A stretch of 64,000 bases of DNA, taken from sequence record PV730300.1; one strand, given 5' to 3'. How positions within the stretch are numbered: the first letter of the stretch is position 1; every line of letters begins with the position of its first letter. The notes under the pieces were generated by a model. That model did not search any database. It had not been told where the DNA came from and saw only the letters and a program-made list of their open reading frames with translations. The DNA is from a phage. Shown here in pieces: positions 1 through 64,000 of the stretch. The position numbers and the translations under genes are program-made.

Positions 1-831
1 TGGGTTTACGTTATTGATGCTGACTTCGATGCGAACGTTGCAATTTTCTGTTCAGATAACGGTATGTTCTCTGTTGGCTTTAAAGTTGACGGACTGAATG
101 TTGAAGTTGAAGAGGTTGCTAAACCTGTTGTTCGTGTTACTGATTATCAAGTTGTTGATGGTGATGTAATGATCTCCATTGATTTCTTTGAGGACGTTTT
201 AGACGATGCTTTGAGTAATCTCGTTAAGAGTTCCTTGAAACAAAGTCAAGTTAAAGATTATTTAGTGAAAGCTCACGCTAAAGCTAATACAAACTCTGTG
301 GATGCAGAGGCTAACCCCGCAGGTGATAAATCTGCAAACACAACTGGAATCAATAAAGGAGAAACCCCTTTGGAAAATATCAACAAAGAAGAATTCCTGA
401 AATCTGCTGAATTCCAAGAACTGATGAAAGCACAGATCGCTGAAGCTGTAGAAAAAGCAGCCGCAGATGCACGTGCAGCCGCAGAACTTGAAGCACAGGA
501 AAAAATCGCTAAGGCAGAACAGGAAGCAGAAGAACTTCGTAAAGCTGAACAAGCTCGTATCGAAGAAGAATATACAACTGTTGTTAAATCCTATTCTTTC
601 GTAGAAGAAGACAAAGTTGAAGCTCTCGTTAAATATCTGGTAGACAATAAAGATATCGCTGAAACTATCGTCAAAGCATTCGAAAAAGCACGTGCAGAAG
701 TGGACGCAGTTAAGAAAGAATTTGGAACAGAACGTGGTGTTGACGTGATCAATACTCAACCTGTAGCTAAATCTTCTTCTGAACTGATTAGTCAGAAAGC
801 TGCTGAACTTAAAAAAGCCCAGAAACAATAA
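1..831 (+). CDS. Head scaffolding / prohead maturation protein, C-terminal part (5' end lies outside the window)
   Basis: Reading frame is open from nt 1 into the listed ORF 64..831; Ala/Glu/Lys-rich predicted coiled coil (AEAVEKAAADARAAAELEAQEKIAKAEQEAEELRKAEQ); sits directly upstream of decoration and major capsid genes as in lambda-like head modules. Confidence 0.4.
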   Translation, partial: WVYVIDADFDANVAIFCSDNGMFSVGFKVDGLNVEVEEVAKPVVRVTDYQVVDGDVMISIDFFEDVLDDALSNLVKSSLKQSQVKDYLVKAHAKANTNSVDAEANPAGDKSANTTGINKGETPLENINKEEFLKSAEFQELMKAQIAEAVEKAAADARAAAELEAQEKIAKAEQEAEELRKAEQARIEEEYTTVVKSYSFVEEDKVEALVKYLVDNKDIAETIVKAFEKARAEVDAVKKEFGTERGVDVINTQPVAKSSSELISQKAAELKKAQKQ

Positions 832-850
832 TCTTAGGAGATTAAATTAA

Positions 851-1249
851 ATGGCTAAAGGAATTACTTTATCTAACTCTCGCCAGGAATTCGGACACCT
901 GGTTCTGGGTGGAGTGTTTAGCTCTGACCTTGGACACTGTGTACGTGAAGTTAACCTGGTTAAAACAGCAACCATGAAAATTGGTTCTATCTTGAAAGCT
1001 GACAACACTGAAGCTGCTAAAGCTGAAGCTGCCGATGCTGCTAAAGTTCTGATTTGGACTGATGCTCTGTTCGGTATTGACGATGTAGCAGTAGGTGACA
1101 CTTTCACCGCAGTTGTTGGCGTACGTGATCTTACTCTGAACCGCTTTGCAGTATACTACAAAGATGGCTCCCTGGTAGATGACGCTGGCGTAGCAGCACT
1201 GGAAACACATGATCTGAAACTGACCGAAAAAGTCGTTTTCACTTCTTAA
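851..1249 (+). CDS. Head decoration protein (lambda gpD-like)
   Basis: 132 aa ORF with SD, between scaffold and major capsid gene; Gly/Ala/Val-rich beta-type sequence with gpD-like pattern (LIWTDALFGIDDVAVG). Confidence 0.4.
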   Translation: MAKGITLSNSRQEFGHLVLGGVFSSDLGHCVREVNLVKTATMKIGSILKADNTEAAKAEAADAAKVLIWTDALFGIDDVAVGDTFTAVVGVRDLTLNRFAVYYKDGSLVDDAGVAALETHDLKLTEKVVFTS

Positions 1250-1270
1250 TTTTAATAGGAGATTAATATA

Positions 1271-2272
1271 ATGCCAGCAGTAATTTTAGATCAGGTTGTA
1301 GATTTCAGCCCTATGATCGAACTTCAGGATTCCCCTGATACACTGATTGCCAGCCTGAATCTGTTCAGTGTTGACTATCATTCAACTACCGCTATTGAAA
1401 TCGGTAAAGAAAAAGCTGAAGATGCTCTGATCTCCGCTCGTGAGCGTGGTGGTGAGCGTAACTTCCTGAGCATGAAAAATCCAGAACTGAAAGCGTTCCG
1501 CATTCCGTTCTTCCCTCTGGATAAAAACATCAAAGCTCAAGATATTCAATCTTTCCGTAGCTTTGCAATGGCAGGAATCAATGACTCTCTGCGCACAGAC
1601 GCTGAAGTTGTTAACCGCTATATGTCCCAGATTCTGCGTGACGTAGCAAAAACCAAAGAGAAAATCTTTGCAGAAGCAGTTATGGGTCGTGCCTATAACG
1701 GCGTAGGTGGTGCAGCTAACTCTGCATACAACTGGTATACCGAATGGGGTGCTACCCAGAAATCTGTTGCTGTAGACTTTGCTTCTACCACTGTTTCTCC
1801 AGCAGCCACTATCGAGAAAGAAGCTCGTGCTTACATCATCGATACTAAACAAGATGGCTCTACCGCTACTCGTATCGTAGCTCTGTGTTCTCGTGAATTT
1901 TTCGCATCTCTGGTTAACTCTCCATTTGTTCGCCAGGCATATCAGTATTTCCAGGGAACTCCTAACCTTCTGCGTGACCGCCTTAGCGGTAACATGGATG
2001 TTCAGGTGTTCGAATGGAACGGTGTAACTTACATTGAAGATATCCACGGTAACATCCCTGCTGGTGAAGCATATGTTCTGCCTATGGGTATCGAAGGTAT
2101 GTTCCAGGCGCACTACGCTCCTGCGGATACCCCAGAACTGGCTAACACCCAGGCTCGTGAACTGTATACCTTCATGATCAGCCAGCACCGCACTATTCAG
2201 CTTCAGTCTGAATTCTCGCTGCTCGCAGTTAACACCCGTCCAGAACTGGTAGTTAAACTGACTACGGCTTAA
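1271..2272 (+). CDS. Major capsid protein (lambda gpE-like family)
   Basis: 333 aa; C-terminal block LANTQARELYTFMISQ...RPELVVKLTTA resembles lambda gpE C-terminus (LGNTQARGLRTYG...DEFVSVQLA) as I recall it; high-expression codon usage; strong terminator immediately downstream. Confidence 0.75.
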   Translation: MPAVILDQVVDFSPMIELQDSPDTLIASLNLFSVDYHSTTAIEIGKEKAEDALISARERGGERNFLSMKNPELKAFRIPFFPLDKNIKAQDIQSFRSFAMAGINDSLRTDAEVVNRYMSQILRDVAKTKEKIFAEAVMGRAYNGVGGAANSAYNWYTEWGATQKSVAVDFASTTVSPAATIEKEARAYIIDTKQDGSTATRIVALCSREFFASLVNSPFVRQAYQYFQGTPNLLRDRLSGNMDVQVFEWNGVTYIEDIHGNIPAGEAYVLPMGIEGMFQAHYAPADTPELANTQARELYTFMISQHRTIQLQSEFSLLAVNTRPELVVKLTTA

Positions 2273-2293
2273 TAGAACTCTGTTAATATTAGA

Positions 2294-2326
2294 GGCTCGT
2301 CCGTGATGGGCGAGCCTTTTCTGTTT
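2294..2326 (+). terminator. Rho-independent terminator after major capsid gene
   Basis: 9-bp GC-rich stem ggctcgtcc/gggcgagcc with gtgat loop followed by ttttctgttt. Confidence 0.7.
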
Positions 2327-2356
2327 ACAATAAGAGTTTACAACGAGGAGATTGAT

Positions 2357-2701
2357 ATGTCAAACCCAGAATTGAAACGTTACTTTAGTTATCACGAAAT
2401 GATTCGTGATTTCGAATCGCTTTCACCACTGATCGATGCTGATAAAACATTAGTATCTGCGCCACCAATGTCTTTCTATCTGAAAGATGGTCGTATTGCA
2501 TTAGGTGGAAACTTCATTCACTTCCTCACGCGTTTGAGAGAAGAAACAGGTATTCTTGTGCATCCTTTTGCAAGCGAAGAACACATGGGTTACTATCTTG
2601 TAAGTTACGAAGACTATGCACCTGTAAAAATCAAAGAAGAAGTTTTAAAAGTAGAAGCGGTAGACACTCCAGCTAAAAAACGTTCCCTTCGTAAAAAATA
2701 A
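2357..2701 (+). CDS. Hypothetical head/neck protein
   Basis: ATG at 2357 preceded by GAGGAG SD; the longer listed ORF start (2303) lies inside the upstream terminator hairpin and is rejected. Confidence 0.45.
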   Translation: MSNPELKRYFSYHEMIRDFESLSPLIDADKTLVSAPPMSFYLKDGRIALGGNFIHFLTRLREETGILVHPFASEEHMGYYLVSYEDYAPVKIKEEVLKVEAVDTPAKKRSLRKK

Positions 2702-2710
2702 GGTGGGCTT

Positions 2711-3259
2711 ATGCTGAATGCGGTAGAGTTGGCACCACTGATCCGAATTCTTGTTTATAACCCTTCTCAAGAAGTATTGCCAGATGCAATGCTGATTCAG
2801 ATCATCCAAACTTGGATTGATATCATAGGGAATGAAGATAAGGATAAGTGTGCAGTATTGTGGAACAGCTTGATTTCTGTTTTAGAGTATTTATGGAACA
2901 ACGATGTTCTTAACAACAGTACTCAAACAGGAGGAGCTATGTCCCGCAGAGAAAAGATGGGTGAAGTCGAAGTTGAAGTTAAATTTAACAACGGTCAAGT
3001 CACTTATAAATCTCCGTGGGAAGATATCTATCATAACTATTTAAATGGTCTTATGGTGATCCCTGGGTGCACGGCAGGACGAGGAGCAACTAGCAAAGTT
3101 CTTATTGGCGGTGTGGATGCTCGTGAGATTGATCGAGTAAACAGCGATCCTAACTCTGTAAATGGTCTTGGTAATGTTGCAAGTGTTGATCGTAATACAC
3201 GCAACGTTAATTATTTGCGAAATTACGGACCTGTTTCTTTTTATCGTAGGGACAAATAA
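2711..3259 (+). CDS. Hypothetical virion protein (head-tail joining region)
   Basis: 182 aa ORF, tightly packed in late operon between capsid and tail sheath genes. Confidence 0.45.
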   Translation: MLNAVELAPLIRILVYNPSQEVLPDAMLIQIIQTWIDIIGNEDKDKCAVLWNSLISVLEYLWNNDVLNNSTQTGGAMSRREKMGEVEVEVKFNNGQVTYKSPWEDIYHNYLNGLMVIPGCTAGRGATSKVLIGGVDAREIDRVNSDPNSVNGLGNVASVDRNTRNVNYLRNYGPVSFYRRDK

Positions 3260-3747
3260 TGGAAAGTGAGATCTTACCAGGTGACGATACAGATTGGGGA
3301 ACCATTATCAAAAAGATGATGGACCTTGAACAAGTTCAAATCGAAGCTGGTTTTTTAACAAACAAAAGGCATCCTGAATCAGATCTCACTATTCCTGCAA
3401 TAGCAGCTATTCAACAATATGGTAATGAAACAAACAACATACCTGCTCGCCCTTTTATAACAGATGGTGCTGTTATCTCACAGAACAATATCGCTAAAAA
3501 GATGAAGCAGGTGTTTGCAAATTACTTACTGAATAATGTCGGGTTAGCTGTTTTTGAGCCTATAGCGAGAGCCTCTAGAGAAGGAATAGCTCAAGCGATT
3601 GCAATGCAACGTTATCGTCCTTTATCTCCTGTGACAATTAAGATACGACAAGATAAAGGCAACTATTCTAATCATATCTTAATAGATACGGCACACATGA
3701 TAAATGCAATCGAAACAAAAATCACAAAAAGCAAGTCTAAAAAATAA
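3259..3747 (+). CDS. Hypothetical neck / head completion protein
   Basis: 162 aa ORF, start overlaps upstream stop (translational coupling). Confidence 0.45.
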   Translation: MESEILPGDDTDWGTIIKKMMDLEQVQIEAGFLTNKRHPESDLTIPAIAAIQQYGNETNNIPARPFITDGAVISQNNIAKKMKQVFANYLLNNVGLAVFEPIARASREGIAQAIAMQRYRPLSPVTIKIRQDKGNYSNHILIDTAHMINAIETKITKSKSKK

Positions 3748-3748
3748 C

Positions 3749-3777
3749 TTGCATAAACTTTGTTTTTGATGTATACT
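3749..3777 (+). promoter_or_regulatory. Sigma70-like promoter candidate (TTGCAT-N17-TATACT)
   Basis: -35 TTGCAT 3749-3754, 17-nt spacer, -10 TATACT 3772-3777; followed by AAGGAG SD and GTG 3793. Confidence 0.3.
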
Positions 3778-3792
3778 AAAAAGGAGATACAA

Positions 3793-4209
3793 GTGTTACT
3801 AGATCAATTTACTCTCCTTGATCTAACTGAATACCAAGGTCGTAGACGAGTCTACAAAGAGGCCGTTGGTTCAGTTATTGCTAACTTAGAAAGTAGTGTA
3901 GAATATGAACCATTTACTATTGAAGCTGCAAGCTTACAACCGATATCTGGTAAAACACTGAATGCACTACCTGAAGGTTACAGATCTAAGGCTCAATATA
4001 GTTTCTGGACTAAAACAGAAATGAAGGGGTTACAACAAGGAACAGAACAGTTATCAGATCAGATATTGATAGATGGTAAATGGTATTCTGTTTATTCCCT
4101 TAAAGATTGGACCAGAACATCTTTCTTAGTCCATCATCACTGTGTTGCAATATTAGACGATCAAAACAACTCCTGGTCTTATGGAACAGAAGGAGGAAAC
4201 TTTGGCTAA
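3793..4209 (+). CDS. Hypothetical tail completion / neck protein
   Basis: GTG start with AAGGAG SD at 3782-3787; listed ORF start 3760 (TTG) is less likely. Confidence 0.45.
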   Translation: MLLDQFTLLDLTEYQGRRRVYKEAVGSVIANLESSVEYEPFTIEAASLQPISGKTLNALPEGYRSKAQYSFWTKTEMKGLQQGTEQLSDQILIDGKWYSVYSLKDWTRTSFLVHHHCVAILDDQNNSWSYGTEGGNFG

Positions 4210-4840
4210 TATTTACCAACAAATAGAAGCATACGAAAATGCCATCTACTTAAATATAGGTGGCTTCCTTCAAGAATTAGTGGGGTTGCCAGTCTATGTT
4301 ATGGATAAGCCATTCATTAAACCGGATACTCCTTACCTAGCACTACGTATTATCACTTCCAGCGATTCTGGAGGTTGGTCTTACCGAAGCTCTATTCAAA
4401 ATGATATGTATTCCTACGAGATGGATAATACCTACGAGATTGAACTTGTAGCCTATCGTGGAAGACCTACCACTTTGATGAGCTATGTTCTGGCTGCTCT
4501 CCGTGGTGCAGAGGAATTAAAATACAAACATCTCTATTCTAAAGGTCTTGGTTTTTTAGGAGCCTCCAATATAGCTCAAGCCAATACAATTGTAGACGGA
4601 GATAAGACTGAATTAAGAGCGCGTATGGTTATGACGTTCAACACTCGTATGAGTATTGAAGATATTGCTACTACACCAATAGAAGCAATCAACATGCACA
4701 TCCGTTCATTCAGAGATAGTTACAATGATCCTATCCCTTTAGATTTAATTCTAAACAGGGTTTATGCAATTACTTTGGTTCCAGGCGAATACTCGTCAGT
4801 CAATCAAAATGGATCATTATTTAACAACCCTACCGAATAA
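4202..4840 (+). CDS. Hypothetical tail terminator / sheath-associated protein
   Basis: TTG start at 4202 with AGGAGG SD (4191-4196) overlapping upstream stop; alternative ATG 4181. Confidence 0.45.
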   Translation: MANIYQQIEAYENAIYLNIGGFLQELVGLPVYVMDKPFIKPDTPYLALRIITSSDSGGWSYRSSIQNDMYSYEMDNTYEIELVAYRGRPTTLMSYVLAALRGAEELKYKHLYSKGLGFLGASNIAQANTIVDGDKTELRARMVMTFNTRMSIEDIATTPIEAINMHIRSFRDSYNDPIPLDLILNRVYAITLVPGEYSSVNQNGSLFNNPTE

Positions 4841-4874
4841 ACTCATTGGAATTAAGTTTCTAACAGGAGCATAA

Positions 4875-6248
4875 ATGGCAACTTTTCGTGAAAAGGTAGC
4901 AACCGTAACTTTACTGTATGGTGCTACATCAATTCGTGAAACCCAGTTCGATATTCCCCTGATCCTTACAGGTCAGAACGTAACTGGCGAAGCGATTCAA
5001 TATTACTCTTCTTCCGATGCACTTTTGGAAGCAGGTTATGGATTAAATGATCCAGCGTATATTATGGCAGTCAAACTGTTTAACGGTTTGTTCCCACCAG
5101 ATCAAGTCATGGTTGGTAAGCGTGAAGTTACAAACTTTACTCTAACTCCAATCGTAGAAGATAGTGCAACTTACACAATTACCATCAAAAATGGTACCAA
5201 GAAAAAAGAATTTAAATTCATTGCTGATGACACTGCAACTGCACAAGAGATTGTAGTTGGTCTGACTGAAATGATCAATGCAGATCTTGTTTATGGCCCA
5301 CTGTTTACAGTAGCTAACAACGGCGCTGCAATGACTTTCACTCCAGTAGAAGGTAAGTTTGGTTCTATTGACAGCACAGGTTTCACTCAAGAAACTGTCT
5401 ATGCTAATGCTATTACGGAAGATATCGCTGCTCTGCATGATATTGATAGTAGCTGGTTCTGGACCCTTTCAGATTCCCATGAAACAGAAGATGTTCTAGC
5501 TTTGGCTGCATGGGTAGAAGAGAATGATAAAGTTTACTTCTTCTCTAGCTCTGAACCTGGAATTAAAACGAAAGCAGAAGATAACGTTCTGGAACGACTG
5601 AATGACCTCGGTTATAATAACACTTGCTTTGCTTTGTGGATGACCGATGCAGATTCTGTATTCCCAGAAGCGGCAGTTGTTGGTGCAATCTGTTCTCGTC
5701 AACCTGGTTTAACTACTCTTCACGGTAAAACACTGGTAGGTGTAGAGATCGAGAAACTGGATCAGACTTCGGAAAACAATATTGTTCAACAGAACGGTAA
5801 CATCTATCGTAAAGAGCATGGAACTCTGTTCTATCGTGATGGATTGATGGTTAGCGGTTTCTTTGTTGACTATGTTGTTCATGCTTTGTGGTTTAAAGCT
5901 CGCACAGAAGAATCACTGTTTACACTGTTTAAACAACAGTCTATGCTGGGTGGTGGTGTTCGTGCTACTTCAAACGGTCTGGCTTTGATTCGACAAGCTG
6001 TTCTGGCTAACCCGATCCAAGTAGGTATCCTCAACGGTTCCATCGCTAATGAAGTTGTTACTTCTGAAGAGACTGGTTTGCGTGTCGATCTGAAACCTAT
6101 TGTTTATATTCCTTCTCGTGCCGATATGACTGATGCGCAAATCAATGCTCGTCTGGTCGATGGGATGAAGATTGAATATGTTTACGCTGGCTTCTTCCAT
6201 TACGTTAAAGTTCAGGTCAACGTCCTGACTAACCGTACTGCAAACTAA
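4875..6248 (+). CDS. Contractile tail sheath protein
   Basis: 457 aa ORF immediately upstream of a small tube-size ORF, the chaperone frameshift pair and the tape measure gene: canonical myovirus order; identity is by position and size, not by a motif. Confidence 0.6.
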   Translation: MATFREKVATVTLLYGATSIRETQFDIPLILTGQNVTGEAIQYYSSSDALLEAGYGLNDPAYIMAVKLFNGLFPPDQVMVGKREVTNFTLTPIVEDSATYTITIKNGTKKKEFKFIADDTATAQEIVVGLTEMINADLVYGPLFTVANNGAAMTFTPVEGKFGSIDSTGFTQETVYANAITEDIAALHDIDSSWFWTLSDSHETEDVLALAAWVEENDKVYFFSSSEPGIKTKAEDNVLERLNDLGYNNTCFALWMTDADSVFPEAAVVGAICSRQPGLTTLHGKTLVGVEIEKLDQTSENNIVQQNGNIYRKEHGTLFYRDGLMVSGFFVDYVVHALWFKARTEESLFTLFKQQSMLGGGVRATSNGLALIRQAVLANPIQVGILNGSIANEVVTSEETGLRVDLKPIVYIPSRADMTDAQINARLVDGMKIEYVYAGFFHYVKVQVNVLTNRTAN

Positions 6249-6253
6249 TACGG

Positions 6254-6280
6254 CGGGGGTTAAGCCCCCGTTATCAAAAT
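6254..6280 (+). terminator. Weak terminator / RNA-stabilising hairpin after sheath gene
   Basis: cggggg-ttaag-cccccg hairpin followed by a poor U tract (ttatcaaaat). Confidence 0.35.
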
Positions 6281-6294
6281 AAAGAGGATCTATA

Positions 6295-6774
6295 ATGGAT
6301 AAAATGCTTACTGGCGTAATGGCCTACGACCCATCTCAAGTTATCCTTTCATTAGGTGGTTGGGAACCGTGGGGTTTTGCGGCTGATACTAAAATCGTTA
6401 TTGCTAAATCTAACGATATTATCAACCCTTATGCAGGGACTGATGGCGACGTTTCACTAGCTTTGAGTCGTAACCGTTTGGGAACACTCACAATGTCTTT
6501 GCAACGCACATCTCCAGCTAACGAAGTACTTGCAACATATGCACAAACAATGTATTCTACTCGTCAAGTAGCATTCAGCGTTTACTTGGAAGACCCACGT
6601 GGCTATTACATTAGCACGATTGGATGGATTCAAAGTCAGCCTGAAGATACTATTGGCGAAATGATTACAGAGAACCAATGGGTTATTGGTCTTAAAGATG
6701 CAAGCCTTCTGCGTAATGAAGTTGGTGTAGGTTTGAGCACCCTTAACTCAATCTCTGCTCTGACAATTCAATAA
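6295..6774 (+). CDS. Tail tube protein
   Basis: 159 aa ORF directly after the sheath gene and before the chaperone; size and position typical. Confidence 0.55.
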   Translation: MDKMLTGVMAYDPSQVILSLGGWEPWGFAADTKIVIAKSNDIINPYAGTDGDVSLALSRNRLGTLTMSLQRTSPANEVLATYAQTMYSTRQVAFSVYLEDPRGYYISTIGWIQSQPEDTIGEMITENQWVIGLKDASLLRNEVGVGLSTLNSISALTIQ

Positions 6775-6781
6775 TAAATAA

Positions 6782-6803
6782 AGGGCAGAAATGCCCTTTT
6801 TAT
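6782..6803 (+). terminator. Rho-independent terminator after tail tube gene
   Basis: agggca-gaaa-tgccct hairpin (GNRA loop) followed by ttttt. Confidence 0.7.
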
Positions 6804-6819
6804 CATTAGAGAGGAAAAT

Positions 6820-7302
6820 ATGTCACAAGAACAAGATAACACAATTCAAAAATATGCTCGACCAGAAGAAGTAGTTGAGATTCCGTTAGATGGAAACAGA
6901 TCTGTTACTTTCCGTATTATGAAGTGGAGTCCATCTAAAGTGTTTGACAGGATTCCAGAATTGGGTAGTGTTCTGGTTGTTCCTATGACTATGTATAGCA
7001 CAGCAACAATGTCCGCAGACGAAGACCTTGAGTCACGTATTGCTATGGCACTGATCCAACTTTTTGCGGGTTTGGAAGAAAAGAATTTAACTGTCTTTTT
7101 GCGTAAAATTTTAGATGAGGTTTATACTCAAGACGGTTATAACGTTGCAGAAAATTTTGATGAATTATTTATGGCTCACCCAGAACTAGTGTTAGATCTT
7201 ACTGCTAAAGTTCTGGAGGTAAACTACGGCCCTTTTTTCAAACGAGGTTTCGGAAAACTGTTCACACAGCTTCAGGCGATGACGAGTTTAGCAGCAAATT
7301 AA
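6820..7302 (+). CDS. Tail assembly chaperone (gpG-like)
   Basis: 160 aa acidic ORF upstream of the tape measure region; contains slippery heptamer near its 3' end with an open -1 frame continuing to 7568. Confidence 0.55.
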   Translation: MSQEQDNTIQKYARPEEVVEIPLDGNRSVTFRIMKWSPSKVFDRIPELGSVLVVPMTMYSTATMSADEDLESRIAMALIQLFAGLEEKNLTVFLRKILDEVYTQDGYNVAENFDELFMAHPELVLDLTAKVLEVNYGPFFKRGFGKLFTQLQAMTSLAAN

Positions 7303-7568
7303 CACCTGCGATTGAACATGCTATCGACACAGCAACGAAAACCCTTACTTTGAAGTGGTATGAGGTTATTCTTTGCAAAGTCGTTAAAGATACCTCGGAA
7401 ACACTGAAAACATTGGATAACTACGGTGTAGATTATCTTTTAAAACTATATGAGTATTTAACATACGAAGAGTATGTTGAAGCCATGTATGTTAAAGACA
7501 CTTCAATAAAGAGAAAACATCAAAACCAAACAAATAAAATGTCAGATTTGTTTAAGAAACTTGTTTGA
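6820..7568 (+). CDS. Tail assembly chaperone G-T fusion product via -1 frameshift at 7233-7239
   Basis: Predicted fusion of about 250 aa (G frame to 7239, then -1 frame to 7568); conserved position immediately upstream of tape measure gene. Confidence 0.45.
7233..7239 (+). other. Programmed -1 ribosomal frameshift slippery site (T TTT TTC)
   Basis: Zero-frame codons CCT TTT TTC (7231-7239) give heptamer U UUU UUC; the -1 frame is open from 7209 to a stop at 7566-7568. Confidence 0.5.
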
Positions 7569-7593
7569 CTTTAAAACGTCACGGTGGTATACT
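7565..7593 (+). promoter_or_regulatory. Sigma70-like promoter candidate (TTGACT-N17-TATACT) upstream of endonuclease-like ORF
   Basis: -35 TTGACT 7565-7570, 17-nt spacer, -10 TATACT 7588-7593; followed by GGAGG SD (7610-7614) and ATG 7621. Confidence 0.45.
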
Positions 7594-7620
7594 TCTTTTA
7601 TTGAATAGAGGAGGAACATC

Positions 7621-8937
7621 ATGCGTGGCGTTTTAAATATTATAGGTCAAGACCCAAACAATCCAGACAAAATTCTGGTTACATGCTCTATCTGTTCAGA
7701 AGATAAAGAACTTTATCCTCAACCTTTCAGCATGTTCAAAAGTAACTTTGGTAGGCAAACACCTTGTGGTTGCTCAAAATGTCCAAAACTAAGTGAAGAT
7801 CAAGCCTACATTGTAGCAAAGAGAGCTACAGAAGCTTTAGGATACACTTTTTTAGGTTGGAGTAAAGAATACACAGGCTCAAGTTCTACAAAAATCCGTT
7901 GTGTTTGTCCTGAACATGGGGAATGGAACACTGGTATAATTTCAACGATTCGGAAGGGTGTGGGTTGTCCAAAGTGTGTAGATCCTAGGAAAAGAAAAGA
8001 TTTAGTAAAAGCTGAAGATTTCTTGGCAACAGGCTTCTTTGAAGATGGGACTACTTTTACCAAATCTGAAAGAAAAGATAAAAATGGTTGGAGTCCTTAT
8101 TGGTTTGTTACCTGCCCTACATGTTCAAATGATAAGTTTGTAAAAGCTGGACTTTGCTCTGGTATCTTTGAAGGCATGAAGTCTAATCTTTTGAAGGGTG
8201 CTAAACCTTGTCGTTGTTCTTCAAGGTATGTATACACTGAAGAGCAATATATTTTACGAATTAACACTGAAACACCTTATAGCTTTATTCGTTGGATTGG
8301 GAAGTTTAAAGGTAATCGCTCAAAAGTTGTAGTTTTTTGCGAAGAACATGGCGGTGAGATAGAGATGACTGTTTTTGGTTTGTTATCGGGAAACCGTTGT
8401 ATTACTTGTCACGGACACAAACCGAAACCAGAGACTGACATGAAAGAACAATTGAAAAAGGTTTGTGAGGAACGTGGATACACTTTTGTAAAGCTTATTG
8501 ATTACAAATCAAATAAGAGTTCTTTTCAATACTCTTGCAAAACCCACGGCATCCAACAAATATCAATCACAAACTTTATACACGGTGAACAAGGTTGTCC
8601 AGAATGTAGAGGTAAAAATCAGACCTATGCTTATATTCACCTGGTGGAAGATGAGGGTCTTGGTATTATTGGTCTTAAATTTGGAATAACAAAAAATCCA
8701 AGAATAAGAATAAGGCAACAGAATCGACTTGCTAAATATAAACTACGCAAGTTTAAGTTATATAGATTTGAAACTGTGGCAGCTTGTCGCACCGCAGAGA
8801 AAGAAGTGAAAGACGTTTTACCTTGCGGAGTTTTCTCCCAACAAGACATTCCAGACGGGTGGACAGAGACAACTTATATCTACAACCTGGAAAACATTAT
8901 GAAAATCTTTGAAGATAATGGAGGAATACTTTGTTAG
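7621..8937 (+). CDS. Homing-endonuclease-like protein: five tandem zinc-ribbon modules plus C-terminal T5orf172 (GIY-YIG-like) domain
   Basis: Repeated Cys-pair modules (TCSICS...TPCGCSKCPK; IRCVCPEHG...GVGCPKCV; FVTCPTCS...PCRCS; VVFCEEHG...RCITCHG; YSCKTHG...GCPECRG); C-terminal YAYIHLVEDEGLGIIGLKFGITKNPRIRIRQQN matches the T5orf172 pattern as I recall it; strong SD; lies just upstream of a group I intron core. Confidence 0.6.
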   Translation: MRGVLNIIGQDPNNPDKILVTCSICSEDKELYPQPFSMFKSNFGRQTPCGCSKCPKLSEDQAYIVAKRATEALGYTFLGWSKEYTGSSSTKIRCVCPEHGEWNTGIISTIRKGVGCPKCVDPRKRKDLVKAEDFLATGFFEDGTTFTKSERKDKNGWSPYWFVTCPTCSNDKFVKAGLCSGIFEGMKSNLLKGAKPCRCSSRYVYTEEQYILRINTETPYSFIRWIGKFKGNRSKVVVFCEEHGGEIEMTVFGLLSGNRCITCHGHKPKPETDMKEQLKKVCEERGYTFVKLIDYKSNKSSFQYSCKTHGIQQISITNFIHGEQGCPECRGKNQTYAYIHLVEDEGLGIIGLKFGITKNPRIRIRQQNRLAKYKLRKFKLYRFETVAACRTAEKEVKDVLPCGVFSQQDIPDGWTETTYIYNLENIMKIFEDNGGILC

Positions 8938-8989
8938 AAATTAACGCCTTAACTTAGGGGCTAATGTGTAGTGATACACATTATCAACT

Positions 8990-9250
8990 TTGTGAATTGC
9001 TGGGACACCCTTAGAGCCACACTACCACTGCGAATCGAAAGATGAAGCCACGGTTTGAAAAGTGTGTGGATTGGGTAATCAGCAGCCAAGCTCCGTTTAG
9101 GAGAAGGTTCAACGACTATCCCGTAAGGGAGTAGGATCAAGTGGTCCGAAGCGCAAAGCGTCTCATGTAGATGAAGATATAGTCTAATCTGTAGGGAAAC
9201 TTACAGCAGCGAAAGCGGGGAAGAATTAACGAATCTTCCCGAATACAATG
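8990..9250 (+). ncRNA. Group I intron catalytic core (P3-P9)
   Basis: Recognisable conserved elements: P-like aattgctgggaca (8996-9008), Q-like aatcagcagcc (9077-9087), R-like gttcaacgactatc (9107-9120), S-like aagatatagtct (9174-9185); gactat/atagtc give 6-bp P7; GNRA-loop hairpins at 8964-8981 (GTGA) and 9189-9206 (GAAA); no long ORF. Confidence 0.7.
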
Positions 9251-9264
9251 CAAAAATTAGTAAC

Positions 9265-11220
9265 GTGGTTACGTTTAAGGTGGACAAGAACAGTCTCAAG
9301 GAAGCAAAAGATGCCGTGTTGAGTGTTCAGAAGTTTGCAAATAAAATGCAACCCACTATGAACATGACCAAGTTTAGACAACAAATGAAAGAGATTGAGC
9401 GTGAACTTAAGAAAGCTCAAACTCAAAGTCAAAAACCTATGCGAGCACCTACTCCCGCTGGAGCGGGTGCTCCTGTAGGTGGATCTGGCAGACCTAGAAC
9501 TCCTAAAACCCCGCAAGGAAGAGAAGAAGAAAAAGCTCGTAAAGCGGCTGAACGCGAAGCTAAAGCAGCAGCACGTAGGGAAGATTTAGGTAATCTTCGT
9601 TTGCAGAACTTTAACTACCGAGCAAAAGCATTTAGTAAAGCCAGTCCTGGCGCTATGCAAGAAGCTAGAGACGTTATGGGTAAAGCTGTAGAGCAATATA
9701 AGAAGGGTGAAATAACTCTTCAACGTATGAACCAAGCTCTTGCTCACCAGTTAGATGCTTTACGCAGATCTCATCGTGAAAAGAATGCTGAAATAGAAGA
9801 CGAGGTTCGCGGTCGTCGCCGTATTCGTAGAGAGCTAGAAGCAGAAGCTAAAATGCGTATACGTATGCGAAACCGTGAACTTAGAGATATAGAACGCAAC
9901 CGTAAGCGTGAATTAGCTCAGCAAAAACGTGATCGTGATCGTCGATATGGACAATTAAAAGAAGGTGCAGCAGGTCTTAATCCACGCATGATTGCATCCT
10001 CTTTGATAGGTGCTGGACTGTTTGCAGGTGGTTCTGTAGTTGGTAACACTTTGATGAATACTAACGAAAGAATTAAAATGGTTAGTCGCGGTGCTGAAAA
10101 CGTCCAAACGAATGCTAACTCTATTTTAACAATGACCGCATGGGGTGAACAAAACGGTGTAGACTCGGCAAATATCATTAAAGCAATAGATAACATTAAA
10201 GACGTTCGTGAACGTCTAGGTAATACCATGATGAACACCAAATGGAACGCAAAAGAAGGGAAATGGAAAGGTGGTGATAACGGTATTACTGATATTATGA
10301 ATGCTTTTGGTTGGAACCCCGATCAAATAAAACATTTGCAAAATGACCCGTTAGCTTTTATCCAAGCCACTGTTAATGAAGGCGAACGTCGAGGCATGAA
10401 CTCTGCTCAAATCGGGCGACTTCTTGAAAACCTTGGTGATGACCTTATGCACTACCAACGTATGTTTAGTAAAAACGGCGAAGGGTATAACGAAGTATTG
10501 AAAATGCTTCAAAGAACAGGTGCAACATTAACTCAAGAACAAATAGATGCTTCTAAAGAGTTTACTCGTTTTGCTGCAACAGTTCAGCTTGTAGGTCAAG
10601 GTATGCAGAACCATTTCCTGGAAGGTTTTGTAAAAGCTTTACCTAAAGATGATTCTTGGTTGGATAATGTTAAAGTGCTAGATCAGTTCGCCAAAGATTT
10701 AGGTGAAGAACTTGGTAAAACAACAGTTCAACTTGGTGGTTTTGCTAAAGAATTGGGAGATGGTTTCGGATCTTTTACCAATTGGCTTAAAGAAACATTC
10801 CCCGATACCTTCGGAGACAACACAGATCCTAATAAATCTATGGCACAAAAAGCATATGAGGCAACGCAAAGTGGAGACAGTAACCCTGTAGCAGATTGGT
10901 TGTACAATTTAACAGGTATTGATACACAAGATATTGGTCGTATGTGGAGAGGAGAGCAAACAAGGACACGTGCTTTTGGATTTGGTAATCCTCTTGAGGA
11001 TTTACGTGAATCAGCCTATACACCTAACGTAAGTTTGGCTCGTAATCAACCTGTTGTTGAGAATACGGTAGCAATACCAAGTGATCTTATCAAAGTTACG
11101 ATCAGCCCTTCTTCCGAGTTTGGAAATATTCTTGATGCAAGAATTCAAAACAGCGGAAATAGCATTTTCCAACGTTTGTCTCTTTCAACTCTAAGTGGAC
11201 AATCTAACACTGGTGGTTAA
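9265..11220 (+). CDS. Tail tape measure protein (probable 3' exon; true 5' end unresolved)
   Basis: 651 aa, charged helical N-terminal region, follows the chaperone frameshift pair; listed GTG start has no SD and the frame opens only at 9175 inside the intron core. Confidence 0.6.
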   Translation: MVTFKVDKNSLKEAKDAVLSVQKFANKMQPTMNMTKFRQQMKEIERELKKAQTQSQKPMRAPTPAGAGAPVGGSGRPRTPKTPQGREEEKARKAAEREAKAAARREDLGNLRLQNFNYRAKAFSKASPGAMQEARDVMGKAVEQYKKGEITLQRMNQALAHQLDALRRSHREKNAEIEDEVRGRRRIRRELEAEAKMRIRMRNRELRDIERNRKRELAQQKRDRDRRYGQLKEGAAGLNPRMIASSLIGAGLFAGGSVVGNTLMNTNERIKMVSRGAENVQTNANSILTMTAWGEQNGVDSANIIKAIDNIKDVRERLGNTMMNTKWNAKEGKWKGGDNGITDIMNAFGWNPDQIKHLQNDPLAFIQATVNEGERRGMNSAQIGRLLENLGDDLMHYQRMFSKNGEGYNEVLKMLQRTGATLTQEQIDASKEFTRFAATVQLVGQGMQNHFLEGFVKALPKDDSWLDNVKVLDQFAKDLGEELGKTTVQLGGFAKELGDGFGSFTNWLKETFPDTFGDNTDPNKSMAQKAYEATQSGDSNPVADWLYNLTGIDTQDIGRMWRGEQTRTRAFGFGNPLEDLRESAYTPNVSLARNQPVVENTVAIPSDLIKVTISPSSEFGNILDARIQNSGNSIFQRLSLSTLSGQSNTGG

Positions 11221-11227
11221 TAAAATA

Positions 11228-11254
11228 CCTCGCTTCGGCGGGGTTTTTTCGTTT
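11228..11254 (+). terminator. Rho-independent terminator after tape measure gene
   Basis: cctcgc-ttcg-gcgggg hairpin (UUCG loop) followed by ttttttcgttt. Confidence 0.65.
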
Positions 11255-11257
11255 CCC

Positions 11258-11287
11258 TTGACACGAAGTTTCTATATGTGTTACAAT
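11258..11287 (+). promoter_or_regulatory. Sigma70-like promoter candidate (TTGACA-N18-TACAAT) followed by leader hairpin
   Basis: Perfect -35 TTGACA 11258-11263, -10 TACAAT 11282-11287; 7-bp hairpin ggaagat/atcttcc plus tttt at 11298-11320 in the leader. Confidence 0.4.
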
Positions 11288-11346
11288 AATCAATATGGGA
11301 AGATCTTGCATCTTCCTTTTGGCATTATCATTACTACGAGGTTATC

Positions 11347-12054
11347 ATGGCAGCAATGACTCCACAACAGTCGGTGAGAGCCGTCTATAAGGCAGAACAG
11401 GAAATCAACTCTACCGAGAATAAAAATACCTCGGCATCTACCGTAAAGGGTGATAATGGTTTCTGTATTTTAGCAAGTGTTTATAATAGTTCAAGCGATC
11501 AATACATTCAAAACTTTAAAGCAATTACTTTCGATTCAGTCCCTGAAATAGGTGTAACTCGTGAAGCAGATGTTACAAGTTTTCCTGTGGAATCAGGATC
11601 GGATGTAAGTGACCACGTTCAAATAAAAAACAACAGATTTAAACTTTCAGGTATAATTACCGAAACACCAATTCGGCTTATGCGAGATCAATTATACAGT
11701 GCAGGTGTAAATGGGGCAAGGATTTCTCAAGCAATAGAATATCTAGATCAAATATTTGAGTCAAGACAACCAATAGTTCTTTTGACAGAACACAGAACTT
11801 TTGAAAATGTTATTCTCAAAGGCTACTCTTATGATTATAAATCTGAATTTGCTATGCAATTTGATTTAGAGTTCGAACAAATCCGTCTAGTCTCTAAGGC
11901 CACCACTAACGCTATCGCTGTAAAAACAGCACCAAATAAGTCAACTGGTGGTGATGTGAAAGGACAAGTTCCATCTGGCGGTCCTAAAGTGGATAACCCA
12001 ATTACAAGAAACACTGCGTCATCTACTGGAACACCAACTAATACGGGGAATTAA
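11347..12054 (+). CDS. Tail / baseplate structural protein
   Basis: 235 aa ORF immediately after tape measure gene with AGG-rich SD. Confidence 0.4.
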   Translation: MAAMTPQQSVRAVYKAEQEINSTENKNTSASTVKGDNGFCILASVYNSSSDQYIQNFKAITFDSVPEIGVTREADVTSFPVESGSDVSDHVQIKNNRFKLSGIITETPIRLMRDQLYSAGVNGARISQAIEYLDQIFESRQPIVLLTEHRTFENVILKGYSYDYKSEFAMQFDLEFEQIRLVSKATTNAIAVKTAPNKSTGGDVKGQVPSGGPKVDNPITRNTASSTGTPTNTGN

Positions 12055-12056
12055 TA

Positions 12057-12470
12057 ATGGCAACATATTCTAAGACAACCCGATCTACAAGCAACTCTGG
12101 TTATAGTGCAGTATATTTAGAAGATCATTCAACATACTTTGCGTGGTATTTGAAAACAGAGGAATATCCAGATCAAACTTATACGGTAACTTTAGATGGG
12201 GTTGATTACGACATTCGTTTAAGGTGGAACACTAGGGACGAGTCTTGGCAATGTCAAATAGGGCTGTCTGGAGACGATCCAAGTATTACTTTTAAAGTTA
12301 CAAATGGTTTAGATCTTCTTAAACCTTATAAATATCTTGAAAGTGTGCCAGATGGTCAATTATATATAGTAGATACAGTCAAGATTAATGGTCGTCCTGG
12401 GTATACAACTACAGGTCGAGATAAACGTTTTGTATTGGTTTATATTGATAACAAACCTAATCAGGCGTAA
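12057..12470 (+). CDS. Tail / baseplate structural protein
   Basis: 137 aa ORF, tightly coupled to neighbours. Confidence 0.4.
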   Translation: MATYSKTTRSTSNSGYSAVYLEDHSTYFAWYLKTEEYPDQTYTVTLDGVDYDIRLRWNTRDESWQCQIGLSGDDPSITFKVTNGLDLLKPYKYLESVPDGQLYIVDTVKINGRPGYTTTGRDKRFVLVYIDNKPNQA

Positions 12471-12479
12471 GGAGATAAT

Positions 12480-13490
12480 ATGGCAGAAAGAGAGTATACA
12501 AAAGCTCCTGCCCCTAATTTAAACAGGGCATACAAATTATTAATTGGTTCTGCCACAAACACAATACAGAAGAGAACTAAGAACTCGGCATTTAAATCTA
12601 CAGTAGATTTGGATACCAAGTTAGGGACAACAGAAAAATCCTCTTCTAATTTGTATTTGTTGCAAGACCATCAAATAACCTTCAGTATTAAGAAAGATAA
12701 TAACAAAGATCCTAACCAAGCAGAGATTGTAGTTTATAACCTTTCGGATGATACTGTTAACTATATAAACCGTGGTATCCGAAATAACTTGGCTGTTGCT
12801 TTAGCGGTAGGATACGAAGGTGAAGAGTTGGTTATGATCTTCAAAGGAACTATCCAGTGGGTTAGTGATACTTTTGACTCGGTAGACAGGAAAACCACTT
12901 TACACTGTTTAGATGGCGGTATTAACATTGCAGAAGCAAGAACAAGCCGCAGTTATCCAAAAGGAACTAAAATAAAACGTGTTGTGACAGATTTAGTAAA
13001 GGATTTAGGAACTACAGAAGGTAATATACACGTAGATAATGATCAAACCTTATCCTCAGCAACAGCTATGTGTGGAAACACTTCACATTACCTAGAACAT
13101 ATTTGTAAAAGTATTGATCACAATGTGTCAATACAAGATGGATCTGTTTATGTCACTCCTCGTTCACAAATGTCTAGTGCACGTAGCGCCTATATTAGCC
13201 CTGAAACTGGTCTGATAGGAAGTCCAGAACCATTCCACAACGATATAAAACCTACTAAAAAAGTTACCAAGTCCTCTAAGAAGGCAAAGAAACCTACAGA
13301 TGGTGTTAAATTCAAATGCCAAATGAATGGTGCAATATTACCAGAAAAAACAATCTGGTTAAAAAGCCGAGATTATGATGGTCCATTTAAAGTTGTTTCT
13401 GTTTCTCACAATGGTGATAAAGAGGGTAAAGAGTGGGTTACTGAAGTGGAGTGTGTATCCGTGTCTGAAATAATGACTAAGGAGAAATAA
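12480..13490 (+). CDS. Baseplate hub-like protein
   Basis: 336 aa ORF directly upstream of the spike gene; position-based call. Confidence 0.4.
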   Translation: MAEREYTKAPAPNLNRAYKLLIGSATNTIQKRTKNSAFKSTVDLDTKLGTTEKSSSNLYLLQDHQITFSIKKDNNKDPNQAEIVVYNLSDDTVNYINRGIRNNLAVALAVGYEGEELVMIFKGTIQWVSDTFDSVDRKTTLHCLDGGINIAEARTSRSYPKGTKIKRVVTDLVKDLGTTEGNIHVDNDQTLSSATAMCGNTSHYLEHICKSIDHNVSIQDGSVYVTPRSQMSSARSAYISPETGLIGSPEPFHNDIKPTKKVTKSSKKAKKPTDGVKFKCQMNGAILPEKTIWLKSRDYDGPFKVVSVSHNGDKEGKEWVTEVECVSVSEIMTKEK

Positions 13491-14224
13491 TGGATGCATT
13501 GAATTTTGTCACAGCAATGCGTGGCTTAATGACAGAACAATTAGCAGAAGTCCATACAGCCCTGCCAGTCCGTGTGACTGGTGTTAATTATGGTGCTAAG
13601 ACTGTCACCTTAGAATCTATTGTTAAAAACACACGATCTAGCGAAGATGAAATAGATTACCCTACTTTTGAAGATGTTCCTTTTATGGTTAATGGTGGTG
13701 GGACAGGAAGAATCTCATTCCCTATTAAAGCTGGCGATTTAGGAACTGTTATATTTTCTGAAAGAGATCCTTCTAATGCACTGCAAACTAATGGGGAAAC
13801 CTCTTCATCATCCACTTTTATGCAACCTTGTGGATTATACCCTATTTGTTTTATTCCCAAAATAGCTACAGGAACAGATTCAACAGAAGCTGTAGATTCT
13901 GAAAAGGTAGTTATTTCTAATAACAAAAACACGTACGCTTCTTTCGACCCTACAGGTAATATCTCAATATGGAATAGTCAAGGGATGAAAATAGATATTA
14001 CTACCTCCGGTATTACTATTACAGATGGCACAGGGACTTTGGATCTAAAAGGTGGTAATTTAACTTTCAAAGGCGGCGTGGCAGATATCAATGGTCTTAA
14101 AATAGATCAGAACGGTTTGATGACAGATGGCAATGGCATCGGATTCCATACTCACACGCACACGGTTCGTAACATTCAGAGCGGTAACTCAAGTGCCGAG
14201 TCCTTAAAACCAACAGGAGCCTAA
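13490..14224 (+). CDS. Baseplate central spike protein (P2 gpV / Mu gp45-like)
   Basis: 244 aa; Gly/Thr-rich beta-helical C-terminus ending in His cluster GIGFHTHTHTV, resembling the metal-binding spike apex of gpV-type proteins. Confidence 0.55.
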   Translation: MDALNFVTAMRGLMTEQLAEVHTALPVRVTGVNYGAKTVTLESIVKNTRSSEDEIDYPTFEDVPFMVNGGGTGRISFPIKAGDLGTVIFSERDPSNALQTNGETSSSSTFMQPCGLYPICFIPKIATGTDSTEAVDSEKVVISNNKNTYASFDPTGNISIWNSQGMKIDITTSGITITDGTGTLDLKGGNLTFKGGVADINGLKIDQNGLMTDGNGIGFHTHTHTVRNIQSGNSSAESLKPTGA

Positions 14225-14225
14225 C

Positions 14226-14852
14226 ATGGGAATCCCTTTTGACTTAAAACTTGGGCCAAACAACGACCTCATCATGGATGATGGGGATTTGGTCCTCACT
14301 ACAACCAGAACAGAAATTGCAGCACAAACTCTTGGGATAACTCTGAACACGTATCGTGGAGAGTGGTTTTTAAATACTAACTTCGGTGTTCCTTACTTAC
14401 AAGAGATTATTGGTGTTGCTAGAAAGAAAGATATTGTAGACAGAATATTTTTAGCAGAGATTGCCAAAAACGTTTACATAGATACAATAAACAGTTATAA
14501 ATCTGCTTATGATATGGACCAACGTTATTATTCAATGACAGTTATGGTCACAGTTGGAGCAGATACAGTAACATCTATATTCAATACTCAACCTTCTGAA
14601 GAGTTTATTTACCCTGAAGCTGGCGAAGACAATGCAGCGATCATTTGTGAAGCTTACAGTATTGTTGAGAATTCGAATAGACTTTATCGCTTTATCAACT
14701 TTGTTGGTTTGCCACGTGATACCTACTCTACTTGGTGGAATGAATGGTCTACAGAGTCAGCAGTGGAAAGAATCATGGTTAACGAAAAAGGTGATGCATT
14801 AGCTACAAACAATGATTTCGGTATAACAGCTATGACAGGAGTAGAAGAGTAA
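14226..14852 (+). CDS. Baseplate wedge protein (gp25 / gpW-like N-terminal domain)
   Basis: N-terminal RTEIAAQTLGITLNTYRGEWFLNTNFGVPYLQEIIG fits the gp25/gpW-family pattern as I recall it; follows spike gene. Confidence 0.45.
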   Translation: MGIPFDLKLGPNNDLIMDDGDLVLTTTRTEIAAQTLGITLNTYRGEWFLNTNFGVPYLQEIIGVARKKDIVDRIFLAEIAKNVYIDTINSYKSAYDMDQRYYSMTVMVTVGADTVTSIFNTQPSEEFIYPEAGEDNAAIICEAYSIVENSNRLYRFINFVGLPRDTYSTWWNEWSTESAVERIMVNEKGDALATNNDFGITAMTGVEE

Positions 14853-15325
14853 TGGCAGATTTAACTACGATCAAAATTTCTGATCTTACACAAACAACCT
14901 CTGTGTCTGATACAGATTTCTTTGTAACAGATCAGGCTGGAATAACAAAGAAAACTTCTTTGAAAGTGCTGTTGAGTGGTGCAGGGGTAACTAGAAACCG
15001 TCTGAATGCACGGGGAACAGTAACTAGCACCTTGGTATTAGATATTAGTTCGGCAGAATATTTTTCAGCAACTTTATCTTCTGCAACGTGCACAATTAGT
15101 TTTACTAATATTCCAGTAGCAACAAATGCAGTTTTAAACTTTACTTTAGCTTTGCGTCAAGGAAGTGGTGCAAATAAAGTCGTATGGCCTTCTTCTGTAA
15201 AATGGAGTTTTGGTCGTTCCCCAGTTTTGAGTTATCGTCAAGGTGCAACAGACACTTTTGAGTTTATCAGTTATGATAATGGAGCAACTTGGACAGGTAG
15301 CTTAGTTTTAGCAGGAGTTATTTAA
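14852..15325 (+). CDS. Baseplate / tail structural protein
   Basis: 157 aa ORF with overlapping stop-start to both neighbours. Confidence 0.4.
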   Translation: MADLTTIKISDLTQTTSVSDTDFFVTDQAGITKKTSLKVLLSGAGVTRNRLNARGTVTSTLVLDISSAEYFSATLSSATCTISFTNIPVATNAVLNFTLALRQGSGANKVVWPSSVKWSFGRSPVLSYRQGATDTFEFISYDNGATWTGSLVLAGVI

Positions 15326-18201
15326 TGTCAAGAGTTAAGCACAATATTGACAACACGTTTCAGTTGATTGAAGGGTTGGTTCAGTTTTTGGAAAGAAATA
15401 CTGGGCTTACCATAGATCCTACGGTTCAGCATTACATTATCAACCCACAAAACGTATTGGCGAACAACAGACACTTTATTAACTGGACAGCGCAGGAAGG
15501 GCAACCAAACGGTGACGCTACTACCGAAGGTCAATCTGTGCTTATCACTGGTTTTGCTTATGCATATTTGGCTACAGGGGATAAAAAATATCTTGAATCT
15601 GCCGAGAAGTATTGGCAAGCCTATATAGATCACTTCTTCGGGGGCCAACCTATTCCTGATCCTCCGGCTAAGTATCGTCCCAACTGGATCATCAATGGTA
15701 AAGAACCACGTTTAGCACATTACCCTCTCACAGATGATGGGTATCCTACGCACGGCGGGTTCAAAGGTAGCATGATGACTTGGATTAACGGAAGGACTGT
15801 TATTCCTAAAGGTGCACCGCATTGGGGGGAATACTTAGATAAAGCTTGGTTTGCTTTCAATGGCAATCTTGGTTGGAACTCCGTTAACGCAACAGTGTAT
15901 GCAACTAACCCAGATGGTTCAACCAACTGGAAAGAATATGGAGATCAGTGGGACGTTGAATGGATTATAGATCGTCTAGGACGTAAAGTTGACTGGGATG
16001 GTAACATTTTATCCACTGGGCATAGCTTTGCAGAATATGGAACAGTGCAACTTAAAAACGCTTCTGTGAACGGTGACTATAAATTCAACTACGCTACATG
16101 CAACCCTGTAGAACACGGTGGATATCTGCTTAAGCGTAATGAGATGTGGCATAACCGTCCTGTAAACGTTCCGGTAGAGTTAGGTTATCAAGACAATGCT
16201 TCCGATGCTGAAACGTGGTGGTGTGATGCAAACTACTTGATGTATCAGATCACAGGAGAGAGAAAATACTGGCTTTGCTGGCAATCTTCTTTATTGTTGT
16301 GTCAAGACTACTCAAACATTGATATGTTTGATAAATTCTTCCGTAGATCTACGACAGCAATAATTCCTTTTACAGATGGTATCTCGTATGATTACTCATA
16401 CCCATCTACAGCAATACCTAAATATTCTCGTGACGAATTAGGATACACAGTAATTCGCCAAGATGTTTCAGCACAAACAACTCTAGAACAACAGGCAGTT
16501 TGGTTCAGAGTAGATCAGAATTCAAAACTGCGTATTGAGTTTCAAGGTGTAGATGATGCAGGGGAAGGTGTTCTTTTCCGTCCAGAGCTAGAATTAAGCA
16601 AAACTAAGAGTGAAACAGACACAGTGACATATCGTTGTGGCTTACCTCTTGGTGCAGCTAATATGACTAAGATGGATATACCTTTATCTAGTTTTATGCG
16701 CACTGAACCTCCTGGAGGTGGTGTATATATTATTGCTGAACCTAGAATCATTGTTGACTGGGGAAGCAATACTGTGATACAATATAAATATGCAACTGGT
16801 ATTGCTGGGACAAATAGTGATCAGATAGTTTCTGCTAATATGGATTCAGATGGTGGTTTTACTATTGGGTTTTGGTTAACACCAACTAAAACAACCAATT
16901 TAAAATCTATTACGTATCGTTCATACGCAGATGATTTTAACATCACTATTACGGATTCCGCAGGTTGGAGATGGTGGGCCATGTTAGAAAAAACAAATTC
17001 TGCATGGGTTACTAAAGCTTTAAGTCCTGCTGATTTCAAATTAAGTACTTGGCAACCTAATCACAATGACACAGAGACAAAACCTTCGTCAATAAACCTG
17101 ACTGCTGTTGATCAGATGAACATTGCATTGGATTCTGAACCTGCAAATGGCTTGACAGGGGCAATCGACTTTTATTGCGTTAACGATATCCCATCTTTGT
17201 ATTCTTCAGCCGCTGGTGATGATTACACAATGTATTTCAGGGTTACAGTTTCATCTGAAAATCCTTATACAGCAAAACTTGGAGATTGTACAATACTGGA
17301 CTACAAACTTGACAGTTTGAATTATACTCCAGGAATCATTCCATTTTCCAATATTAGTGATCCTAACACAGCATTATATGATGGTTGGCGTGGTATTCCT
17401 TACCCAGGTTATCAGTATCCATCCTTATATTGTTTTAAAGGGAGAGATATTGACTGGGTTCGTATGAACAACAGTATAGACTTTTTATATGATTCACAAA
17501 TGTGGTTTTATAATAAGTTTGCCCCTGTAATGCCTGGGCCAATGGCACAAGCTTATGTTTGGGATCGTTGGGATGCTCATAAATATGGAAACAAAAATGA
17601 GTTCACAATGTATCATTGGAACGATAAAGCTTGGGATGGTTATGAAGCAAGAGCATTCTTCTGTGCGTGTCATACGGTATACGAACTAAAGCGACGAGGA
17701 GCCGAAGTTCCTGAAAAACTTTTAACAGTTTGTAAAAACTGGATCAACTATCTGAAATGGTTCCAAGATAACAACGAAGGAAGAACACCAACAATATTTT
17801 ATCCCAATGGAGAAGTGGCTGCGCCTGTAGATGACTTTACAAGTCACATGTCTGCGCTCTTTATGGCGGGATGTGCTATAATGGGGATGGCTGGATATGA
17901 TTCAGAAATTCCTAACATTAAAATAGTAGCAGACCGCTGTTTTGAACTTATTCAGGAAAACTATATTGTTCTTGGTCCTAATCACGTCATGAATGGTTGT
18001 TGGAGTGCTGCTCCTAGACCAGACAGTGATAACGGAGTCTTCTTTGGCTTCCACGCTGGAGAGTTGTTACGTGGTTTTGGGTTGTATGCCTTATACAAAA
18101 AACTTAATCCCCAAAATGCATTACCTGTTTTGGATTCGAGCAATATTCCTGCACTTACTGTTTTGACAATGGCAAACATTAGTGTGGACGTTACCAAGTA
18201 A
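15325..18201 (+). CDS. Large baseplate or fibre-associated structural protein
   Basis: 958 aa, Trp/Tyr/Asn-rich, within baseplate cluster; no motif recognised. Confidence 0.45.
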   Translation: MSRVKHNIDNTFQLIEGLVQFLERNTGLTIDPTVQHYIINPQNVLANNRHFINWTAQEGQPNGDATTEGQSVLITGFAYAYLATGDKKYLESAEKYWQAYIDHFFGGQPIPDPPAKYRPNWIINGKEPRLAHYPLTDDGYPTHGGFKGSMMTWINGRTVIPKGAPHWGEYLDKAWFAFNGNLGWNSVNATVYATNPDGSTNWKEYGDQWDVEWIIDRLGRKVDWDGNILSTGHSFAEYGTVQLKNASVNGDYKFNYATCNPVEHGGYLLKRNEMWHNRPVNVPVELGYQDNASDAETWWCDANYLMYQITGERKYWLCWQSSLLLCQDYSNIDMFDKFFRRSTTAIIPFTDGISYDYSYPSTAIPKYSRDELGYTVIRQDVSAQTTLEQQAVWFRVDQNSKLRIEFQGVDDAGEGVLFRPELELSKTKSETDTVTYRCGLPLGAANMTKMDIPLSSFMRTEPPGGGVYIIAEPRIIVDWGSNTVIQYKYATGIAGTNSDQIVSANMDSDGGFTIGFWLTPTKTTNLKSITYRSYADDFNITITDSAGWRWWAMLEKTNSAWVTKALSPADFKLSTWQPNHNDTETKPSSINLTAVDQMNIALDSEPANGLTGAIDFYCVNDIPSLYSSAAGDDYTMYFRVTVSSENPYTAKLGDCTILDYKLDSLNYTPGIIPFSNISDPNTALYDGWRGIPYPGYQYPSLYCFKGRDIDWVRMNNSIDFLYDSQMWFYNKFAPVMPGPMAQAYVWDRWDAHKYGNKNEFTMYHWNDKAWDGYEARAFFCACHTVYELKRRGAEVPEKLLTVCKNWINYLKWFQDNNEGRTPTIFYPNGEVAAPVDDFTSHMSALFMAGCAIMGMAGYDSEIPNIKIVADRCFELIQENYIVLGPNHVMNGCWSAAPRPDSDNGVFFGFHAGELLRGFGLYALYKKLNPQNALPVLDSSNIPALTVLTMANISVDVTK

Positions 18202-18209
18202 GGGGTAAA

Positions 18210-20363
18210 ATGAAACAAGCTATATTTACTGTCACGCGAGACAAGAGAGTAAATGCGAGTTCATTTAACTACACGACTGTTGACGGAACAGCAGTCGCTG
18301 GTAGAGATTATATTGCAAAATCGGGAACACTTGTGTTCCCTGATGATGCTGATTCTGCTACTATTGTGGTTGAAGTATTTGAACGACCAAAGAACTCAAT
18401 AGATCTTAACTTCTCCCTCCAAGTTTCAGGGATTAGTCAAAATAACATGATGGTTGAAACAACCATCAATTGTATTATAACTACTATCCAAGAAAATACT
18501 ACTCCAATAACTTGGACTACAAAAGACGTTAAAATGTTCTCTCCTATGTATTGGACAATAGATTCTCAAGCAACGGAAAGTTGTTCTATTGTATCTCATG
18601 GAGACTCTTTTACTGCAAGATTTGTAAACAGAACAACAGCAGGTTTGGCAGGGGTTATCTGGAGCACAGTTGACAAATATGACCATAAAGGTGTTGGGTA
18701 TTTACCCCACACAGATTTAAGTTCAGAGAAACTTTGGTTTAAAATGGAAATTAGTCAAAACATGCCAGGTTTTAAAGAAGAACCTTTGGTGCCGACTTTG
18801 ACTGTAACCCTCCTGGATAAAAGTGTTCATTATGTCAGTTTAGGATTCTATGCTTCAGATATTTCAGAAGATGGTAAAACAGCCACAATCAAGCTAGATT
18901 TTGGTAATATCTTTTCTGGCCCTAATAATGATATTCCTTTGGATATGAGTGCCGTAGACAATATTTTCTTCTCTTTGATTACAGCAAGGTATGAAAAAAT
19001 AGAGGAGATTGTACCTATTGACAGTCAAGAGGCTTGGTTTACTTTCACTCTTCTTGAACCTACTTCTGGTTATAGTATGATGAAAGTCAGCAACCTTGTC
19101 CAGCCTGAACATGATATTCGCATGTGCACATCTTATGATGATATGTATAACCTGACTCCAGAGAGAGTTATTTATAATACATATGCACTAGGTTATCGTG
19201 GAATGATTAACCATTACAACGGAATGTCTCACTATTATGAGTTCTCATGGAACGGAACATCTTGGGCTTTAAATAGATCTGTTTTCCTGAATCCGGCTAC
19301 AGAAGCTTGGCTTAACAGTTTCCATTCTATAGCTAATGAAAATGGCTACACAATAATGAACTCTTTGAGTTTTGAGTTGATGAGCACAGTTTGTCCTGTT
19401 GAATGGGTCCAGCATGATTGGAACGATGCTCTTGCAGCAACAGGGTATAAGCCTCCTAGTTACGTGTTGTCTCCAACTATTGACGAAGGCATGGAATATT
19501 TGCAAAATGTTATTAACAAAATAGCATCTATTTCTCAAGCTAATAACATTCCAGTCGTCATTCAAATTGGTGAACCTTGGTGGTGGTATAATACAGCAAG
19601 TAAAATGCCTTGCATATACGATTACACTACCAAACTGGCATTCAACACAGAAACTGGCTTATTTGCACAAGATGCAGGAACAATAGATAATTATAAAACA
19701 GGAACGCCGTTTGACGAATACTATGCGTTTTTGTCTCGTAAACTAGGATTAAGAGTTACAAAGTTTGCAACAGACACTAGAGCAACTTATCCAGGAGCTA
19801 AAGTAACATTGCTGCCATTCTTACCATCAATTATCGGCAATGGTTTAATGGAGAAAGTTAACTTTCCGTCTGATTACTACATTCCTGAAGCTTTTGATTT
19901 TTATTGTTCAGAGTGTTACGACTGGCTTCTGGAAGGTAAAATGATGAAAGCATTTGATGCAATTACCATACCACATGAAAAATTAGGTTTTGAATATTCT
20001 GATATTCACTATCTTGCAGGTTTTGTTCCAGATGCTACTCTTGCCCCTTTGTATGGCTTTGATCCTGAATCAAACTACCGCACGTATCTTTGGAAAATGA
20101 TTATAGGTAACATAGTGTTGAACGCCAATAAGTTTGACGGACTTACACAATATATATGGGCCTATCCTCAAATAATGCACGATTCTATCACGGTAGTTAA
20201 TTCTCAATCCCAAGTTTTCTATATGGGTAACGTGCCTTTGAACGCTTATTTACAGGATATCACTCTTAAGCAGGTAAATGTTGAGATTGCCACCCTAAGT
20301 GGAATTACATTAGCCACTAAATCTGGAGAAGATTTAGTAACAACACAAAAATTTTATATATAG
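18210..20363 (+). CDS. Large tail structural protein
   Basis: 717 aa ORF with SD in baseplate/fibre cluster. Confidence 0.45.
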   Translation: MKQAIFTVTRDKRVNASSFNYTTVDGTAVAGRDYIAKSGTLVFPDDADSATIVVEVFERPKNSIDLNFSLQVSGISQNNMMVETTINCIITTIQENTTPITWTTKDVKMFSPMYWTIDSQATESCSIVSHGDSFTARFVNRTTAGLAGVIWSTVDKYDHKGVGYLPHTDLSSEKLWFKMEISQNMPGFKEEPLVPTLTVTLLDKSVHYVSLGFYASDISEDGKTATIKLDFGNIFSGPNNDIPLDMSAVDNIFFSLITARYEKIEEIVPIDSQEAWFTFTLLEPTSGYSMMKVSNLVQPEHDIRMCTSYDDMYNLTPERVIYNTYALGYRGMINHYNGMSHYYEFSWNGTSWALNRSVFLNPATEAWLNSFHSIANENGYTIMNSLSFELMSTVCPVEWVQHDWNDALAATGYKPPSYVLSPTIDEGMEYLQNVINKIASISQANNIPVVIQIGEPWWWYNTASKMPCIYDYTTKLAFNTETGLFAQDAGTIDNYKTGTPFDEYYAFLSRKLGLRVTKFATDTRATYPGAKVTLLPFLPSIIGNGLMEKVNFPSDYYIPEAFDFYCSECYDWLLEGKMMKAFDAITIPHEKLGFEYSDIHYLAGFVPDATLAPLYGFDPESNYRTYLWKMIIGNIVLNANKFDGLTQYIWAYPQIMHDSITVVNSQSQVFYMGNVPLNAYLQDITLKQVNVEIATLSGITLATKSGEDLVTTQKFYI

Positions 20364-20371
20364 GAGTAAAA

Positions 20372-22012
20372 ATGTCAACTACAATTACTAATTTACCTGA
20401 AACATCAAAAGTTAATGGTTCTGATTACCTGGTTTTAGACCAACCTGATAAGACTGTTAAAAGCACAGTTTCCAACTTTCTTACTGACACTGGGGTGGTT
20501 TTAGCCACCCAGTTGAAAGATACAGATGGAGCAGGTTTAGTTAACACATCTAGCGGAGATTCAGTCCAAACCGTTATTGATTATCTGATAGATACTGACC
20601 TGGCTCATCTTAGTAATCTGGCTACTGCCAAAGCGTCTACCATTAAAGCCAACAACATTAATATTGCTTATAAATATGGTAATGTTTCTTATCTCTCTAC
20701 CGGCACTACTGGTACGCCTTCAACTGGTAACGCACATACTTTTTATGATGCAACTGGTAAGGGGTTTAAGATAAATGCACCGCAACGGCAGAAAAACACT
20801 TCTGGTGTAATAGCATTCTCGGAAGTATGGACTAAGTTAGATTTAGACCCTACTCTATTCGAAAAAGCAATATCGCTAGGAATTGGTACATTCATGTTCT
20901 ATACCTGGACAGCGCCAGTACAGACATATAAAGATTTCCTCGACCTTGCGAGTATTTACGGATTTGATGTTATTTTACAGGCAGTACCAAATAGTACGTA
21001 TTCATCCGACCTGGACGCGGATTTCGCTAAACTGTCTCCTTTATTCGACCATGACGCTGTAGTAGGGTTATACCTATTCGACGAGCCGAACTTGTCTACA
21101 TACCCTCTTACCCGCCAGGGTGAGATTATTGCTAAAGCGAAAACACTTAGTAACCTACCGCTGTACGCCGCTAGTAATGCAGAAGTTAACGGGGAATCTC
21201 TACCACTCCATATGGATATTGATTACGTATTTACATCCCAGTACGCGCATTTCATAGGTGCAGTTGGTATCCGTCGATACGCTGCCTCTATGTGGTCGGC
21301 TATGGAGGAGGAGGGGATGAGGGCAGGACGTATCATCCCGTTACTAACAGCGTATTGGTATGAGAACGAGGCCCCAACTTTAAAATCCGCACAGATTACA
21401 GCGGTTAATAACTTCATCTGTAAAAACTTTTCTAAGATTGGCATGTGGGCTTTCTATGCTAATAAAAATGGGCACTTTCTGGAAAACGATGACCAGATAT
21501 ATAATCTCGTGAAACAAAGTCTTGCCATCCGCAAGAGTAAAATAAAAGACTGTAAGTTGATACGTACACTATTCCGAAAGGCTAACGCCCTGCCCGCTAA
21601 CTGCTATAAATACCAGACAAAACCAACTGTCGTAGGGGATGTGTTCTGGCTAGATCCTGCATCAACCGCTACATGGAACGACCCCGCAGGAGTTATTCGA
21701 ATTAAGACAGGGGAGCAATTCGCCATAAACTTTGGGCGACCAGTACGTCTGGAGGCGATTATAGCAGCTTTCACCGACAACAACGGTTCAAGTAACAGCG
21801 CCACCCTGTCCCTCACTTTCAACCCAACTATCGCATCTGGTAGGGTGTATGATACTACTGTCACAAAAGTAGGCGGCGGCGATTTTGAGTGGTTTTTTAC
21901 GGATTTATCGAACCCACCACATTTAGTTACTACAGTGGCTATAAAGGTTGTATCGTCTACTGGCTCTGACTATCTGATATTGGAGCGTATTGGTTTTGTA
22001 GTAACTGAGTAA
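20372..22012 (+). CDS. Tail fibre / tailspike-like protein
   Basis: 546 aa; N-terminus (TNLPETSKVNGSDYLVLDQ) resembles fibre/spike attachment domains; followed by strong terminator. Confidence 0.45.
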   Translation: MSTTITNLPETSKVNGSDYLVLDQPDKTVKSTVSNFLTDTGVVLATQLKDTDGAGLVNTSSGDSVQTVIDYLIDTDLAHLSNLATAKASTIKANNINIAYKYGNVSYLSTGTTGTPSTGNAHTFYDATGKGFKINAPQRQKNTSGVIAFSEVWTKLDLDPTLFEKAISLGIGTFMFYTWTAPVQTYKDFLDLASIYGFDVILQAVPNSTYSSDLDADFAKLSPLFDHDAVVGLYLFDEPNLSTYPLTRQGEIIAKAKTLSNLPLYAASNAEVNGESLPLHMDIDYVFTSQYAHFIGAVGIRRYAASMWSAMEEEGMRAGRIIPLLTAYWYENEAPTLKSAQITAVNNFICKNFSKIGMWAFYANKNGHFLENDDQIYNLVKQSLAIRKSKIKDCKLIRTLFRKANALPANCYKYQTKPTVVGDVFWLDPASTATWNDPAGVIRIKTGEQFAINFGRPVRLEAIIAAFTDNNGSSNSATLSLTFNPTIASGRVYDTTVTKVGGGDFEWFFTDLSNPPHLVTTVAIKVVSSTGSDYLILERIGFVVTE

Positions 22013-22022
22013 TAATACATTC

Positions 22023-22048
22023 CCCTCTTAGGAGGGGTCTTTTTCTTA
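22023..22048 (+). terminator. Rho-independent terminator
   Basis: cccctc-ttag-gagggg hairpin followed by tctttttctt. Confidence 0.6.
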
Positions 22049-22067
22049 GAAAAACAAAGAGGTACTT

Positions 22068-22220
22068 ATGAACGAATTATTCTCCCAAGGCGGTATTGCC
22101 CCAGGTATTACTGCCATTGGTCTTAGTGCTGCCGGAGTATTAGTTCACTCTGCTGGTAATGTGGACCTTGGGGAATTAGCTGCATATCGTGATTTAAAAA
22201 GTAATGAGAACGCACTATGA
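22068..22220 (+). CDS. Small membrane protein (1 predicted TM helix), 50 aa
   Basis: ATG with AAGAGG SD; hydrophobic stretch IAPGITAIGLSAAGVLV; stop overlaps next start (ATGA); below the 60-aa ORF track cutoff. Confidence 0.35.
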   Translation: MNELFSQGGIAPGITAIGLSAAGVLVHSAGNVDLGELAAYRDLKSNENAL

Positions 22221-22459
22221 GAAAATTTTTAATAGGTATGTTCTGTACATATCCTGATAATAAAGTCAGTTCTACGAAAGTCTGGAACGCTGTAGGCATG
22301 TCGGTTATGACAGGCATGTTTATCTTTTTAGGAATAGAAAAAGAAATTCCTGAATGGATGGGTTGGGCTTTTGTTTTCATGATAACTCCTTCTCGCCTCA
22401 TGAAAAATCTTATTGATTTACGCTGGGGCAGATCACAATCTACCAAAGAGGATGACTAA
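22217..22459 (+). CDS. Small membrane protein with two predicted TM helices and charged C-terminus (holin-like topology)
   Basis: 80 aa; hydrophobic segments VWNAVGMSVMTGMFIFLGI and WMGWAFVFMITP; C-terminal RWGRSQSTKEDD. Confidence 0.4.
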   Translation: MRKFLIGMFCTYPDNKVSSTKVWNAVGMSVMTGMFIFLGIEKEIPEWMGWAFVFMITPSRLMKNLIDLRWGRSQSTKEDD

Positions 22460-23946
22460 TGGACGAATATGGTTTGACAGATGCGGGATTTGTAATCCCG
22501 ACTTTTGACGATGTTTTAAACAACTACATGACAGCAGTAAAAAACACATTTGGTGCAGATGCAGCCACTTCGGAAGATACTGTGATCGGACAACTGTTTA
22601 GAATAATTGCATACACAGATTACACATTGTGGGAAGGTATGCAAGGTGTTTATAATACTCAAACACTGGATGGTGCAGAAGGTATTTATCTTGATGAAAT
22701 CTTTTCTAAACGCGGTTTCTATCGAGCAGGTGCAGCAGCAAGTACAGGTTATGCATATGTTAAGAGTAATAACAAAGCAGCTTGGACTTATGAGCTAGGC
22801 ACGGATATTTACTTCAACTCTGATAGTGATATGAACTACTATGTTAGCACACCAACCATGTTGAATGCTAAGATTGCAGCTTATCAAATCTCTCGTGCTA
22901 ATGCAACTGCTACAGGTGTTCCAAATATTACTTTTTATGCACAAAGTGCGGTCGATGGAGGACTAAACAGCAAAACACTTGCACCTGGTTCTTCTACATT
23001 TATAACCGATCTTGAAACTTTTATCAAGGCAAATTTAACAGAAGCTGATCGTAGTCTTGTATTTTCTGATTCAGGTAACTTATCAATTGGTTTTACTTCT
23101 TTAACCAGTGATACTCCAGTGGGGCTGGTAACTCCTATTAAATTTTATGCTAGTGTTCCGGTTGGAACCAAGTGGAGTGAGATTCCGGTAGTTGCAGCAG
23201 AGAAAGGATACAATCCTGTTGGTGTGGAGTCTATTACAGGGATATCTTCTACCTTTACAGGTTATCTTGACAGTGGTAACTTCTATTCATTTTCTCCTGG
23301 TCGAGATGTTGAGACAGACGCAGAATTCCGCTCTCGTTTCAATGACAACGTTGATGAAGCTAACGCAGGGACACGAGCAGCTATTGTGAAAGCTCTGTTG
23401 CTTACAGATGGTGTTACTAAGGTGAAGATTTATGATAACCCTACGTTACATGATCAAGAACACGCTCCAGCTATGACTTTCCAGACTATAGTTTATGGTG
23501 GCAGTGCAGAAGAAATTGCAAATGTTATCTATAAAACCAAACCAATCAACACTTTGACACACGGAACAACTAACATAACAGTTACAACAGAAGATGGAGG
23601 ACAAGAAATTATTCGCTTCTCCCCTGGTGCTTCTGCTACGTATTCTGTAAAACTTGTTTATCAAACTGTCAACGGAACAACTTTAAGTGGAACAGAAAAA
23701 CAAAACATCGTAGAAGCTTTACAAAACCTGCAAGCTTACTTTGAGTTAGGTTCTTCAGTAACGAACGATCAAATCAAAGGTGTTATTTATGCAGCACTTG
23801 CTTTTGGACGCTTGACTTCTCTTCGTGTTTATGTTAAACTTAATACTGAGGATGACAGTAAATATACAGAGAATAATATAGTTCCTGCTTATAATGTTGT
23901 CCCTTCTTTTGACCTTGATAACATTTCTTACGAGTATGGAGTGTAA
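22459..23946 (+). CDS. Baseplate J-like protein (gp6 / gpJ family)
   Basis: 495 aa; position between baseplate genes and tail fibre; Gly/Asp-rich N-terminal region suggested as Baseplate_J-like; not motif-confirmed. Confidence 0.5.
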   Translation: MDEYGLTDAGFVIPTFDDVLNNYMTAVKNTFGADAATSEDTVIGQLFRIIAYTDYTLWEGMQGVYNTQTLDGAEGIYLDEIFSKRGFYRAGAAASTGYAYVKSNNKAAWTYELGTDIYFNSDSDMNYYVSTPTMLNAKIAAYQISRANATATGVPNITFYAQSAVDGGLNSKTLAPGSSTFITDLETFIKANLTEADRSLVFSDSGNLSIGFTSLTSDTPVGLVTPIKFYASVPVGTKWSEIPVVAAEKGYNPVGVESITGISSTFTGYLDSGNFYSFSPGRDVETDAEFRSRFNDNVDEANAGTRAAIVKALLLTDGVTKVKIYDNPTLHDQEHAPAMTFQTIVYGGSAEEIANVIYKTKPINTLTHGTTNITVTTEDGGQEIIRFSPGASATYSVKLVYQTVNGTTLSGTEKQNIVEALQNLQAYFELGSSVTNDQIKGVIYAALAFGRLTSLRVYVKLNTEDDSKYTENNIVPAYNVVPSFDLDNISYEYGV

Positions 23947-23948
23947 AA

Positions 23949-24578
23949 ATGGCAGTGAGTGTTGACCATGTAACAACTTGGGCCAGTATCAACGAAGATG
24001 TTAAAAACCTTCTGATTGAAGATTTTAAATCTTCTCCTAACATTGTCAAGCTCCTCTACATCGTATCCAGTGAAAAGCAAAAGATAGATCAGGCAATGAT
24101 CTATCTTGCTAAACACCGCTTGATCTCTACAGCCACAGGCAAATACCTAGATATTCTAGGGGAAGAAATGGGGATCGAACGTAATGGCTCTGATGATGAA
24201 GAGTATAGAACAATATTAAAAATCAGGGCTTACCGCGTAGCCTCATCGGGGACTCGTGGTGACATAATTGATATCTTCGCCCGTTTCACAGGAACAGAGC
24301 GTGAAACGCTTAATACTTACGTAGGTTTGAATAAAACCTTTGATGTGTTTTTCTACAACCTGTGTCTTCAATCTGATCAAGCTTTAGAGCAGTTGCTAAG
24401 TGTTTTCCCTATTATTAGTAGCTACCGTCTTGGAGCAAAAGCAGGATCAGCTTTTGGTTTTAGTTCTTATTATGCTACCAAACCGCCTCATGGTATTGGT
24501 GGTTTAGGTTCCCTGTACATGGAATCTACTGGGGATGAAACAGGACGCATGTGTACGCTTCTCAAGCAAATAGATTAA
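23949..24578 (+). CDS. Baseplate protein (gpI-like)
   Basis: 209 aa ORF immediately downstream of J-like gene, as in P2/Mu-type baseplate operons. Confidence 0.4.
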   Translation: MAVSVDHVTTWASINEDVKNLLIEDFKSSPNIVKLLYIVSSEKQKIDQAMIYLAKHRLISTATGKYLDILGEEMGIERNGSDDEEYRTILKIRAYRVASSGTRGDIIDIFARFTGTERETLNTYVGLNKTFDVFFYNLCLQSDQALEQLLSVFPIISSYRLGAKAGSAFGFSSYYATKPPHGIGGLGSLYMESTGDETGRMCTLLKQID

Positions 24579-24587
24579 GGAGTTTAA

Positions 24588-25649
24588 ATGGCGAAGCCAA
24601 TATATTATCCTGACTGGGCTACACAAACTGTAACGCTCCCAGGAACTTTAAACACAAACAAAATTAGACCTAAAGAAACCATCCGCACAGTTGGTATGGA
24701 TTATGGTCAAATCATGACTTGCGAAGAAATGAACTGGATTCTTAATAATATCGGTTTATGGATTCGCTATTTGGTGGATGACTTTCTTCCAACTTTACCT
24801 AATACCTACTTGCCTTTAGTGGGAACTAAGATTACAATGGCAGGTGATGCTACTGGTGAGGCTACTTGGAACGGTAACAAAGAAGTTACTTTATCTATCC
24901 AAGTTCAAGATAACAGTCATAATCACTTGTCGGCAAACATTACAGATGCCACTAGTTCAACAGTAACACCAAACGTGTTGGTAAAACGTGATGCGGGTGG
25001 TGCTATTTATGGTGGCGATGTTTATGTTAACGGTACTTCCACAACAGATCCTGCAACACTGTTCTTCAAAAACTTCGCAGGACAAACAAATGGTGAGATT
25101 TCTGCCGAGTATCAAAGCGGAGGTCAGCTTTACATCTATCGTAGAAATCCTAGCACAGGTAATGTATCGGCAGGTGTTCGTTTATATGATGCAGGTTATG
25201 TTCTAATAGACAGTCCAAGATCAAACAGTGGGCAAGATACTTCTAACGGAAACGCTTTAGTTCGCTTAGATTATCTGAATTCTCGTTTGACTTCTCTTCA
25301 GAACACATTGCAGACGAATATTAACACTGTTCAAAACAACCTGAATAGTGTTAACAACAACCTCTCTTCTCGTATAAACAATGTAGAAAGTAATCATCAA
25401 AGTCAGATTACAAATAACTACAACTATGCTAACGGAACCTTTGTAAGAGATATTCGTTATACTAGCCAAGGTGTGTATTATCCCCCAGGGAACGAGGTTT
25501 CTTGGACTTATATCTGTTCTTCTGGTTATGTTCTTTCTGGTATTATCGTACAGGAAACAGGACGTAGCTCTGCGGATAACATCGGTGGGGTTTACTTCAA
25601 ACGCCTCCAGCGCAACGTTAACGGAAACTGGTACGATATTGGAGGCTAA
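24588..25649 (+). CDS. Tail fibre protein
   Basis: 353 aa; Asn/Ser/Thr/Gly-rich with heptad-like NNLNSVNNNLSSRINNVESN segment; followed by putative assembly chaperone. Confidence 0.45.
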   Translation: MAKPIYYPDWATQTVTLPGTLNTNKIRPKETIRTVGMDYGQIMTCEEMNWILNNIGLWIRYLVDDFLPTLPNTYLPLVGTKITMAGDATGEATWNGNKEVTLSIQVQDNSHNHLSANITDATSSTVTPNVLVKRDAGGAIYGGDVYVNGTSTTDPATLFFKNFAGQTNGEISAEYQSGGQLYIYRRNPSTGNVSAGVRLYDAGYVLIDSPRSNSGQDTSNGNALVRLDYLNSRLTSLQNTLQTNINTVQNNLNSVNNNLSSRINNVESNHQSQITNNYNYANGTFVRDIRYTSQGVYYPPGNEVSWTYICSSGYVLSGIIVQETGRSSADNIGGVYFKRLQRNVNGNWYDIGG

Positions 25650-26195
25650 ATGATATTTACAAACTTTAAAAAATATATTCCTGAAGACCCTGAACTAAAA
25701 GAATTGGTAGAAGCAGAGAACATTCTTTTTCTTCGTTGCGATCAAGGTTACGATTGGTATGATTTACGTAGCACAGAGTTCAATAACGATAAAATGAAAG
25801 TCGTTTTTGATGATCAAAATCGTATTGTGTTTTGGAATACTGATCCTACACTACTTTGCCCTGAAGATCTTTCTATAGCACAAGTAGACTTTAATATAGA
25901 TACTTTTGAGGATATTAGGAACAAGGTTCTGGATTTAGAAACCTTAACTCTTAAGGATAAAGAGTATTCCCGTGAAGAGTTGATGACACAAGCTAGTGCA
26001 AAAATTCGCTCTTTACAAGAAACAGCGGTAGCACTTATAACACCTTTACAGTATGCTAAAGATTTAGAAATGGCTACTGAAGACGAATTAGCTTATCTTA
26101 AAAATCTTCAAGTTTATGTAGTTAAACTAAATCGTGTTCCGCTTCAAAAAGACTATCCTTACGCTATAGATTGGCCTACATTACCGACAGAATAA
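25650..26195 (+). CDS. Tail fibre assembly protein / chaperone
   Basis: 181 aa acidic ORF translationally coupled to the preceding fibre gene. Confidence 0.4.
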   Translation: MIFTNFKKYIPEDPELKELVEAENILFLRCDQGYDWYDLRSTEFNNDKMKVVFDDQNRIVFWNTDPTLLCPEDLSIAQVDFNIDTFEDIRNKVLDLETLTLKDKEYSREELMTQASAKIRSLQETAVALITPLQYAKDLEMATEDELAYLKNLQVYVVKLNRVPLQKDYPYAIDWPTLPTE

Positions 26196-26204
26196 GGGAT
26201 CACT

Positions 26205-26540
26205 ATGGAATTTCAAGAAGCATGGGGACTTGCAAAGGATGCAATAATCCCTTTAATCGGAGTCATCTGGTTCTTTTTCAAACAAAAAATGGATAAATTC
26301 GGCTCTGATCTTGAGGAAATGGAGGAGAAAAGTCGAGAGCTAGAGAAGAAGTTGGTCTTTGTTGAATCAACTTATGCAACTAAAGCCGAACTTACCCAGA
26401 TGCTAAATCAAATTAACTCTACATTAATGGCAAATAATAACACCCTTGAGCAAAAAATTGAAAAGATTATGGACCTCAAGAATGCGACTATCCAAATGAT
26501 GCTAGATGACATAGTTAAACGTACACAGAATAAGGGGTAA
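26205..26540 (+). CDS. Membrane-anchored coiled-coil protein
   Basis: 111 aa; N-terminal hydrophobic helix AIIPLIGVIWFFF then Glu/Lys-rich predicted coiled coil. Confidence 0.4.
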   Translation: MEFQEAWGLAKDAIIPLIGVIWFFFKQKMDKFGSDLEEMEEKSRELEKKLVFVESTYATKAELTQMLNQINSTLMANNNTLEQKIEKIMDLKNATIQMMLDDIVKRTQNKG

Positions 26541-26543
26541 TTA

Positions 26544-29500
26544 ATGGCAACATTCCCAACATATCCAGCAACGTCTCTCGAACAGGGCGTAGACCTGGTT
26601 ATTTTCTCATCTAACCAACTCCATGATGTTATTAATGGAAGTGCTACAGAGAGTATTGAAACAGAATCAGGGTTGATACCAACCCTGAGAAAAGCCCTTG
26701 TTGACAACTTTTTCTTTAAAAGCCCATTGGATTGGGCGCAAGGCACAAACGAAACAGTTTTTAACCAACTTCGTTATTTCCAGAATGGAGTATTGAGCGG
26801 TTATTACTATGCCCCTAACGCTACATTGGTTAACCCAATCCCTATGCAAGGGACTCCAGTAGGAGATAACAACTGGGTATTGTGGGGACTGAAAACAGAA
26901 CAACTAGCAACAGAAGTCACCCCGTGGGTATACTCTGGTGCAACGGGTTATGAAACAGTAATTAGTCCTCCTTACATCTTTGATAGTGCTATTGTTACGA
27001 TCAATGGTGTTATTCAGGTTCTGGGGGAAGCTTTCCGTATAGAAGATAGTAAGATCATCTTATCTGAACCTTTGGGACACGATCCTGCAACAGGACTGCC
27101 AAACAAGCTTTTTGCTTATATTGGTAAAATCGTAGCTTCAGCAGATACAGATCCTAACCTAGAGAATCGTCTTGTTAGTTTAGAAACAAAAACGGAAGAA
27201 CTAACAGAAAGCATGGATAAAGTCCCTCTGCAAACTATTGCTCGTAAATATGGTTTGTTAGATGATGAGGTGGCTTACGCAACAGCAGGTCAATCGTTAA
27301 CAGGGATTAAAGCTCTGTATGATCCAGTAGCACAGTCTTCCTACACATTACCTCCTAACATCACAGGAACTTTAACATCCTTATCTGTTTCTGGAGTAAT
27401 GACTTATTCTGGTGGGTCTGTAGATCTTTCTGCACTAGCTGTTGAACGTGGACAGTTTGTTCATTTGCCTACAAGCTTTGGTAATAACGTAACTCTGACA
27501 GCTAAAAATCAGACGATTGGACGTGGTGCTGGTCGTTATCGTTGGGCTGGAAGTTTACCAAAAAGTATTTTGGCCTCCGATACATTGGAGACAAGCGGTG
27601 GATTAGGTCCAAATGCATGGGTTCTGACCAATACAGAAGGACTGTTAACCCCTCGTGGTGGAACATACAACGACTTATTCGATGTTGTCTACTTGTCAGA
27701 ATTTGCTAACAACACAACAGCATATACCACACCAGAAGCAGCTTTCCAAGCAGCACTGTTAGCAGCAAAAGCTTCTAAAAGCAAGATTCTCGATGCTTAC
27801 GGTTGTGATATGACTTTCACGACAAGCTCTTTTGATATTCAAGGTATCACTTTGCGTGGGGGTGTGTTCCGTGGTCAACGCGACTATCGTGTGCAAAATG
27901 CTACAGTAGAAGGCACAACTTTCCGTAACTCTCGTGTTATGTATTGGGGTGGTGCTGTGCGCATGTTCGATTGTTTGTGGGACGGTGCTCCTCGCGCAGG
28001 TCAAGTTGGTAGCTTGGTATTCCAAGGCAACCCAATATCAGGTACTTTTGAAATTGATAACTGTACTTTTAAAAACGGGTTGTATGGCATCCTTCAACAA
28101 GGAACAGGGGAACCAGTAACACGTGGTGTCTTCCGTAACCTTACCTTCATGGACATGCAAGGTGATGCAATAGAACTGAACGTCATCAATAAACATTATG
28201 ACGATGGTTGTGTGATTGAGAATATTTACCTGTCTAATATCGATGGGACTAACGCTCCTATTCCTCTGTCCAACTGGGGTATCGGTATCGGTGTAGCTGG
28301 TAAAGGACCATATGGTTACGGAATCCCTGATGATCAATATTGCAAGAATATTACAATTCGTAACGTTTTTGCAAAACGTTGTCGTCAGATTGTCCACGTA
28401 GAAGTTGGTCGTAATATCTCTATCGAAAACATTCATGGCGATCCAGACCAGACCGTATCTGTTGGGACAGGTTTGGCAACTGGCGCAGTTGTAATGTATG
28501 GAAGTAAAGATTTTACGATTGACGGTGTTTACGGAGAGCCTAAAACAGACGGTAGCACACTTGCAAGTAATATCCGTATGATTTATTTGGAGTGGGGAAC
28601 TAACGCAGTTCTGGATGAAGAGGGTAATCCGGTAGTTCCGGCACAGGGCAGACCTTCAAATCCATGCTTTAACTATTCTGTTCGTAACATTCACACCAAA
28701 ACTGGGCGTGTTTTTGCGGGAGTTTCCGCTGGACCAGGTTATGAAAACAGAGTTAGCTTTGAAAATATTCGTTGCGCTGCATTGCAGTTGTTCGGTATAG
28801 CTTCTTGGCTTTCAATGTCTAACATCACCTGTAATATCTTCGATTGTGTTGGTCAACCTGAATCTGGTCCAGGGACATTTTATGATGGATTCTTCCGTAG
28901 AGAAAAATCTGTTCTTGAAATGGTTAACGTAAACTGTTACCCAGATGGCAAGACGATGGTTACTGGTCGTCCACAGTGGAGCCGTTGCCGTTACTCTGAT
29001 ATTCATCGTGTCAACTGTAATGTTGAAGCTAATATGTATACCAATATCGCAGGTGGTATTGGAGCTATTGTAGGGACAACGGGCAAAGTTTATTACTTAG
29101 AGCCTAATCCTAGTCGAAACATTGATGGAATGCATTTCCCAACAGGGAAAGAGTTTGACAAAGGTGATATGATAGTCAAGGCGGATAATACGTTCTTCCT
29201 TGTAACAACAAGTGGGGCATATATTCCAGATATCCCAGCTTTCGGTATTCGAGCTACACAGGCAGGAGATACCTTCCTAACACAGAACTTGACTCCTAAC
29301 GGGACAGCAACAAATGCTTCTTGGTTGTATCATTACCCTCTGTCAGCAGGGACACGTATCCGTATTCCTGGTGCTGGCGTAGGTGGAGCAGATTTGGACA
29401 CAGTTATTACTCGTGCACCTTATCAAGATAATGATACGTGGACTAACCCAGTTAAAATAGACATTGCAGATCCAATTGTAACGCCTACAAGTGCTGGAGT

Positions 29501-29597
29501 TAGAATTAAAACCATACCTAATGATTCCAGCAATGTTTCTGTAGGTAATACTGCGGTTATTCGCCCAACGCCAGTAGTAGATGTGCCAACAACCTAA
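26544..29597 (+). CDS. Tailspike protein with right-handed beta-helix (pectate-lyase-like) repeats
   Basis: 1017 aa; repeated N-x-T-I-x-N-h segments (NITIRNVFAKRC, NISIENIHGDP, VRNIHTKTGRVFAGVSAG) suggestive of a parallel beta-helix. Confidence 0.5.
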   Translation: MATFPTYPATSLEQGVDLVIFSSNQLHDVINGSATESIETESGLIPTLRKALVDNFFFKSPLDWAQGTNETVFNQLRYFQNGVLSGYYYAPNATLVNPIPMQGTPVGDNNWVLWGLKTEQLATEVTPWVYSGATGYETVISPPYIFDSAIVTINGVIQVLGEAFRIEDSKIILSEPLGHDPATGLPNKLFAYIGKIVASADTDPNLENRLVSLETKTEELTESMDKVPLQTIARKYGLLDDEVAYATAGQSLTGIKALYDPVAQSSYTLPPNITGTLTSLSVSGVMTYSGGSVDLSALAVERGQFVHLPTSFGNNVTLTAKNQTIGRGAGRYRWAGSLPKSILASDTLETSGGLGPNAWVLTNTEGLLTPRGGTYNDLFDVVYLSEFANNTTAYTTPEAAFQAALLAAKASKSKILDAYGCDMTFTTSSFDIQGITLRGGVFRGQRDYRVQNATVEGTTFRNSRVMYWGGAVRMFDCLWDGAPRAGQVGSLVFQGNPISGTFEIDNCTFKNGLYGILQQGTGEPVTRGVFRNLTFMDMQGDAIELNVINKHYDDGCVIENIYLSNIDGTNAPIPLSNWGIGIGVAGKGPYGYGIPDDQYCKNITIRNVFAKRCRQIVHVEVGRNISIENIHGDPDQTVSVGTGLATGAVVMYGSKDFTIDGVYGEPKTDGSTLASNIRMIYLEWGTNAVLDEEGNPVVPAQGRPSNPCFNYSVRNIHTKTGRVFAGVSAGPGYENRVSFENIRCAALQLFGIASWLSMSNITCNIFDCVGQPESGPGTFYDGFFRREKSVLEMVNVNCYPDGKTMVTGRPQWSRCRYSDIHRVNCNVEANMYTNIAGGIGAIVGTTGKVYYLEPNPSRNIDGMHFPTGKEFDKGDMIVKADNTFFLVTTSGAYIPDIPAFGIRATQAGDTFLTQNLTPNGTATNASWLYHYPLSAGTRIRIPGAGVGGADLDTVITRAPYQDNDTWTNPVKIDIADPIVTPTSAGVRIKTIPNDSSNVSVGNTAVIRPTPVVDVPTT

Positions 29598-29603
29598 TGG
29601 AAC

Positions 29604-29630
29604 AGAGGGGGATTCCCCCTCTTCTTCCAA
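29604..29630 (+). terminator. Terminator-like hairpin after tailspike gene
   Basis: 8-bp stem agaggggg/ccccctct with 3-nt loop, followed by tcttcc. Confidence 0.45.
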
Positions 29631-29658
29631 TAGAATGGTCTAATGATAGGAGAGATAA

Positions 29659-31683
29659 ATGAATTTAACAAGACCTAATAGTGCGATAGCCGATCTGGTA
29701 GAAGCTACTTATCGAAAACGTCGCAGCTTTGAGGCAGGTTTTACATTACGTAATTCCCGTGAAGTTTTGCTGTTAGCAGCAGAAGGGAATTATTACCAAT
29801 GGAAAGGAACTTTTCCTAAAGTAGTTCCAGCAAACTCTACGCCAGCCACCACAGGTGGTATTTCTTCCCTTGCATGGCAAAGTGTTGGGACCGCTGATGA
29901 TATAGCAATTATCAATGCCAAGTTTACGGCAATGCAGCAACAGATTGATGATCTGTCGGAAACAATACCTGAAGCTGGTAAATCGGCTTATCAGATCGCA
30001 CTTGATAATGGTTTTGTTGGAACAGAAGCACAATGGCTTGCTTCTTTGAAAGGGGATACTGGTGCTCAACTTAATATTAAAGGATCATTAGCAAGCACTA
30101 GTGAGCTACCATCTACAGGTAACGTTGCAGGGGACGGTTATATCGTAGGCGATGTAATCTATGCTTGGGATGGTTCTGTTTGGAAGCTTATTTCTTCTCT
30201 TGGACCAGAAGGGAAATCAGCTTATGAGGTATGGTTGGCAGATGGTAATACAGGATCTGTTTATGATTTTCTTACCTCTATAAAAGGTGATAAAGGTGAT
30301 GTTGGTCCTACAGGGCCACAGGGAGCACCTGGTGTTAACGCCAACGGTTTTGATTATCGTGGAGATTTGCCTTCTACAAGTAACTTACCACAACCTAACT
30401 CTGAAAACGTAAGCCAAGCTTATTCTATCAATGGTAATCTTTATGTCTCTAATGGGACAGCTTGGGTCAACATGGGTAATATTGTTGGTCCTCAAGGTCC
30501 ACAAGGTGAGGCAGGTAAAGACGGTCTTGATGGAACAGATGGAGATGAAGGGAAATCTGCATATCAAAGTTGGCTGGATGCTGGTAATGAAGGGACAGAA
30601 GTAGATTTTATTGCCTCACTTAAAGGTCCAAAAGGAGACAAGGGTGATCAAGGAGAGCGAGGTCCACAAGGTGAACTAGGTCCACAAGGACCAGTGGGTG
30701 CAACAGGATCAGGCTTAGAGATTATCGGGGTTCTGAACAGTGAAGCTGAACTTCCTCCTACTGGAGAAGTAGGTGATGCATATAAAATTAATAATGATTT
30801 GTATGTTTGGATTCAAGATGCTACGGAATGGATGAATGTTGGCAGTCTTGGAGGAACATCAATTACAGCTAAAGGTCATGTTCCGAACAGTGAAGCTCTC
30901 CCTGTTTATAATAACTATGGTGATGCCTATTTAACTGAAGACACTAGTAATCTTTACATCTATACCTACGATCAAGACACCAATTCCGCATCTTTTGTTG
31001 ACATGGGAAGTATTAAAGGCGACAAAGGTGAAAAAGGGGATAAAGGAGATAAGGGTGATCCTGGAACAAACGGAACCAACGGTACTAATGGGACCAACGG
31101 TAAAGACGGCGCACAGTGGTTTGTAGCAACAACTAATCCAGTCGCAGGTGATGGTGTTATCAATGATTACGCTTTCAACACTACCACTGGAGCAGTGTTT
31201 AAGAAAACAGATTCTTCTACGTGGACACTTATAGGAACTCTTCCTAGTATACCAGAAGCACCTCAAGACGGCTTGACGTATGGTCGTTCTGATGGGAACT
31301 GGATCGAAATATCAGGATCAGATCCTACAGAAGCTATAACACCAACTAAAGTTACAGCAGGTTTCATGGAACTTGAAACAACTACTGCCAACTCTGGAGC
31401 ATCTTGGACTCCTTCTGGAACTTCCAATATGTATGTTGTTACAGTAACTGACGCTCTGACAGTTGGAGCATGGCCTGGTGTCACTGGCTCTACAAAGCCT
31501 AAAGCGTTTTCAGCAATGATTTATTTGATTCAAGATACAACGGGACACACGGTTACACTAGATGCGTCTTATGGAGCACTGAATGATACAGAAATAGCAA
31601 CTACTGCTAACGCAGTAACAATTTTGCAATTAACGTATCCTGGTGTGGGTAATGTCGTGGACATGGTTGTTGTAACACGATAA
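29659..31683 (+). CDS. Tail fibre protein with collagen-like Gly-X-Y repeats
   Basis: 674 aa; GDKGDVGPTGPQGAPG, GPQGPQGEAGKDGLDGTDGDEG, GPKGDKGDQGERGPQGELGPQGPVGATG, GDKGEKGDKGDKGDPGTNGTNGTNGTNGKDG; three copies of KSAYQxxLxxGxxGTxxxFxxSLKG module. Confidence 0.55.
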   Translation: MNLTRPNSAIADLVEATYRKRRSFEAGFTLRNSREVLLLAAEGNYYQWKGTFPKVVPANSTPATTGGISSLAWQSVGTADDIAIINAKFTAMQQQIDDLSETIPEAGKSAYQIALDNGFVGTEAQWLASLKGDTGAQLNIKGSLASTSELPSTGNVAGDGYIVGDVIYAWDGSVWKLISSLGPEGKSAYEVWLADGNTGSVYDFLTSIKGDKGDVGPTGPQGAPGVNANGFDYRGDLPSTSNLPQPNSENVSQAYSINGNLYVSNGTAWVNMGNIVGPQGPQGEAGKDGLDGTDGDEGKSAYQSWLDAGNEGTEVDFIASLKGPKGDKGDQGERGPQGELGPQGPVGATGSGLEIIGVLNSEAELPPTGEVGDAYKINNDLYVWIQDATEWMNVGSLGGTSITAKGHVPNSEALPVYNNYGDAYLTEDTSNLYIYTYDQDTNSASFVDMGSIKGDKGEKGDKGDKGDPGTNGTNGTNGTNGKDGAQWFVATTNPVAGDGVINDYAFNTTTGAVFKKTDSSTWTLIGTLPSIPEAPQDGLTYGRSDGNWIEISGSDPTEAITPTKVTAGFMELETTTANSGASWTPSGTSNMYVVTVTDALTVGAWPGVTGSTKPKAFSAMIYLIQDTTGHTVTLDASYGALNDTEIATTANAVTILQLTYPGVGNVVDMVVVTR

Positions 31684-31687
31684 CAGA

Positions 31688-31713
31688 AGCCCCGAAAGGG
31701 GCTTTCTTTTTAT
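31688..31713 (+). terminator. Rho-independent terminator
   Basis: agcccc-gaaa-ggggct hairpin followed by ttctttttat. Confidence 0.7.
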
Positions 31714-31724
31714 GGAGGGTTTAA

Positions 31725-33485
31725 ATGTTTCCAATTCCAATATTTACTATTATGACTAGCACTGGTGTCGTTCCTCTGCCAGCAGGTATTGTTAAAAAAG
31801 TGATTACTTTAGATTACCCAGATAACGCTGGTAATTCTAACAACAGTTTAGCAATTTTGCTTAATGATGGTAGATTGTTTACTCAAGGCGCAAACCTCTT
31901 TGGTGAGATTGCAGATGGAACTCGTAGTGCACGATTCAATAATTTCCACTTAGCTTCTACTGTAGTAGCGGACGTGTTTACCGCAGATCGTTGTTTTGTT
32001 ATTAAAACTAACAGTGGTGGATGGCAATATTCAGGATTGACAGCAGGGTTGGTAGGATCTATAGCAGCAGGTGGTACGGATGCATGTGTAACTACTTGGA
32101 CCAGCTTTCCATCTGTAATAACAGGGACTATTTCTTTAGCCAATCTTAAAGAGGTTAAAGGAGGGTATAACAATACTCTCTGGTTAATGAATAGTGGTGT
32201 TCTTTATGGATCGGGTCAAAACACAGTAGGTAGTTTAGGTGCAAGCACTACTAACGAAGTTTCTACTCCTCGTCAGATAACAAGCGCAGCAGTTGCTTTT
32301 GATGCAGGTTACAACCAATGCTCTTATGTCAACAATGTGGGAACCTTGCGTGTTTGTGGAGCTAGTAAAGGTTTAGCAGGTAATAATAACACAACAACAG
32401 CTTTTGTCAATGCCAAGATATCCACTACTGAAACAGTGTATGTCAAAGATTACATCAATACAGTTTCCCAGACAATAGTTGTAGGAGATACCTCCGGTGG
32501 CACGGGTACAGTAAACTACTTATATGTTAGATCTAATACAGAAACAACCTACACTAAACTGGACACCTTTGCAGCAGGTTTTTCAACATGGAAATTTCCA
32601 CCAAGCCGCCACTCTTTTTTCGTTGGGATCAATAATTCCTTGTGGGCTATTGGTAAGAACTATACGGCAAACTTAGGTTTGGGATATGATTCTGCGAGCG
32701 GAGATCCACTCCAAGTGGGAAAACCAGTTAAACCTGAAGGAGTGGGTTCCTGGGATATAAACAAGCTCACAAGCGTTCATACGCTGAATATGGATATTAC
32801 TAACCAATTAGGTTATCAAGGAACCTTTTTCGTTTATAACGGGAATATGTATTATTCCGGTATTTGGAAAGATGGGAAAGCCTCGTATCTGTTCAATAGT
32901 GGTCTAAACTATAATAAATTCACACCAATAGCAAGCTCTGTGATTACAGGGGATGTGCTGGCGACTAGCTTAACTACAGATTCTTTAGGAATTTGTATTG
33001 TAGGTGGAACTAAACAGTTGACACATTCTGTTAGCCCAGAAGGAGGTAAACTTTTCAATATTAAATACACTTCTTCTGCCCCTGCAAACATGACAATATC
33101 ATCTACTGGTTTAATGACTTTCCATGCAGAAGGTGGTTTTGATGCAGGTATGACAGCCTTAAACGCTGAAGGAACAATTTTATCAGATACCTCTGGAGGA
33201 TATGCTTCAACATTGAGTGTTTACACCCCTAGCTTATCTGCGATGGATGTAGGAACAACACAAACAATGGTAGCAGAAATAACGCCAACAGGGGCAGCAA
33301 GCTTACCTGGTATGGTTGTTGAGTATACCACTACAGATCCTAGTGTTGCTACAGTAGATCCTACAACTGGTGTAATAACTGGTGTTGGTGACGGTGGTTG
33401 TAGGATTGGTTGCACAGCTACGTATCAAGGTGTTGTTACCGCTTCTGATAGTTCTTATTTAACGGTGAATGCTGTTGCGGGATAA
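31725..33485 (+). CDS. Tail fibre / adhesin-like protein with C-terminal Ig-like (Big_2-type) domain
   Basis: 586 aa, Gly/Thr/Ser/Asn-rich; C-terminal TQTMVAEITPTGAASLPGMVVEYTTTDPSVATVDPTTGVITGVGDGG suggestive of a bacterial Ig-like domain. Confidence 0.45.
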   Translation: MFPIPIFTIMTSTGVVPLPAGIVKKVITLDYPDNAGNSNNSLAILLNDGRLFTQGANLFGEIADGTRSARFNNFHLASTVVADVFTADRCFVIKTNSGGWQYSGLTAGLVGSIAAGGTDACVTTWTSFPSVITGTISLANLKEVKGGYNNTLWLMNSGVLYGSGQNTVGSLGASTTNEVSTPRQITSAAVAFDAGYNQCSYVNNVGTLRVCGASKGLAGNNNTTTAFVNAKISTTETVYVKDYINTVSQTIVVGDTSGGTGTVNYLYVRSNTETTYTKLDTFAAGFSTWKFPPSRHSFFVGINNSLWAIGKNYTANLGLGYDSASGDPLQVGKPVKPEGVGSWDINKLTSVHTLNMDITNQLGYQGTFFVYNGNMYYSGIWKDGKASYLFNSGLNYNKFTPIASSVITGDVLATSLTTDSLGICIVGGTKQLTHSVSPEGGKLFNIKYTSSAPANMTISSTGLMTFHAEGGFDAGMTALNAEGTILSDTSGGYASTLSVYTPSLSAMDVGTTQTMVAEITPTGAASLPGMVVEYTTTDPSVATVDPTTGVITGVGDGGCRIGCTATYQGVVTASDSSYLTVNAVAG

Positions 33486-33490
33486 GAAAA

Positions 33491-33518
33491 GGAGCCAAAT
33501 GGCTCCTTTCTTTTATTC
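33491..33518. terminator. Bidirectional intrinsic terminator between convergent plus and minus transcription units
   Basis: 7-bp stem aggagcc/ggctcct with aaat loop flanked by A-rich upstream and T-rich downstream tracts. Confidence 0.65.
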
Positions 33519-34007
33519 AGCGTTCAACCCTTCCCCATGTTCTTGATGCCAAGCTTCATGGTGCAGAGGACACAGCCATAGAACATCTAACGGTTTATCA
33601 TAATCACAATGATGAGCATGAACATCAACAGACCCACACACTTGGCAAGGTTGTTTTATTAACTTTCCATCTCGGAGTGCGTTACCTACAGCTATATGAG
33701 CAGAACGTTTTTTCGGATTCTTTTCGATGTAACGTTTCTTAGCTTCATTAGCCTTATCTTTACCTTTCCCTTTTGCGTAAGCCTCTTTTAAAGCTTTGCG
33801 CTCTGGGGTCTGATCTCTGTTTTTATCATACTCTTTGTAATATTCAGATTTATCTTTACGATTCTGTTTAACATCTTTCTTATTACATTCTTTGCATTTA
33901 TTGACGTGACCGTCAGCCATAGCTTTATGTTTGTAAAATTCAGTGAGGGGCTTTAACACCCCACACTTGAAACAAACCTTAGAAGCAATGCAGGAAGTTT
34001 CGACCAT
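33513..34007 (-). CDS. HNH homing endonuclease
   Basis: C-terminal CQVCGSVDVHAHHCDYDKPLDVLWLCPLHHEAWH (HNH with Cys pairs); likely ATG at 34007 (listed ORF start 34205 overlaps the upstream gene). Confidence 0.7.
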   Translation of the reverse strand: MVETSCIASKVCFKCGVLKPLTEFYKHKAMADGHVNKCKECNKKDVKQNRKDKSEYYKEYDKNRDQTPERKALKEAYAKGKGKDKANEAKKRYIEKNPKKRSAHIAVGNALRDGKLIKQPCQVCGSVDVHAHHCDYDKPLDVLWLCPLHHEAWHQEHGEGLNAE

Positions 34008-34908
34008 ATTGCAGTCCAATAGGGGCAAAAGGAATATCTTCATCGAAGTCCATTGGAGGTTCTTCTTGATTACTTGGAGTTGGTTCTGGTTGTGGTTCAG
34101 GTTTCTTAACTTCTTTCTTCTCTTCTTTCTTAGGTTGTTCTGCGGAACCACGGATGGCAGCAGCAACTTTATCAGACAGAGCCAGAACTTTACGAGCAGA
34201 GTCAATCAGATCTTCTACAGATACAGTCTTAATGGTATGGTCTTTACAAGCATTGAGGATAGCGTGACCAACAGATGCCCCAAGATCATAATCATTAATA
34301 TCAACGCCACGAGATTCAGCAATTTCCGATTTCAGTGTGACAGTTGCAGATTGAACAACCCCAGCGATATCGAAAGCATCGCCTTTAACACCATTACGAA
34401 TCAGTTCCAGTGCACCATTTACTGCGTGACCAGTTTCCAGACCTACAGTATCACGTTTTTTATAGGATTGCTTAGGAGCATCGTTGGAACCTTTATTGCC
34501 AGAAGATTTGTTAGACTTCTGAACACCATCGGTAGACAATACTGTAATACGAGATTTTTTAGTATTGTAGTAAGTCTTACCGCCTTTATTATCAACGCGA
34601 TCAATATCAATACTTACTTCTACACCTTTTTCAATAGTGATCCAATTATCACCTTCTTTGACTTGCAGGTTTTCATAACCTTCTTTCAGTTCAATGTCAC
34701 CAAGAGAAATCCAAACACCTTTCTCATCTGGTTTAGCACCTTTCTCTTTCAGAACAAGAGAAGCTCGGTGAGTTGAAACAATCGTTTTTCCTTCCCAATG
34801 AAAAGTTTTAGGTTCAGCGAATTTATCCAGTTTAACGTAGTCTACGATACCAGTTGCATAAGTTACGGTTTTGCCTTTACGATCAGTTTCAGTATTAATT
34901 ACGGACAT
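33979..34908 (-). CDS. Single-stranded DNA-binding protein-like, with E. coli SSB-type acidic tail motif
   Basis: 309 aa; C-terminal PSNQEEPPMDFDEDIPF closely resembles E. coli SSB tail (PSNEPPMDFDDDIPF) but is followed by 15 further residues that overlap the HNH gene start. Confidence 0.5.
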   Translation of the reverse strand: MSVINTETDRKGKTVTYATGIVDYVKLDKFAEPKTFHWEGKTIVSTHRASLVLKEKGAKPDEKGVWISLGDIELKEGYENLQVKEGDNWITIEKGVEVSIDIDRVDNKGGKTYYNTKKSRITVLSTDGVQKSNKSSGNKGSNDAPKQSYKKRDTVGLETGHAVNGALELIRNGVKGDAFDIAGVVQSATVTLKSEIAESRGVDINDYDLGASVGHAILNACKDHTIKTVSVEDLIDSARKVLALSDKVAAAIRGSAEQPKKEEKKEVKKPEPQPEPTPSNQEEPPMDFDEDIPFAPIGLQYGRNFLHCF

Positions 34909-34924
34909 TATTATCTCCTCTATA

Positions 34925-35317
34925 TTACATTAATTTTGCACAGAAAGAGCGGAGTCTTTCCATATCATCTTGCTCTAACAGGTATTTACCTTTACCTATT
35001 CCAACTCCAATTTCACCATTAGGAAAATGAACTATTTGCACTGGGAAACCTCCGAGTTTAATTGTGGCAGCTTTGCCTTCTTCGTCTATAACGTTTCGGA
35101 TTGTATCTTGCAGTGAAATGAATTCTTTGTTTGTAACAGTGGTTTCAATTATTTCAGATGTTTCAACACGAGCAGTTAGCTTCTTGTTTCCACCTTGAAT
35201 AACCAAAATTTGAAAATAAAAAGAGTTGTCAAGACCTACAACATTTTTCTCAACTAGTGTCAAACTGGTATAGTTTCCATAAACAGTTTCAACAGCTATC
35301 TTAGAACGTTCAGTCAT
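34925..35317 (-). CDS. Hypothetical protein
   Basis: 130 aa ORF in replication module. Confidence 0.4.
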   Translation of the reverse strand: MTERSKIAVETVYGNYTSLTLVEKNVVGLDNSFYFQILVIQGGNKKLTARVETSEIIETTVTNKEFISLQDTIRNVIDEEGKAATIKLGGFPVQIVHFPNGEIGVGIGKGKYLLEQDDMERLRSFCAKLM

Positions 35318-35362
35318 TGAATGCTATCCTATCATAAAATGTTTAATATTGTCAAGCTTTAA

Positions 35363-35956
35363 TTACCAAGGAATATCATCTTCTTCCAATCTGGCATCTA
35401 CTTGAGGTGGACGTGGAACCTTAACCTCTTTCACAAAACGAAGATATGGGAAACGTGTAGCAATTTTAATAACATGTTTGGCATCTTCTCTAACATCTTT
35501 GTGCAAGAAGCAGATCCCTGTTTCCAAGGTTGTTTCAAAATCTTTAGAATAATAACAGTCCTTCCCATCAAATGCAGCCTGGCAGATGGACAGATCGAAC
35601 TCATTTAGAAAGGTTGTCATTACGCTTGGTTCCATAATCATAAGGTTGCAAAGCTGACCATCACGTTCAAACTCAAAAACGTGTTTAAGACCAGTAACAC
35701 CTTCATAATTGTCAGAAGCCTCTTTGTTTCCTAGTTTACGAATATTGGTTCCCATTAAAGCAGATGCAATTAATCCTTGTATTTGTTCTTCAGTCTGATG
35801 TGCAGGAAGGGATGTATAGAAATCCAGATCACGTCCAGCAATATCAAGAATACGCCAATCACGAACAGCACCGCCAGCCAAGACAGAATTAGGATCAGCG
35901 ATCTTTAATACGGTAAGAATCTCTTTGGCAATATTGATTTGTTTTGATTTAGTCAT
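35363..35956 (-). CDS. Pol-beta-superfamily nucleotidyltransferase-like protein (tRNA nucleotidyltransferase head-like) with SSB-tail-like C-terminus
   Basis: LAGGAVRDWRILDIAGRDLDF fits the GG-x-VRD...DxD head motif; C-terminus ends EEDDIPW. Confidence 0.45.
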   Translation of the reverse strand: MTKSKQINIAKEILTVLKIADPNSVLAGGAVRDWRILDIAGRDLDFYTSLPAHQTEEQIQGLIASALMGTNIRKLGNKEASDNYEGVTGLKHVFEFERDGQLCNLMIMEPSVMTTFLNEFDLSICQAAFDGKDCYYSKDFETTLETGICFLHKDVREDAKHVIKIATRFPYLRFVKEVKVPRPPQVDARLEEDDIPW

Positions 35957-36167
35957 TGATACGCTCCACAGTTACTTTTACAACATCGTCCATATTAATC
36001 TCATCCCCCAAGACCTCAATAACACCTTCCTCATAAAGTCGAGCACATTCTTCCCACACTTCAGCTTCCGTCATTCCACCTGCAATCTTATTTGCAAGAC
36101 CTTTAATAACATCTTCATTTTGTTCATCAACAAGAATTGAAACATTAAAGCTCACTAATTTACGCAT
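35949..36167 (-). CDS. Hypothetical small acidic protein
   Basis: 72 aa ORF with AAGGAG SD. Confidence 0.35.
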   Translation of the reverse strand: MRKLVSFNVSILVDEQNEDVIKGLANKIAGGMTEAEVWEECARLYEEGVIEVLGDEINMDDVVKVTVERIND

Positions 36168-36178
36168 TGTTTTCTCCT

Positions 36179-36345
36179 TATACTTCTAAACGGAAAGTTT
36201 CTTTAGATACAAAATCGTATCCACCTTTTTCAAGCCAGTTATTGTAAACCTCATCGGCTTGAGACTCTATCATAAAATACCGAGTGGTAACTTCGTCTCC
36301 GACAATACGCACAATTTTATAGCAAATCATGATACCATTTCCCAT
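36179..36345 (-). CDS. Hypothetical small protein (55 aa)
   Basis: ATG overlaps stop of upstream gene (TAATG); below ORF-track size cutoff. Confidence 0.25.
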
Positions 36346-36536
36346 TAATCTTCCTCCAGATCAATTTCATTGTAACAATGTATGCAGAAACCATCATTGT
36401 GCATATGTTGTTCATAAGACATATCTTTACCACAAGACCAACAACGGATATCCCCATCGTCCCATTCACGTTCTTCTTCACCTTCAAATTCATCTGGTAG
36501 GTAAGGCATACCAAGACAATCTAAATCGTAATGCAT
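36345..36536 (-). CDS. Small zinc-ribbon protein
   Basis: 63 aa with CWSCG...CIHCY Cys pairs and acidic tails. Confidence 0.4.
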   Translation of the reverse strand: MHYDLDCLGMPYLPDEFEGEEEREWDDGDIRCWSCGKDMSYEQHMHNDGFCIHCYNEIDLEED

Positions 36537-36584
36537 ATCTCCTCCTATAAAGGGGCAGAAGCCCCTTATAAAACAATGAGTTAA

Positions 36585-39182
36585 CTAGTGACAGGACGCC
36601 CAGGAATTACCCACATCATACCCAGCAGTAAGCTGAACATTAAGATTGTAAAATTCTCCAGCCTTAGTAACAGCTAAAGCAGCAAGTTCACCTGCCCGAC
36701 TATAAGCTGTAAACCATCCACCTTTGGGAGATTCATGAATGTTAGCCCAAATTTGCCCTGTCTCTTTTTCCTTATTATGCTTCCATTCTTCGACTTTAGC
36801 AAGGCATTCTTTATCAATTTTCTTTTGTTCTTCAGGATCGTCTACTTTCTTCCAACCTAATGATTCAGGTGAAAACCATTTAAATTCTACAAGGTTACGA
36901 GAAACTTCAAGCTGGGCTTCATCGTGATATGCAATCATTTGTTGCACGAAATCTTTATTCTTCCAGTCATCTTTAAAGAAGTCAACACTTAATCCTTCTT
37001 CTTCGATCATGTCGTCATAAATAACCATTGCACGTTTAGCACAGATAACCCCACCACTTTGGAACAGAGAGTTAAGAATCGCGTGAGCAGAACGAGTAGG
37101 AACCTTACGACCGTCAATACCCAAAACATATTGTTTACCAGTCTTAACCCAGAAATCGTTTAAACGTTCTTTAAGACGCGCCAATGGGAATGCAGCTTCC
37201 CAGAAAGCATCGAACACCAATTGACCTGTAAACTTATCGCTACCAATTGTTTTAGCAACCTTGTCGGCTTGTGCACCATAGGTAATACCATACTTAACAG
37301 ATTTAGCAGGACTACGTTCAAATTTACGTCCAATAGTTTCAGTGATACGTTTTGCCATCATTGTGTGAACATCGTTAGGTTTCTCTAACAACAGAGCGTT
37401 ACAATATTCGTGTGGCTCCGGCTCGTACCGCCAACAGTAGTGTGATTCAATTTTTGCTTCCAAAGAGTCGAAGTCGTAGCCGATCTGGAAGTATTTAGGA
37501 ACCTCCACACCAAACAAGTTACGCATCTCCCATCCAAACAAAGATGTGACACGAGGAATATTAGCTACAGATCTATGCTTCATACGAGAGGTTGCAGCAT
37601 CACATGTAGCGGCTGGGGTAGGAATACGACCATCCGCCCTTACTGCGGCTAAGAAACCTTTATCGTATTCTTGATCTTCCTCATCTTCTTCCCAATCAGC
37701 ACCACCACCTAAAATAGAATTCCTACGATGCTTATACGTTAAGTATTCTACAATCTGTGTAGCATAAGGGAATTTCTCACCCAAAGCTTGCAGGTTAGGA
37801 CAGATTTCTTTTTCCTGACCTTTGGTAAAGCATGGGTTAGTCAATACTTTAAGACCGCGACCTTTACCTTTTGCTATACGCTCTTGAATCTTCCTCTCCA
37901 AGGTTTCCGGTGTGCACTCCAGATGATCACAACGATCCTGACAAAAATTAGAAGATAGAGTTTGCTCAACGTAAGCTCGAATACCTTTCTGAAGTTCTTC
38001 CTCGCTCTTTTTAATCTTGGTGCCAGATTTAAGAGTCAAGTCTTTATCTTTATATTCAGACGGTACCCAACCTAATCCTACAAGCCAGTTTTTAATATGG
38101 GTAGTATCGTTCAATGTTGCAGGTATGTTAGGATCACACAAAGGCTCATCTGCTGCAACTGGCAGTTTCCACTCTTTCCCCAACATCACTAACCACCAAT
38201 CTCCATCCCTCTCTTCCAAATGACCATCATGTTTCTTAGCAAAATTGATCATATGGTTAGTTGGCTCTAAGTTCTTTTTAATTTGCAACTTAGGTGGAAT
38301 AAAAGCCTTAAGATAACCTTTTGTTGCTGGTTTAGGTGGCAAAATAGGCTCAACGAGTAAACGAAGACGCTCCATTTCTGCATCCAAAAAAGCAAGGTTC
38401 TCTTCTGCTTGCTTCATGTTAAAAGCAAACCCACGGTGTTCCTGGCGTGTAATAATGTCTGCTACACGTTGTTCAAGTTCAAATGGACCTTCCCATTTAT
38501 CATAATCGCCCCATTCTTCCATAAGGTAATTATATACGCTCGTATTGGCTTTGTTGTCATAGATACAGTAATAAAGCATATCCGCAGCAAAAGTCTTAAA
38601 TCGATCTTCTTCTGGAATCTCTTTACGGAAATCTATTTTTACATCACCACCTGCCTTTCGAGAAAGTGCTGCCAAACTATGTCCTGATTTGCCCTCAATC
38701 TTTCGATCTGGGTTTAACACTTTACTCAAAATCAAGGAGTCAATAAGTTTTACCTTATTTTTGCCCCACGTGTTATATTTAACACTGTAATCTAAGCCAT
38801 AAAACAGTTTTGTAGCCAACCAGTCGTAGTTGATACCGTTGTGAGCCACAGCCATTTCAACCAGATATTCAGGCTTATCTTTAAAATAACCTTCATGATT
38901 AATAAAGTCTGGGAAATCTTTTAGTTGAAAATGTGTGTAATCTTGCGCCACATATTCTTTAAGAACATATGTGTATTTACCATCTGACTCTTCATAAGGA
39001 CGCCCATCAAAGATGTATTTAGGGCCATCGTGGAAAGCTACTATTTCTCCTGTTTCATGGTTCTCTAAGACAATACAGTGCATTTGAAATGTGTCTTTGA
39101 GACGATAAGGACTAGCTAAATAATCGATAGTGTCATTATTCAACAATCCGTTTGCTTCAATATCCCATGTAAACTTACTCAC
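36585..39182 (-). CDS. DNA polymerase, family A, with 3'-5' exonuclease domain
   Basis: Exo motif DIEANGL; Pol A motifs A (DFDSLEAK), B (RSPAKSVKYGITYGA) and C (YHDE). Confidence 0.85.
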   Translation of the reverse strand: MSKFTWDIEANGLLNNDTIDYLASPYRLKDTFQMHCIVLENHETGEIVAFHDGPKYIFDGRPYEESDGKYTYVLKEYVAQDYTHFQLKDFPDFINHEGYFKDKPEYLVEMAVAHNGINYDWLATKLFYGLDYSVKYNTWGKNKVKLIDSLILSKVLNPDRKIEGKSGHSLAALSRKAGGDVKIDFRKEIPEEDRFKTFAADMLYYCIYDNKANTSVYNYLMEEWGDYDKWEGPFELEQRVADIITRQEHRGFAFNMKQAEENLAFLDAEMERLRLLVEPILPPKPATKGYLKAFIPPKLQIKKNLEPTNHMINFAKKHDGHLEERDGDWWLVMLGKEWKLPVAADEPLCDPNIPATLNDTTHIKNWLVGLGWVPSEYKDKDLTLKSGTKIKKSEEELQKGIRAYVEQTLSSNFCQDRCDHLECTPETLERKIQERIAKGKGRGLKVLTNPCFTKGQEKEICPNLQALGEKFPYATQIVEYLTYKHRRNSILGGGADWEEDEEDQEYDKGFLAAVRADGRIPTPAATCDAATSRMKHRSVANIPRVTSLFGWEMRNLFGVEVPKYFQIGYDFDSLEAKIESHYCWRYEPEPHEYCNALLLEKPNDVHTMMAKRITETIGRKFERSPAKSVKYGITYGAQADKVAKTIGSDKFTGQLVFDAFWEAAFPLARLKERLNDFWVKTGKQYVLGIDGRKVPTRSAHAILNSLFQSGGVICAKRAMVIYDDMIEEEGLSVDFFKDDWKNKDFVQQMIAYHDEAQLEVSRNLVEFKWFSPESLGWKKVDDPEEQKKIDKECLAKVEEWKHNKEKETGQIWANIHESPKGGWFTAYSRAGELAALAVTKAGEFYNLNVQLTAGYDVGNSWASCH

Positions 39183-39976
39183 TATTCCTCCTTTCTAATG
39201 TTCTCCAGAACCCACTGAAGTTCTTTTAAACTTAAACTTCTTACTCCCGCAGTTTTACTAGCTTCAGCTTTAAGTAACGGGTAAGCCTCAATGATACGCG
39301 TTTTAAGATCAGAAGTCAAGGCTTTTAAAAAATAGGTAGATGCTTCAGATAAAGAATCTTCTTCTGATAACACTTTACCTGCACTTGCTCCCGCTCTCCT
39401 AACAGCTATATCGTAGTCTTTACTGTTACCTAATACGAATAATCGATTCTCTCCTAAAACAACGGGAGAACGCTTCTCGTTGCGTTTAATCCATACCTGG
39501 AATACACAAGGAACATCCCAAGGTTCTCCATGAAGAATAAAAGATCCTTTTGGACATTCTTCTTCGTAAAGAAGATGCATATGGGGATTTAGTTTGTGTG
39601 CAAAAAAGATTTTTTGAAATGTGCGAGGCAAGATAAAACAAATACCACCTTCGTTATCCAGCATTTCAGCACAATGGTTAAAGAATTTAATGGCAAGACT
39701 AGCATTTTTTCCAAAAGGAGGATTACCGACAAAAGCAGTTACACTACCAACAGACTCAACAGATTGAGCTAAAAAATCTGCCTCAATACAATCTTCAAAC
39801 TTAGGGTCAATATCAAAAGAAGTTATGTTTTTAAAACAAGAAGAGAAAGCTCCTTCTCCCGCAGATGGTTCTACGTAGTTAGCTTCCTCTCCAAAAATTT
39901 CTTTGATCTTATCACATAAGAACCCCGCATAAGCGGGGTTAGTGTAATATTGATCAAGTGTGTTCAACTTGCTCAA
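39182..39976 (-). CDS. DNA methyltransferase (amino-methyltransferase, NPPF catalytic motif)
   Basis: SAM-binding motif VEPSAGEGAF followed by NPPFG; no adjacent restriction endonuclease gene seen. Confidence 0.65.
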   Translation of the reverse strand: MSKLNTLDQYYTNPAYAGFLCDKIKEIFGEEANYVEPSAGEGAFSSCFKNITSFDIDPKFEDCIEADFLAQSVESVGSVTAFVGNPPFGKNASLAIKFFNHCAEMLDNEGGICFILPRTFQKIFFAHKLNPHMHLLYEEECPKGSFILHGEPWDVPCVFQVWIKRNEKRSPVVLGENRLFVLGNSKDYDIAVRRAGASAGKVLSEEDSLSEASTYFLKALTSDLKTRIIEAYPLLKAEASKTAGVRSLSLKELQWVLENIRKEE

Positions 39977-39985
39977 TAGTCCTCC

Positions 39986-40417
39986 TTAGTTGTTAGCGAA
40001 CTCAATAGTGAGGTCAACTTTACCATCATCAGAAATAACCATGTTTTTAGTATTTTTAAAGATGATATCTACTTTACCTTCACTTACACGACAGAAGGCA
40101 ACACCATCTGCAACTTTATCGATATAATATTTGTAAGAAAGAATACCCACTTTACTACGACCAGCACCTTTTGTGAAAGAAGGGCTTACATCGAAACGGA
40201 AACCTTTGGAAGAAACAACACGGTAAGAACGTCCAGTTGGGATATGTTCAATAACAGAAACATTGTTCTCAACAACTTTTACAGCAAACTCTTCAGGATG
40301 ATCCTCAACAATCATATGTGGGATGGCAAATGCCAACGCTTGTTTGTGTTTAATAACACCAGCACCCAGAGCACCAGCAGCTTTAACTTTTGCATTCAGA
40401 TCGATTGTCATACGCAT
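39986..40417 (-). CDS. Hypothetical protein
   Basis: 143 aa ORF between primase-helicase and methyltransferase. Confidence 0.4.
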   Translation of the reverse strand: MRMTIDLNAKVKAAGALGAGVIKHKQALAFAIPHMIVEDHPEEFAVKVVENNVSVIEHIPTGRSYRVVSSKGFRFDVSPSFTKGAGRSKVGILSYKYYIDKVADGVAFCRVSEGKVDIIFKNTKNMVISDDGKVDLTIEFANN

Positions 40418-40509
40418 TTTTACTTCTCCTCTTGTTTGGTTGATGAGACAAGTATAAGTCCCTTCCGCAAAGTTGTCAACAGGTATTTTTAATAAAAGGG
40501 CCGAAGCCC

Positions 40510-42288
40510 TTAATAGTTGCTATCCGTAGGCAAATTAGCAGGATTGTTGAAATACTGCTCTTTGTCATGCAGAGTTGCAGTTCTAATGTCATAGTAAAAC
40601 TGCCCTGCCGGACCAGTTTCCGAGAACTCACGGTTTTTTAGGATAAAGCAATGAGTCGTATTTCGTTCTACAGGGTCTTCAGCGGCTTTATCTCGTTCCA
40701 AAGCCAAGGTAATACCAGCGCCTTTAGCCAAGAAACTACTACCCATTGCATCGTCCTCTGTTAAGTGTTCATTGCCACCATTAGCCGATTTCTTAACGTG
40801 TGAGATGACGATAATAGTTATAGCATACTCTTTCATGATGCGCTTCAACCATGTTGCTAACTCTTCCTGGGCTTGAACATCCATACCAGAAAGCAAATCA
40901 GAATAAGGGTCGATAACAAGAATTGTTACTCCAAAATAGATGATCATCTCCAAAACTTTTTCTTTGATAGACTCCACATCTGCTCCACGATCATCACACA
41001 CATAAAAACGTGGTGATCCATCTTCTCTTTCGTAAAAATCTAGGATTTTTTCTTTATTCTCTTCCAGGATTTGAAATTTCTCTTCCGGTGTTTTCCTATG
41101 TAGAGGAATATGCAGGAACGAGGACAACAGGTTACGAGAATATTTCTTATAAGTTGCTTCCAATGACAGAATACCAAGAGTATGTTCTGGGTGTGCAACG
41201 ATAATATGTTTGGTGATCTCATTCACCATCAAAGTTTTACCGATACTGGTCTTTGCCAGAATGACTGTAATCTCTTCCTCTACTAAACCACCACCCAGCA
41301 TATTTGCAGCAACACGCATAAAAGGAGGCAAGGTAATCATCTTGGATTCCAAGCATTCTAATGCAGCTTCATACAAGACATTAGAAGCATAAACACCTGC
41401 TGGGGTGTATAGACGAGCACTCCAAAAAGCTTTTACGAAATCCTTTGCACGACCTTCTTCCAGATACTGATTGGCATCCTTAAGATCCATCTGCATACGG
41501 TAGACTTTGTTACGAGGCAACACCTTAACAATATTTTCAAATGCCTCATTACCCGCTTTGTCATTATCCATGCAAACAATAATCTTCTTAAATTTTTCAA
41601 AGAAAGGATATTGTGCCTGAACTTGTTTATACATACTGGTTTCACCAGTTGTGCCACTAACTACTGCTGGAAGTTCATATTTGTTGTCCAAGTTTTCAGA
41701 CAGCATTTGATAAGCTGCCAGAGCATCGTGTTCACCACCTGTAATTACCACAGTATGAGAACGGTCTGCAAAACGAATTTGTCCAAAAAGATCTACATCT
41801 TTACCTACTTGACCAATAGGTTTACTGAAATCTTTAGGATGGATACGACGCTTAAAACCAACCAATTCTTTACCGATGGTAGTTGGATATAAACAACTTT
41901 CTACTACCATCTGATCCCCTTCCTGACGGTATTCATAACGAACACCATAGAAAGATGAAACTTTTTCTTTAATGCCTCGATAACCACGTGGGTTGGTTGA
42001 TGTTTCTTGAACAATTTTACGATGAATCTGTTTATTAAATTCCGAACCCACAATCTCCTCCTCTTCTTCTAAAACTTCACCATTTTCTCGTAACCATTCT
42101 ACGCTAGGAATAGTGTATTCACACGCAAAGCACTTAGCACCTTTATGCTCTCCATTAGAATCTAATCCATAAACCATCAAGTTATTACGAGAGCGATCCT
42201 TGCCATTTTTCATGCAGCGCGGACAACCTGTATGCCCTTCCTTGCTAAGATCAACATCAAATCCATATTTAGTTATAATGTGCGACAC
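40510..42288 (-). CDS. DNA primase-helicase (T7 gp4-like bifunctional)
   Basis: N-terminal zinc-binding CPRCMKNG...KCFACE; C-terminal Walker A AKTSIGKT. Confidence 0.8.
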   Translation of the reverse strand: MSHIITKYGFDVDLSKEGHTGCPRCMKNGKDRSRNNLMVYGLDSNGEHKGAKCFACEYTIPSVEWLRENGEVLEEEEEIVGSEFNKQIHRKIVQETSTNPRGYRGIKEKVSSFYGVRYEYRQEGDQMVVESCLYPTTIGKELVGFKRRIHPKDFSKPIGQVGKDVDLFGQIRFADRSHTVVITGGEHDALAAYQMLSENLDNKYELPAVVSGTTGETSMYKQVQAQYPFFEKFKKIIVCMDNDKAGNEAFENIVKVLPRNKVYRMQMDLKDANQYLEEGRAKDFVKAFWSARLYTPAGVYASNVLYEAALECLESKMITLPPFMRVAANMLGGGLVEEEITVILAKTSIGKTLMVNEITKHIIVAHPEHTLGILSLEATYKKYSRNLLSSFLHIPLHRKTPEEKFQILEENKEKILDFYEREDGSPRFYVCDDRGADVESIKEKVLEMIIYFGVTILVIDPYSDLLSGMDVQAQEELATWLKRIMKEYAITIIVISHVKKSANGGNEHLTEDDAMGSSFLAKGAGITLALERDKAAEDPVERNTTHCFILKNREFSETGPAGQFYYDIRTATLHDKEQYFNNPANLPTDSNY

Positions 42289-42300
42289 TTTGTTCTCCTG

Positions 42301-42579
42301 TTAAAATGGTTCGTTAGTCTCCATCATATATTCTGCTTCTAGTTCTTCCATGTGCTTTCTAAATTGGAAAGCAATTTCTGCTACAGTTACATTTAAATCT
42401 TTTTCAAAAACTTCTGTAGAGCCTTCGTAAAAACGAATACCGTCAATTAAAAGCCCTCCGTGGTAATCCCAATCACTTTCACGAGAAAGCGGGTTAGGCT
42501 CTTCATAATAGTAATCCACCTCCACGACTAAAGCTTTCCCGTTACGAGTGGTGTATTCAAAATCAAAAGTGTTAATCAT
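42301..42579 (-). CDS. Hypothetical protein
   Basis: 92 aa acidic ORF. Confidence 0.4.
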   Translation of the reverse strand: MINTFDFEYTTRNGKALVVEVDYYYEEPNPLSRESDWDYHGGLLIDGIRFYEGSTEVFEKDLNVTVAEIAFQFRKHMEELEAEYMMETNEPF

Positions 42580-43523
42580 TATAGCTCCTCAAATAAAAGT
42601 CTACGACGCTCATTCAACACATCAATGTGATAATGAGTCCTGACATACTTAGCTAATGCTAATCCTTTCTCCATGCAAACATCGGGAGCACTTAATAAGT
42701 ATTCCGTAATATCTTTCCACTCGGAAGGTGTTTCAGCAAAGAATAACAGATCTTTAAACTCTTGTGTATGATAATTCTCACGAGGAGAACAGATCAAAGG
42801 TAAACCCTTAGCACCTGCCTCAAGAATTTTAAGATTGCTTTTTGCATTATTAAACACGTTATCAATCAATGGCGCAAGACTGATTTGATGACCATCGTAA
42901 GATTCCATGTAGTTGGCATATGGTCTTACACCTTCATAAACACAAGTTGGTGCTACATTTTCCCTGATTACAGACCATTCACGACTACTTAAAACTTCAG
43001 AATCCCTACGAAAACCACATATTGTAAGATCTTTACCAAAATCGGGCAAGATAGCCAAATCTTGTTTATGTGTTTCACTTCCAGCCCAGACTAATGGAGT
43101 TTTGGAGTAGCGATCACGGGTCAACACAAATTGACCTTCATCGTAAGGAAGTCCATTAGGGATTATGTGCACATTATCATTGTATTGTGAAAGTTCAACT
43201 TGCAAGGCAGGTGTCGTAGTTGTAACAAGGTCACTGTGCTCTAAAAACCATTTTAAATGTTCACGAATACCTGATTCAAAAATACCTTCTAACATGTGTC
43301 CTTTTGGAATAACTAAAGAGTCATCCAAATCCATAACCATTTTAAAGCCTAGGTTTTTAAGGGCTAAAAAGCCCTCTTTACCTTTTGTTGGCACTCCGTT
43401 AAAAACGAAAACGTTGTGTTTAGGTTGTGAAGAGAACTGCCTTGAGTAAGGCAGCACTACCCTATGGAAATCGCAGACACTATAATTGATTCCGTTACGA
43501 TTGTCAAGAATTATTTGTCCCAT
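42579..43523 (-). CDS. Glycosyltransferase, GT-B fold (paralog 1)
   Basis: 314 aa; KSNLKILEAGAKGLPLICS resembles the GT-B E-x7-E/ILEA motif region; paralogous to adjacent gene. Confidence 0.55.
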   Translation of the reverse strand: MGQIILDNRNGINYSVCDFHRVVLPYSRQFSSQPKHNVFVFNGVPTKGKEGFLALKNLGFKMVMDLDDSLVIPKGHMLEGIFESGIREHLKWFLEHSDLVTTTTPALQVELSQYNDNVHIIPNGLPYDEGQFVLTRDRYSKTPLVWAGSETHKQDLAILPDFGKDLTICGFRRDSEVLSSREWSVIRENVAPTCVYEGVRPYANYMESYDGHQISLAPLIDNVFNNAKSNLKILEAGAKGLPLICSPRENYHTQEFKDLLFFAETPSEWKDITEYLLSAPDVCMEKGLALAKYVRTHYHIDVLNERRRLLFEEL

Positions 43524-43530
43524 ACTTCAC

Positions 43531-44478
43531 CTACAAACTTTCAATAACCTGGCGTCGCAATTCGTTTGCATCTGCCAGATTGTAGTGTGTTCGAACATGT
43601 TCCGCTAAGAACAAGCCACGATCTTCCCGATAGTTTGGATTGCGAAGAAGCTTAACAATTTCGTAATGCCATTCTGCTTTATTCTCTGCGTAAGCAACAG
43701 CACGAGCATCTACAGGGTTAAAATAAGGTAACACCTTAGAACAAACAATCGGAATACCTTTTGCCCCAGCTTCCAGGATTTTGAGATTACTTTTGCAATT
43801 ATTAAAATCATTATCTACCAAAGGAGCTATAGCAATAGCATGACTTTCGTAAACACTCATGTAATTATCTAAATCTTTTACAGCAGCTTTATATTTGGCA
43901 TTTGGTAAATTTCTGCGAATCTTAATCCACTCTTGTCCCGTGATGCTCTGCGATGCTTCATATCCCGCAATAGTAAGAAGTTCATCATCGAAAGTATTAG
44001 AGACTAGTCGTAAATCGGGTTCGTGACTAGCACCGCCAGCCCATACAACAGGGGTACCGGATGAACGATCATTTGACAAAGTGAATTGTCCACTATCAAA
44101 AGGAAGTGCATTTCGGATCACAACAACATTCCTATTTAAGTGACGGATCTTATATGCCAAGTATTCCGTAGTCACAATAACCACATCAGCAAGTTTAACC
44201 ATAGCCACAATAGCATGAGTGTTTGACTCGTATAGACTTGCTAAATAATGTTCTGGATTAAGTTGGTAGAAATCATCTAAATCTACAACAATCTTAACAC
44301 CTTGACGTTTCAAAGATAAAACGTATTCTGCACCTTTAGAGTGGATACGGTTAAACACAACAACATCTTTCTTAGGTTGAAGATTATGGTTGTTAAATGG
44401 CATAACAATACGATGATAGTCACAACCGCTGTGAGGTTTTGCATCAATTTTTAGTTTAGACCATTTTTTATTTGACAT
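43531..44478 (-). CDS. Glycosyltransferase, GT-B fold (paralog 2)
   Basis: 315 aa; shares blocks with paralog 1 (CDYHRIVMPF / CDFHRVVLPY; NNCKSNLKILEAGAKGIPIVCS). Confidence 0.55.
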   Translation of the reverse strand: MSNKKWSKLKIDAKPHSGCDYHRIVMPFNNHNLQPKKDVVVFNRIHSKGAEYVLSLKRQGVKIVVDLDDFYQLNPEHYLASLYESNTHAIVAMVKLADVVIVTTEYLAYKIRHLNRNVVVIRNALPFDSGQFTLSNDRSSGTPVVWAGGASHEPDLRLVSNTFDDELLTIAGYEASQSITGQEWIKIRRNLPNAKYKAAVKDLDNYMSVYESHAIAIAPLVDNDFNNCKSNLKILEAGAKGIPIVCSKVLPYFNPVDARAVAYAENKAEWHYEIVKLLRNPNYREDRGLFLAEHVRTHYNLADANELRRQVIESL

Positions 44479-45151
44479 GTGCTAGTGCCTCCTCATAGGA
44501 AATTCGGATTTTCCCATTTTTAATATCCTCTAAAGATGCTTTATATTCTTCCCAGTTAATCCCGATAGCAGCTTCTTTCTCTTCTTTTGTCAGATTAGCA
44601 AAAGGCATAGGATTGTTTCCAAAAACATCGTCTGGGTGGATATAAGCCATGATACGAAGTGGACAAGGTGTTGCCTGAATACCATGATTCAAACCAGCAG
44701 CTTTCAAACGGTGTCCCCATTCGGCATCTTCAAAACCATAACCGTGAGTGTAAGGGCGGAAATAACCCATCTTCTCAACAACGGCACGAGAATACATTGC
44801 AAATTGACACATTGCAAGTTCCCAGAGAATAACTTCTCCTTTGCTTCCAACAACTTTATCTTTGAAGTACTCCGGCATACCAAAGAAATCCCATCCTCCA
44901 GAAACAGCCTGATCTACAAAATATGTTTCCCATCCTTCCATGACTGGGTAGCAATCATCGTCAAAAATAAACCAATAATCATAACCTTCTTCATAGAACT
45001 GGTGCATAAGTTCATTCCTGGCATAAGCTACACCTTTACGATCTGGATCGTTGAATACTCGAAAATCTGCACGTGGATCTGTTACAAGGTAGTCTTTAAG
45101 TGGACGGACACCTACAGTGATAACACCCACTCCGATTTTAATATTTTCCAT
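44468..45151 (-). CDS. Glycosyltransferase, GT-A fold (galactosyltransferase-like)
   Basis: FIFDDDCYP (DxD-type) and GYGFEDAEWGHRL resembling the W-G-x-G-x-E-D motif of GT-A galactosyltransferases. Confidence 0.5.
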   Translation of the reverse strand: MENIKIGVGVITVGVRPLKDYLVTDPRADFRVFNDPDRKGVAYARNELMHQFYEEGYDYWFIFDDDCYPVMEGWETYFVDQAVSGGWDFFGMPEYFKDKVVGSKGEVILWELAMCQFAMYSRAVVEKMGYFRPYTHGYGFEDAEWGHRLKAAGLNHGIQATPCPLRIMAYIHPDDVFGNNPMPFANLTKEEKEAAIGINWEEYKASLEDIKNGKIRISYEEALAHVK

Positions 45152-45159
45152 TTTCTCTC

Positions 45160-45723
45160 CTAAATAGTTTTACTGTGATCATGACAGTGTAATAAATGAT
45201 GTATAGACCGTTGAGGATTTGTTTGACCTAATCTGTAAATGTGAAACAGATACATTCCCCGCATCAATCCTAACCTCTTTCCTTTTTCATGTAAAGTGCG
45301 AGAGAAAATTAAGTCAAATTGGATAGATTTTTCTTCGAAAGGAATTTCATTCCACAGTGATTTCCTAAAAAGCAAAAAGAAACCAGCTAAAGGTGTTCCA
45401 AAAGGAACTTCTTCAACGTTTGTTTTATGATATTCCCGTGCAATTTTAGCATATTCTATGTGATTTAGAATGTCTGGGTCATCATTAATTTGGTTAGAGA
45501 AAAGCTGATAACCACTACCCAGCCTATTACAAGTTGCACCTATTACATCAAAAGGTGGGTTTGACATAATAAGCTCTTCAAGCATAGATGGTTGATCAGG
45601 TAGGAGGAACATTGTATCGGTATCTCTTAAACACACCCAACTATCATCTGGAAGAACGGCAATAGCTTCATTAATAGCCTTGCCGATATTTCCTGTCAGA
45701 TAGGGAGTAATATAATAAATCAT
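45160..45723 (-). CDS. Putative glycosyltransferase-like protein (GT-A-like, weak)
   Basis: 187 aa; LRDTDTMFL acidic motif; adjacent to three glycosyltransferase genes. Confidence 0.35.
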   Translation of the reverse strand: MIYYITPYLTGNIGKAINEAIAVLPDDSWVCLRDTDTMFLLPDQPSMLEELIMSNPPFDVIGATCNRLGSGYQLFSNQINDDPDILNHIEYAKIAREYHKTNVEEVPFGTPLAGFFLLFRKSLWNEIPFEEKSIQFDLIFSRTLHEKGKRLGLMRGMYLFHIYRLGQTNPQRSIHHLLHCHDHSKTI

Positions 45724-45739
45724 TCTCCCCTCCGTTATA

Positions 45740-45931
45740 TTAACTGTCAGCTACAATCCCACGTTTAATCATTTCTTGTTGGATTTGGATCACACGATCT
45801 CGTGCTTCCATATATTCTTTAAAAGATTCTTGAAGATGGTCACGAGCTACGTCTCGTAGCTTAATCAGTTTGTCGTTTGTCACTTCTTGAAGAGAGATTT
45901 CGCCAGTTTCATTGGTCCCAAGCGTTTTCAT
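45740..45931 (-). CDS. Hypothetical small protein
   Basis: 63 aa ORF. Confidence 0.3.
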   Translation of the reverse strand: MKTLGTNETGEISLQEVTNDKLIKLRDVARDHLQESFKEYMEARDRVIQIQQEMIKRGIVADS

Positions 45932-46187
45932 TTACAACCTCCTTAATAGCTACTGCACAGTTCTTACAAATACATTGACCTTTGTTCTTAGAAATTTCAA
46001 TGTAAGGTTCATTTTCGTTTTCTCCGCGTCGTGAGTCGTATATTACTGTATTGAAGCAGACAACGCAAATGTTTTTAATAACGACATATTTTTGCACTTT
46101 CTGTTTAGTGCGAAAATTGACTTCAATGACTTCTCCCATCAGTGAATCTCCCCTAAAATGTTGTTTTGAGACATTACTGCGGAGCAT
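45909..46187 (-). CDS. Small zinc-binding protein
   Basis: Cys pairs CVVCF...CICKNC; start uncertain. Confidence 0.35.
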   Translation of the reverse strand: MLRSNVSKQHFRGDSLMGEVIEVNFRTKQKVQKYVVIKNICVVCFNTVIYDSRRGENENEPYIEISKNKGQCICKNCAVAIKEVVNENAWDQ

Positions 46188-46423
46188 TCTACAGCATCAT
46201 GAGTCCTTGCAAAACGCTCCCACAACACAGCATCTACTTTAAGAACCATACAAGGATAAATACTGTCGTTGATCATATCAATGCTATATTTATCTACATC
46301 CTTTTCATCTTCCATAAACAAAGTAGCGTATGCTTCTAAATGCTTACGGGTGTAGTATACATCCTCTTCGGTAAGACCGACAACCAGGTAACTTGCTACA
46401 ACAACAGTATTATCTTCTTGCAT
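46139..46423 (-). CDS. Hypothetical protein
   Basis: Likely starts at internal ATG (MQEDNT...) just after upstream stop. Confidence 0.35.
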   Translation of the reverse strand: MQEDNTVVVASYLVVGLTEEDVYYTRKHLEAYATLFMEDEKDVDKYSIDMINDSIYPCMVLKVDAVLWERFARTHDAVECSAVMSQNNILGEIH

Positions 46424-46424
46424 T

Positions 46425-46946
46425 TTAACTCCCCTTTGGTAGATAGAAACCATGCACTTTATCTCGATAAACAAGACGCATATCACGTTCCCAGTGTGTC
46501 CTTATATTCCGTTTCTTGAAGTATAGAGCACCTTTAGTAACATCTAAAACAGACCGCAATTCAGGAAAATGTTTCTCTAAATAAAGTAAACGCTCCGCTA
46601 TTGCTTTTGCTTCCTGCCACTTATCTTTCTCTGTTACGTTAAAAGTTTTCGCATATGAGAATTGTCCTTTCTGGAACAAGACTCCTCTGACTGTGTTAGG
46701 GAAGTAGGTATCATTTCTTCTGTTGATTACCACATTCCCAACGGCATTCATTCCTTTTTTACCCAGACCGCGACCTTCTGCGTAAATTGCACAAGCTAAT
46801 AGAATTTTATCATTATATTGCTTTGTACATTTGTGAACTACTTTAGCGGTTTTTACGTTTGCAGCTTCGGCTTTCGCCACAACAGGTGTAAATGTAAAAG
46901 CAGTTAAGGATAGTAACGCAACTGTTACAAAGTTTTTTATCAGCAA
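46425..46946 (-). CDS. Secreted cell-wall hydrolase (SleB/CwlJ-type), candidate endolysin
   Basis: N-terminal signal-like sequence ending AKA-EA; LLACAIYAEGRG...VGNVVINR resembles the SleB/CwlJ hydrolase signature; TTG start with AAGGAGG SD. Confidence 0.55.
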   Translation of the reverse strand: MLIKNFVTVALLSLTAFTFTPVVAKAEAANVKTAKVVHKCTKQYNDKILLACAIYAEGRGLGKKGMNAVGNVVINRRNDTYFPNTVRGVLFQKGQFSYAKTFNVTEKDKWQEAKAIAERLLYLEKHFPELRSVLDVTKGALYFKKRNIRTHWERDMRLVYRDKVHGFYLPKGS

Positions 46947-46978
46947 ATTTTGCCTCCTTTTTAAGTTAACGAATTTCT

Positions 46979-47007
46979 AGTATAACACGATAGAGGCTTT
47001 ATTGCAA
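46979..47007 (-). promoter_or_regulatory. Sigma70-like promoter candidate (TTGCAA-N17-TATACT) for the hydrolase gene
   Basis: On minus strand: -35 TTGCAA (47002-47007), 17-nt spacer, -10 TATACT (46979-46984); GC hairpin at about 47008-47028 upstream. Confidence 0.4.
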
Positions 47008-47046
47008 GAGGGGGGATTTCTCCCCCTCAAAATCATTTGTTAATTA

Positions 47047-47649
47047 TTATGGACATTCATACCATTCTTTTTTACCACCGAAGGCCATCACCACATCACA
47101 AATATCCAGACCAGCTTTACCTACACCATATGCTTTCAGCTTCCATTCCCCATCTTCACGAACCAAGGAAGCCACGTGGCAGATTGTGTTGCCAGCTACT
47201 TCAGGAGCCAGGAAGTCAAAATCCAGAATTTCCACATTGCGCTCGGAGTCGAAGATTTTAAGCATACCTTCAGAAGCATGACCAAAACGTTTCAGACCTG
47301 TATCATCATCAATGGTCAGGACAAAGGCAATCTCTTGTGCATCAGGAGAGATTTTAGCCAGAGTAATATCAATCTGCTCCATGCTGCCAGTTCCATCACG
47401 AACATCGTCACCAGCGAAGGTAGAACGTTCAGGATCAAACTTGTTAGCATAGCAAACCAGGTGACGTGCAGACAGCATTTCAGGATTGCCAGCGGCATTG
47501 TGACGACAAACCAGTGCACTTACATCCAGATCCAGTTTAGAATCAGATTTCCAAGAGAATTCCAGGCGCAGTTCTTTCAGAGCCGGAGCAACTTTCTTCA
47601 GGGAAATTTTTTCGCTAGAGCCTTTTTTCAGGGAAATTTTATCAGTCAT
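47047..47649 (-). CDS. TerD-family protein (tellurite resistance / stress response domain)
   Basis: ISLKKGSSEKISLKK N-terminus, AGDDVRDGTGSMEQ, EIAFVLTIDDDT and REDGEWKLKAYGVGKAGL align block by block with the Klebsiella TerD sequence as I recall it. Confidence 0.8.
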   Translation of the reverse strand: MTDKISLKKGSSEKISLKKVAPALKELRLEFSWKSDSKLDLDVSALVCRHNAAGNPEMLSARHLVCYANKFDPERSTFAGDDVRDGTGSMEQIDITLAKISPDAQEIAFVLTIDDDTGLKRFGHASEGMLKIFDSERNVEILDFDFLAPEVAGNTICHVASLVREDGEWKLKAYGVGKAGLDICDVVMAFGGKKEWYECP

Positions 47650-47664
47650 CTTTTGTCTCCTCTA

Positions 47665-47934
47665 TTATTTAAGTGTAATACCAGTTACAGTCAATTCTAC
47701 TTCCAAAAGCTTAGATGTGTTTTGGATTGATACTAATTGTGCATGATGGTTTAGTTCTACAGCAGAACAATCATTTTCCCCATCATCTACTTTTAAATAA
47801 ACAATGATTTCACTAAGGTCTAAACCATTTTCGTCAAATGCATTTTCATAGACGAAAGTATCTCCTACATCCAAATCTTTAATGGTAAGGCATCGTTTAT
47901 TTACTTTTTGCTCATCAATTTCGAAGTTTAACAC
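47665..47934 (-). CDS. Small protein, paralog of 48956..49300
   Basis: Shared blocks DLDVGDTFVY...GLD...VELTVTGITLK versus DLDVGATFMY...GLD...VDLEVTNITLKK. Confidence 0.4.
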   Translation of the reverse strand: MLNFEIDEQKVNKRCLTIKDLDVGDTFVYENAFDENGLDLSEIIVYLKVDDGENDCSAVELNHHAQLVSIQNTSKLLEVELTVTGITLK

Positions 47935-48163
47935 TTCTTCCTCCTAATGTTATCTCCGGTTTGTATATACGAAGAATTATAGCATTTTCATTTTCTTTGT
48001 CAACCCATTCTTCATAATCGGGCCATACATGAATCTCTACTCTACTTACAATATCTTCCATTCGCACAGTCCCAATGAAATACTCTTTGAGACTGCGTAT
48101 AATGAAAGCTTCTCTCTCGCGCCAATAATTTTCTATGACTTGAGAGGCAAGCTCGTCGATCAT
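47915..48163 (-). CDS. Hypothetical protein
   Basis: 82 aa ORF overlapping stop/start with neighbours. Confidence 0.35.
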   Translation of the reverse strand: MIDELASQVIENYWREREAFIIRSLKEYFIGTVRMEDIVSRVEIHVWPDYEEWVDKENENAIILRIYKPEITLGGRSVKLRN

Positions 48164-48954
48164 TTTTTAGCACCTACTTTAACAACCCACTCTCCGAACT
48201 CTTCAGATAAGAGTTTGTCATAAAGCTCTGAATCTGTCAAGTCTAAATCTTTAATGCCAATAAAACCAACATTATCATAAGCATTTGCCAGTTCTTTCAG
48301 GAAGCCAAACTTCTCATTACCAACGCCAACCATGAACCAATAGATAGGCTTATTCTTATTTTCTTCAATAAGACGACGAACAGCACTAGGATCACCATTC
48401 TCACCATCCGTCTGGAAGAATACAACACCAGGGGTAACGTCAGCACCTGGTTCAGATACAGCTACAACTTTTTCACGCTCTACAGACACTGTTTCAGTTT
48501 TACCAAGCAGACGATTAAAGAAGCCTTTCTTTGGAGCCTCCTCTTGTACCACTTGTTTAGTGGTAATATATTTAGTAACAGTGCCAAAATACTCATCGTA
48601 GATATCCGCCATTACAGGGGCGTAATTTGTTCCACCTCCGATACGAACATTACGCATACATTTACCAACATAGTCATCGTAAACATCTGCTGTTGCTGGA
48701 GTAAGCTCTTGGGAACTCGTATTGAAGGCCCACATATCAATTTGTTGATTATCGTCGAACAGCATACCAAAAGGAAGCAGTTTACCTACAAAATCACTCA
48801 CTACCCCACTAGAATATAGACCATGCATACTACCAGAAATATCTAGAGCACATGCTACACGAAGAACAATCTTACCTTCATTCAGGTTCTTATTCTTTTT
48901 CAGAGAGAAAGCAAGGTTTTCTTGACGTTTTTTCAGGCTGATTTTCTCGGACAT
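48160..48954 (-). CDS. von Willebrand factor A domain protein (TerF/TerY-like)
   Basis: MIDAS motif DISGSM plus GGGTNY; N-terminus KISLKK...FSLKK echoes the TerD N-terminal strand. Confidence 0.65.
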   Translation of the reverse strand: MSEKISLKKRQENLAFSLKKNKNLNEGKIVLRVACALDISGSMHGLYSSGVVSDFVGKLLPFGMLFDDNQQIDMWAFNTSSQELTPATADVYDDYVGKCMRNVRIGGGTNYAPVMADIYDEYFGTVTKYITTKQVVQEEAPKKGFFNRLLGKTETVSVEREKVVAVSEPGADVTPGVVFFQTDGENGDPSAVRRLIEENKNKPIYWFMVGVGNEKFGFLKELANAYDNVGFIGIKDLDLTDSELYDKLLSEEFGEWVVKVGAKK

Positions 48955-48955
48955 A

Positions 48956-49300
48956 TTATTTCTCCTTCTTAAGTGTAATATTGGTAACTTCTAAATCTAC
49001 TTCCACCATATTTGTATCTGGTGGGATGCAATGAGTATAGCCTCGTTGTGCTAGTGATCCATTAATACAAATCGCACTGTTTGTGGAATTTTTAATGAAC
49101 ACCAAGTTACGGTAGGTATCCAACCCTGCGTCTTCATAGGCATCATAATACATGAATGTGGCCCCTACGTCAAGATCTTCGAAAGCAATAGGTAAATCCT
49201 GACACTTTTCTTCTTGAATATTGAATCTAAACACGCATACCTCCTCTACCAATTTTGAAGCCCAAATCGTAAGCTTCCTTAGTGATCTTTTGTAACTCAC
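48956..49300 (-). CDS. Small protein, paralog of 47665..47934 (start uncertain)
   Basis: See paralog; listed start overlaps upstream gene, true start may be near 49234. Confidence 0.4.
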   Translation of the reverse strand: MSYKRSLRKLTIWASKLVEEVCVFRFNIQEEKCQDLPIAFEDLDVGATFMYYDAYEDAGLDTYRNLVFIKNSTNSAICINGSLAQRGYTHCIPPDTNMVEVDLEVTNITLKKEK

Positions 49301-49790
49301 TTATAGGAAGTGTTACAAGAGGATCATCTTCTTCAATTTCCATCTTGTCATCTTCTGTTTCAATGAGAGTATTATGCACTTTGTGATAAGGGTTGTCAAC
49401 ACGTTTAAACTTATTCTTTTCTGTGCTGAAAAAACAATCTGGATCTTCTTCACCATCACCCCAACCTTGATTAGGATCTCCGTCAGATTGTTCTGTAGGG
49501 ATTTCACCTGTAAAGTACTCTTCCAGCACCATAGCGATACCGTCCCTTGGATTTGAGGAATGCATTAAATCACAAACCTTACCCCAATCCATAGCCCATT
49601 CGAACCGTTCACGAACGCCATTTTCATCCTCCTTTCCAGAGAAAACACAACCATAACTATCATAGTTGCCATACATCTCTTCAATAACAGCACCGTCCTT
49701 CAAAAGAAAGAGATAACAAGGTGATCCGTCGAAAGAAGTAGAAAGGGCAGCTTTGCCCGATTCCTTACACAAAAAACTAAAACAACCCAT
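49227..49790 (-). CDS. Hypothetical acidic protein
   Basis: 187 aa ORF, Asp/Glu-rich C-terminal half. Confidence 0.4.
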   Translation of the reverse strand: MGCFSFLCKESGKAALSTSFDGSPCYLFLLKDGAVIEEMYGNYDSYGCVFSGKEDENGVRERFEWAMDWGKVCDLMHSSNPRDGIAMVLEEYFTGEIPTEQSDGDPNQGWGDGEEDPDCFFSTEKNKFKRVDNPYHKVHNTLIETEDDKMEIEEDDPLVTLPISELQKITKEAYDLGFKIGRGGMRV

Positions 49791-49993
49791 TACAAACCCT
49801 CCTTCAGATTATCAAGAGCTACAGTGGTTTCACAAAAGTCTCCATACGTTTTATGATGTTCCAGAAAAGCTTCGGGTCCACCCCAATCATTGTCTTGTGT
49901 ATTCCAGCCATCAATAAAAGCATCTTCAATGATTGTGATCAGTTCTTGTCGGGTTAACTGGATAATATTAGGGTCGTTATCGTAGTTAAACAT
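49790..49993 (-). CDS. Hypothetical small protein
   Basis: 67 aa ORF, start overlaps upstream stop. Confidence 0.3.
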   Translation of the reverse strand: MFNYDNDPNIIQLTRQELITIIEDAFIDGWNTQDNDWGGPEAFLEHHKTYGDFCETTVALDNLKEGL

Positions 49994-50158
49994 CCTCTTC
50001 CTCCTCTAAAATATGGAACCCGTAATTACAATAGTCCTGAAAGGTTTCGTGCGCAAGATCTTCTATATCCTCTTGAGACATATCATCTTCAATTTCGATA
50101 TCCACAACCTCATTGCATCCACACCAAGCAGTTTCAATACTCACTCGTAATATTTTCA

Positions 50159-50353
50159 TTACTCCTCCTCATTGAAGTCAATATCTGCAAGGAGTTGGAA
50201 TTTACGGAAGTTACGACAACCTTCATAAATATAACAATCACGACAAACTGCTAGAACACTTGGGGGATATATGCCTCCCATCGGTGCGAATCGTTTTTCG
50301 TCATCATAACGGACACCAATGTCTTCATCAATTATATAGATACGGATTCTCAT
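50159..50353 (-). CDS. Hypothetical small Cys-containing protein
   Basis: 64 aa ORF (CRDCYIYEGC). Confidence 0.3.
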   Translation of the reverse strand: MRIRIYIIDEDIGVRYDDEKRFAPMGGIYPPSVLAVCRDCYIYEGCRNFRKFQLLADIDFNEEE

Positions 50354-51462
50354 TTACCAAGCCCTCGTTTCACAGCAGCTACCATCCCGTCTTCCAGAGA
50401 TTGAACTTCATTAATATAATCAACACGAGCAGCACGGGCTTCCGTATTGATGCGGTTAGTTTCTTCCAACATCTTAACCAAGTTTTCCTGATCGTGACGC
50501 AGAGTTTCAATATCCAACACTTGACGGTTAGCCAGTGCTGCTGCTTCGATTTGATTCTGTGTGGCAAGATCGCTACCCAGTTTAATTGCCAGGTTAAATT
50601 CATCAAGAACGTTATTCTGCGTCTCTGCTGCTTTCATTTGACGTAAGCTTTCGATATACATTGAGAAGTTAGCAGAGTAAGCAGGAATAACATTATTTAC
50701 TATGTTACGCGCAGATCGCATTAAGCTTGCAGAAACTTTTTGCATACCTTGTACACGCGGTCCCATTTGGACACACAGTAGGCGCAATGCTTTTAAATCT
50801 GCAATACGAATCTCCAGAAGATCCAAAGTATCTCGGATCACTTGTCGCTGTTCTACTGCATCTTCTGGAAGAGCAGCCAAAACTTGTTCTTCTTTTTCAT
50901 AGGTTGCTGTTAGAAGCTGCATATCTCGGTTCAAACTTGCAGCATATTGTCCAATAGCTTGATGTAGCTTTTCAAGATATACCAAGGAATCTTCTTCTTT
51001 GCGAATATCCATTTGAAGGTTCTTTACCAACTCTTCAATACGGTTATTAACATTATCAAACTCCCCGAACAGGTCTTCTTTCATACCCATAACTTTTTTA
51101 ATGAGTTTAGTAATACCTTTGCTTTGTTTAATAGAGTTTGGATCAAGTTGTTTTGCCTGTTTAATCAAAGCTGTGAGTCGTTCACTCATCTGATCGCCTT
51201 GATTACTACGTTGATGTTTTAATACCTCGGCATTCAAGGAACGCAAGGTTGTTCCTGCCTCTGCCCCAATCTCTTCGATCTCTTGTCGGGTCATAGAAGG
51301 CAAAACTGGAACTTCTTGCGGTGCTGCTGGTGCGTAAACAGGACTGGCATCTAACACGCTTGGAGCGAATACAGATTTACTTGCATCTGTTGTTGCAGCG
51401 AATACACTCATTTCAGACTTCTTCTGACCACCAGTAGCTGCTTTTAAAAATGGACTTGTCAT
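50350..51462 (-). CDS. TelA-like toxic-anion-resistance family protein
   Basis: 370 aa, predominantly helical with long heptad-like segments; size and composition fit the TelA/KlaA/YceH family; clustered with TerD, vWA and TerC genes. Confidence 0.45.
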   Translation of the reverse strand: MTSPFLKAATGGQKKSEMSVFAATTDASKSVFAPSVLDASPVYAPAAPQEVPVLPSMTRQEIEEIGAEAGTTLRSLNAEVLKHQRSNQGDQMSERLTALIKQAKQLDPNSIKQSKGITKLIKKVMGMKEDLFGEFDNVNNRIEELVKNLQMDIRKEEDSLVYLEKLHQAIGQYAASLNRDMQLLTATYEKEEQVLAALPEDAVEQRQVIRDTLDLLEIRIADLKALRLLCVQMGPRVQGMQKVSASLMRSARNIVNNVIPAYSANFSMYIESLRQMKAAETQNNVLDEFNLAIKLGSDLATQNQIEAAALANRQVLDIETLRHDQENLVKMLEETNRINTEARAARVDYINEVQSLEDGMVAAVKRGLGK

Positions 51463-52049
51463 TCTTCATTCTCCTCTTCTGCATCTCTTATATATGGTGA
51501 AACACCGTACTCTTTAGCTACTTTAACCCAATCATCCCATTTATACAACCATAATTTTCCTTCAGTTCCTTCTTTATCTGATTTCAACCACATATTAGGT
51601 TGCTTGCCTGGATACATGCGATTAGGTTTACGATTATAACCTCTGACACATCTTGTCGCAAACCTATCTACCAGAACAAGAACATACTTATATTCGTGGT
51701 TCAACGGTTCTTTGGAAGTGGCTTTAGGATTAGCCCCTAATTCTGCTGCCAGTTTTTGCCAATGAGCACCGTGTCTACTAAATTTACCCATACAACCATC
51801 AATAGCATGAGCAATTTCGTGCTTCATTGTATCCACGATCATATCTCTTGTAGAGTTCTTATGCAAGTGCCAATTTACAACAACAATTTTATCTCGGTAG
51901 TTGCACCAACCGAAAGAGTTATTCACTTTGTTTCTAACACAAGCTTTATATCCTGCTTCACGTAACATGTTGTAGTAAACAGGAAAATCTTCTTTTATTT
52001 CCTGCATCACTTCCCACCACAAGAGTTGCAAGTCTCTCTCGGTATGCAT
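51459..52049 (-). CDS. SprT-like zinc metalloprotease domain protein
   Basis: HEIAHAIDG (HExxH) followed by His/Cys-rich segment GCMGKFSRHGAHW; stop overlaps TelA-like start. Confidence 0.5.
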   Translation of the reverse strand: MHTERDLQLLWWEVMQEIKEDFPVYYNMLREAGYKACVRNKVNNSFGWCNYRDKIVVVNWHLHKNSTRDMIVDTMKHEIAHAIDGCMGKFSRHGAHWQKLAAELGANPKATSKEPLNHEYKYVLVLVDRFATRCVRGYNRKPNRMYPGKQPNMWLKSDKEGTEGKLWLYKWDDWVKVAKEYGVSPYIRDAEEENEE

Positions 52050-52052
52050 AAC

Positions 52053-52646
52053 TTACACCTTAAAAGCGAAATACGTGGTCGTGGCTTCAAAATCAGGGCC
52101 AGATAAACTTGCACTGAAATCTGAAATATTTGTAATTAAAAAGCTTTTATGCATACCTAACACAGCCACGCTTTCAATATCTTCTACTAACATTTCAATC
52201 ATGTTAGAAACATGGCTGAACGTAGAGTTTTGTTTTTTGATGGTGTAGAAAGAAAGATTCCCACCTGCTGTATAAGATACCTCTTCAAAATCTTTAATCG
52301 TATATTGTGTGCCATCAGTAAAGAAAATGGTAGCTTTATTAGTAGCACGTTTCTTGTTTTTTGGTCCTTTTTTACGTTTACTGCGAGTAGGCAAACCGTT
52401 TGGAAATACCGTAGCTACAAATTCTTCAGGAGAAACCTCCTTACCGAAATCATAACCGTAAGAAACAGCGTCTATAAACTCGTCGTCTTCATTTTTAAAA
52501 TAATGAAAATAGGGCCAATTTGAGAGATTATCGAGCATCTTATGCTCATCCACAGCAGAGAACGTATCCCTCAAAGCACGTGTGATTTGTAAAGCATTAG
52601 GCAAACTTTTAACACCTGTAATGGAAGTACGAATAGAAATTGTCAT
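52053..52646 (-). CDS. Hypothetical protein
   Basis: 197 aa ORF with SD. Confidence 0.4.
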   Translation of the reverse strand: MTISIRTSITGVKSLPNALQITRALRDTFSAVDEHKMLDNLSNWPYFHYFKNEDDEFIDAVSYGYDFGKEVSPEEFVATVFPNGLPTRSKRKKGPKNKKRATNKATIFFTDGTQYTIKDFEEVSYTAGGNLSFYTIKKQNSTFSHVSNMIEMLVEDIESVAVLGMHKSFLITNISDFSASLSGPDFEATTTYFAFKV

Positions 52647-52660
52647 TGTTTTTCTCCTTA

Positions 52661-53098
52661 TTAACGTCGCTTGCTACGAGATGAACTCTTTTTACTTAAA
52701 GGGCTATTGTAAGATTTACGAGTTGTATAGCTACTATTTGTTTTAAAAGTTTGTCTCGGCTTTTCATAAGTTTTTATCTCTTGCTTAGGCTTACCATAAA
52801 AATTAGTTTTCGGTTTAGGTGTATTATAATGCTTATTAATAATCGTTCTGTTATCGTTATAATCCCCACTGTTACGATTACCACCACCACTCATCATATG
52901 CCCTAACAACATACCTGTAGCAAACTCACCAACACCGCTACTACTAGAACCGCCACCATTGTTGATAATAGTTGTATCTCCGTCAGATCCTTGTTGAGCG
53001 TATTGTTGAGGAGGTTGTTGGTATTGTGCAGGATTTGTTTCATCCTCGCAAGCTGTTAAAAAGATACAACCAATTAAAATCAGTGCTAGTTTTTTCAT
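52661..53098 (-). CDS. Lipoprotein (signal peptidase II lipobox), Gly/Ser-rich with basic C-terminus
   Basis: MKKLALILIGCIFLTAC with lipobox L-T-A-C; ATG at 53098 with AGGAAA SD; Gly-rich segment and Lys/Arg-rich tail. Confidence 0.5.
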   Translation of the reverse strand: MKKLALILIGCIFLTACEDETNPAQYQQPPQQYAQQGSDGDTTIINNGGGSSSSGVGEFATGMLLGHMMSGGGNRNSGDYNDNRTIINKHYNTPKPKTNFYGKPKQEIKTYEKPRQTFKTNSSYTTRKSYNSPLSKKSSSRSKRR

Positions 53099-53285
53099 AT
53101 TTGCTTTCCTCATTTTGACTATTAATACACCTGTGTTTGAAATCTCCAGAGAAGCAATAAAGTTGCTCTCCATCTCGGTATAAACTCACTTTACTGCCGT
53201 TGATTACGCTTGTCAATACAAAAATTACAACAAACAACCCTATTGCAAAACAAATATTTTCAAACACAACCAACAAGTATTTCAT
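53040..53285 (-). CDS. Small membrane protein (N-terminal TM helix)
   Basis: 81 aa; LLVVFENICFAIGLFVVIFVLTSVI; 3' end overlaps lipoprotein gene start in another frame. Confidence 0.35.
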   Translation of the reverse strand: MKYLLVVFENICFAIGLFVVIFVLTSVINGSKVSLYRDGEQLYCFSGDFKHRCINSQNEESKYEKTSTDFNWLYLFNSLRG

Positions 53286-53632
53286 TTTAAAAATACCTCA
53301 TCATCAGTTTCATTATCCCAGAAGAACAAATCCCAACCATTCGGATCATTCCATTTGGCTGCTGGAGAAGTCCATATTTGTTCGATATCAATATTCAAAA
53401 CTTCACCGTTTCGTTTTGAAACAGCTTTAGTTAATTCCCAACGAGATACAGGCTCTACTTCTCCTGAACCACTTCCACAACAAGCTACAACATTAGGAGG
53501 CAAATTAATTGGATCTTTGGTCACAATCATAACGCTTACCCCAGGGTAAACTTTTGAAAGATAATCTAAAACGTAATCCACATCACCAGATAAATCCCAA
53601 ATAAGTTCTTGAATTTCATCAAAATTATTCAT
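53282..53632 (-). CDS. Hypothetical acidic protein
   Basis: 116 aa ORF. Confidence 0.4.
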   Translation of the reverse strand: MNNFDEIQELIWDLSGDVDYVLDYLSKVYPGVSVMIVTKDPINLPPNVVACCGSGSGEVEPVSRWELTKAVSKRNGEVLNIDIEQIWTSPAAKWNDPNGWDLFFWDNETDDEVFLK

Positions 53633-53674
53633 AAGTCTCTCCTATAAAATAGCCTCCCGAAGGAGGCTCATCTA

Positions 53675-54649
53675 TTAAACAGCAGCTTCTTCTTTTTCAG
53701 GGAAGATAAAGCTTGCAATAACACCCAGAGCTAATGTGCCTAGAACAATCATCAGACTTACGTTAGGGGAAATATCATGCGGGAGGAATGACCACTTGGC
53801 ATGAAGTGTTTCACCGAACGGGTGATACATAAGTTTAGCACCAACAAACACCAGAACCACAGCAACAGCTTTCTCTAAGTGAACCAGATATTTCACAGCT
53901 ACACTCAACACAAAGAAAAGTGCACGTAAACCAAGAACAGCCATCAGCATTGCAGAATAAACTAGCAGAGGTTCTTGTGTCACACCGATCACAGCCGGAA
54001 CTGAATCAAAAGAGAAGACAATATCTGTAAGCTCAATAACAAACACACAAAGAAGAGCAGGAGTTGCATATTTAATACCATTCTTAATGGTGATGAACTT
54101 TTCACCATCCAGCGCATTGTGCACAGGCAGAACTTTACCTACTAAACGAACAGCCCAATGCTTAGAGTAATCAATATCCTCTTCTTCGTCACCACCTTTG
54201 ATGATAGCCACGGCAGACCAAGCTACAATCAAACCGAACAACACTTGGACCGACCAATGAAGGTTAAACAAAGCGGTCCCTGCTGCAACAAAAATACCTC
54301 GGAAGACAATGGCTCCTGCAATCCCCCAAAGTAAAATCTTATGTTGGAGATGTGTACTCTTAATTCCAAAGCTTGCAAAAATTGCCATGAACACCATCAG
54401 GTTATCTACAGAAAGACTCTTTTCCAACACATAGCCACTTAAGAAAAGCGCGGCAAACTCTTTACCATGTTCTACCCAAATGAATGCGTAATATCCTAAA
54501 GCTAAAGCAATCCAAAAAACAGACCAAAGCAAAGCAGATTTAATTCCAATTTCTTTATTCTCTTTATGACCAAAGAAATCGATACCAATAGACAATGCCA
54601 AAATACCAACTAAAACAACTACATCAATAATTGGGAAACCGAGTTGCAT
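53675..54649 (-). CDS. TerC-family integral membrane protein
   Basis: Multiple predicted TM helices and the TerC signature EKSLSVDNLMVF. Confidence 0.8.
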   Translation of the reverse strand: MQLGFPIIDVVVLVGILALSIGIDFFGHKENKEIGIKSALLWSVFWIALALGYYAFIWVEHGKEFAALFLSGYVLEKSLSVDNLMVFMAIFASFGIKSTHLQHKILLWGIAGAIVFRGIFVAAGTALFNLHWSVQVLFGLIVAWSAVAIIKGGDEEEDIDYSKHWAVRLVGKVLPVHNALDGEKFITIKNGIKYATPALLCVFVIELTDIVFSFDSVPAVIGVTQEPLLVYSAMLMAVLGLRALFFVLSVAVKYLVHLEKAVAVVLVFVGAKLMYHPFGETLHAKWSFLPHDISPNVSLMIVLGTLALGVIASFIFPEKEEAAV

Positions 54650-54728
54650 TCTTTTCTCCTCTCTTTGCGGGGAACTATTCCCCGCTTCATGTGATATATC
54701 TTACTCTTTTTAAGAACTGTGTCAACAC

Positions 54729-54950
54729 TTATTTTGTTGAATGAGAGGAAAAGATTCCTCGTAATACCGCCAGAATAAACGAAACACAAACCACGGTCCA
54801 GAAGGTTACTGGGACAGTGATATCTGCATGACCCATAACTTCAGCAACATAGTTGTAAGCCAGCAACAGTAACCAAGCTGGAATCAAACTAAGCATAAAA
54901 GCAATAACAAAAAAGCTTACCACTGCAACAATACCTGCAAAAACACCCAT
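54729..54950 (-). CDS. Small membrane protein (two predicted TM helices)
   Basis: 73 aa, almost entirely hydrophobic. Confidence 0.4.
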   Translation of the reverse strand: MGVFAGIVAVVSFFVIAFMLSLIPAWLLLLAYNYVAEVMGHADITVPVTFWTVVCVSFILAVLRGIFSSHSTK

Positions 54951-54962
54951 ACTAATCTCCTC

Positions 54963-55436
54963 TTAAAGTTTATAAATAGTTACATCGTGACCTGTTTTTA
55001 CTAAAGTTTCTTCAATCATCACTTGGATGATAGCCCAATTACCTCCAGCATATCCAGCGCCAATCATAGGTAAGCCGATCTTACATTTTTGGTCACGGAG
55101 AAGCAAATCATTAGCCATAGCTATTAGTGCATCGTAAAGTGCATCATAGTCCAACTGACGACCTTTAGCATTGTATCCGTAACGGTATTGCCCGTATAGA
55201 TTATATACCAAAGGGTCTGATTGTTCGTCTGGCACCCCTAAACTAAAAGAACCTAACTTACTTTGATCACCAGCCATTGTGTCTAAATCTGCCGCATATG
55301 CATAAGGGAATGCTCGTTTAATTTGCGGAGCAATTCCTGCTCCCATGTTACACATACAATTGCAACAATGAGCAATAACAGTTACTTCACCTGCTTTAGC
55401 GGCATCAATAAGATTACCTGTTTTCGTTTTAAGCAT
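54963..55436 (-). CDS. Macro domain protein (ADP-ribose binding / processing)
   Basis: VIAHCCNCMCNMGAGIAPQIKRAFP and IGLPMIGAGYAGGNW resemble the macro-domain Gly-rich ligand-binding loops. Confidence 0.5.
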   Translation of the reverse strand: MLKTKTGNLIDAAKAGEVTVIAHCCNCMCNMGAGIAPQIKRAFPYAYAADLDTMAGDQSKLGSFSLGVPDEQSDPLVYNLYGQYRYGYNAKGRQLDYDALYDALIAMANDLLLRDQKCKIGLPMIGAGYAGGNWAIIQVMIEETLVKTGHDVTIYKL

Positions 55437-55448
55437 TTTAGCTCCTTA

Positions 55449-56276
55449 TTACAGAATGTGTTGTTTTGTGTAACGATCCAAGAATTCAAAGTTTTCAGCA
55501 TACTTTGAAATTCGGTTGTAACCTTCTCCCAAGCATCCAAAGAAAAGTTGCTCTACATAGTAGTGTGGCAATTGACTAAGAATGATTTTGAAGTCTTCAT
55601 GATTTTGGCCCATAAGATATTTAATAGGACGAACAAGACACTGTGCATCACGTTCTTCATTAATCATTTTAACAAATGCTTCTGGTGTATTAATGTAGTT
55701 AAAATTCAGTTTAGCTTCGGTATCTGCTTGATTACCTTCATATTTTGCAAAATACAGGAAGTAAACATCATTTTTAACTTGATTTTCATCAAGAATCTCA
55801 ATCAGTTTGTCTTCATGCGTTCCAGTGATATTTACATCATCAATGAATACAAGCTTCTTATCACCCCAGAATTCTTTGTTGCAGTAGAATGTATCCCCAT
55901 CAATAAGTTTCTTACGACTAGCTTTATCCAAGAAACCATAATCGTTGATATAGCTAACTTTACGATGAATAATGTCCAGTTCTGCTGAACGACCTTGATC
56001 ATATTGTGATTGCAACATGTTAAAGTAATTAATAAAATGATCTGTCATCATTGTTGCAGCATTATGCACATGGTTGTAAGGAGAAGGAATGATAACAAAT
56101 TGTTCCCCAATATGTTTCATTGCCACTTGAGCAAAAAACTGAAGTGCCAATTCTTTACCCATACGACGCGCGGCTTGGTTACTACCAAATTTCAATTTTG
56201 AATAATCTTGGATATCAAAAGTAGCAGTTTCCAGGTCATCAAATTTATTTGCAAAAATTTGAGTTTGATTACGCAT
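55449..56276 (-). CDS. Type I phosphoribosyltransferase-like protein
   Basis: PRPP-binding-type motif KKLVFIDDVNITGTHE (hydrophobic run, DD, then TGxT); not similar by eye to Prs N-terminus. Confidence 0.5.
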   Translation of the reverse strand: MRNQTQIFANKFDDLETATFDIQDYSKLKFGSNQAARRMGKELALQFFAQVAMKHIGEQFVIIPSPYNHVHNAATMMTDHFINYFNMLQSQYDQGRSAELDIIHRKVSYINDYGFLDKASRKKLIDGDTFYCNKEFWGDKKLVFIDDVNITGTHEDKLIEILDENQVKNDVYFLYFAKYEGNQADTEAKLNFNYINTPEAFVKMINEERDAQCLVRPIKYLMGQNHEDFKIILSQLPHYYVEQLFFGCLGEGYNRISKYAENFEFLDRYTKQHIL

Positions 56277-56925
56277 TTACAATTTCTCCTCTTTTAAGTT
56301 TCTCTAGTAAGTCGTTAGGGTTCTTAATATGACAGAAGTTAAATCCTAAGTCAACACATTTTCCATCATATTCTTCACTATCGCCTACGTGCAATACTTC
56401 GTGCCCTAACAGAGGGATCGGAGAATACGTGAGCGTGCGAGCAAAGAATCGCGGATCTGGTTTACAAAGTAAAGCTTCATCCGAGAAATGGGTGAACTCA
56501 AAACAATTCCAACTATCAAACTTACAAGCACGACGCAGGATATCCCCTGATATAAAGTTGGTATTGCTCTTAATACTCAAATCATAACGTCCCGAAAGAT
56601 ACAGCAAGTACATCGGCAGATCCACGGCTACGTGTGGTGGAAACTTAAGGAACCACTGTTCACACTCAAAACGAAGCTTTGCAGACTTCCAAGGCGTTAT
56701 CCCAAGTTCAGAACCAAGTCTTTCCCAGGCGTATGCTGCACACTCGGCTTTGCCTTGAAGTGCTGCATTATCCAGTTCCTTTTTGATCTTCTTATAAGCT
56801 GCTCTTGCTTCCACTTCTGTAATATCTCCATATTTTGCGATAGTCCAGGCTCGCATATCTGCGTAATTGGAGTTTGCTGTGATCAGTGTGTTCCATACAT
56901 CAAAAGAGATATGTTTAATAGTCAT
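56269..56925 (-). CDS. HAD-superfamily hydrolase with non-canonical motif I
   Basis: Motif I FDVWNTL (Asp nucleophile but Trp at D+2, as in DxYGT dehalogenase-type), motif II SIKSNT, motif III CKPDP, motif IV VGDSEEYD. Confidence 0.5.
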   Translation of the reverse strand: MTIKHISFDVWNTLITANSNYADMRAWTIAKYGDITEVEARAAYKKIKKELDNAALQGKAECAAYAWERLGSELGITPWKSAKLRFECEQWFLKFPPHVAVDLPMYLLYLSGRYDLSIKSNTNFISGDILRRACKFDSWNCFEFTHFSDEALLCKPDPRFFARTLTYSPIPLLGHEVLHVGDSEEYDGKCVDLGFNFCHIKNPNDLLEKLKRGEIVNA

Positions 56926-56926
56926 A

Positions 56927-57532
56927 TTAAGCCCACCATGCGTCTAAGTTAAGATTACTGTCCACTACCACTTGTTCTATGTGGTAGCCTTTTATCTGTA
57001 TCCCACTGTTCAAGAGCATATCATACGCTTCATTGAAACGCAACTTATCTTCTGCGGAATATAAGCGAGCATTATAAAATCGGTAATCAATTTCTTCAGC
57101 ATTAGAAGAAATACGGAAGAAGTTTGTTTCTACTTCGGGGTCACTTGCTGAAGTCTTAATGTGAACTTCTCCGTAATTTTCTTTACTTAGATCCATGAAA
57201 AGAACACAGGCAACATGTTTAAACATTCGTTCCAGTTTGTAACGAACAACATTGAAACCTGCATTCTCAAGTTTTTCTACACACTGCAACATTAAAGTAG
57301 TGTCGAGATCGCTTTGATACTTTGTTAACATACGATCACGTTGAGACTTTGTATCCCGATGTAAATCAATTGTTGTGCATTTGGCACCAATAATCTTAGC
57401 TGCTTTCATCAACTCTTCAGAACTAACGTTAGATAAAGTAAGATGAAAATGGGCTTTCCACACTTTTTTAGCAGGGACACCAAAAGATTTATCCCCACTA
57501 TTCGGCATGTTGACTACTACACTATGTTGCAT
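56927..57532 (-). CDS. Hypothetical protein (possible degenerate 2H-phosphoesterase-like, weak)
   Basis: 201 aa; one H-x-T-x motif (HFHLTL) and a second imperfect one (VHIKTSAS). Confidence 0.35.
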   Translation of the reverse strand: MQHSVVVNMPNSGDKSFGVPAKKVWKAHFHLTLSNVSSEELMKAAKIIGAKCTTIDLHRDTKSQRDRMLTKYQSDLDTTLMLQCVEKLENAGFNVVRYKLERMFKHVACVLFMDLSKENYGEVHIKTSASDPEVETNFFRISSNAEEIDYRFYNARLYSAEDKLRFNEAYDMLLNSGIQIKGYHIEQVVVDSNLNLDAWWA

Positions 57533-57547
57533 TACTTATCTCCTCAC

Positions 57548-57739
57548 TTAAAATGGAAGTCTTTGAAGTTCATCTCCTCCGATATCAAGTAATTTAGCAA
57601 CATCTTGATCAGAAAGCAACTCTTTTCTTTGTAAAATATCTACAAGGGTTGCAAGAATGTCCTTAACGTCCCGATCACTGTTCTTCAAAAGTTCTCCTGC
57701 CGTCCCTACTCTATCTCCTACAGCAAAATATGTAACCAT
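57548..57739 (-). CDS. Hypothetical small protein
   Basis: Likely starts at internal ATG (MVTYFAV...) to avoid overlap with nrdG. Confidence 0.3.
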   Translation of the reverse strand: MVTYFAVGDRVGTAGELLKNSDRDVKDILATLVDILQRKELLSDQDVAKLLDIGGDELQRLPF

Positions 57740-57752
57740 GAAACCTCCTAAG

Positions 57753-58223
57753 TTAATCTGATTGCCAACCACTTGCCGTTTTGGTCCATAATCTTTGATT
57801 ATCTGACCCTCTGAAAGGTTTTGTAGTTGGATTGTTTATTTCATACTTTCCGTCTACAATAATGTCAACAAGATTTTTAATATACAAAGGCACTTCCTCA
57901 AAAGTATATCCTGTATACACCATTATATCTTTGCTTGACCCATAAACATCTCTAACCTTTTCTATAAGGTTTTTAACATTGTAAATATTCTGCGGATCTA
58001 ATGGCTCTCCTCCTAAAATTGTTAAACCTTTTACAAACGGTCTTGACAAATCTTTTAAAACTTGCTCTACATTTTCGTGAGTAAACGGTTTCCCATAAGA
58101 ATAAGACCAGGCTTTTTGGTTAAAACAGCCACGACAACCGTGGCTACAACCACTAACCCAGAGGGAGCACCTAACTCCCTCACCATTAATAAGATCTACA
58201 GGTTCGTATCCTGCAAAATTCAA
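57753..58223 (-). CDS. nrdG: Anaerobic ribonucleoside-triphosphate reductase activating protein
   Basis: Radical-SAM cluster motif CSHGCRGC; overlaps stop of nrdD. Confidence 0.8.
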   Translation of the reverse strand: MNFAGYEPVDLINGEGVRCSLWVSGCSHGCRGCFNQKAWSYSYGKPFTHENVEQVLKDLSRPFVKGLTILGGEPLDPQNIYNVKNLIEKVRDVYGSSKDIMVYTGYTFEEVPLYIKNLVDIIVDGKYEINNPTTKPFRGSDNQRLWTKTASGWQSD

Positions 58224-60046
58224 AAATGTTTCTCCCTTTGCAAAACTTCCTGCATTTTACCTTTGTTATAAGGCCGTGAATTAGGGGCAGAAAGATACCC
58301 TGATACACGTCTAACTACAGAAATAGTTTCTTCTTCATGGTTGCCACAATCAGGACACTCAAACCCTTTAGCCGTTGCCTTAAATTCCCCATGAAAACCA
58401 CACTTAAAGCATTGATCCACGGGCTGATTAATACCAAAATAGTGAATATGTTCATAAGCGTAGTCTACTAAAGTCTCCAAAGCTTCTAAGTTATTCTTTA
58501 AGTTTGGTGTTTCGACATAACTTATGTTACCACCATTACTAATCTGTGCAAAACCTGCTTCATAATCCCATTTTTCAAAAGGATTTGTTACCAACCATAC
58601 AGGTTGATGAAAAGAGTTAGTAAGATAGTCTCTTTCTACCAAACCTGGGTATTTTTCATTTAAAGCTGTTGCAAACTTATAGCACAAAGATTCTGCTGGA
58701 GTTCCATAGAGACTAAACGCCAAATTAGATCGTTCTTTAAACACAGCACACACATCTTTCATATGTTGCAGAATGTTTTTACCAAGTTCCTTTTTATCTT
58801 TTTCTTCTGGATAAAGGATTTCCAAAGCTTCGGCAAGACCTACATAACCAATACTAATAGAAGCATAACCACCTTCAAACAAAACACCAATTTCATCGTT
58901 GGCATTTAAACGCGCTAAAGCCCCTTCCATGAAAAGAATAGGGTTTTCAGATGCTTTGGTATGTCTGATACGGTTTACACGTAGCATGTGAGCATCGTAG
59001 GCTATCTCCATATGTTTATTAAGAAGATCGGTGAAAGATTCTCCTTTACTTCTCGCTTCCGCAGCGATCAGAGGTAAGTTGATAGAAACTACTCCAAGGT
59101 TGAATCGTCCATCGTATTTTTCTCCTTGTTCGGTGGCATAGTGAGAAAGGAAGCTTCTGCAACCCATGCTTGTAACCTTGCCATCTGAAGATCCTGTGAC
59201 TTCCATGTTCAGTGGAACAGAGATGAAATCAGGGTAAATCCTTTCTGCACAACATTCCATTGCCAGTTGCTTGAGATCGTAATTCGGGTCACCCGGTTTC
59301 ATATTCACCCCGTCTTTCAGGAAGAACACGACTTTCGGGAATACTGGGGTCACGCGATCCTTCCCAAGACCTCCTGTATGAACCTTTAAATAGTTCTTAG
59401 TGATCATTCGTCCAAAAACAGAGGTGTCCAAGCCGAGGCTGATAGTGATGAATGGTGATTGACCATTCACACTCATCAAGGTATTAACTTGATACAGAAG
59501 TGTTTGCATTGCGTCATAAACAAGACTGTCCACCACTTCCATCGCCCTTTTCTCTAAGTCCTCTGTATTAGGACCACGATAATTTTTGCTGAGATTATTA
59601 AAGATTTTGTTGTAGCTTTTTTCTACGTATTGTTTTAATCCCTCGTCAATATGCGCACAAGTCTGTCCACCATACTGGCTCGATGCTACAGCTTGGATGA
59701 TTTGAGTTAGCACTGTGGTAGCTACTCCAATAGATTTTGGTTTTTCTATCTGTGCAGCACCGATCTTAAAACCATTTTCTAACATATCTTGGTAATTAAC
59801 AAGACAACAGTTTGTAAGAGGAGAGAGCAGATAATCCAAGTCGTGAATATGTCCAAAACCTTCTGTATGCCATTCTGACAAGTTTTTTGGCAGTATCTGT
59901 GTCATTGCCATATGTTTGCTTAAAATCCCCGCCAAGAGATCCCTGTGTGTGTTAACGAGGTGGGAAGGTTTGTTTGCATTCTCTCTAGTGTATGTTTCTG
60001 AAGTGCGATCTAAAAAAGAAAAAACATCTTGGTACAAATCTTTCAT
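58220..60046 (-). CDS. nrdD: Anaerobic ribonucleoside-triphosphate reductase
   Basis: 608 aa; C-terminal zinc ribbon (CFKCG...CPDCG) and glycyl-radical motif RRVSGYL. Confidence 0.85.
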   Translation of the reverse strand: MKDLYQDVFSFLDRTSETYTRENANKPSHLVNTHRDLLAGILSKHMAMTQILPKNLSEWHTEGFGHIHDLDYLLSPLTNCCLVNYQDMLENGFKIGAAQIEKPKSIGVATTVLTQIIQAVASSQYGGQTCAHIDEGLKQYVEKSYNKIFNNLSKNYRGPNTEDLEKRAMEVVDSLVYDAMQTLLYQVNTLMSVNGQSPFITISLGLDTSVFGRMITKNYLKVHTGGLGKDRVTPVFPKVVFFLKDGVNMKPGDPNYDLKQLAMECCAERIYPDFISVPLNMEVTGSSDGKVTSMGCRSFLSHYATEQGEKYDGRFNLGVVSINLPLIAAEARSKGESFTDLLNKHMEIAYDAHMLRVNRIRHTKASENPILFMEGALARLNANDEIGVLFEGGYASISIGYVGLAEALEILYPEEKDKKELGKNILQHMKDVCAVFKERSNLAFSLYGTPAESLCYKFATALNEKYPGLVERDYLTNSFHQPVWLVTNPFEKWDYEAGFAQISNGGNISYVETPNLKNNLEALETLVDYAYEHIHYFGINQPVDQCFKCGFHGEFKATAKGFECPDCGNHEEETISVVRRVSGYLSAPNSRPYNKGKMQEVLQREKHF

Positions 60047-60114
60047 TATTAATCCTTATTTTGTGAGTAGAACTATTATTCTACCTCTTCCAACCGAAAA
60101 AAGCTTTGAGGAAA

Positions 60115-60140
60115 ATCAAAAAAGGCGCAAAGTGCGCCTT
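60115..60140 (-). terminator. Rho-independent terminator (minus strand), likely bidirectional
   Basis: ggcgca/tgcgcc hairpin flanked by A6 upstream and tttaagtttt downstream on plus strand (T6 on minus). Confidence 0.55.
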
Positions 60141-60146
60141 TAAGTT

Positions 60147-61496
60147 TTATCGTTTGGAGAGGAATTGTCTTCCCATGATCTTACCGTTCTTTACAGCGGT
60201 CCCATCGTGTCCATTATAATCCCAAGTTCCATCAATGTTACGCAAGAAGCTATCACGAACAGTGTAGGCTTTACCGTTCTCTACTTTACTTTCTTCAACA
60301 ATGATTGCCATAACAAGCTTATTTTCAATTTCGGTAGTAACCGATTCTTTAATACCCTCTGTAACTTCACGATCATATTGGATATAAACTCGCTCCTCGG
60401 TCACTTGCACGTCTACCACATTTTTAAATGTGTATGTCTGCTGTGTAGTGTAAAGGACACGAACAACACTCTTCTTACCTACTGGCGGCTTCTTACGAGG
60501 CTTACGGTAACGTGGAGACGGGTTAAGTTTAATATAGCCTACAATGTCTGATCCATCTCCAGAGTGGCTCCAATAAAGTGTCTCTGCCAACAAACCTTTT
60601 CCTTGGTCCCCATTTCGAAAAAGAACATCAACAGGACCATCACAAGGGCGTTTACCTCCGATGTGGGCTTGGTATTTTGCTGTTCTTGGGAGAACAAAAT
60701 ATTCTTCAATCTGCCATTCACTATCGTATTTCTCCCATTCAAAGTGGTTGGCTTTGCATACTTCTAAAACACCATTTTTGTAACGGACTTGAACAAAGTC
60801 CTCACAAGGTTGAATACCTGTATTAGGAATATAGGTAGGCTCTGTGTCTTCTGGTTCAAAAGTCTTTTTTTGTTGTTCCACATCTTCCACTTTTCTTACA
60901 TGCTTAGTATAAAACATATCTTTAAACTCCTGTGCTTCAACCTCAACTGCAAATTCATGTTCTCTGACCGCCGGAGGCACAAGACTTCCACACTCAAGAT
61001 GTAGAGCATCCAGACCTGCCATTTTATCGTAAAAGATAACTTTTCGATACTTCTTACCGTCTTCTGGAATAGCAGGGTCTACTCGTTTAAGACGGGAAGC
61101 ATCGCTTTTAGTCCAAAAACTCTTCCCTGTTGTATTATTGAAAGTAGTAATCATTTCTCCAATTTCTTCTTCAGAAAGGTTACTAGTGTCTGTGTAAACA
61201 TCTTCAATTTTTAGCATTTTAGTTTTCTTAAAAATTAAATCTAGCATTGCATCTCCTGTAAAACGTAGTTCATTATCTCCTACTGTCGGCTCTCCATTAA
61301 ATTCATCGGTCCCGACTGTGTGACAGATGTATGGAAAATTTGTGCAACCGTGTAAAAGAGCATATTGTCCTGTAAGTTTAGGATCTGTCTCTTTAGTCCA
61401 ACCATATGCAATCTCAATAGCTTTGCAAAGCCTATCGAACAAGCCCCGATTGTTTGCCGCTGTTACCAAATCTTGCTTATGTGCATATACATTCAT
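60147..61496 (-). CDS. Hypothetical protein
   Basis: 449 aa ORF, no motif recognised. Confidence 0.45.
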   Translation of the reverse strand: MNVYAHKQDLVTAANNRGLFDRLCKAIEIAYGWTKETDPKLTGQYALLHGCTNFPYICHTVGTDEFNGEPTVGDNELRFTGDAMLDLIFKKTKMLKIEDVYTDTSNLSEEEIGEMITTFNNTTGKSFWTKSDASRLKRVDPAIPEDGKKYRKVIFYDKMAGLDALHLECGSLVPPAVREHEFAVEVEAQEFKDMFYTKHVRKVEDVEQQKKTFEPEDTEPTYIPNTGIQPCEDFVQVRYKNGVLEVCKANHFEWEKYDSEWQIEEYFVLPRTAKYQAHIGGKRPCDGPVDVLFRNGDQGKGLLAETLYWSHSGDGSDIVGYIKLNPSPRYRKPRKKPPVGKKSVVRVLYTTQQTYTFKNVVDVQVTEERVYIQYDREVTEGIKESVTTEIENKLVMAIIVEESKVENGKAYTVRDSFLRNIDGTWDYNGHDGTAVKNGKIMGRQFLSKR

Positions 61497-62047
61497 AATA
61501 ACCCTCCTCGTTTTATTGCAATAGATGCCCTAGGCTCTGCGATACCAGTGGCGTATAAATATGGATGACCTTGTGGAGAAGTTCTCATCCCAAACGAACC
61601 TAATTCTAACCCATACATATCTTCCACGTCAAGACCAATATCTGTCTCTATGATTTGAGTTTGAACTTTGTAATACGTCCAAAAGAAATAGCGCATAGTT
61701 TCGGCATATTCTTTGACGGACGCTCCTGGATAAAACTCAATAATTTCCAACTTTAAGAAAATGTTAAAATGAGCATCATCCAATTCTTCTTCTGTTCGGT
61801 AGCAAGGTGTTAGAGCCATATAAGGATGATCTGTTGAAAATTCAAACCCATCTTTCTCCATCTGGAGGAAAGACTGCTCTGCACTGGCTACGTAGAACTT
61901 ACCATTAGGATGCCCCAAGGGGCGATCCTCTTTACCTTCTGGTAATGTATATGCAAGGATATCCGCATCTACAAGATAAGGGACTTCCAACATCTCCGCA
62001 AATCGCCCGTAGTAATCAATAGCTTGAGCAATAACAGCTACGTTCAT
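61493..62047 (-). CDS. Hypothetical protein
   Basis: 184 aa ORF overlapping stop/start with both neighbours. Confidence 0.4.
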   Translation of the reverse strand: MNVAVIAQAIDYYGRFAEMLEVPYLVDADILAYTLPEGKEDRPLGHPNGKFYVASAEQSFLQMEKDGFEFSTDHPYMALTPCYRTEEELDDAHFNIFLKLEIIEFYPGASVKEYAETMRYFFWTYYKVQTQIIETDIGLDVEDMYGLELGSFGMRTSPQGHPYLYATGIAEPRASIAIKRGGLL

Positions 62048-62295
62048 GATCTTCCTCCTGTGCGGAAAGCGCGTTTAGTAATGTTGGACATAATGATTAA
62101 ATCTTGTAAAGTCATATCTGGGAACTGTTGTTCTAAAACTCCCTCAACAGCACCTATAATATCTGACAATTCAACAAGTTGCATTATTTTGCAATCCTGC
62201 GCAACAGCATCAAAAAGTTCTTCTACTTCCTCTTTAATCTTTTCTATGCTGCCGTAAGGTTGTTTCTTAATGTCTGTTATGTGATACCCTGCCAT
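62044..62295 (-). CDS. MazG-like nucleotide pyrophosphohydrolase (small all-helical type)
   Basis: 83 aa; acidic helix pattern IEKIKEEVEELFDAV...LVELSDIIGAV resembles the MazG/HisE-type EExxE...ExxD signature. Confidence 0.4.
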   Translation of the reverse strand: MAGYHITDIKKQPYGSIEKIKEEVEELFDAVAQDCKIMQLVELSDIIGAVEGVLEQQFPDMTLQDLIIMSNITKRAFRTGGRS

Positions 62296-63888
62296 TTAAC
62301 GATCCTCTCTGATTTGATTAATCTTACGAGCAAGGGCAGCTATAAGCTTATCTTCTTCAGATACAGGAGCCGTGCTCTTACCTAAACGATGCATGTCTAA
62401 AATCTCTTGAACAGTCCGGTTCCATTGCAGACATTTAATACAACGTGTATGTGCAACATACAGAAGATTTCGTTCTGATTCTTCAAGACCTACCCACTCA
62501 CCCTTCTTATCATAATTAGAAGGGAAGTCATTTGCAACAATAACCTGATCCCATTCCAAACCTTTTGATTTGTGGGCTGTAGTTAAAGTAACTTTAGCCG
62601 TTGGAGAGTTACGGTGCATACGTAAAGTGTATGCAATATTATTAGCTTTACCAGAAACAACAATGTTTAAAAGTCGTTTTGCATCAGGATCTGATTCTGC
62701 ACACTCTACAAATTCTTCCCAAGAAGTGTAAGGGAGAACTGTCTCATGCTTAACTTTGTCCAAATCACCTCTACGTAAAGCATTAACACTATCAACCATA
62801 GAAATGAAATCTTTGGTATCTACGTTAATAATAATCTCTTCTCCGTTAGCGATTCGGTCCATAGCTTCGAGCAACAGAGTCAAATTCTTACGGAAAATAA
62901 TGGTGTAAGGTTTACTATAATCTACCACATCAGAATGAAAACTTCCAGTGACAGTATCATAACCTTTGCCTACCAGCGGATGCTTCAGAGGTGAGCGATC
63001 AGAAAGGATCGCATTAGCAATGTCCGCAACTTTAGGACCAAAGCGAAAACAAGCTGTCAGAGGCAACTCAACCCCATATGTAGCCGTTTGCTTCATCATG
63101 TTCTGGCTTCCACGGAACTGATAAATACTCTGAAACTCATCACCCACAACAACAATACGTTTAGCCGATTTAGCATTGCGAAGGATAGACAGGAATGCAG
63201 GGTTAACATCCTGGAATTCATCTCCAAAAATAATATCGTATCCTAAATCTTCTTTACTCAATTCAAAGAGTTTCACATAGGTGTCATGAGTCATAATGGT
63301 TTCTGATTTAGGATCAATACGCTCCCGCCAAAGTTGCTTCGCATATTTAACAACTTCGTTAATAAGTTTTTGTTCGTTGATGTTCTTACGTTTAAGATCT
63401 GACATATGCACTTTAGGAAAATGTTTATGTCCAATATGTTCATCGTCAGAAAACTCGTATTTAGCTAAAGTTTGTTTTACCATTAACCCGATCATTGCAC
63501 GAGTCAGTAGCACTTTACCATTCTTATCGATCAAGTTCTGAATCTTGAATTTTTTAGCAATCTCACTACCAGTTCCAGCTACGTTAACATATTGACCTTC
63601 TGGACGAGACAATTTGTGTCGAAGGTTTTGTGGAAGACGCTGGTAGCAGATAGAATGTAGCGTTCGGCACATAACATTAGGCGGCATTTTACGTCGAGCT
63701 TCCTCTGCCATACTTTTGTTAAACGCCAAGTATAGAATACTATCATTTGTGCCATTAGCCAACATATACAGTGTTGACGTTTTACCTGATCCAGATTTAG
63801 CTTGAATTGTAACGAAACGATTTTCTTTATACCCGCTTTCAATAGCGTATTGTTCCTCGGTAGGTGTAAAACTCAATTGTGTAGACAC
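62296..63888 (-). CDS. ATP-dependent DNA helicase, UvrD/Rep-like (SF1)
   Basis: Walker A AKSGSGKTSTL and motif II IIFGDEFQD. Confidence 0.75.
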   Translation of the reverse strand: MSTQLSFTPTEEQYAIESGYKENRFVTIQAKSGSGKTSTLYMLANGTNDSILYLAFNKSMAEEARRKMPPNVMCRTLHSICYQRLPQNLRHKLSRPEGQYVNVAGTGSEIAKKFKIQNLIDKNGKVLLTRAMIGLMVKQTLAKYEFSDDEHIGHKHFPKVHMSDLKRKNINEQKLINEVVKYAKQLWRERIDPKSETIMTHDTYVKLFELSKEDLGYDIIFGDEFQDVNPAFLSILRNAKSAKRIVVVGDEFQSIYQFRGSQNMMKQTATYGVELPLTACFRFGPKVADIANAILSDRSPLKHPLVGKGYDTVTGSFHSDVVDYSKPYTIIFRKNLTLLLEAMDRIANGEEIIINVDTKDFISMVDSVNALRRGDLDKVKHETVLPYTSWEEFVECAESDPDAKRLLNIVVSGKANNIAYTLRMHRNSPTAKVTLTTAHKSKGLEWDQVIVANDFPSNYDKKGEWVGLEESERNLLYVAHTRCIKCLQWNRTVQEILDMHRLGKSTAPVSEEDKLIAALARKINQIREDR

Positions 63889-64000
63889 GTATTTCTCCTC
63901 TCTTAATAAAAACTCTTGACAATCCTCATCATTTCCTTAGCTCTGTTGGCATAAGGTTCTTTTAGATTAGGTGGCAAATGTGCATTAATGTACCCCATTT

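Follow-up and report, generated by a model that had tools for sequence, protein, structure and literature searches.

The question raised by this locus is whether a run of short genes lying between terC and the anaerobic ribonucleotide reductase genes of a coliphage encodes one nucleotide-metabolite pathway or several functions that share a gene array. A sequence-only reading had favoured the former, seeing in these genes a candidate novel pathway linked to Ter systems or, alternatively, to ADP-ribose and NAD metabolism. The window analyzed here is the whole stretch of 64,000 nucleotides from record PV730300.1, which record comparison places in Phapecoctavirus, as a phAPEC8-like coliphage with 99.3% identity to phage EF1-1. 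On the present evidence the balance leans modestly towards three separate things in one gene array, namely a HAD-PRTase_3 gene pair that belongs to a Ter system, a macro domain gene, and a fourth gene, ORF4.

Organization of the locus

The stretch 54963-57532 is taken up exactly by four consecutive ORFs, all on the minus strand, for the macro domain protein, a phosphoribosyltransferase (PRTase), a HAD-fold protein and ORF4; both their contiguity and their placement between TerC and NrdDG had been read correctly from the sequence (Table 1). The block is real and conserved: 69 phage records match across 80% or more of the query, and each of its proteins has a PHROG match far beyond chance (E 1e-55 to 1e-161). 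Many GenBank records name the PRTase 'putative orotate phosphoribosyltransferase'.

Gaps between neighbouring genes range from -20 to +15 nt in the array and from -8 to +15 nt within the four-gene block, and a consensus scan detected no terminator-like site from NrdD to the 73-aa gene, including between the block genes. With such tight packing all four genes could be co-expressed, and a functional link among them is conceivable. By the same kind of scan, terC has a promoter-like site (54725-54698) of its own, together with a terminator-like hairpin (53668-53651), and the annotation of phage ASO2A places a promoter and terminators at the same places. An Rfam search of positions 46000-60500 returned no match, and no riboswitch was found there ahead of the Alx-type TerC.

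Table 1. Features of the four-gene block and its surroundings, with positions in the window
Feature	Length (aa)	Position	Strand	Evidence or remark
TerD-domain protein, distal end of the phage Ter region		47047..47649	-	PF02342 E 3.2e-28
vWA-TerF-like protein		48160..48954	-	PF10138 E 1.6e-37
TelA, toxic anion resistance family		50350..51462	-	PF05816 E 6.9e-33; phrog_5890 E 3.7e-139
TerC/Alx-type membrane protein		53675..54649	-	PF03741 E 3e-40; TIGR03718 Alx subfamily E 2.6e-95, above cutoff
Predicted membrane protein	73	54729..54950	-	phrog_16065 E 6e-43
Stand-alone macro domain protein, SCO6735/BT1257 type (T4 Tk.4-like)	157	54963..55436	-	PF01661
PRTase_3, ComF-like type I phosphoribosyltransferase, second gene of the pair	275	55449..56276	-	PF15610
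HAD-fold hydrolase, first gene of the pair	218	56269..56925	-	PDB 2om6 E 7.6e-5; motif I H[IV]SFD[VF]W[NK]TL
ORF4, orphan member of 'AbiEi'-labelled family	201	56927..57532	-	PADLOC AbiEi; residues 1-22 predicted disordered
ORF between NrdG and ORF4	74	57548..57772	-	phrog_17780 E 3.4e-39
NrdG and NrdD, anaerobic ribonucleotide reductase, flanking the block upstream in this array		57753..60046	-	ORFs; NrdG/NrdD named in all related records

The HAD-PRTase_3 pair

The proposal of a type I PRTase with a PRPP-binding loop is borne out by a match to PF15610 (PRTase_3) with E 2.2e-41 and 142.5 bits (cutoff 28.7) over 256 of the 264 profile positions. The loop string VFIDDVNITGTHE is present, and D146, D147, T151, G152 and H154 are invariant in both PRTase_3 alignments (15 and 22 sequences), so that the acidic pair followed by T-G of the type I PRTase fold is found. 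By the predicted structure ComF is the closest of the type I PRTases, the other fold neighbours being purine/pyrimidine type I PRTases. A C-terminal helical domain of about 90 residues (about residues 198-273) and the family-specific invariant motifs YSxLKFG, PSPYNxxxNAAT and HRKxSYxxDYG complete the protein. Searches against Pfam detected no Pribosyltran, OPRT or Nampt/NAPRTase-type match and no zinc-finger or nuclease domain, and a PDB sequence search gave chance PDZ matches only and no homolog.

The HAD gene overlaps the start of the PRTase_3 gene by 8 nt. Its product scores 21.2 bits against PF00702, under the cutoff of 26.4; a bacterial ortholog passes Pfam with 47 bits, and the phage protein has a full-length match to PDB 2om6, which carries the same FDVWNTL motif, as well as a partial match to the REG-2-like model TIGR02252. 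All four HAD motifs, claimed earlier together with a Trp in place of the second Asp of motif I, could be aligned in nine orthologs, plasmid copies included, down to about 30% identity (D10, the S/T in S[IL]xSN, the K in KP, and GDx3D). In HAD phosphatases, the Asp two positions after the nucleophile is the general acid/base; a Trp stands at this position in 9/9 of the aligned pair-partner HADs from phages and bacteria. Because the HAD always carries this Trp, the dephosphorylation step of the usual scheme ('nucleotide to nucleoside by HAD phosphatase') is doubtful, and, judging from these sequences, its chemistry may differ from that of a phosphatase.

The two genes behave as a unit. The HAD gene lies immediately upstream of PRTase_3 in 14/14 IMG/VR loci, and this order recurred in other phages (jumbo, T4-like, Rhizobium and Caulobacter) as well as on plasmids of Sinorhizobium and Rhizobium. 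The 15 plasmid matches of PRTase_3 that were listed (there are two further records) are all rhizobial or Hymenobacter plasmids, with no IncHI2-type ter plasmid among them. It is plausible that PRTase_3 would form a ribosyl-5'-phosphate compound from PRPP and a nucleophile or base, and that its HAD partner would then process this product or its precursor.

Only this pair is kept together, and the idea of one three- or four-gene pathway was not sustained. A single Ter-linked pathway in which ORF4, HAD, PRTase_3 and the macro protein all act on the same nucleoside-like metabolite would agree with the spacing and the lack of a terminator-like site within the block, with the order HAD-PRTase-macro-73aa-TerC that is kept across Phapecoctavirus and Justusliebigvirus (the 74-aa ORF likewise keeps its position upstream of the block in both genera), and with the order ORF4-HAD-PRTase in Phapecoctavirus and its distant relatives L016-L018, whose PRTases are 63-79% identical. 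Within Stephanstirmvirinae the 73-aa gene always follows the macro gene (position kept in L010 and L015-L019), and it is in this subfamily only that the macro gene adjoins the pair. Among nine viral loci outside it, however, ORF4 was within 10 kb of the pair in none and a macro gene was near the pair in one, 7 kb away, and five further pair loci outside the subfamily (L003, L004, L011-L014) have neither. The macro family occurs in 2,935 phage records and PRTase_3 in 157; in Justusliebigvirus ORF4 is absent at this position and an AAA protein is found instead; ORF4 also occurs in phages of Rheinheimera, which is not among the genera named in the PRTase_3 tally (seven further genera were counted there without being named); and in locus L009 no gene of the pair lies within 10 kb of ORF4. 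Bacterial relatives of ORF4 are paired with AbiEii rather than with Ter, PRTase or HAD genes. A common pathway is thus unlikely; the macro gene, with its far wider distribution, and ORF4, with a different one, are lineage-specific neighbours of the pair.

Association of the pair with Ter genes

Since the 1990s, Ter genes have been tied to resistance against tellurite, colicins and phages, and the suggested link of the PRTase and HAD to them is upheld by membership in PF15610, a family presumably defined from Ter neighbourhoods, and by the genes just downstream. The pair forms the upstream end of a phage Ter region of about 10.5 kb, with the four Ter genes (TerD, vWA-TerF-like, TelA and TerC) lying between 47.0 and 54.6 kb of the window. 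Homologs of the vWA-TerF-like protein flank the pair in unrelated phage contigs, and the same Ter genes are found around it in 5/9 viral loci outside Stephanstirmvirinae. Among 50,697 phage records, PRTase_3 was found in 157 and TerD in 146, with nearly identical genus distributions, one phage subfamily dominating these counts. No Ter genes were detected near the pair in the other four of the nine loci, and the same holds for one T4-like contig, the sole Rhizobium phage locus and both rhizobial plasmid loci examined; no Rhizobium phage is among the genera named in the TerD tally. Since the pair is found without nearby Ter genes, it can presumably work without Ter.

A Ter-associated biosynthetic module of PRTases, a HAD phosphoesterase, an ATP-grasp enzyme and a TIM-barrel lyase was reportedly described by Anantharaman, Iyer and Aravind in 2012, and work of Aravind and co-workers in that year is said to have already covered phage Ter systems with a PRTase and a HAD. 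A scan of ORFs from 40.5 to 57.8 kb gave no ATP-grasp, TIM-barrel lyase, second PRTase, TerB or TerY; the phage module is an abbreviated one compared with the full bacterial set of biosynthetic enzymes, and HAD-PRTase_3 would be its two-enzyme part. Phage Ter systems with a PRTase and a HAD are described in section 3.4.10 of Iyer et al. 2021 (PMC7824862), which reports them in jumbo 'and certain other related smaller tailed phages', regards the two as "signal biosynthesis" enzymes and predicts a nucleoside-like metabolite; for phage Ter systems, superinfecting-phage exclusion or stress tolerance is the hypothesis in the literature. The label of a candidate novel pathway was therefore overstated, the two-enzyme core being known in kind as a prediction of the literature, in which no experimental paper on the nucleoside-like metabolite of the Ter PRTase/HAD enzymes was found. 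The product of the pair might act on or through the membrane-associated TerD/TerC/TelA/vWA set during infection.

Three other roles of the PRTase were weighed against a biosynthetic one. PRTase_3 might be non-biosynthetic, acting in nucleic-acid handling as a ComF-like protein or consuming PRPP or nucleotides in the manner of PRTase-type defence effectors, with the HAD as an accessory; this seems improbable, as the acidic pair and TG of its PRPP loop are invariant and indicate real PRPP chemistry, no zinc-finger or nuclease domain was detected in the protein, the pair resides in lytic phages and on plasmids with no toxin/antitoxin-type partner recurring in the loci examined, and the association with Ter fits a small-molecule role. 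Still less probable is an ordinary nucleotide-salvage enzyme that supplies dNTPs together with the adjacent NrdDG: the Pribosyltran/OPRT match and PDB sequence homolog expected of it are missing, ComF is the closest fold, the C-terminal helical domain and family-specific motifs are unlike those of salvage enzymes, an obligate HAD partner would undo nucleotide synthesis, and the distribution of PRTase_3 follows that of TerD. The proposed alternative in which the macro protein, PRTase and phosphoesterase rebuild NAD or process free ADP-ribose against NAD-depleting defences, as in NARP, is very improbable: macro domains do bind ADP-ribose-type ligands and one Rhizobium phage has an NMNAT/NUDIX gene about 250 bp downstream of the pair, but NARP-type reconstitution couples a Nampt/Namat-type PRTase to a Prs-like or NMNAT partner, whereas PRTase_3 has no Nampt/NAPRTase-type match and its fold neighbours are ComF and the purine/pyrimidine enzymes, Pfam and NCBIfam models detect no Nampt/Namat-type, Prs-like or NMNAT gene in the block, phyletic coupling is to TerD and not to NAD genes, and the macro gene is not co-conserved with the pair.

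Macro domain protein and ORF4

The macro domain assignment was sound: the protein scores 23.3 bits against PF01661 (cutoff 22, E 6e-5), and matches phrog_335 (E 5.6e-55) and PDB 5e3b (SCO6735; E 5e-13), with TARG1 and 5m31 also matched. The NCBIfam and PADLOC models of DarG match with their macro part only (E 2e-8 and 3e-10). Residues K84 and D125 of TARG1 align to Gln and Ala, as they do in SCO6735 and BT1257, and homologs in T4-like phages are annotated as tk.4. The gene is probably an independent and very widespread phage accessory gene for an ADP-ribose eraser, outside the pair, and its product would most likely remove ADP-ribose from a macromolecule or from an ADP-ribose derivative.

For ORF4, a possible degenerate 2H-phosphoesterase motif had been noted; no support for it was obtained, as ORF4 has neither a Pfam match nor a 2H fold match and the two H-x-T/S motifs of these enzymes were not found. 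ORF4 nevertheless resembles the 2H phosphoesterases (LigT, Acb1) in an invariant H-x-T that lies on a beta strand and in one more invariant His, and a distant ORF4 homolog adjoins an Acb1 gene. The predicted fold is alpha+beta with two ferredoxin-like halves, with no confident match to solved structures. Across both alignments of ORF4 (20 close homologs, 40 family-wide members) H30-x-T32 and E122-x-H124 do not vary, and K126 is constant in the close set only; the invariant set of the family comprises H-x-T, K, R-x-K-x-E, E-x-H, S and E...D...D-x-x-W. Related phage proteins are fused to NUDIX, HD_4 or Ham1 domains, and their neighbours include Acb1 and an Rv2179c-like exoribonuclease.

ORF4 matches the PADLOC AbiEi models PDLC02277 (E 4.7e-13) and PDLC02279 (E 4.4e-12), the former being matched by 40/40 family members with a best value of 3.7e-55. 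In 49 bacterial loci, obtained by a genome scan with a five-sequence sub-alignment of the family, 30 of the 37 scored neighbours are AbiEii, with the family member directly upstream. In Deinococcus, the gene of a homolog and a PF08843 AbiEii gene share 4 nt; the close ORF4 set reaches this Deinococcus homolog weakly with hhalign (E 0.006) and not with hmmsearch, so that the link holds only via the family-wide profile (76.9 bits). No AbiEii-like ORF is present in the window, which makes the phage ORF4 an orphan, and a plasmid search with the phage-type query gave no match. A putative antitoxin role is drawn from bacterial homologs that are 22-30% identical, with no E. coli AbiEii example; ORF4 would most likely neutralize a host AbiEii-type abortive-infection toxin or reverse the product of that toxin. 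We tentatively suggest, as a possibility well short of even odds, that ORF4 is the first phage counter-defence against AbiE/MenT-type nucleotidyltransferase toxins, an orphan of an undescribed enzyme-like antitoxin family that would reverse or destroy the nucleotidyl product rather than bind DNA like canonical AbiEi; the fusions and neighbours of the related phage proteins lend this some context. The macro protein and ORF4, two unrelated stand-alone antitoxin-like genes, probably help the phage to evade host defences.

Comparison with known systems

The phage module shares with the Ter module of the 2012 and 2021 studies the PRTase family PF15610 with an adjacent HAD and the TerD, TerC, TelA and vWA-TerF-like neighbourhood, and its carriage by virulent phages is as those authors noted. 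It differs in having one PRTase and one HAD only, in the Trp found throughout at Asp+2 of the HAD, for which the usual phosphoesterase role may not hold, and in that the pair also occurs without Ter genes. This phage group thus carries the smallest natural version of the Ter metabolite system, with one PRTase_3 and one HAD by TerC, TerD, TelA and vWA, and as these are easily handled E. coli phages, with the related Bas62 in the BASEL collection, the question of the Ter metabolite becomes directly testable. Given the Trp in every aligned pair-partner HAD, the scheme accepted so far ("PRTase then phosphatase") may fail at its second step. From ComF/ComFC (PDB 7p0h), to which it is only 9% identical, PRTase_3 differs in the lack of a detected N-terminal zinc-finger region, the extra C-terminal helical domain and the obligate HAD partner; we know of no demonstration of PRTase activity for ComF.

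The phage macro protein is a stand-alone domain of the TARG1/DarG/SCO6735 branch, to be compared with AdfM/DarG2, TARG1, SCO6735 and T4 Tk.4. Unlike DarG it is without the DarT-binding C-terminal domain, and unlike TARG1 it lacks the catalytic Lys and Asp. AdfM is the precedent for an enzyme that takes ADP-ribose off DarT2-modified DNA. The catalytic residues are N22/K80 in DarG2 and N23/K78 in AdfM (PMC13309987), and this Lys position is probably not conserved in the phage protein, as judged via the TARG1 alignment and not via DarG2.

Canonical AbiEi is a winged helix-turn-helix (wHTH) protein with Pfam AbiEi families. ORF4 resembles the AbiE type IV toxin-antitoxin system and MenAT in that bacterial members of its family lie just upstream of, or are fused to, PF08843 AbiEii toxins, and differs from canonical AbiEi in that no Pfam AbiEi family and no N-terminal wHTH domain were found, in its enzyme-like invariant polar residues, and in having no toxin partner in the phage; its reading as an AbiEi-family orphan appears to be new. 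Experimental precedents for orphan antitoxin-like enzymes in lytic phages are AdfM (PMC13309987) and AdfN, an orphan DarG1-like NADAR antitoxin of T-even phages (PMC11825919). AdfN and ORF4 share the concept of an antitoxin homolog, enzymatic or type IV, that lacks a toxin and serves a lytic phage in counter-defence; their folds and toxin families differ, and the role would be a conjectural one for ORF4 and the macro protein. Both would fit this newly established theme, and the ORF4 family would extend the range of defences that phages disarm to AbiE-type toxins.

Gene layout and genomic context

The sequence-only reading had taken a macro domain protein, a phosphoribosyltransferase (PRTase), a HAD-fold enzyme and a fourth ORF (ORF4) as one pathway linked to Ter genes or to NAD, and the four ORFs were confirmed with exact coordinates. 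Every gene from about 34 kb onward lies on the minus strand, intergenic gaps in the array range from -20 to +15 nt, and the HAD and PRTase genes overlap by 8 nt. The four-gene block stands at the upstream end of a longer Ter region. The TerC gene is flanked by a promoter-like site of its own and a strong hairpin resembling a terminator, both also annotated in phage ASO2A; an Rfam scan of positions 46000-60500 gave no match to any family, and so none to the riboswitches that regulate bacterial Alx.

Features of the window and their positions
Feature	Position	Strand and location	Evidence
ORF4	56927-57532	minus, block
HAD	56269-56925	minus, block
PRTase	55449-56276	minus, block
Macro	54963-55436	minus, block
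TerC/Alx	53675-54649	same strand as block, downstream	profile matches
Predicted lipoprotein	52661-53173	minus, inside Ter region
SprT-like protein	51459-52049	minus, overlaps TelA start	PF10263 E 4e-9
TelA	50350-51462	same strand as block, downstream	profile match
vWA-TerF-like protein	48160-48954	same strand as block, downstream	profile match
TerD	47047-47649	same strand as block, downstream	profile match
Three genes	60147-62295	minus, upstream of NrdD
Three glycosyltransferase-like genes	42579-45151	minus, tandem

In a nucleotide search of phage records, positions 53600-58300 were 99.3% identical to Escherichia phage EF1-1, and dozens of Phapecoctavirus genomes, phAPEC8 included, matched at 95-99% identity; at least 80% of this stretch was covered by 69 records. 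Several 'Campylobacter phage' records and one 'Acinetobacter phage' record in GenBank share ~98% identity with genomes of E. coli phages from Phapecoctavirus or Justusliebigvirus, and are probably host mislabels or contaminants.

Several neighboring genes were also annotated. The predicted lipoprotein probably starts with MKKLALILIGCIFLTAC (lipobox LTAC) and then runs into a tail rich in Gly, Ser and Asn; it is kept in Justusliebigvirus and could be a surface-exclusion factor. The SprT-like zinc-protease domain protein was found in Phapecoctavirus and some relatives. The three genes upstream of NrdD encode a 449-aa protein that is labeled 'ribonucleotide reductase' in EF1-1 solely via its PHROG name, a putative class II tRNA-synthetase homolog of 184 aa that resembles a fragment, and an 83-aa protein that is MazG-like by eye. 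Of the tandem glycosyltransferase-like proteins (314, 315 and 227 aa), the last weakly matches a TET-associated glycosyltransferase (TAGT, E 1.2e-3); sugars may be added to DNA or to the envelope.

The HAD and PRTase_3 genes as a conserved unit

The PRTase is an unambiguous member of PF15610 (PRTase_3; Pfam E 2.2e-41) and contains the PRPP-binding loop originally quoted for it; YSxLKFG, PSPYNxxxNAAT, HRKxSYxxDYG and DDVxITGxHE are invariant in alignments of its family. The HAD protein is weak against Pfam, where its plasmid ortholog passes, and matches PDB 2om6 from end to end, with the FDVWNTL motif in both. The proposal that it keeps four HAD motifs with Trp for the second Asp of motif I held in an alignment of nine HADs, whose consensus (H[IV]SFD[VF]W[NK]TL, S[IL]xSN[TS], KP, LH[VI]GDx3D) retains all four. 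By this alignment, Trp at Asp+2 is a hallmark of the family and no accident.

Homologs of the PRTase (36-66% identity) were identified in 157 phage records, with carriers including Stephanstirmvirinae (the subfamily of Phapecoctavirus and Justusliebigvirus), Klebsiella phages, jumbo phage XaC1, T4-like Rhizobium phages and giant Caulobacter/Brevundimonas siphophages, as well as in rhizobial plasmids. At every locus examined, and in 14 of 14 IMG/VR loci, a HAD gene lies directly upstream of PRTase_3, mostly overlapping it, and the conserved unit is this HAD-PRTase_3 pair. On a Rhizobium leguminosarum plasmid (8731-9984 of the compared locus), the HAD partner is annotated as a 417-aa protein whose N terminus is extended by ~200 aa of low complexity, and its start may be mis-called.

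PRTase_3 would ribosylate an acceptor from PRPP, and the HAD enzyme would act on the product or on a precursor. In HAD phosphatases Asp+2 is the general acid/base, and other residues take its place in dehalogenases, phosphonatase and P-type ATPases. A routine 5'-nucleotidase step appears disfavored, because Trp occupies this position family-wide where phosphatases have the general acid/base Asp.

Association of the pair with Ter genes

Outside Stephanstirmvirinae, TelA, vWA-TerF and TerD, with or without TerC, lie directly around the pair in five of nine viral loci. TerD was identified in 146 phage records, and its genus tallies are nearly equal to those of PRTase_3 (Escherichia 106 vs 105, Brevundimonas 7 vs 7, Caulobacter 4 vs 4), with Rhizobium phages as the exception. 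The pair occurs without nearby Ter genes in one T4-like contig, Rhizobium phages and plasmids. On that T4-like metagenomic contig (8967-11168 of the compared locus), HAD-PRTase_3 is followed not by Ter genes but by genes for a TROVE-like vWA protein (DUF2828/DUF7788) and a 2H-SAK protein; the surroundings also include an RNA ligase on the upstream side and an enzyme of the CCA-adding type on the downstream side. The pair may combine with more than one kind of vWA-containing system. The suggested link to Ter stands for two of the four genes, HAD and PRTase_3.

ORF4 and AbiEii toxins

The possible assignment of ORF4 as a 2H phosphoesterase was not supported; the protein had no match in Pfam or NCBIfam, and its family is linked to antitoxins. 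A profile search gathered 256 clusters, some with members fused to NUDIX, HD_4, Ham1 or HTH domains, and H30, T32, K51, M68, R97, K99, E101, E122, H124, S142, E186, D191, D197 and W200 are invariant family-wide. The PADLOC AbiEi model PDLC02277 was matched by all 40 sampled members (best E 3.7e-55). Among representative bacterial genomes, 49 loci were found in cyanobacteria, actinomycetes, myxobacteria and Lysobacter; a downstream or fused ORF could be scored in 37 of them, and in 30 it was AbiEii. On a Deinococcus plasmid, a member (76.9 bits against the family profile) overlaps the downstream PF08843 AbiEii gene by 4 nt. No AbiEii-like ORF was detected in the 64-kb window, and no published description linking the ORF4 family to AbiEii toxins was found.

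Rheinheimera phages also carry ORF4, and the PRTase_3 tally does not name their genus; Justusliebigvirus lacks ORF4 at the corresponding position. In the Justusliebigvirus phage Bas62 (JohannJBalmer), the region corresponding to that of ORF4 in Phapecoctavirus encodes a 386-aa AAA/STAND-like ATPase (6785-7945 of the compared locus) upstream of HAD, with two small ORFs between. Distant relatives in other phages overlap genes for Acb1, an anti-CBASS phosphodiesterase, or an Rv2179c-like 3'-5' exoribonuclease (L007 10001-11021; L029 6001-7187), which suggests small anti-defense gene clusters.

The macro gene

The macro domain call was upheld by a Pfam score barely above the cutoff (23.3 vs 22 bits), and by matches to phrog_335 (E 5.6e-55) and to the macrodomain structure of SCO6735 (E 5e-13). 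The gene has homologs in 2,935 phage records, T4-like tk.4 among them, and adjoins the pair solely in Stephanstirmvirinae; in Bas62 the protein has 244 aa and its gene overlaps the PRTase gene. Macro is an independent accessory gene. With the HAD-PRTase_3 pair as the conserved unit, macro independent and the ORF4 family linked to AbiEii, the one-pathway reading of the block is unlikely. The NAD-salvage reading is also unlikely.

Comparison with known systems

The four-ORF finding is real, and its Ter part is not new, since phage Ter systems with PRTase and HAD were already described by Iyer et al. (PMC7824862) at the level of comparative genomics. No experimental work on the PRTase and HAD enzymes was found in the literature. 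Two points are still of interest: the link of the ORF4 family to AbiEii, and the pair as a minimal, experimentally tractable PRTase_3/HAD(DxW) set for identifying the long-sought Ter metabolite.

By analogy with AdfN (PMC11825919), a phage orphan antitoxin-like counter-defense gene, ORF4 is best read as a putative gene of the same kind. For the macro protein, AdfM, a DarG2-like macro protein of a chimallivirus shown to counter DarTG2 (PMC13309987), is a functional precedent, though not proof. The macro protein belongs to the TARG1/DarG/SCO6735 branch, and at the positions aligned with TARG1 catalytic K84 and D125 it has Gln and Ala, as do SCO6735 and BT1257.
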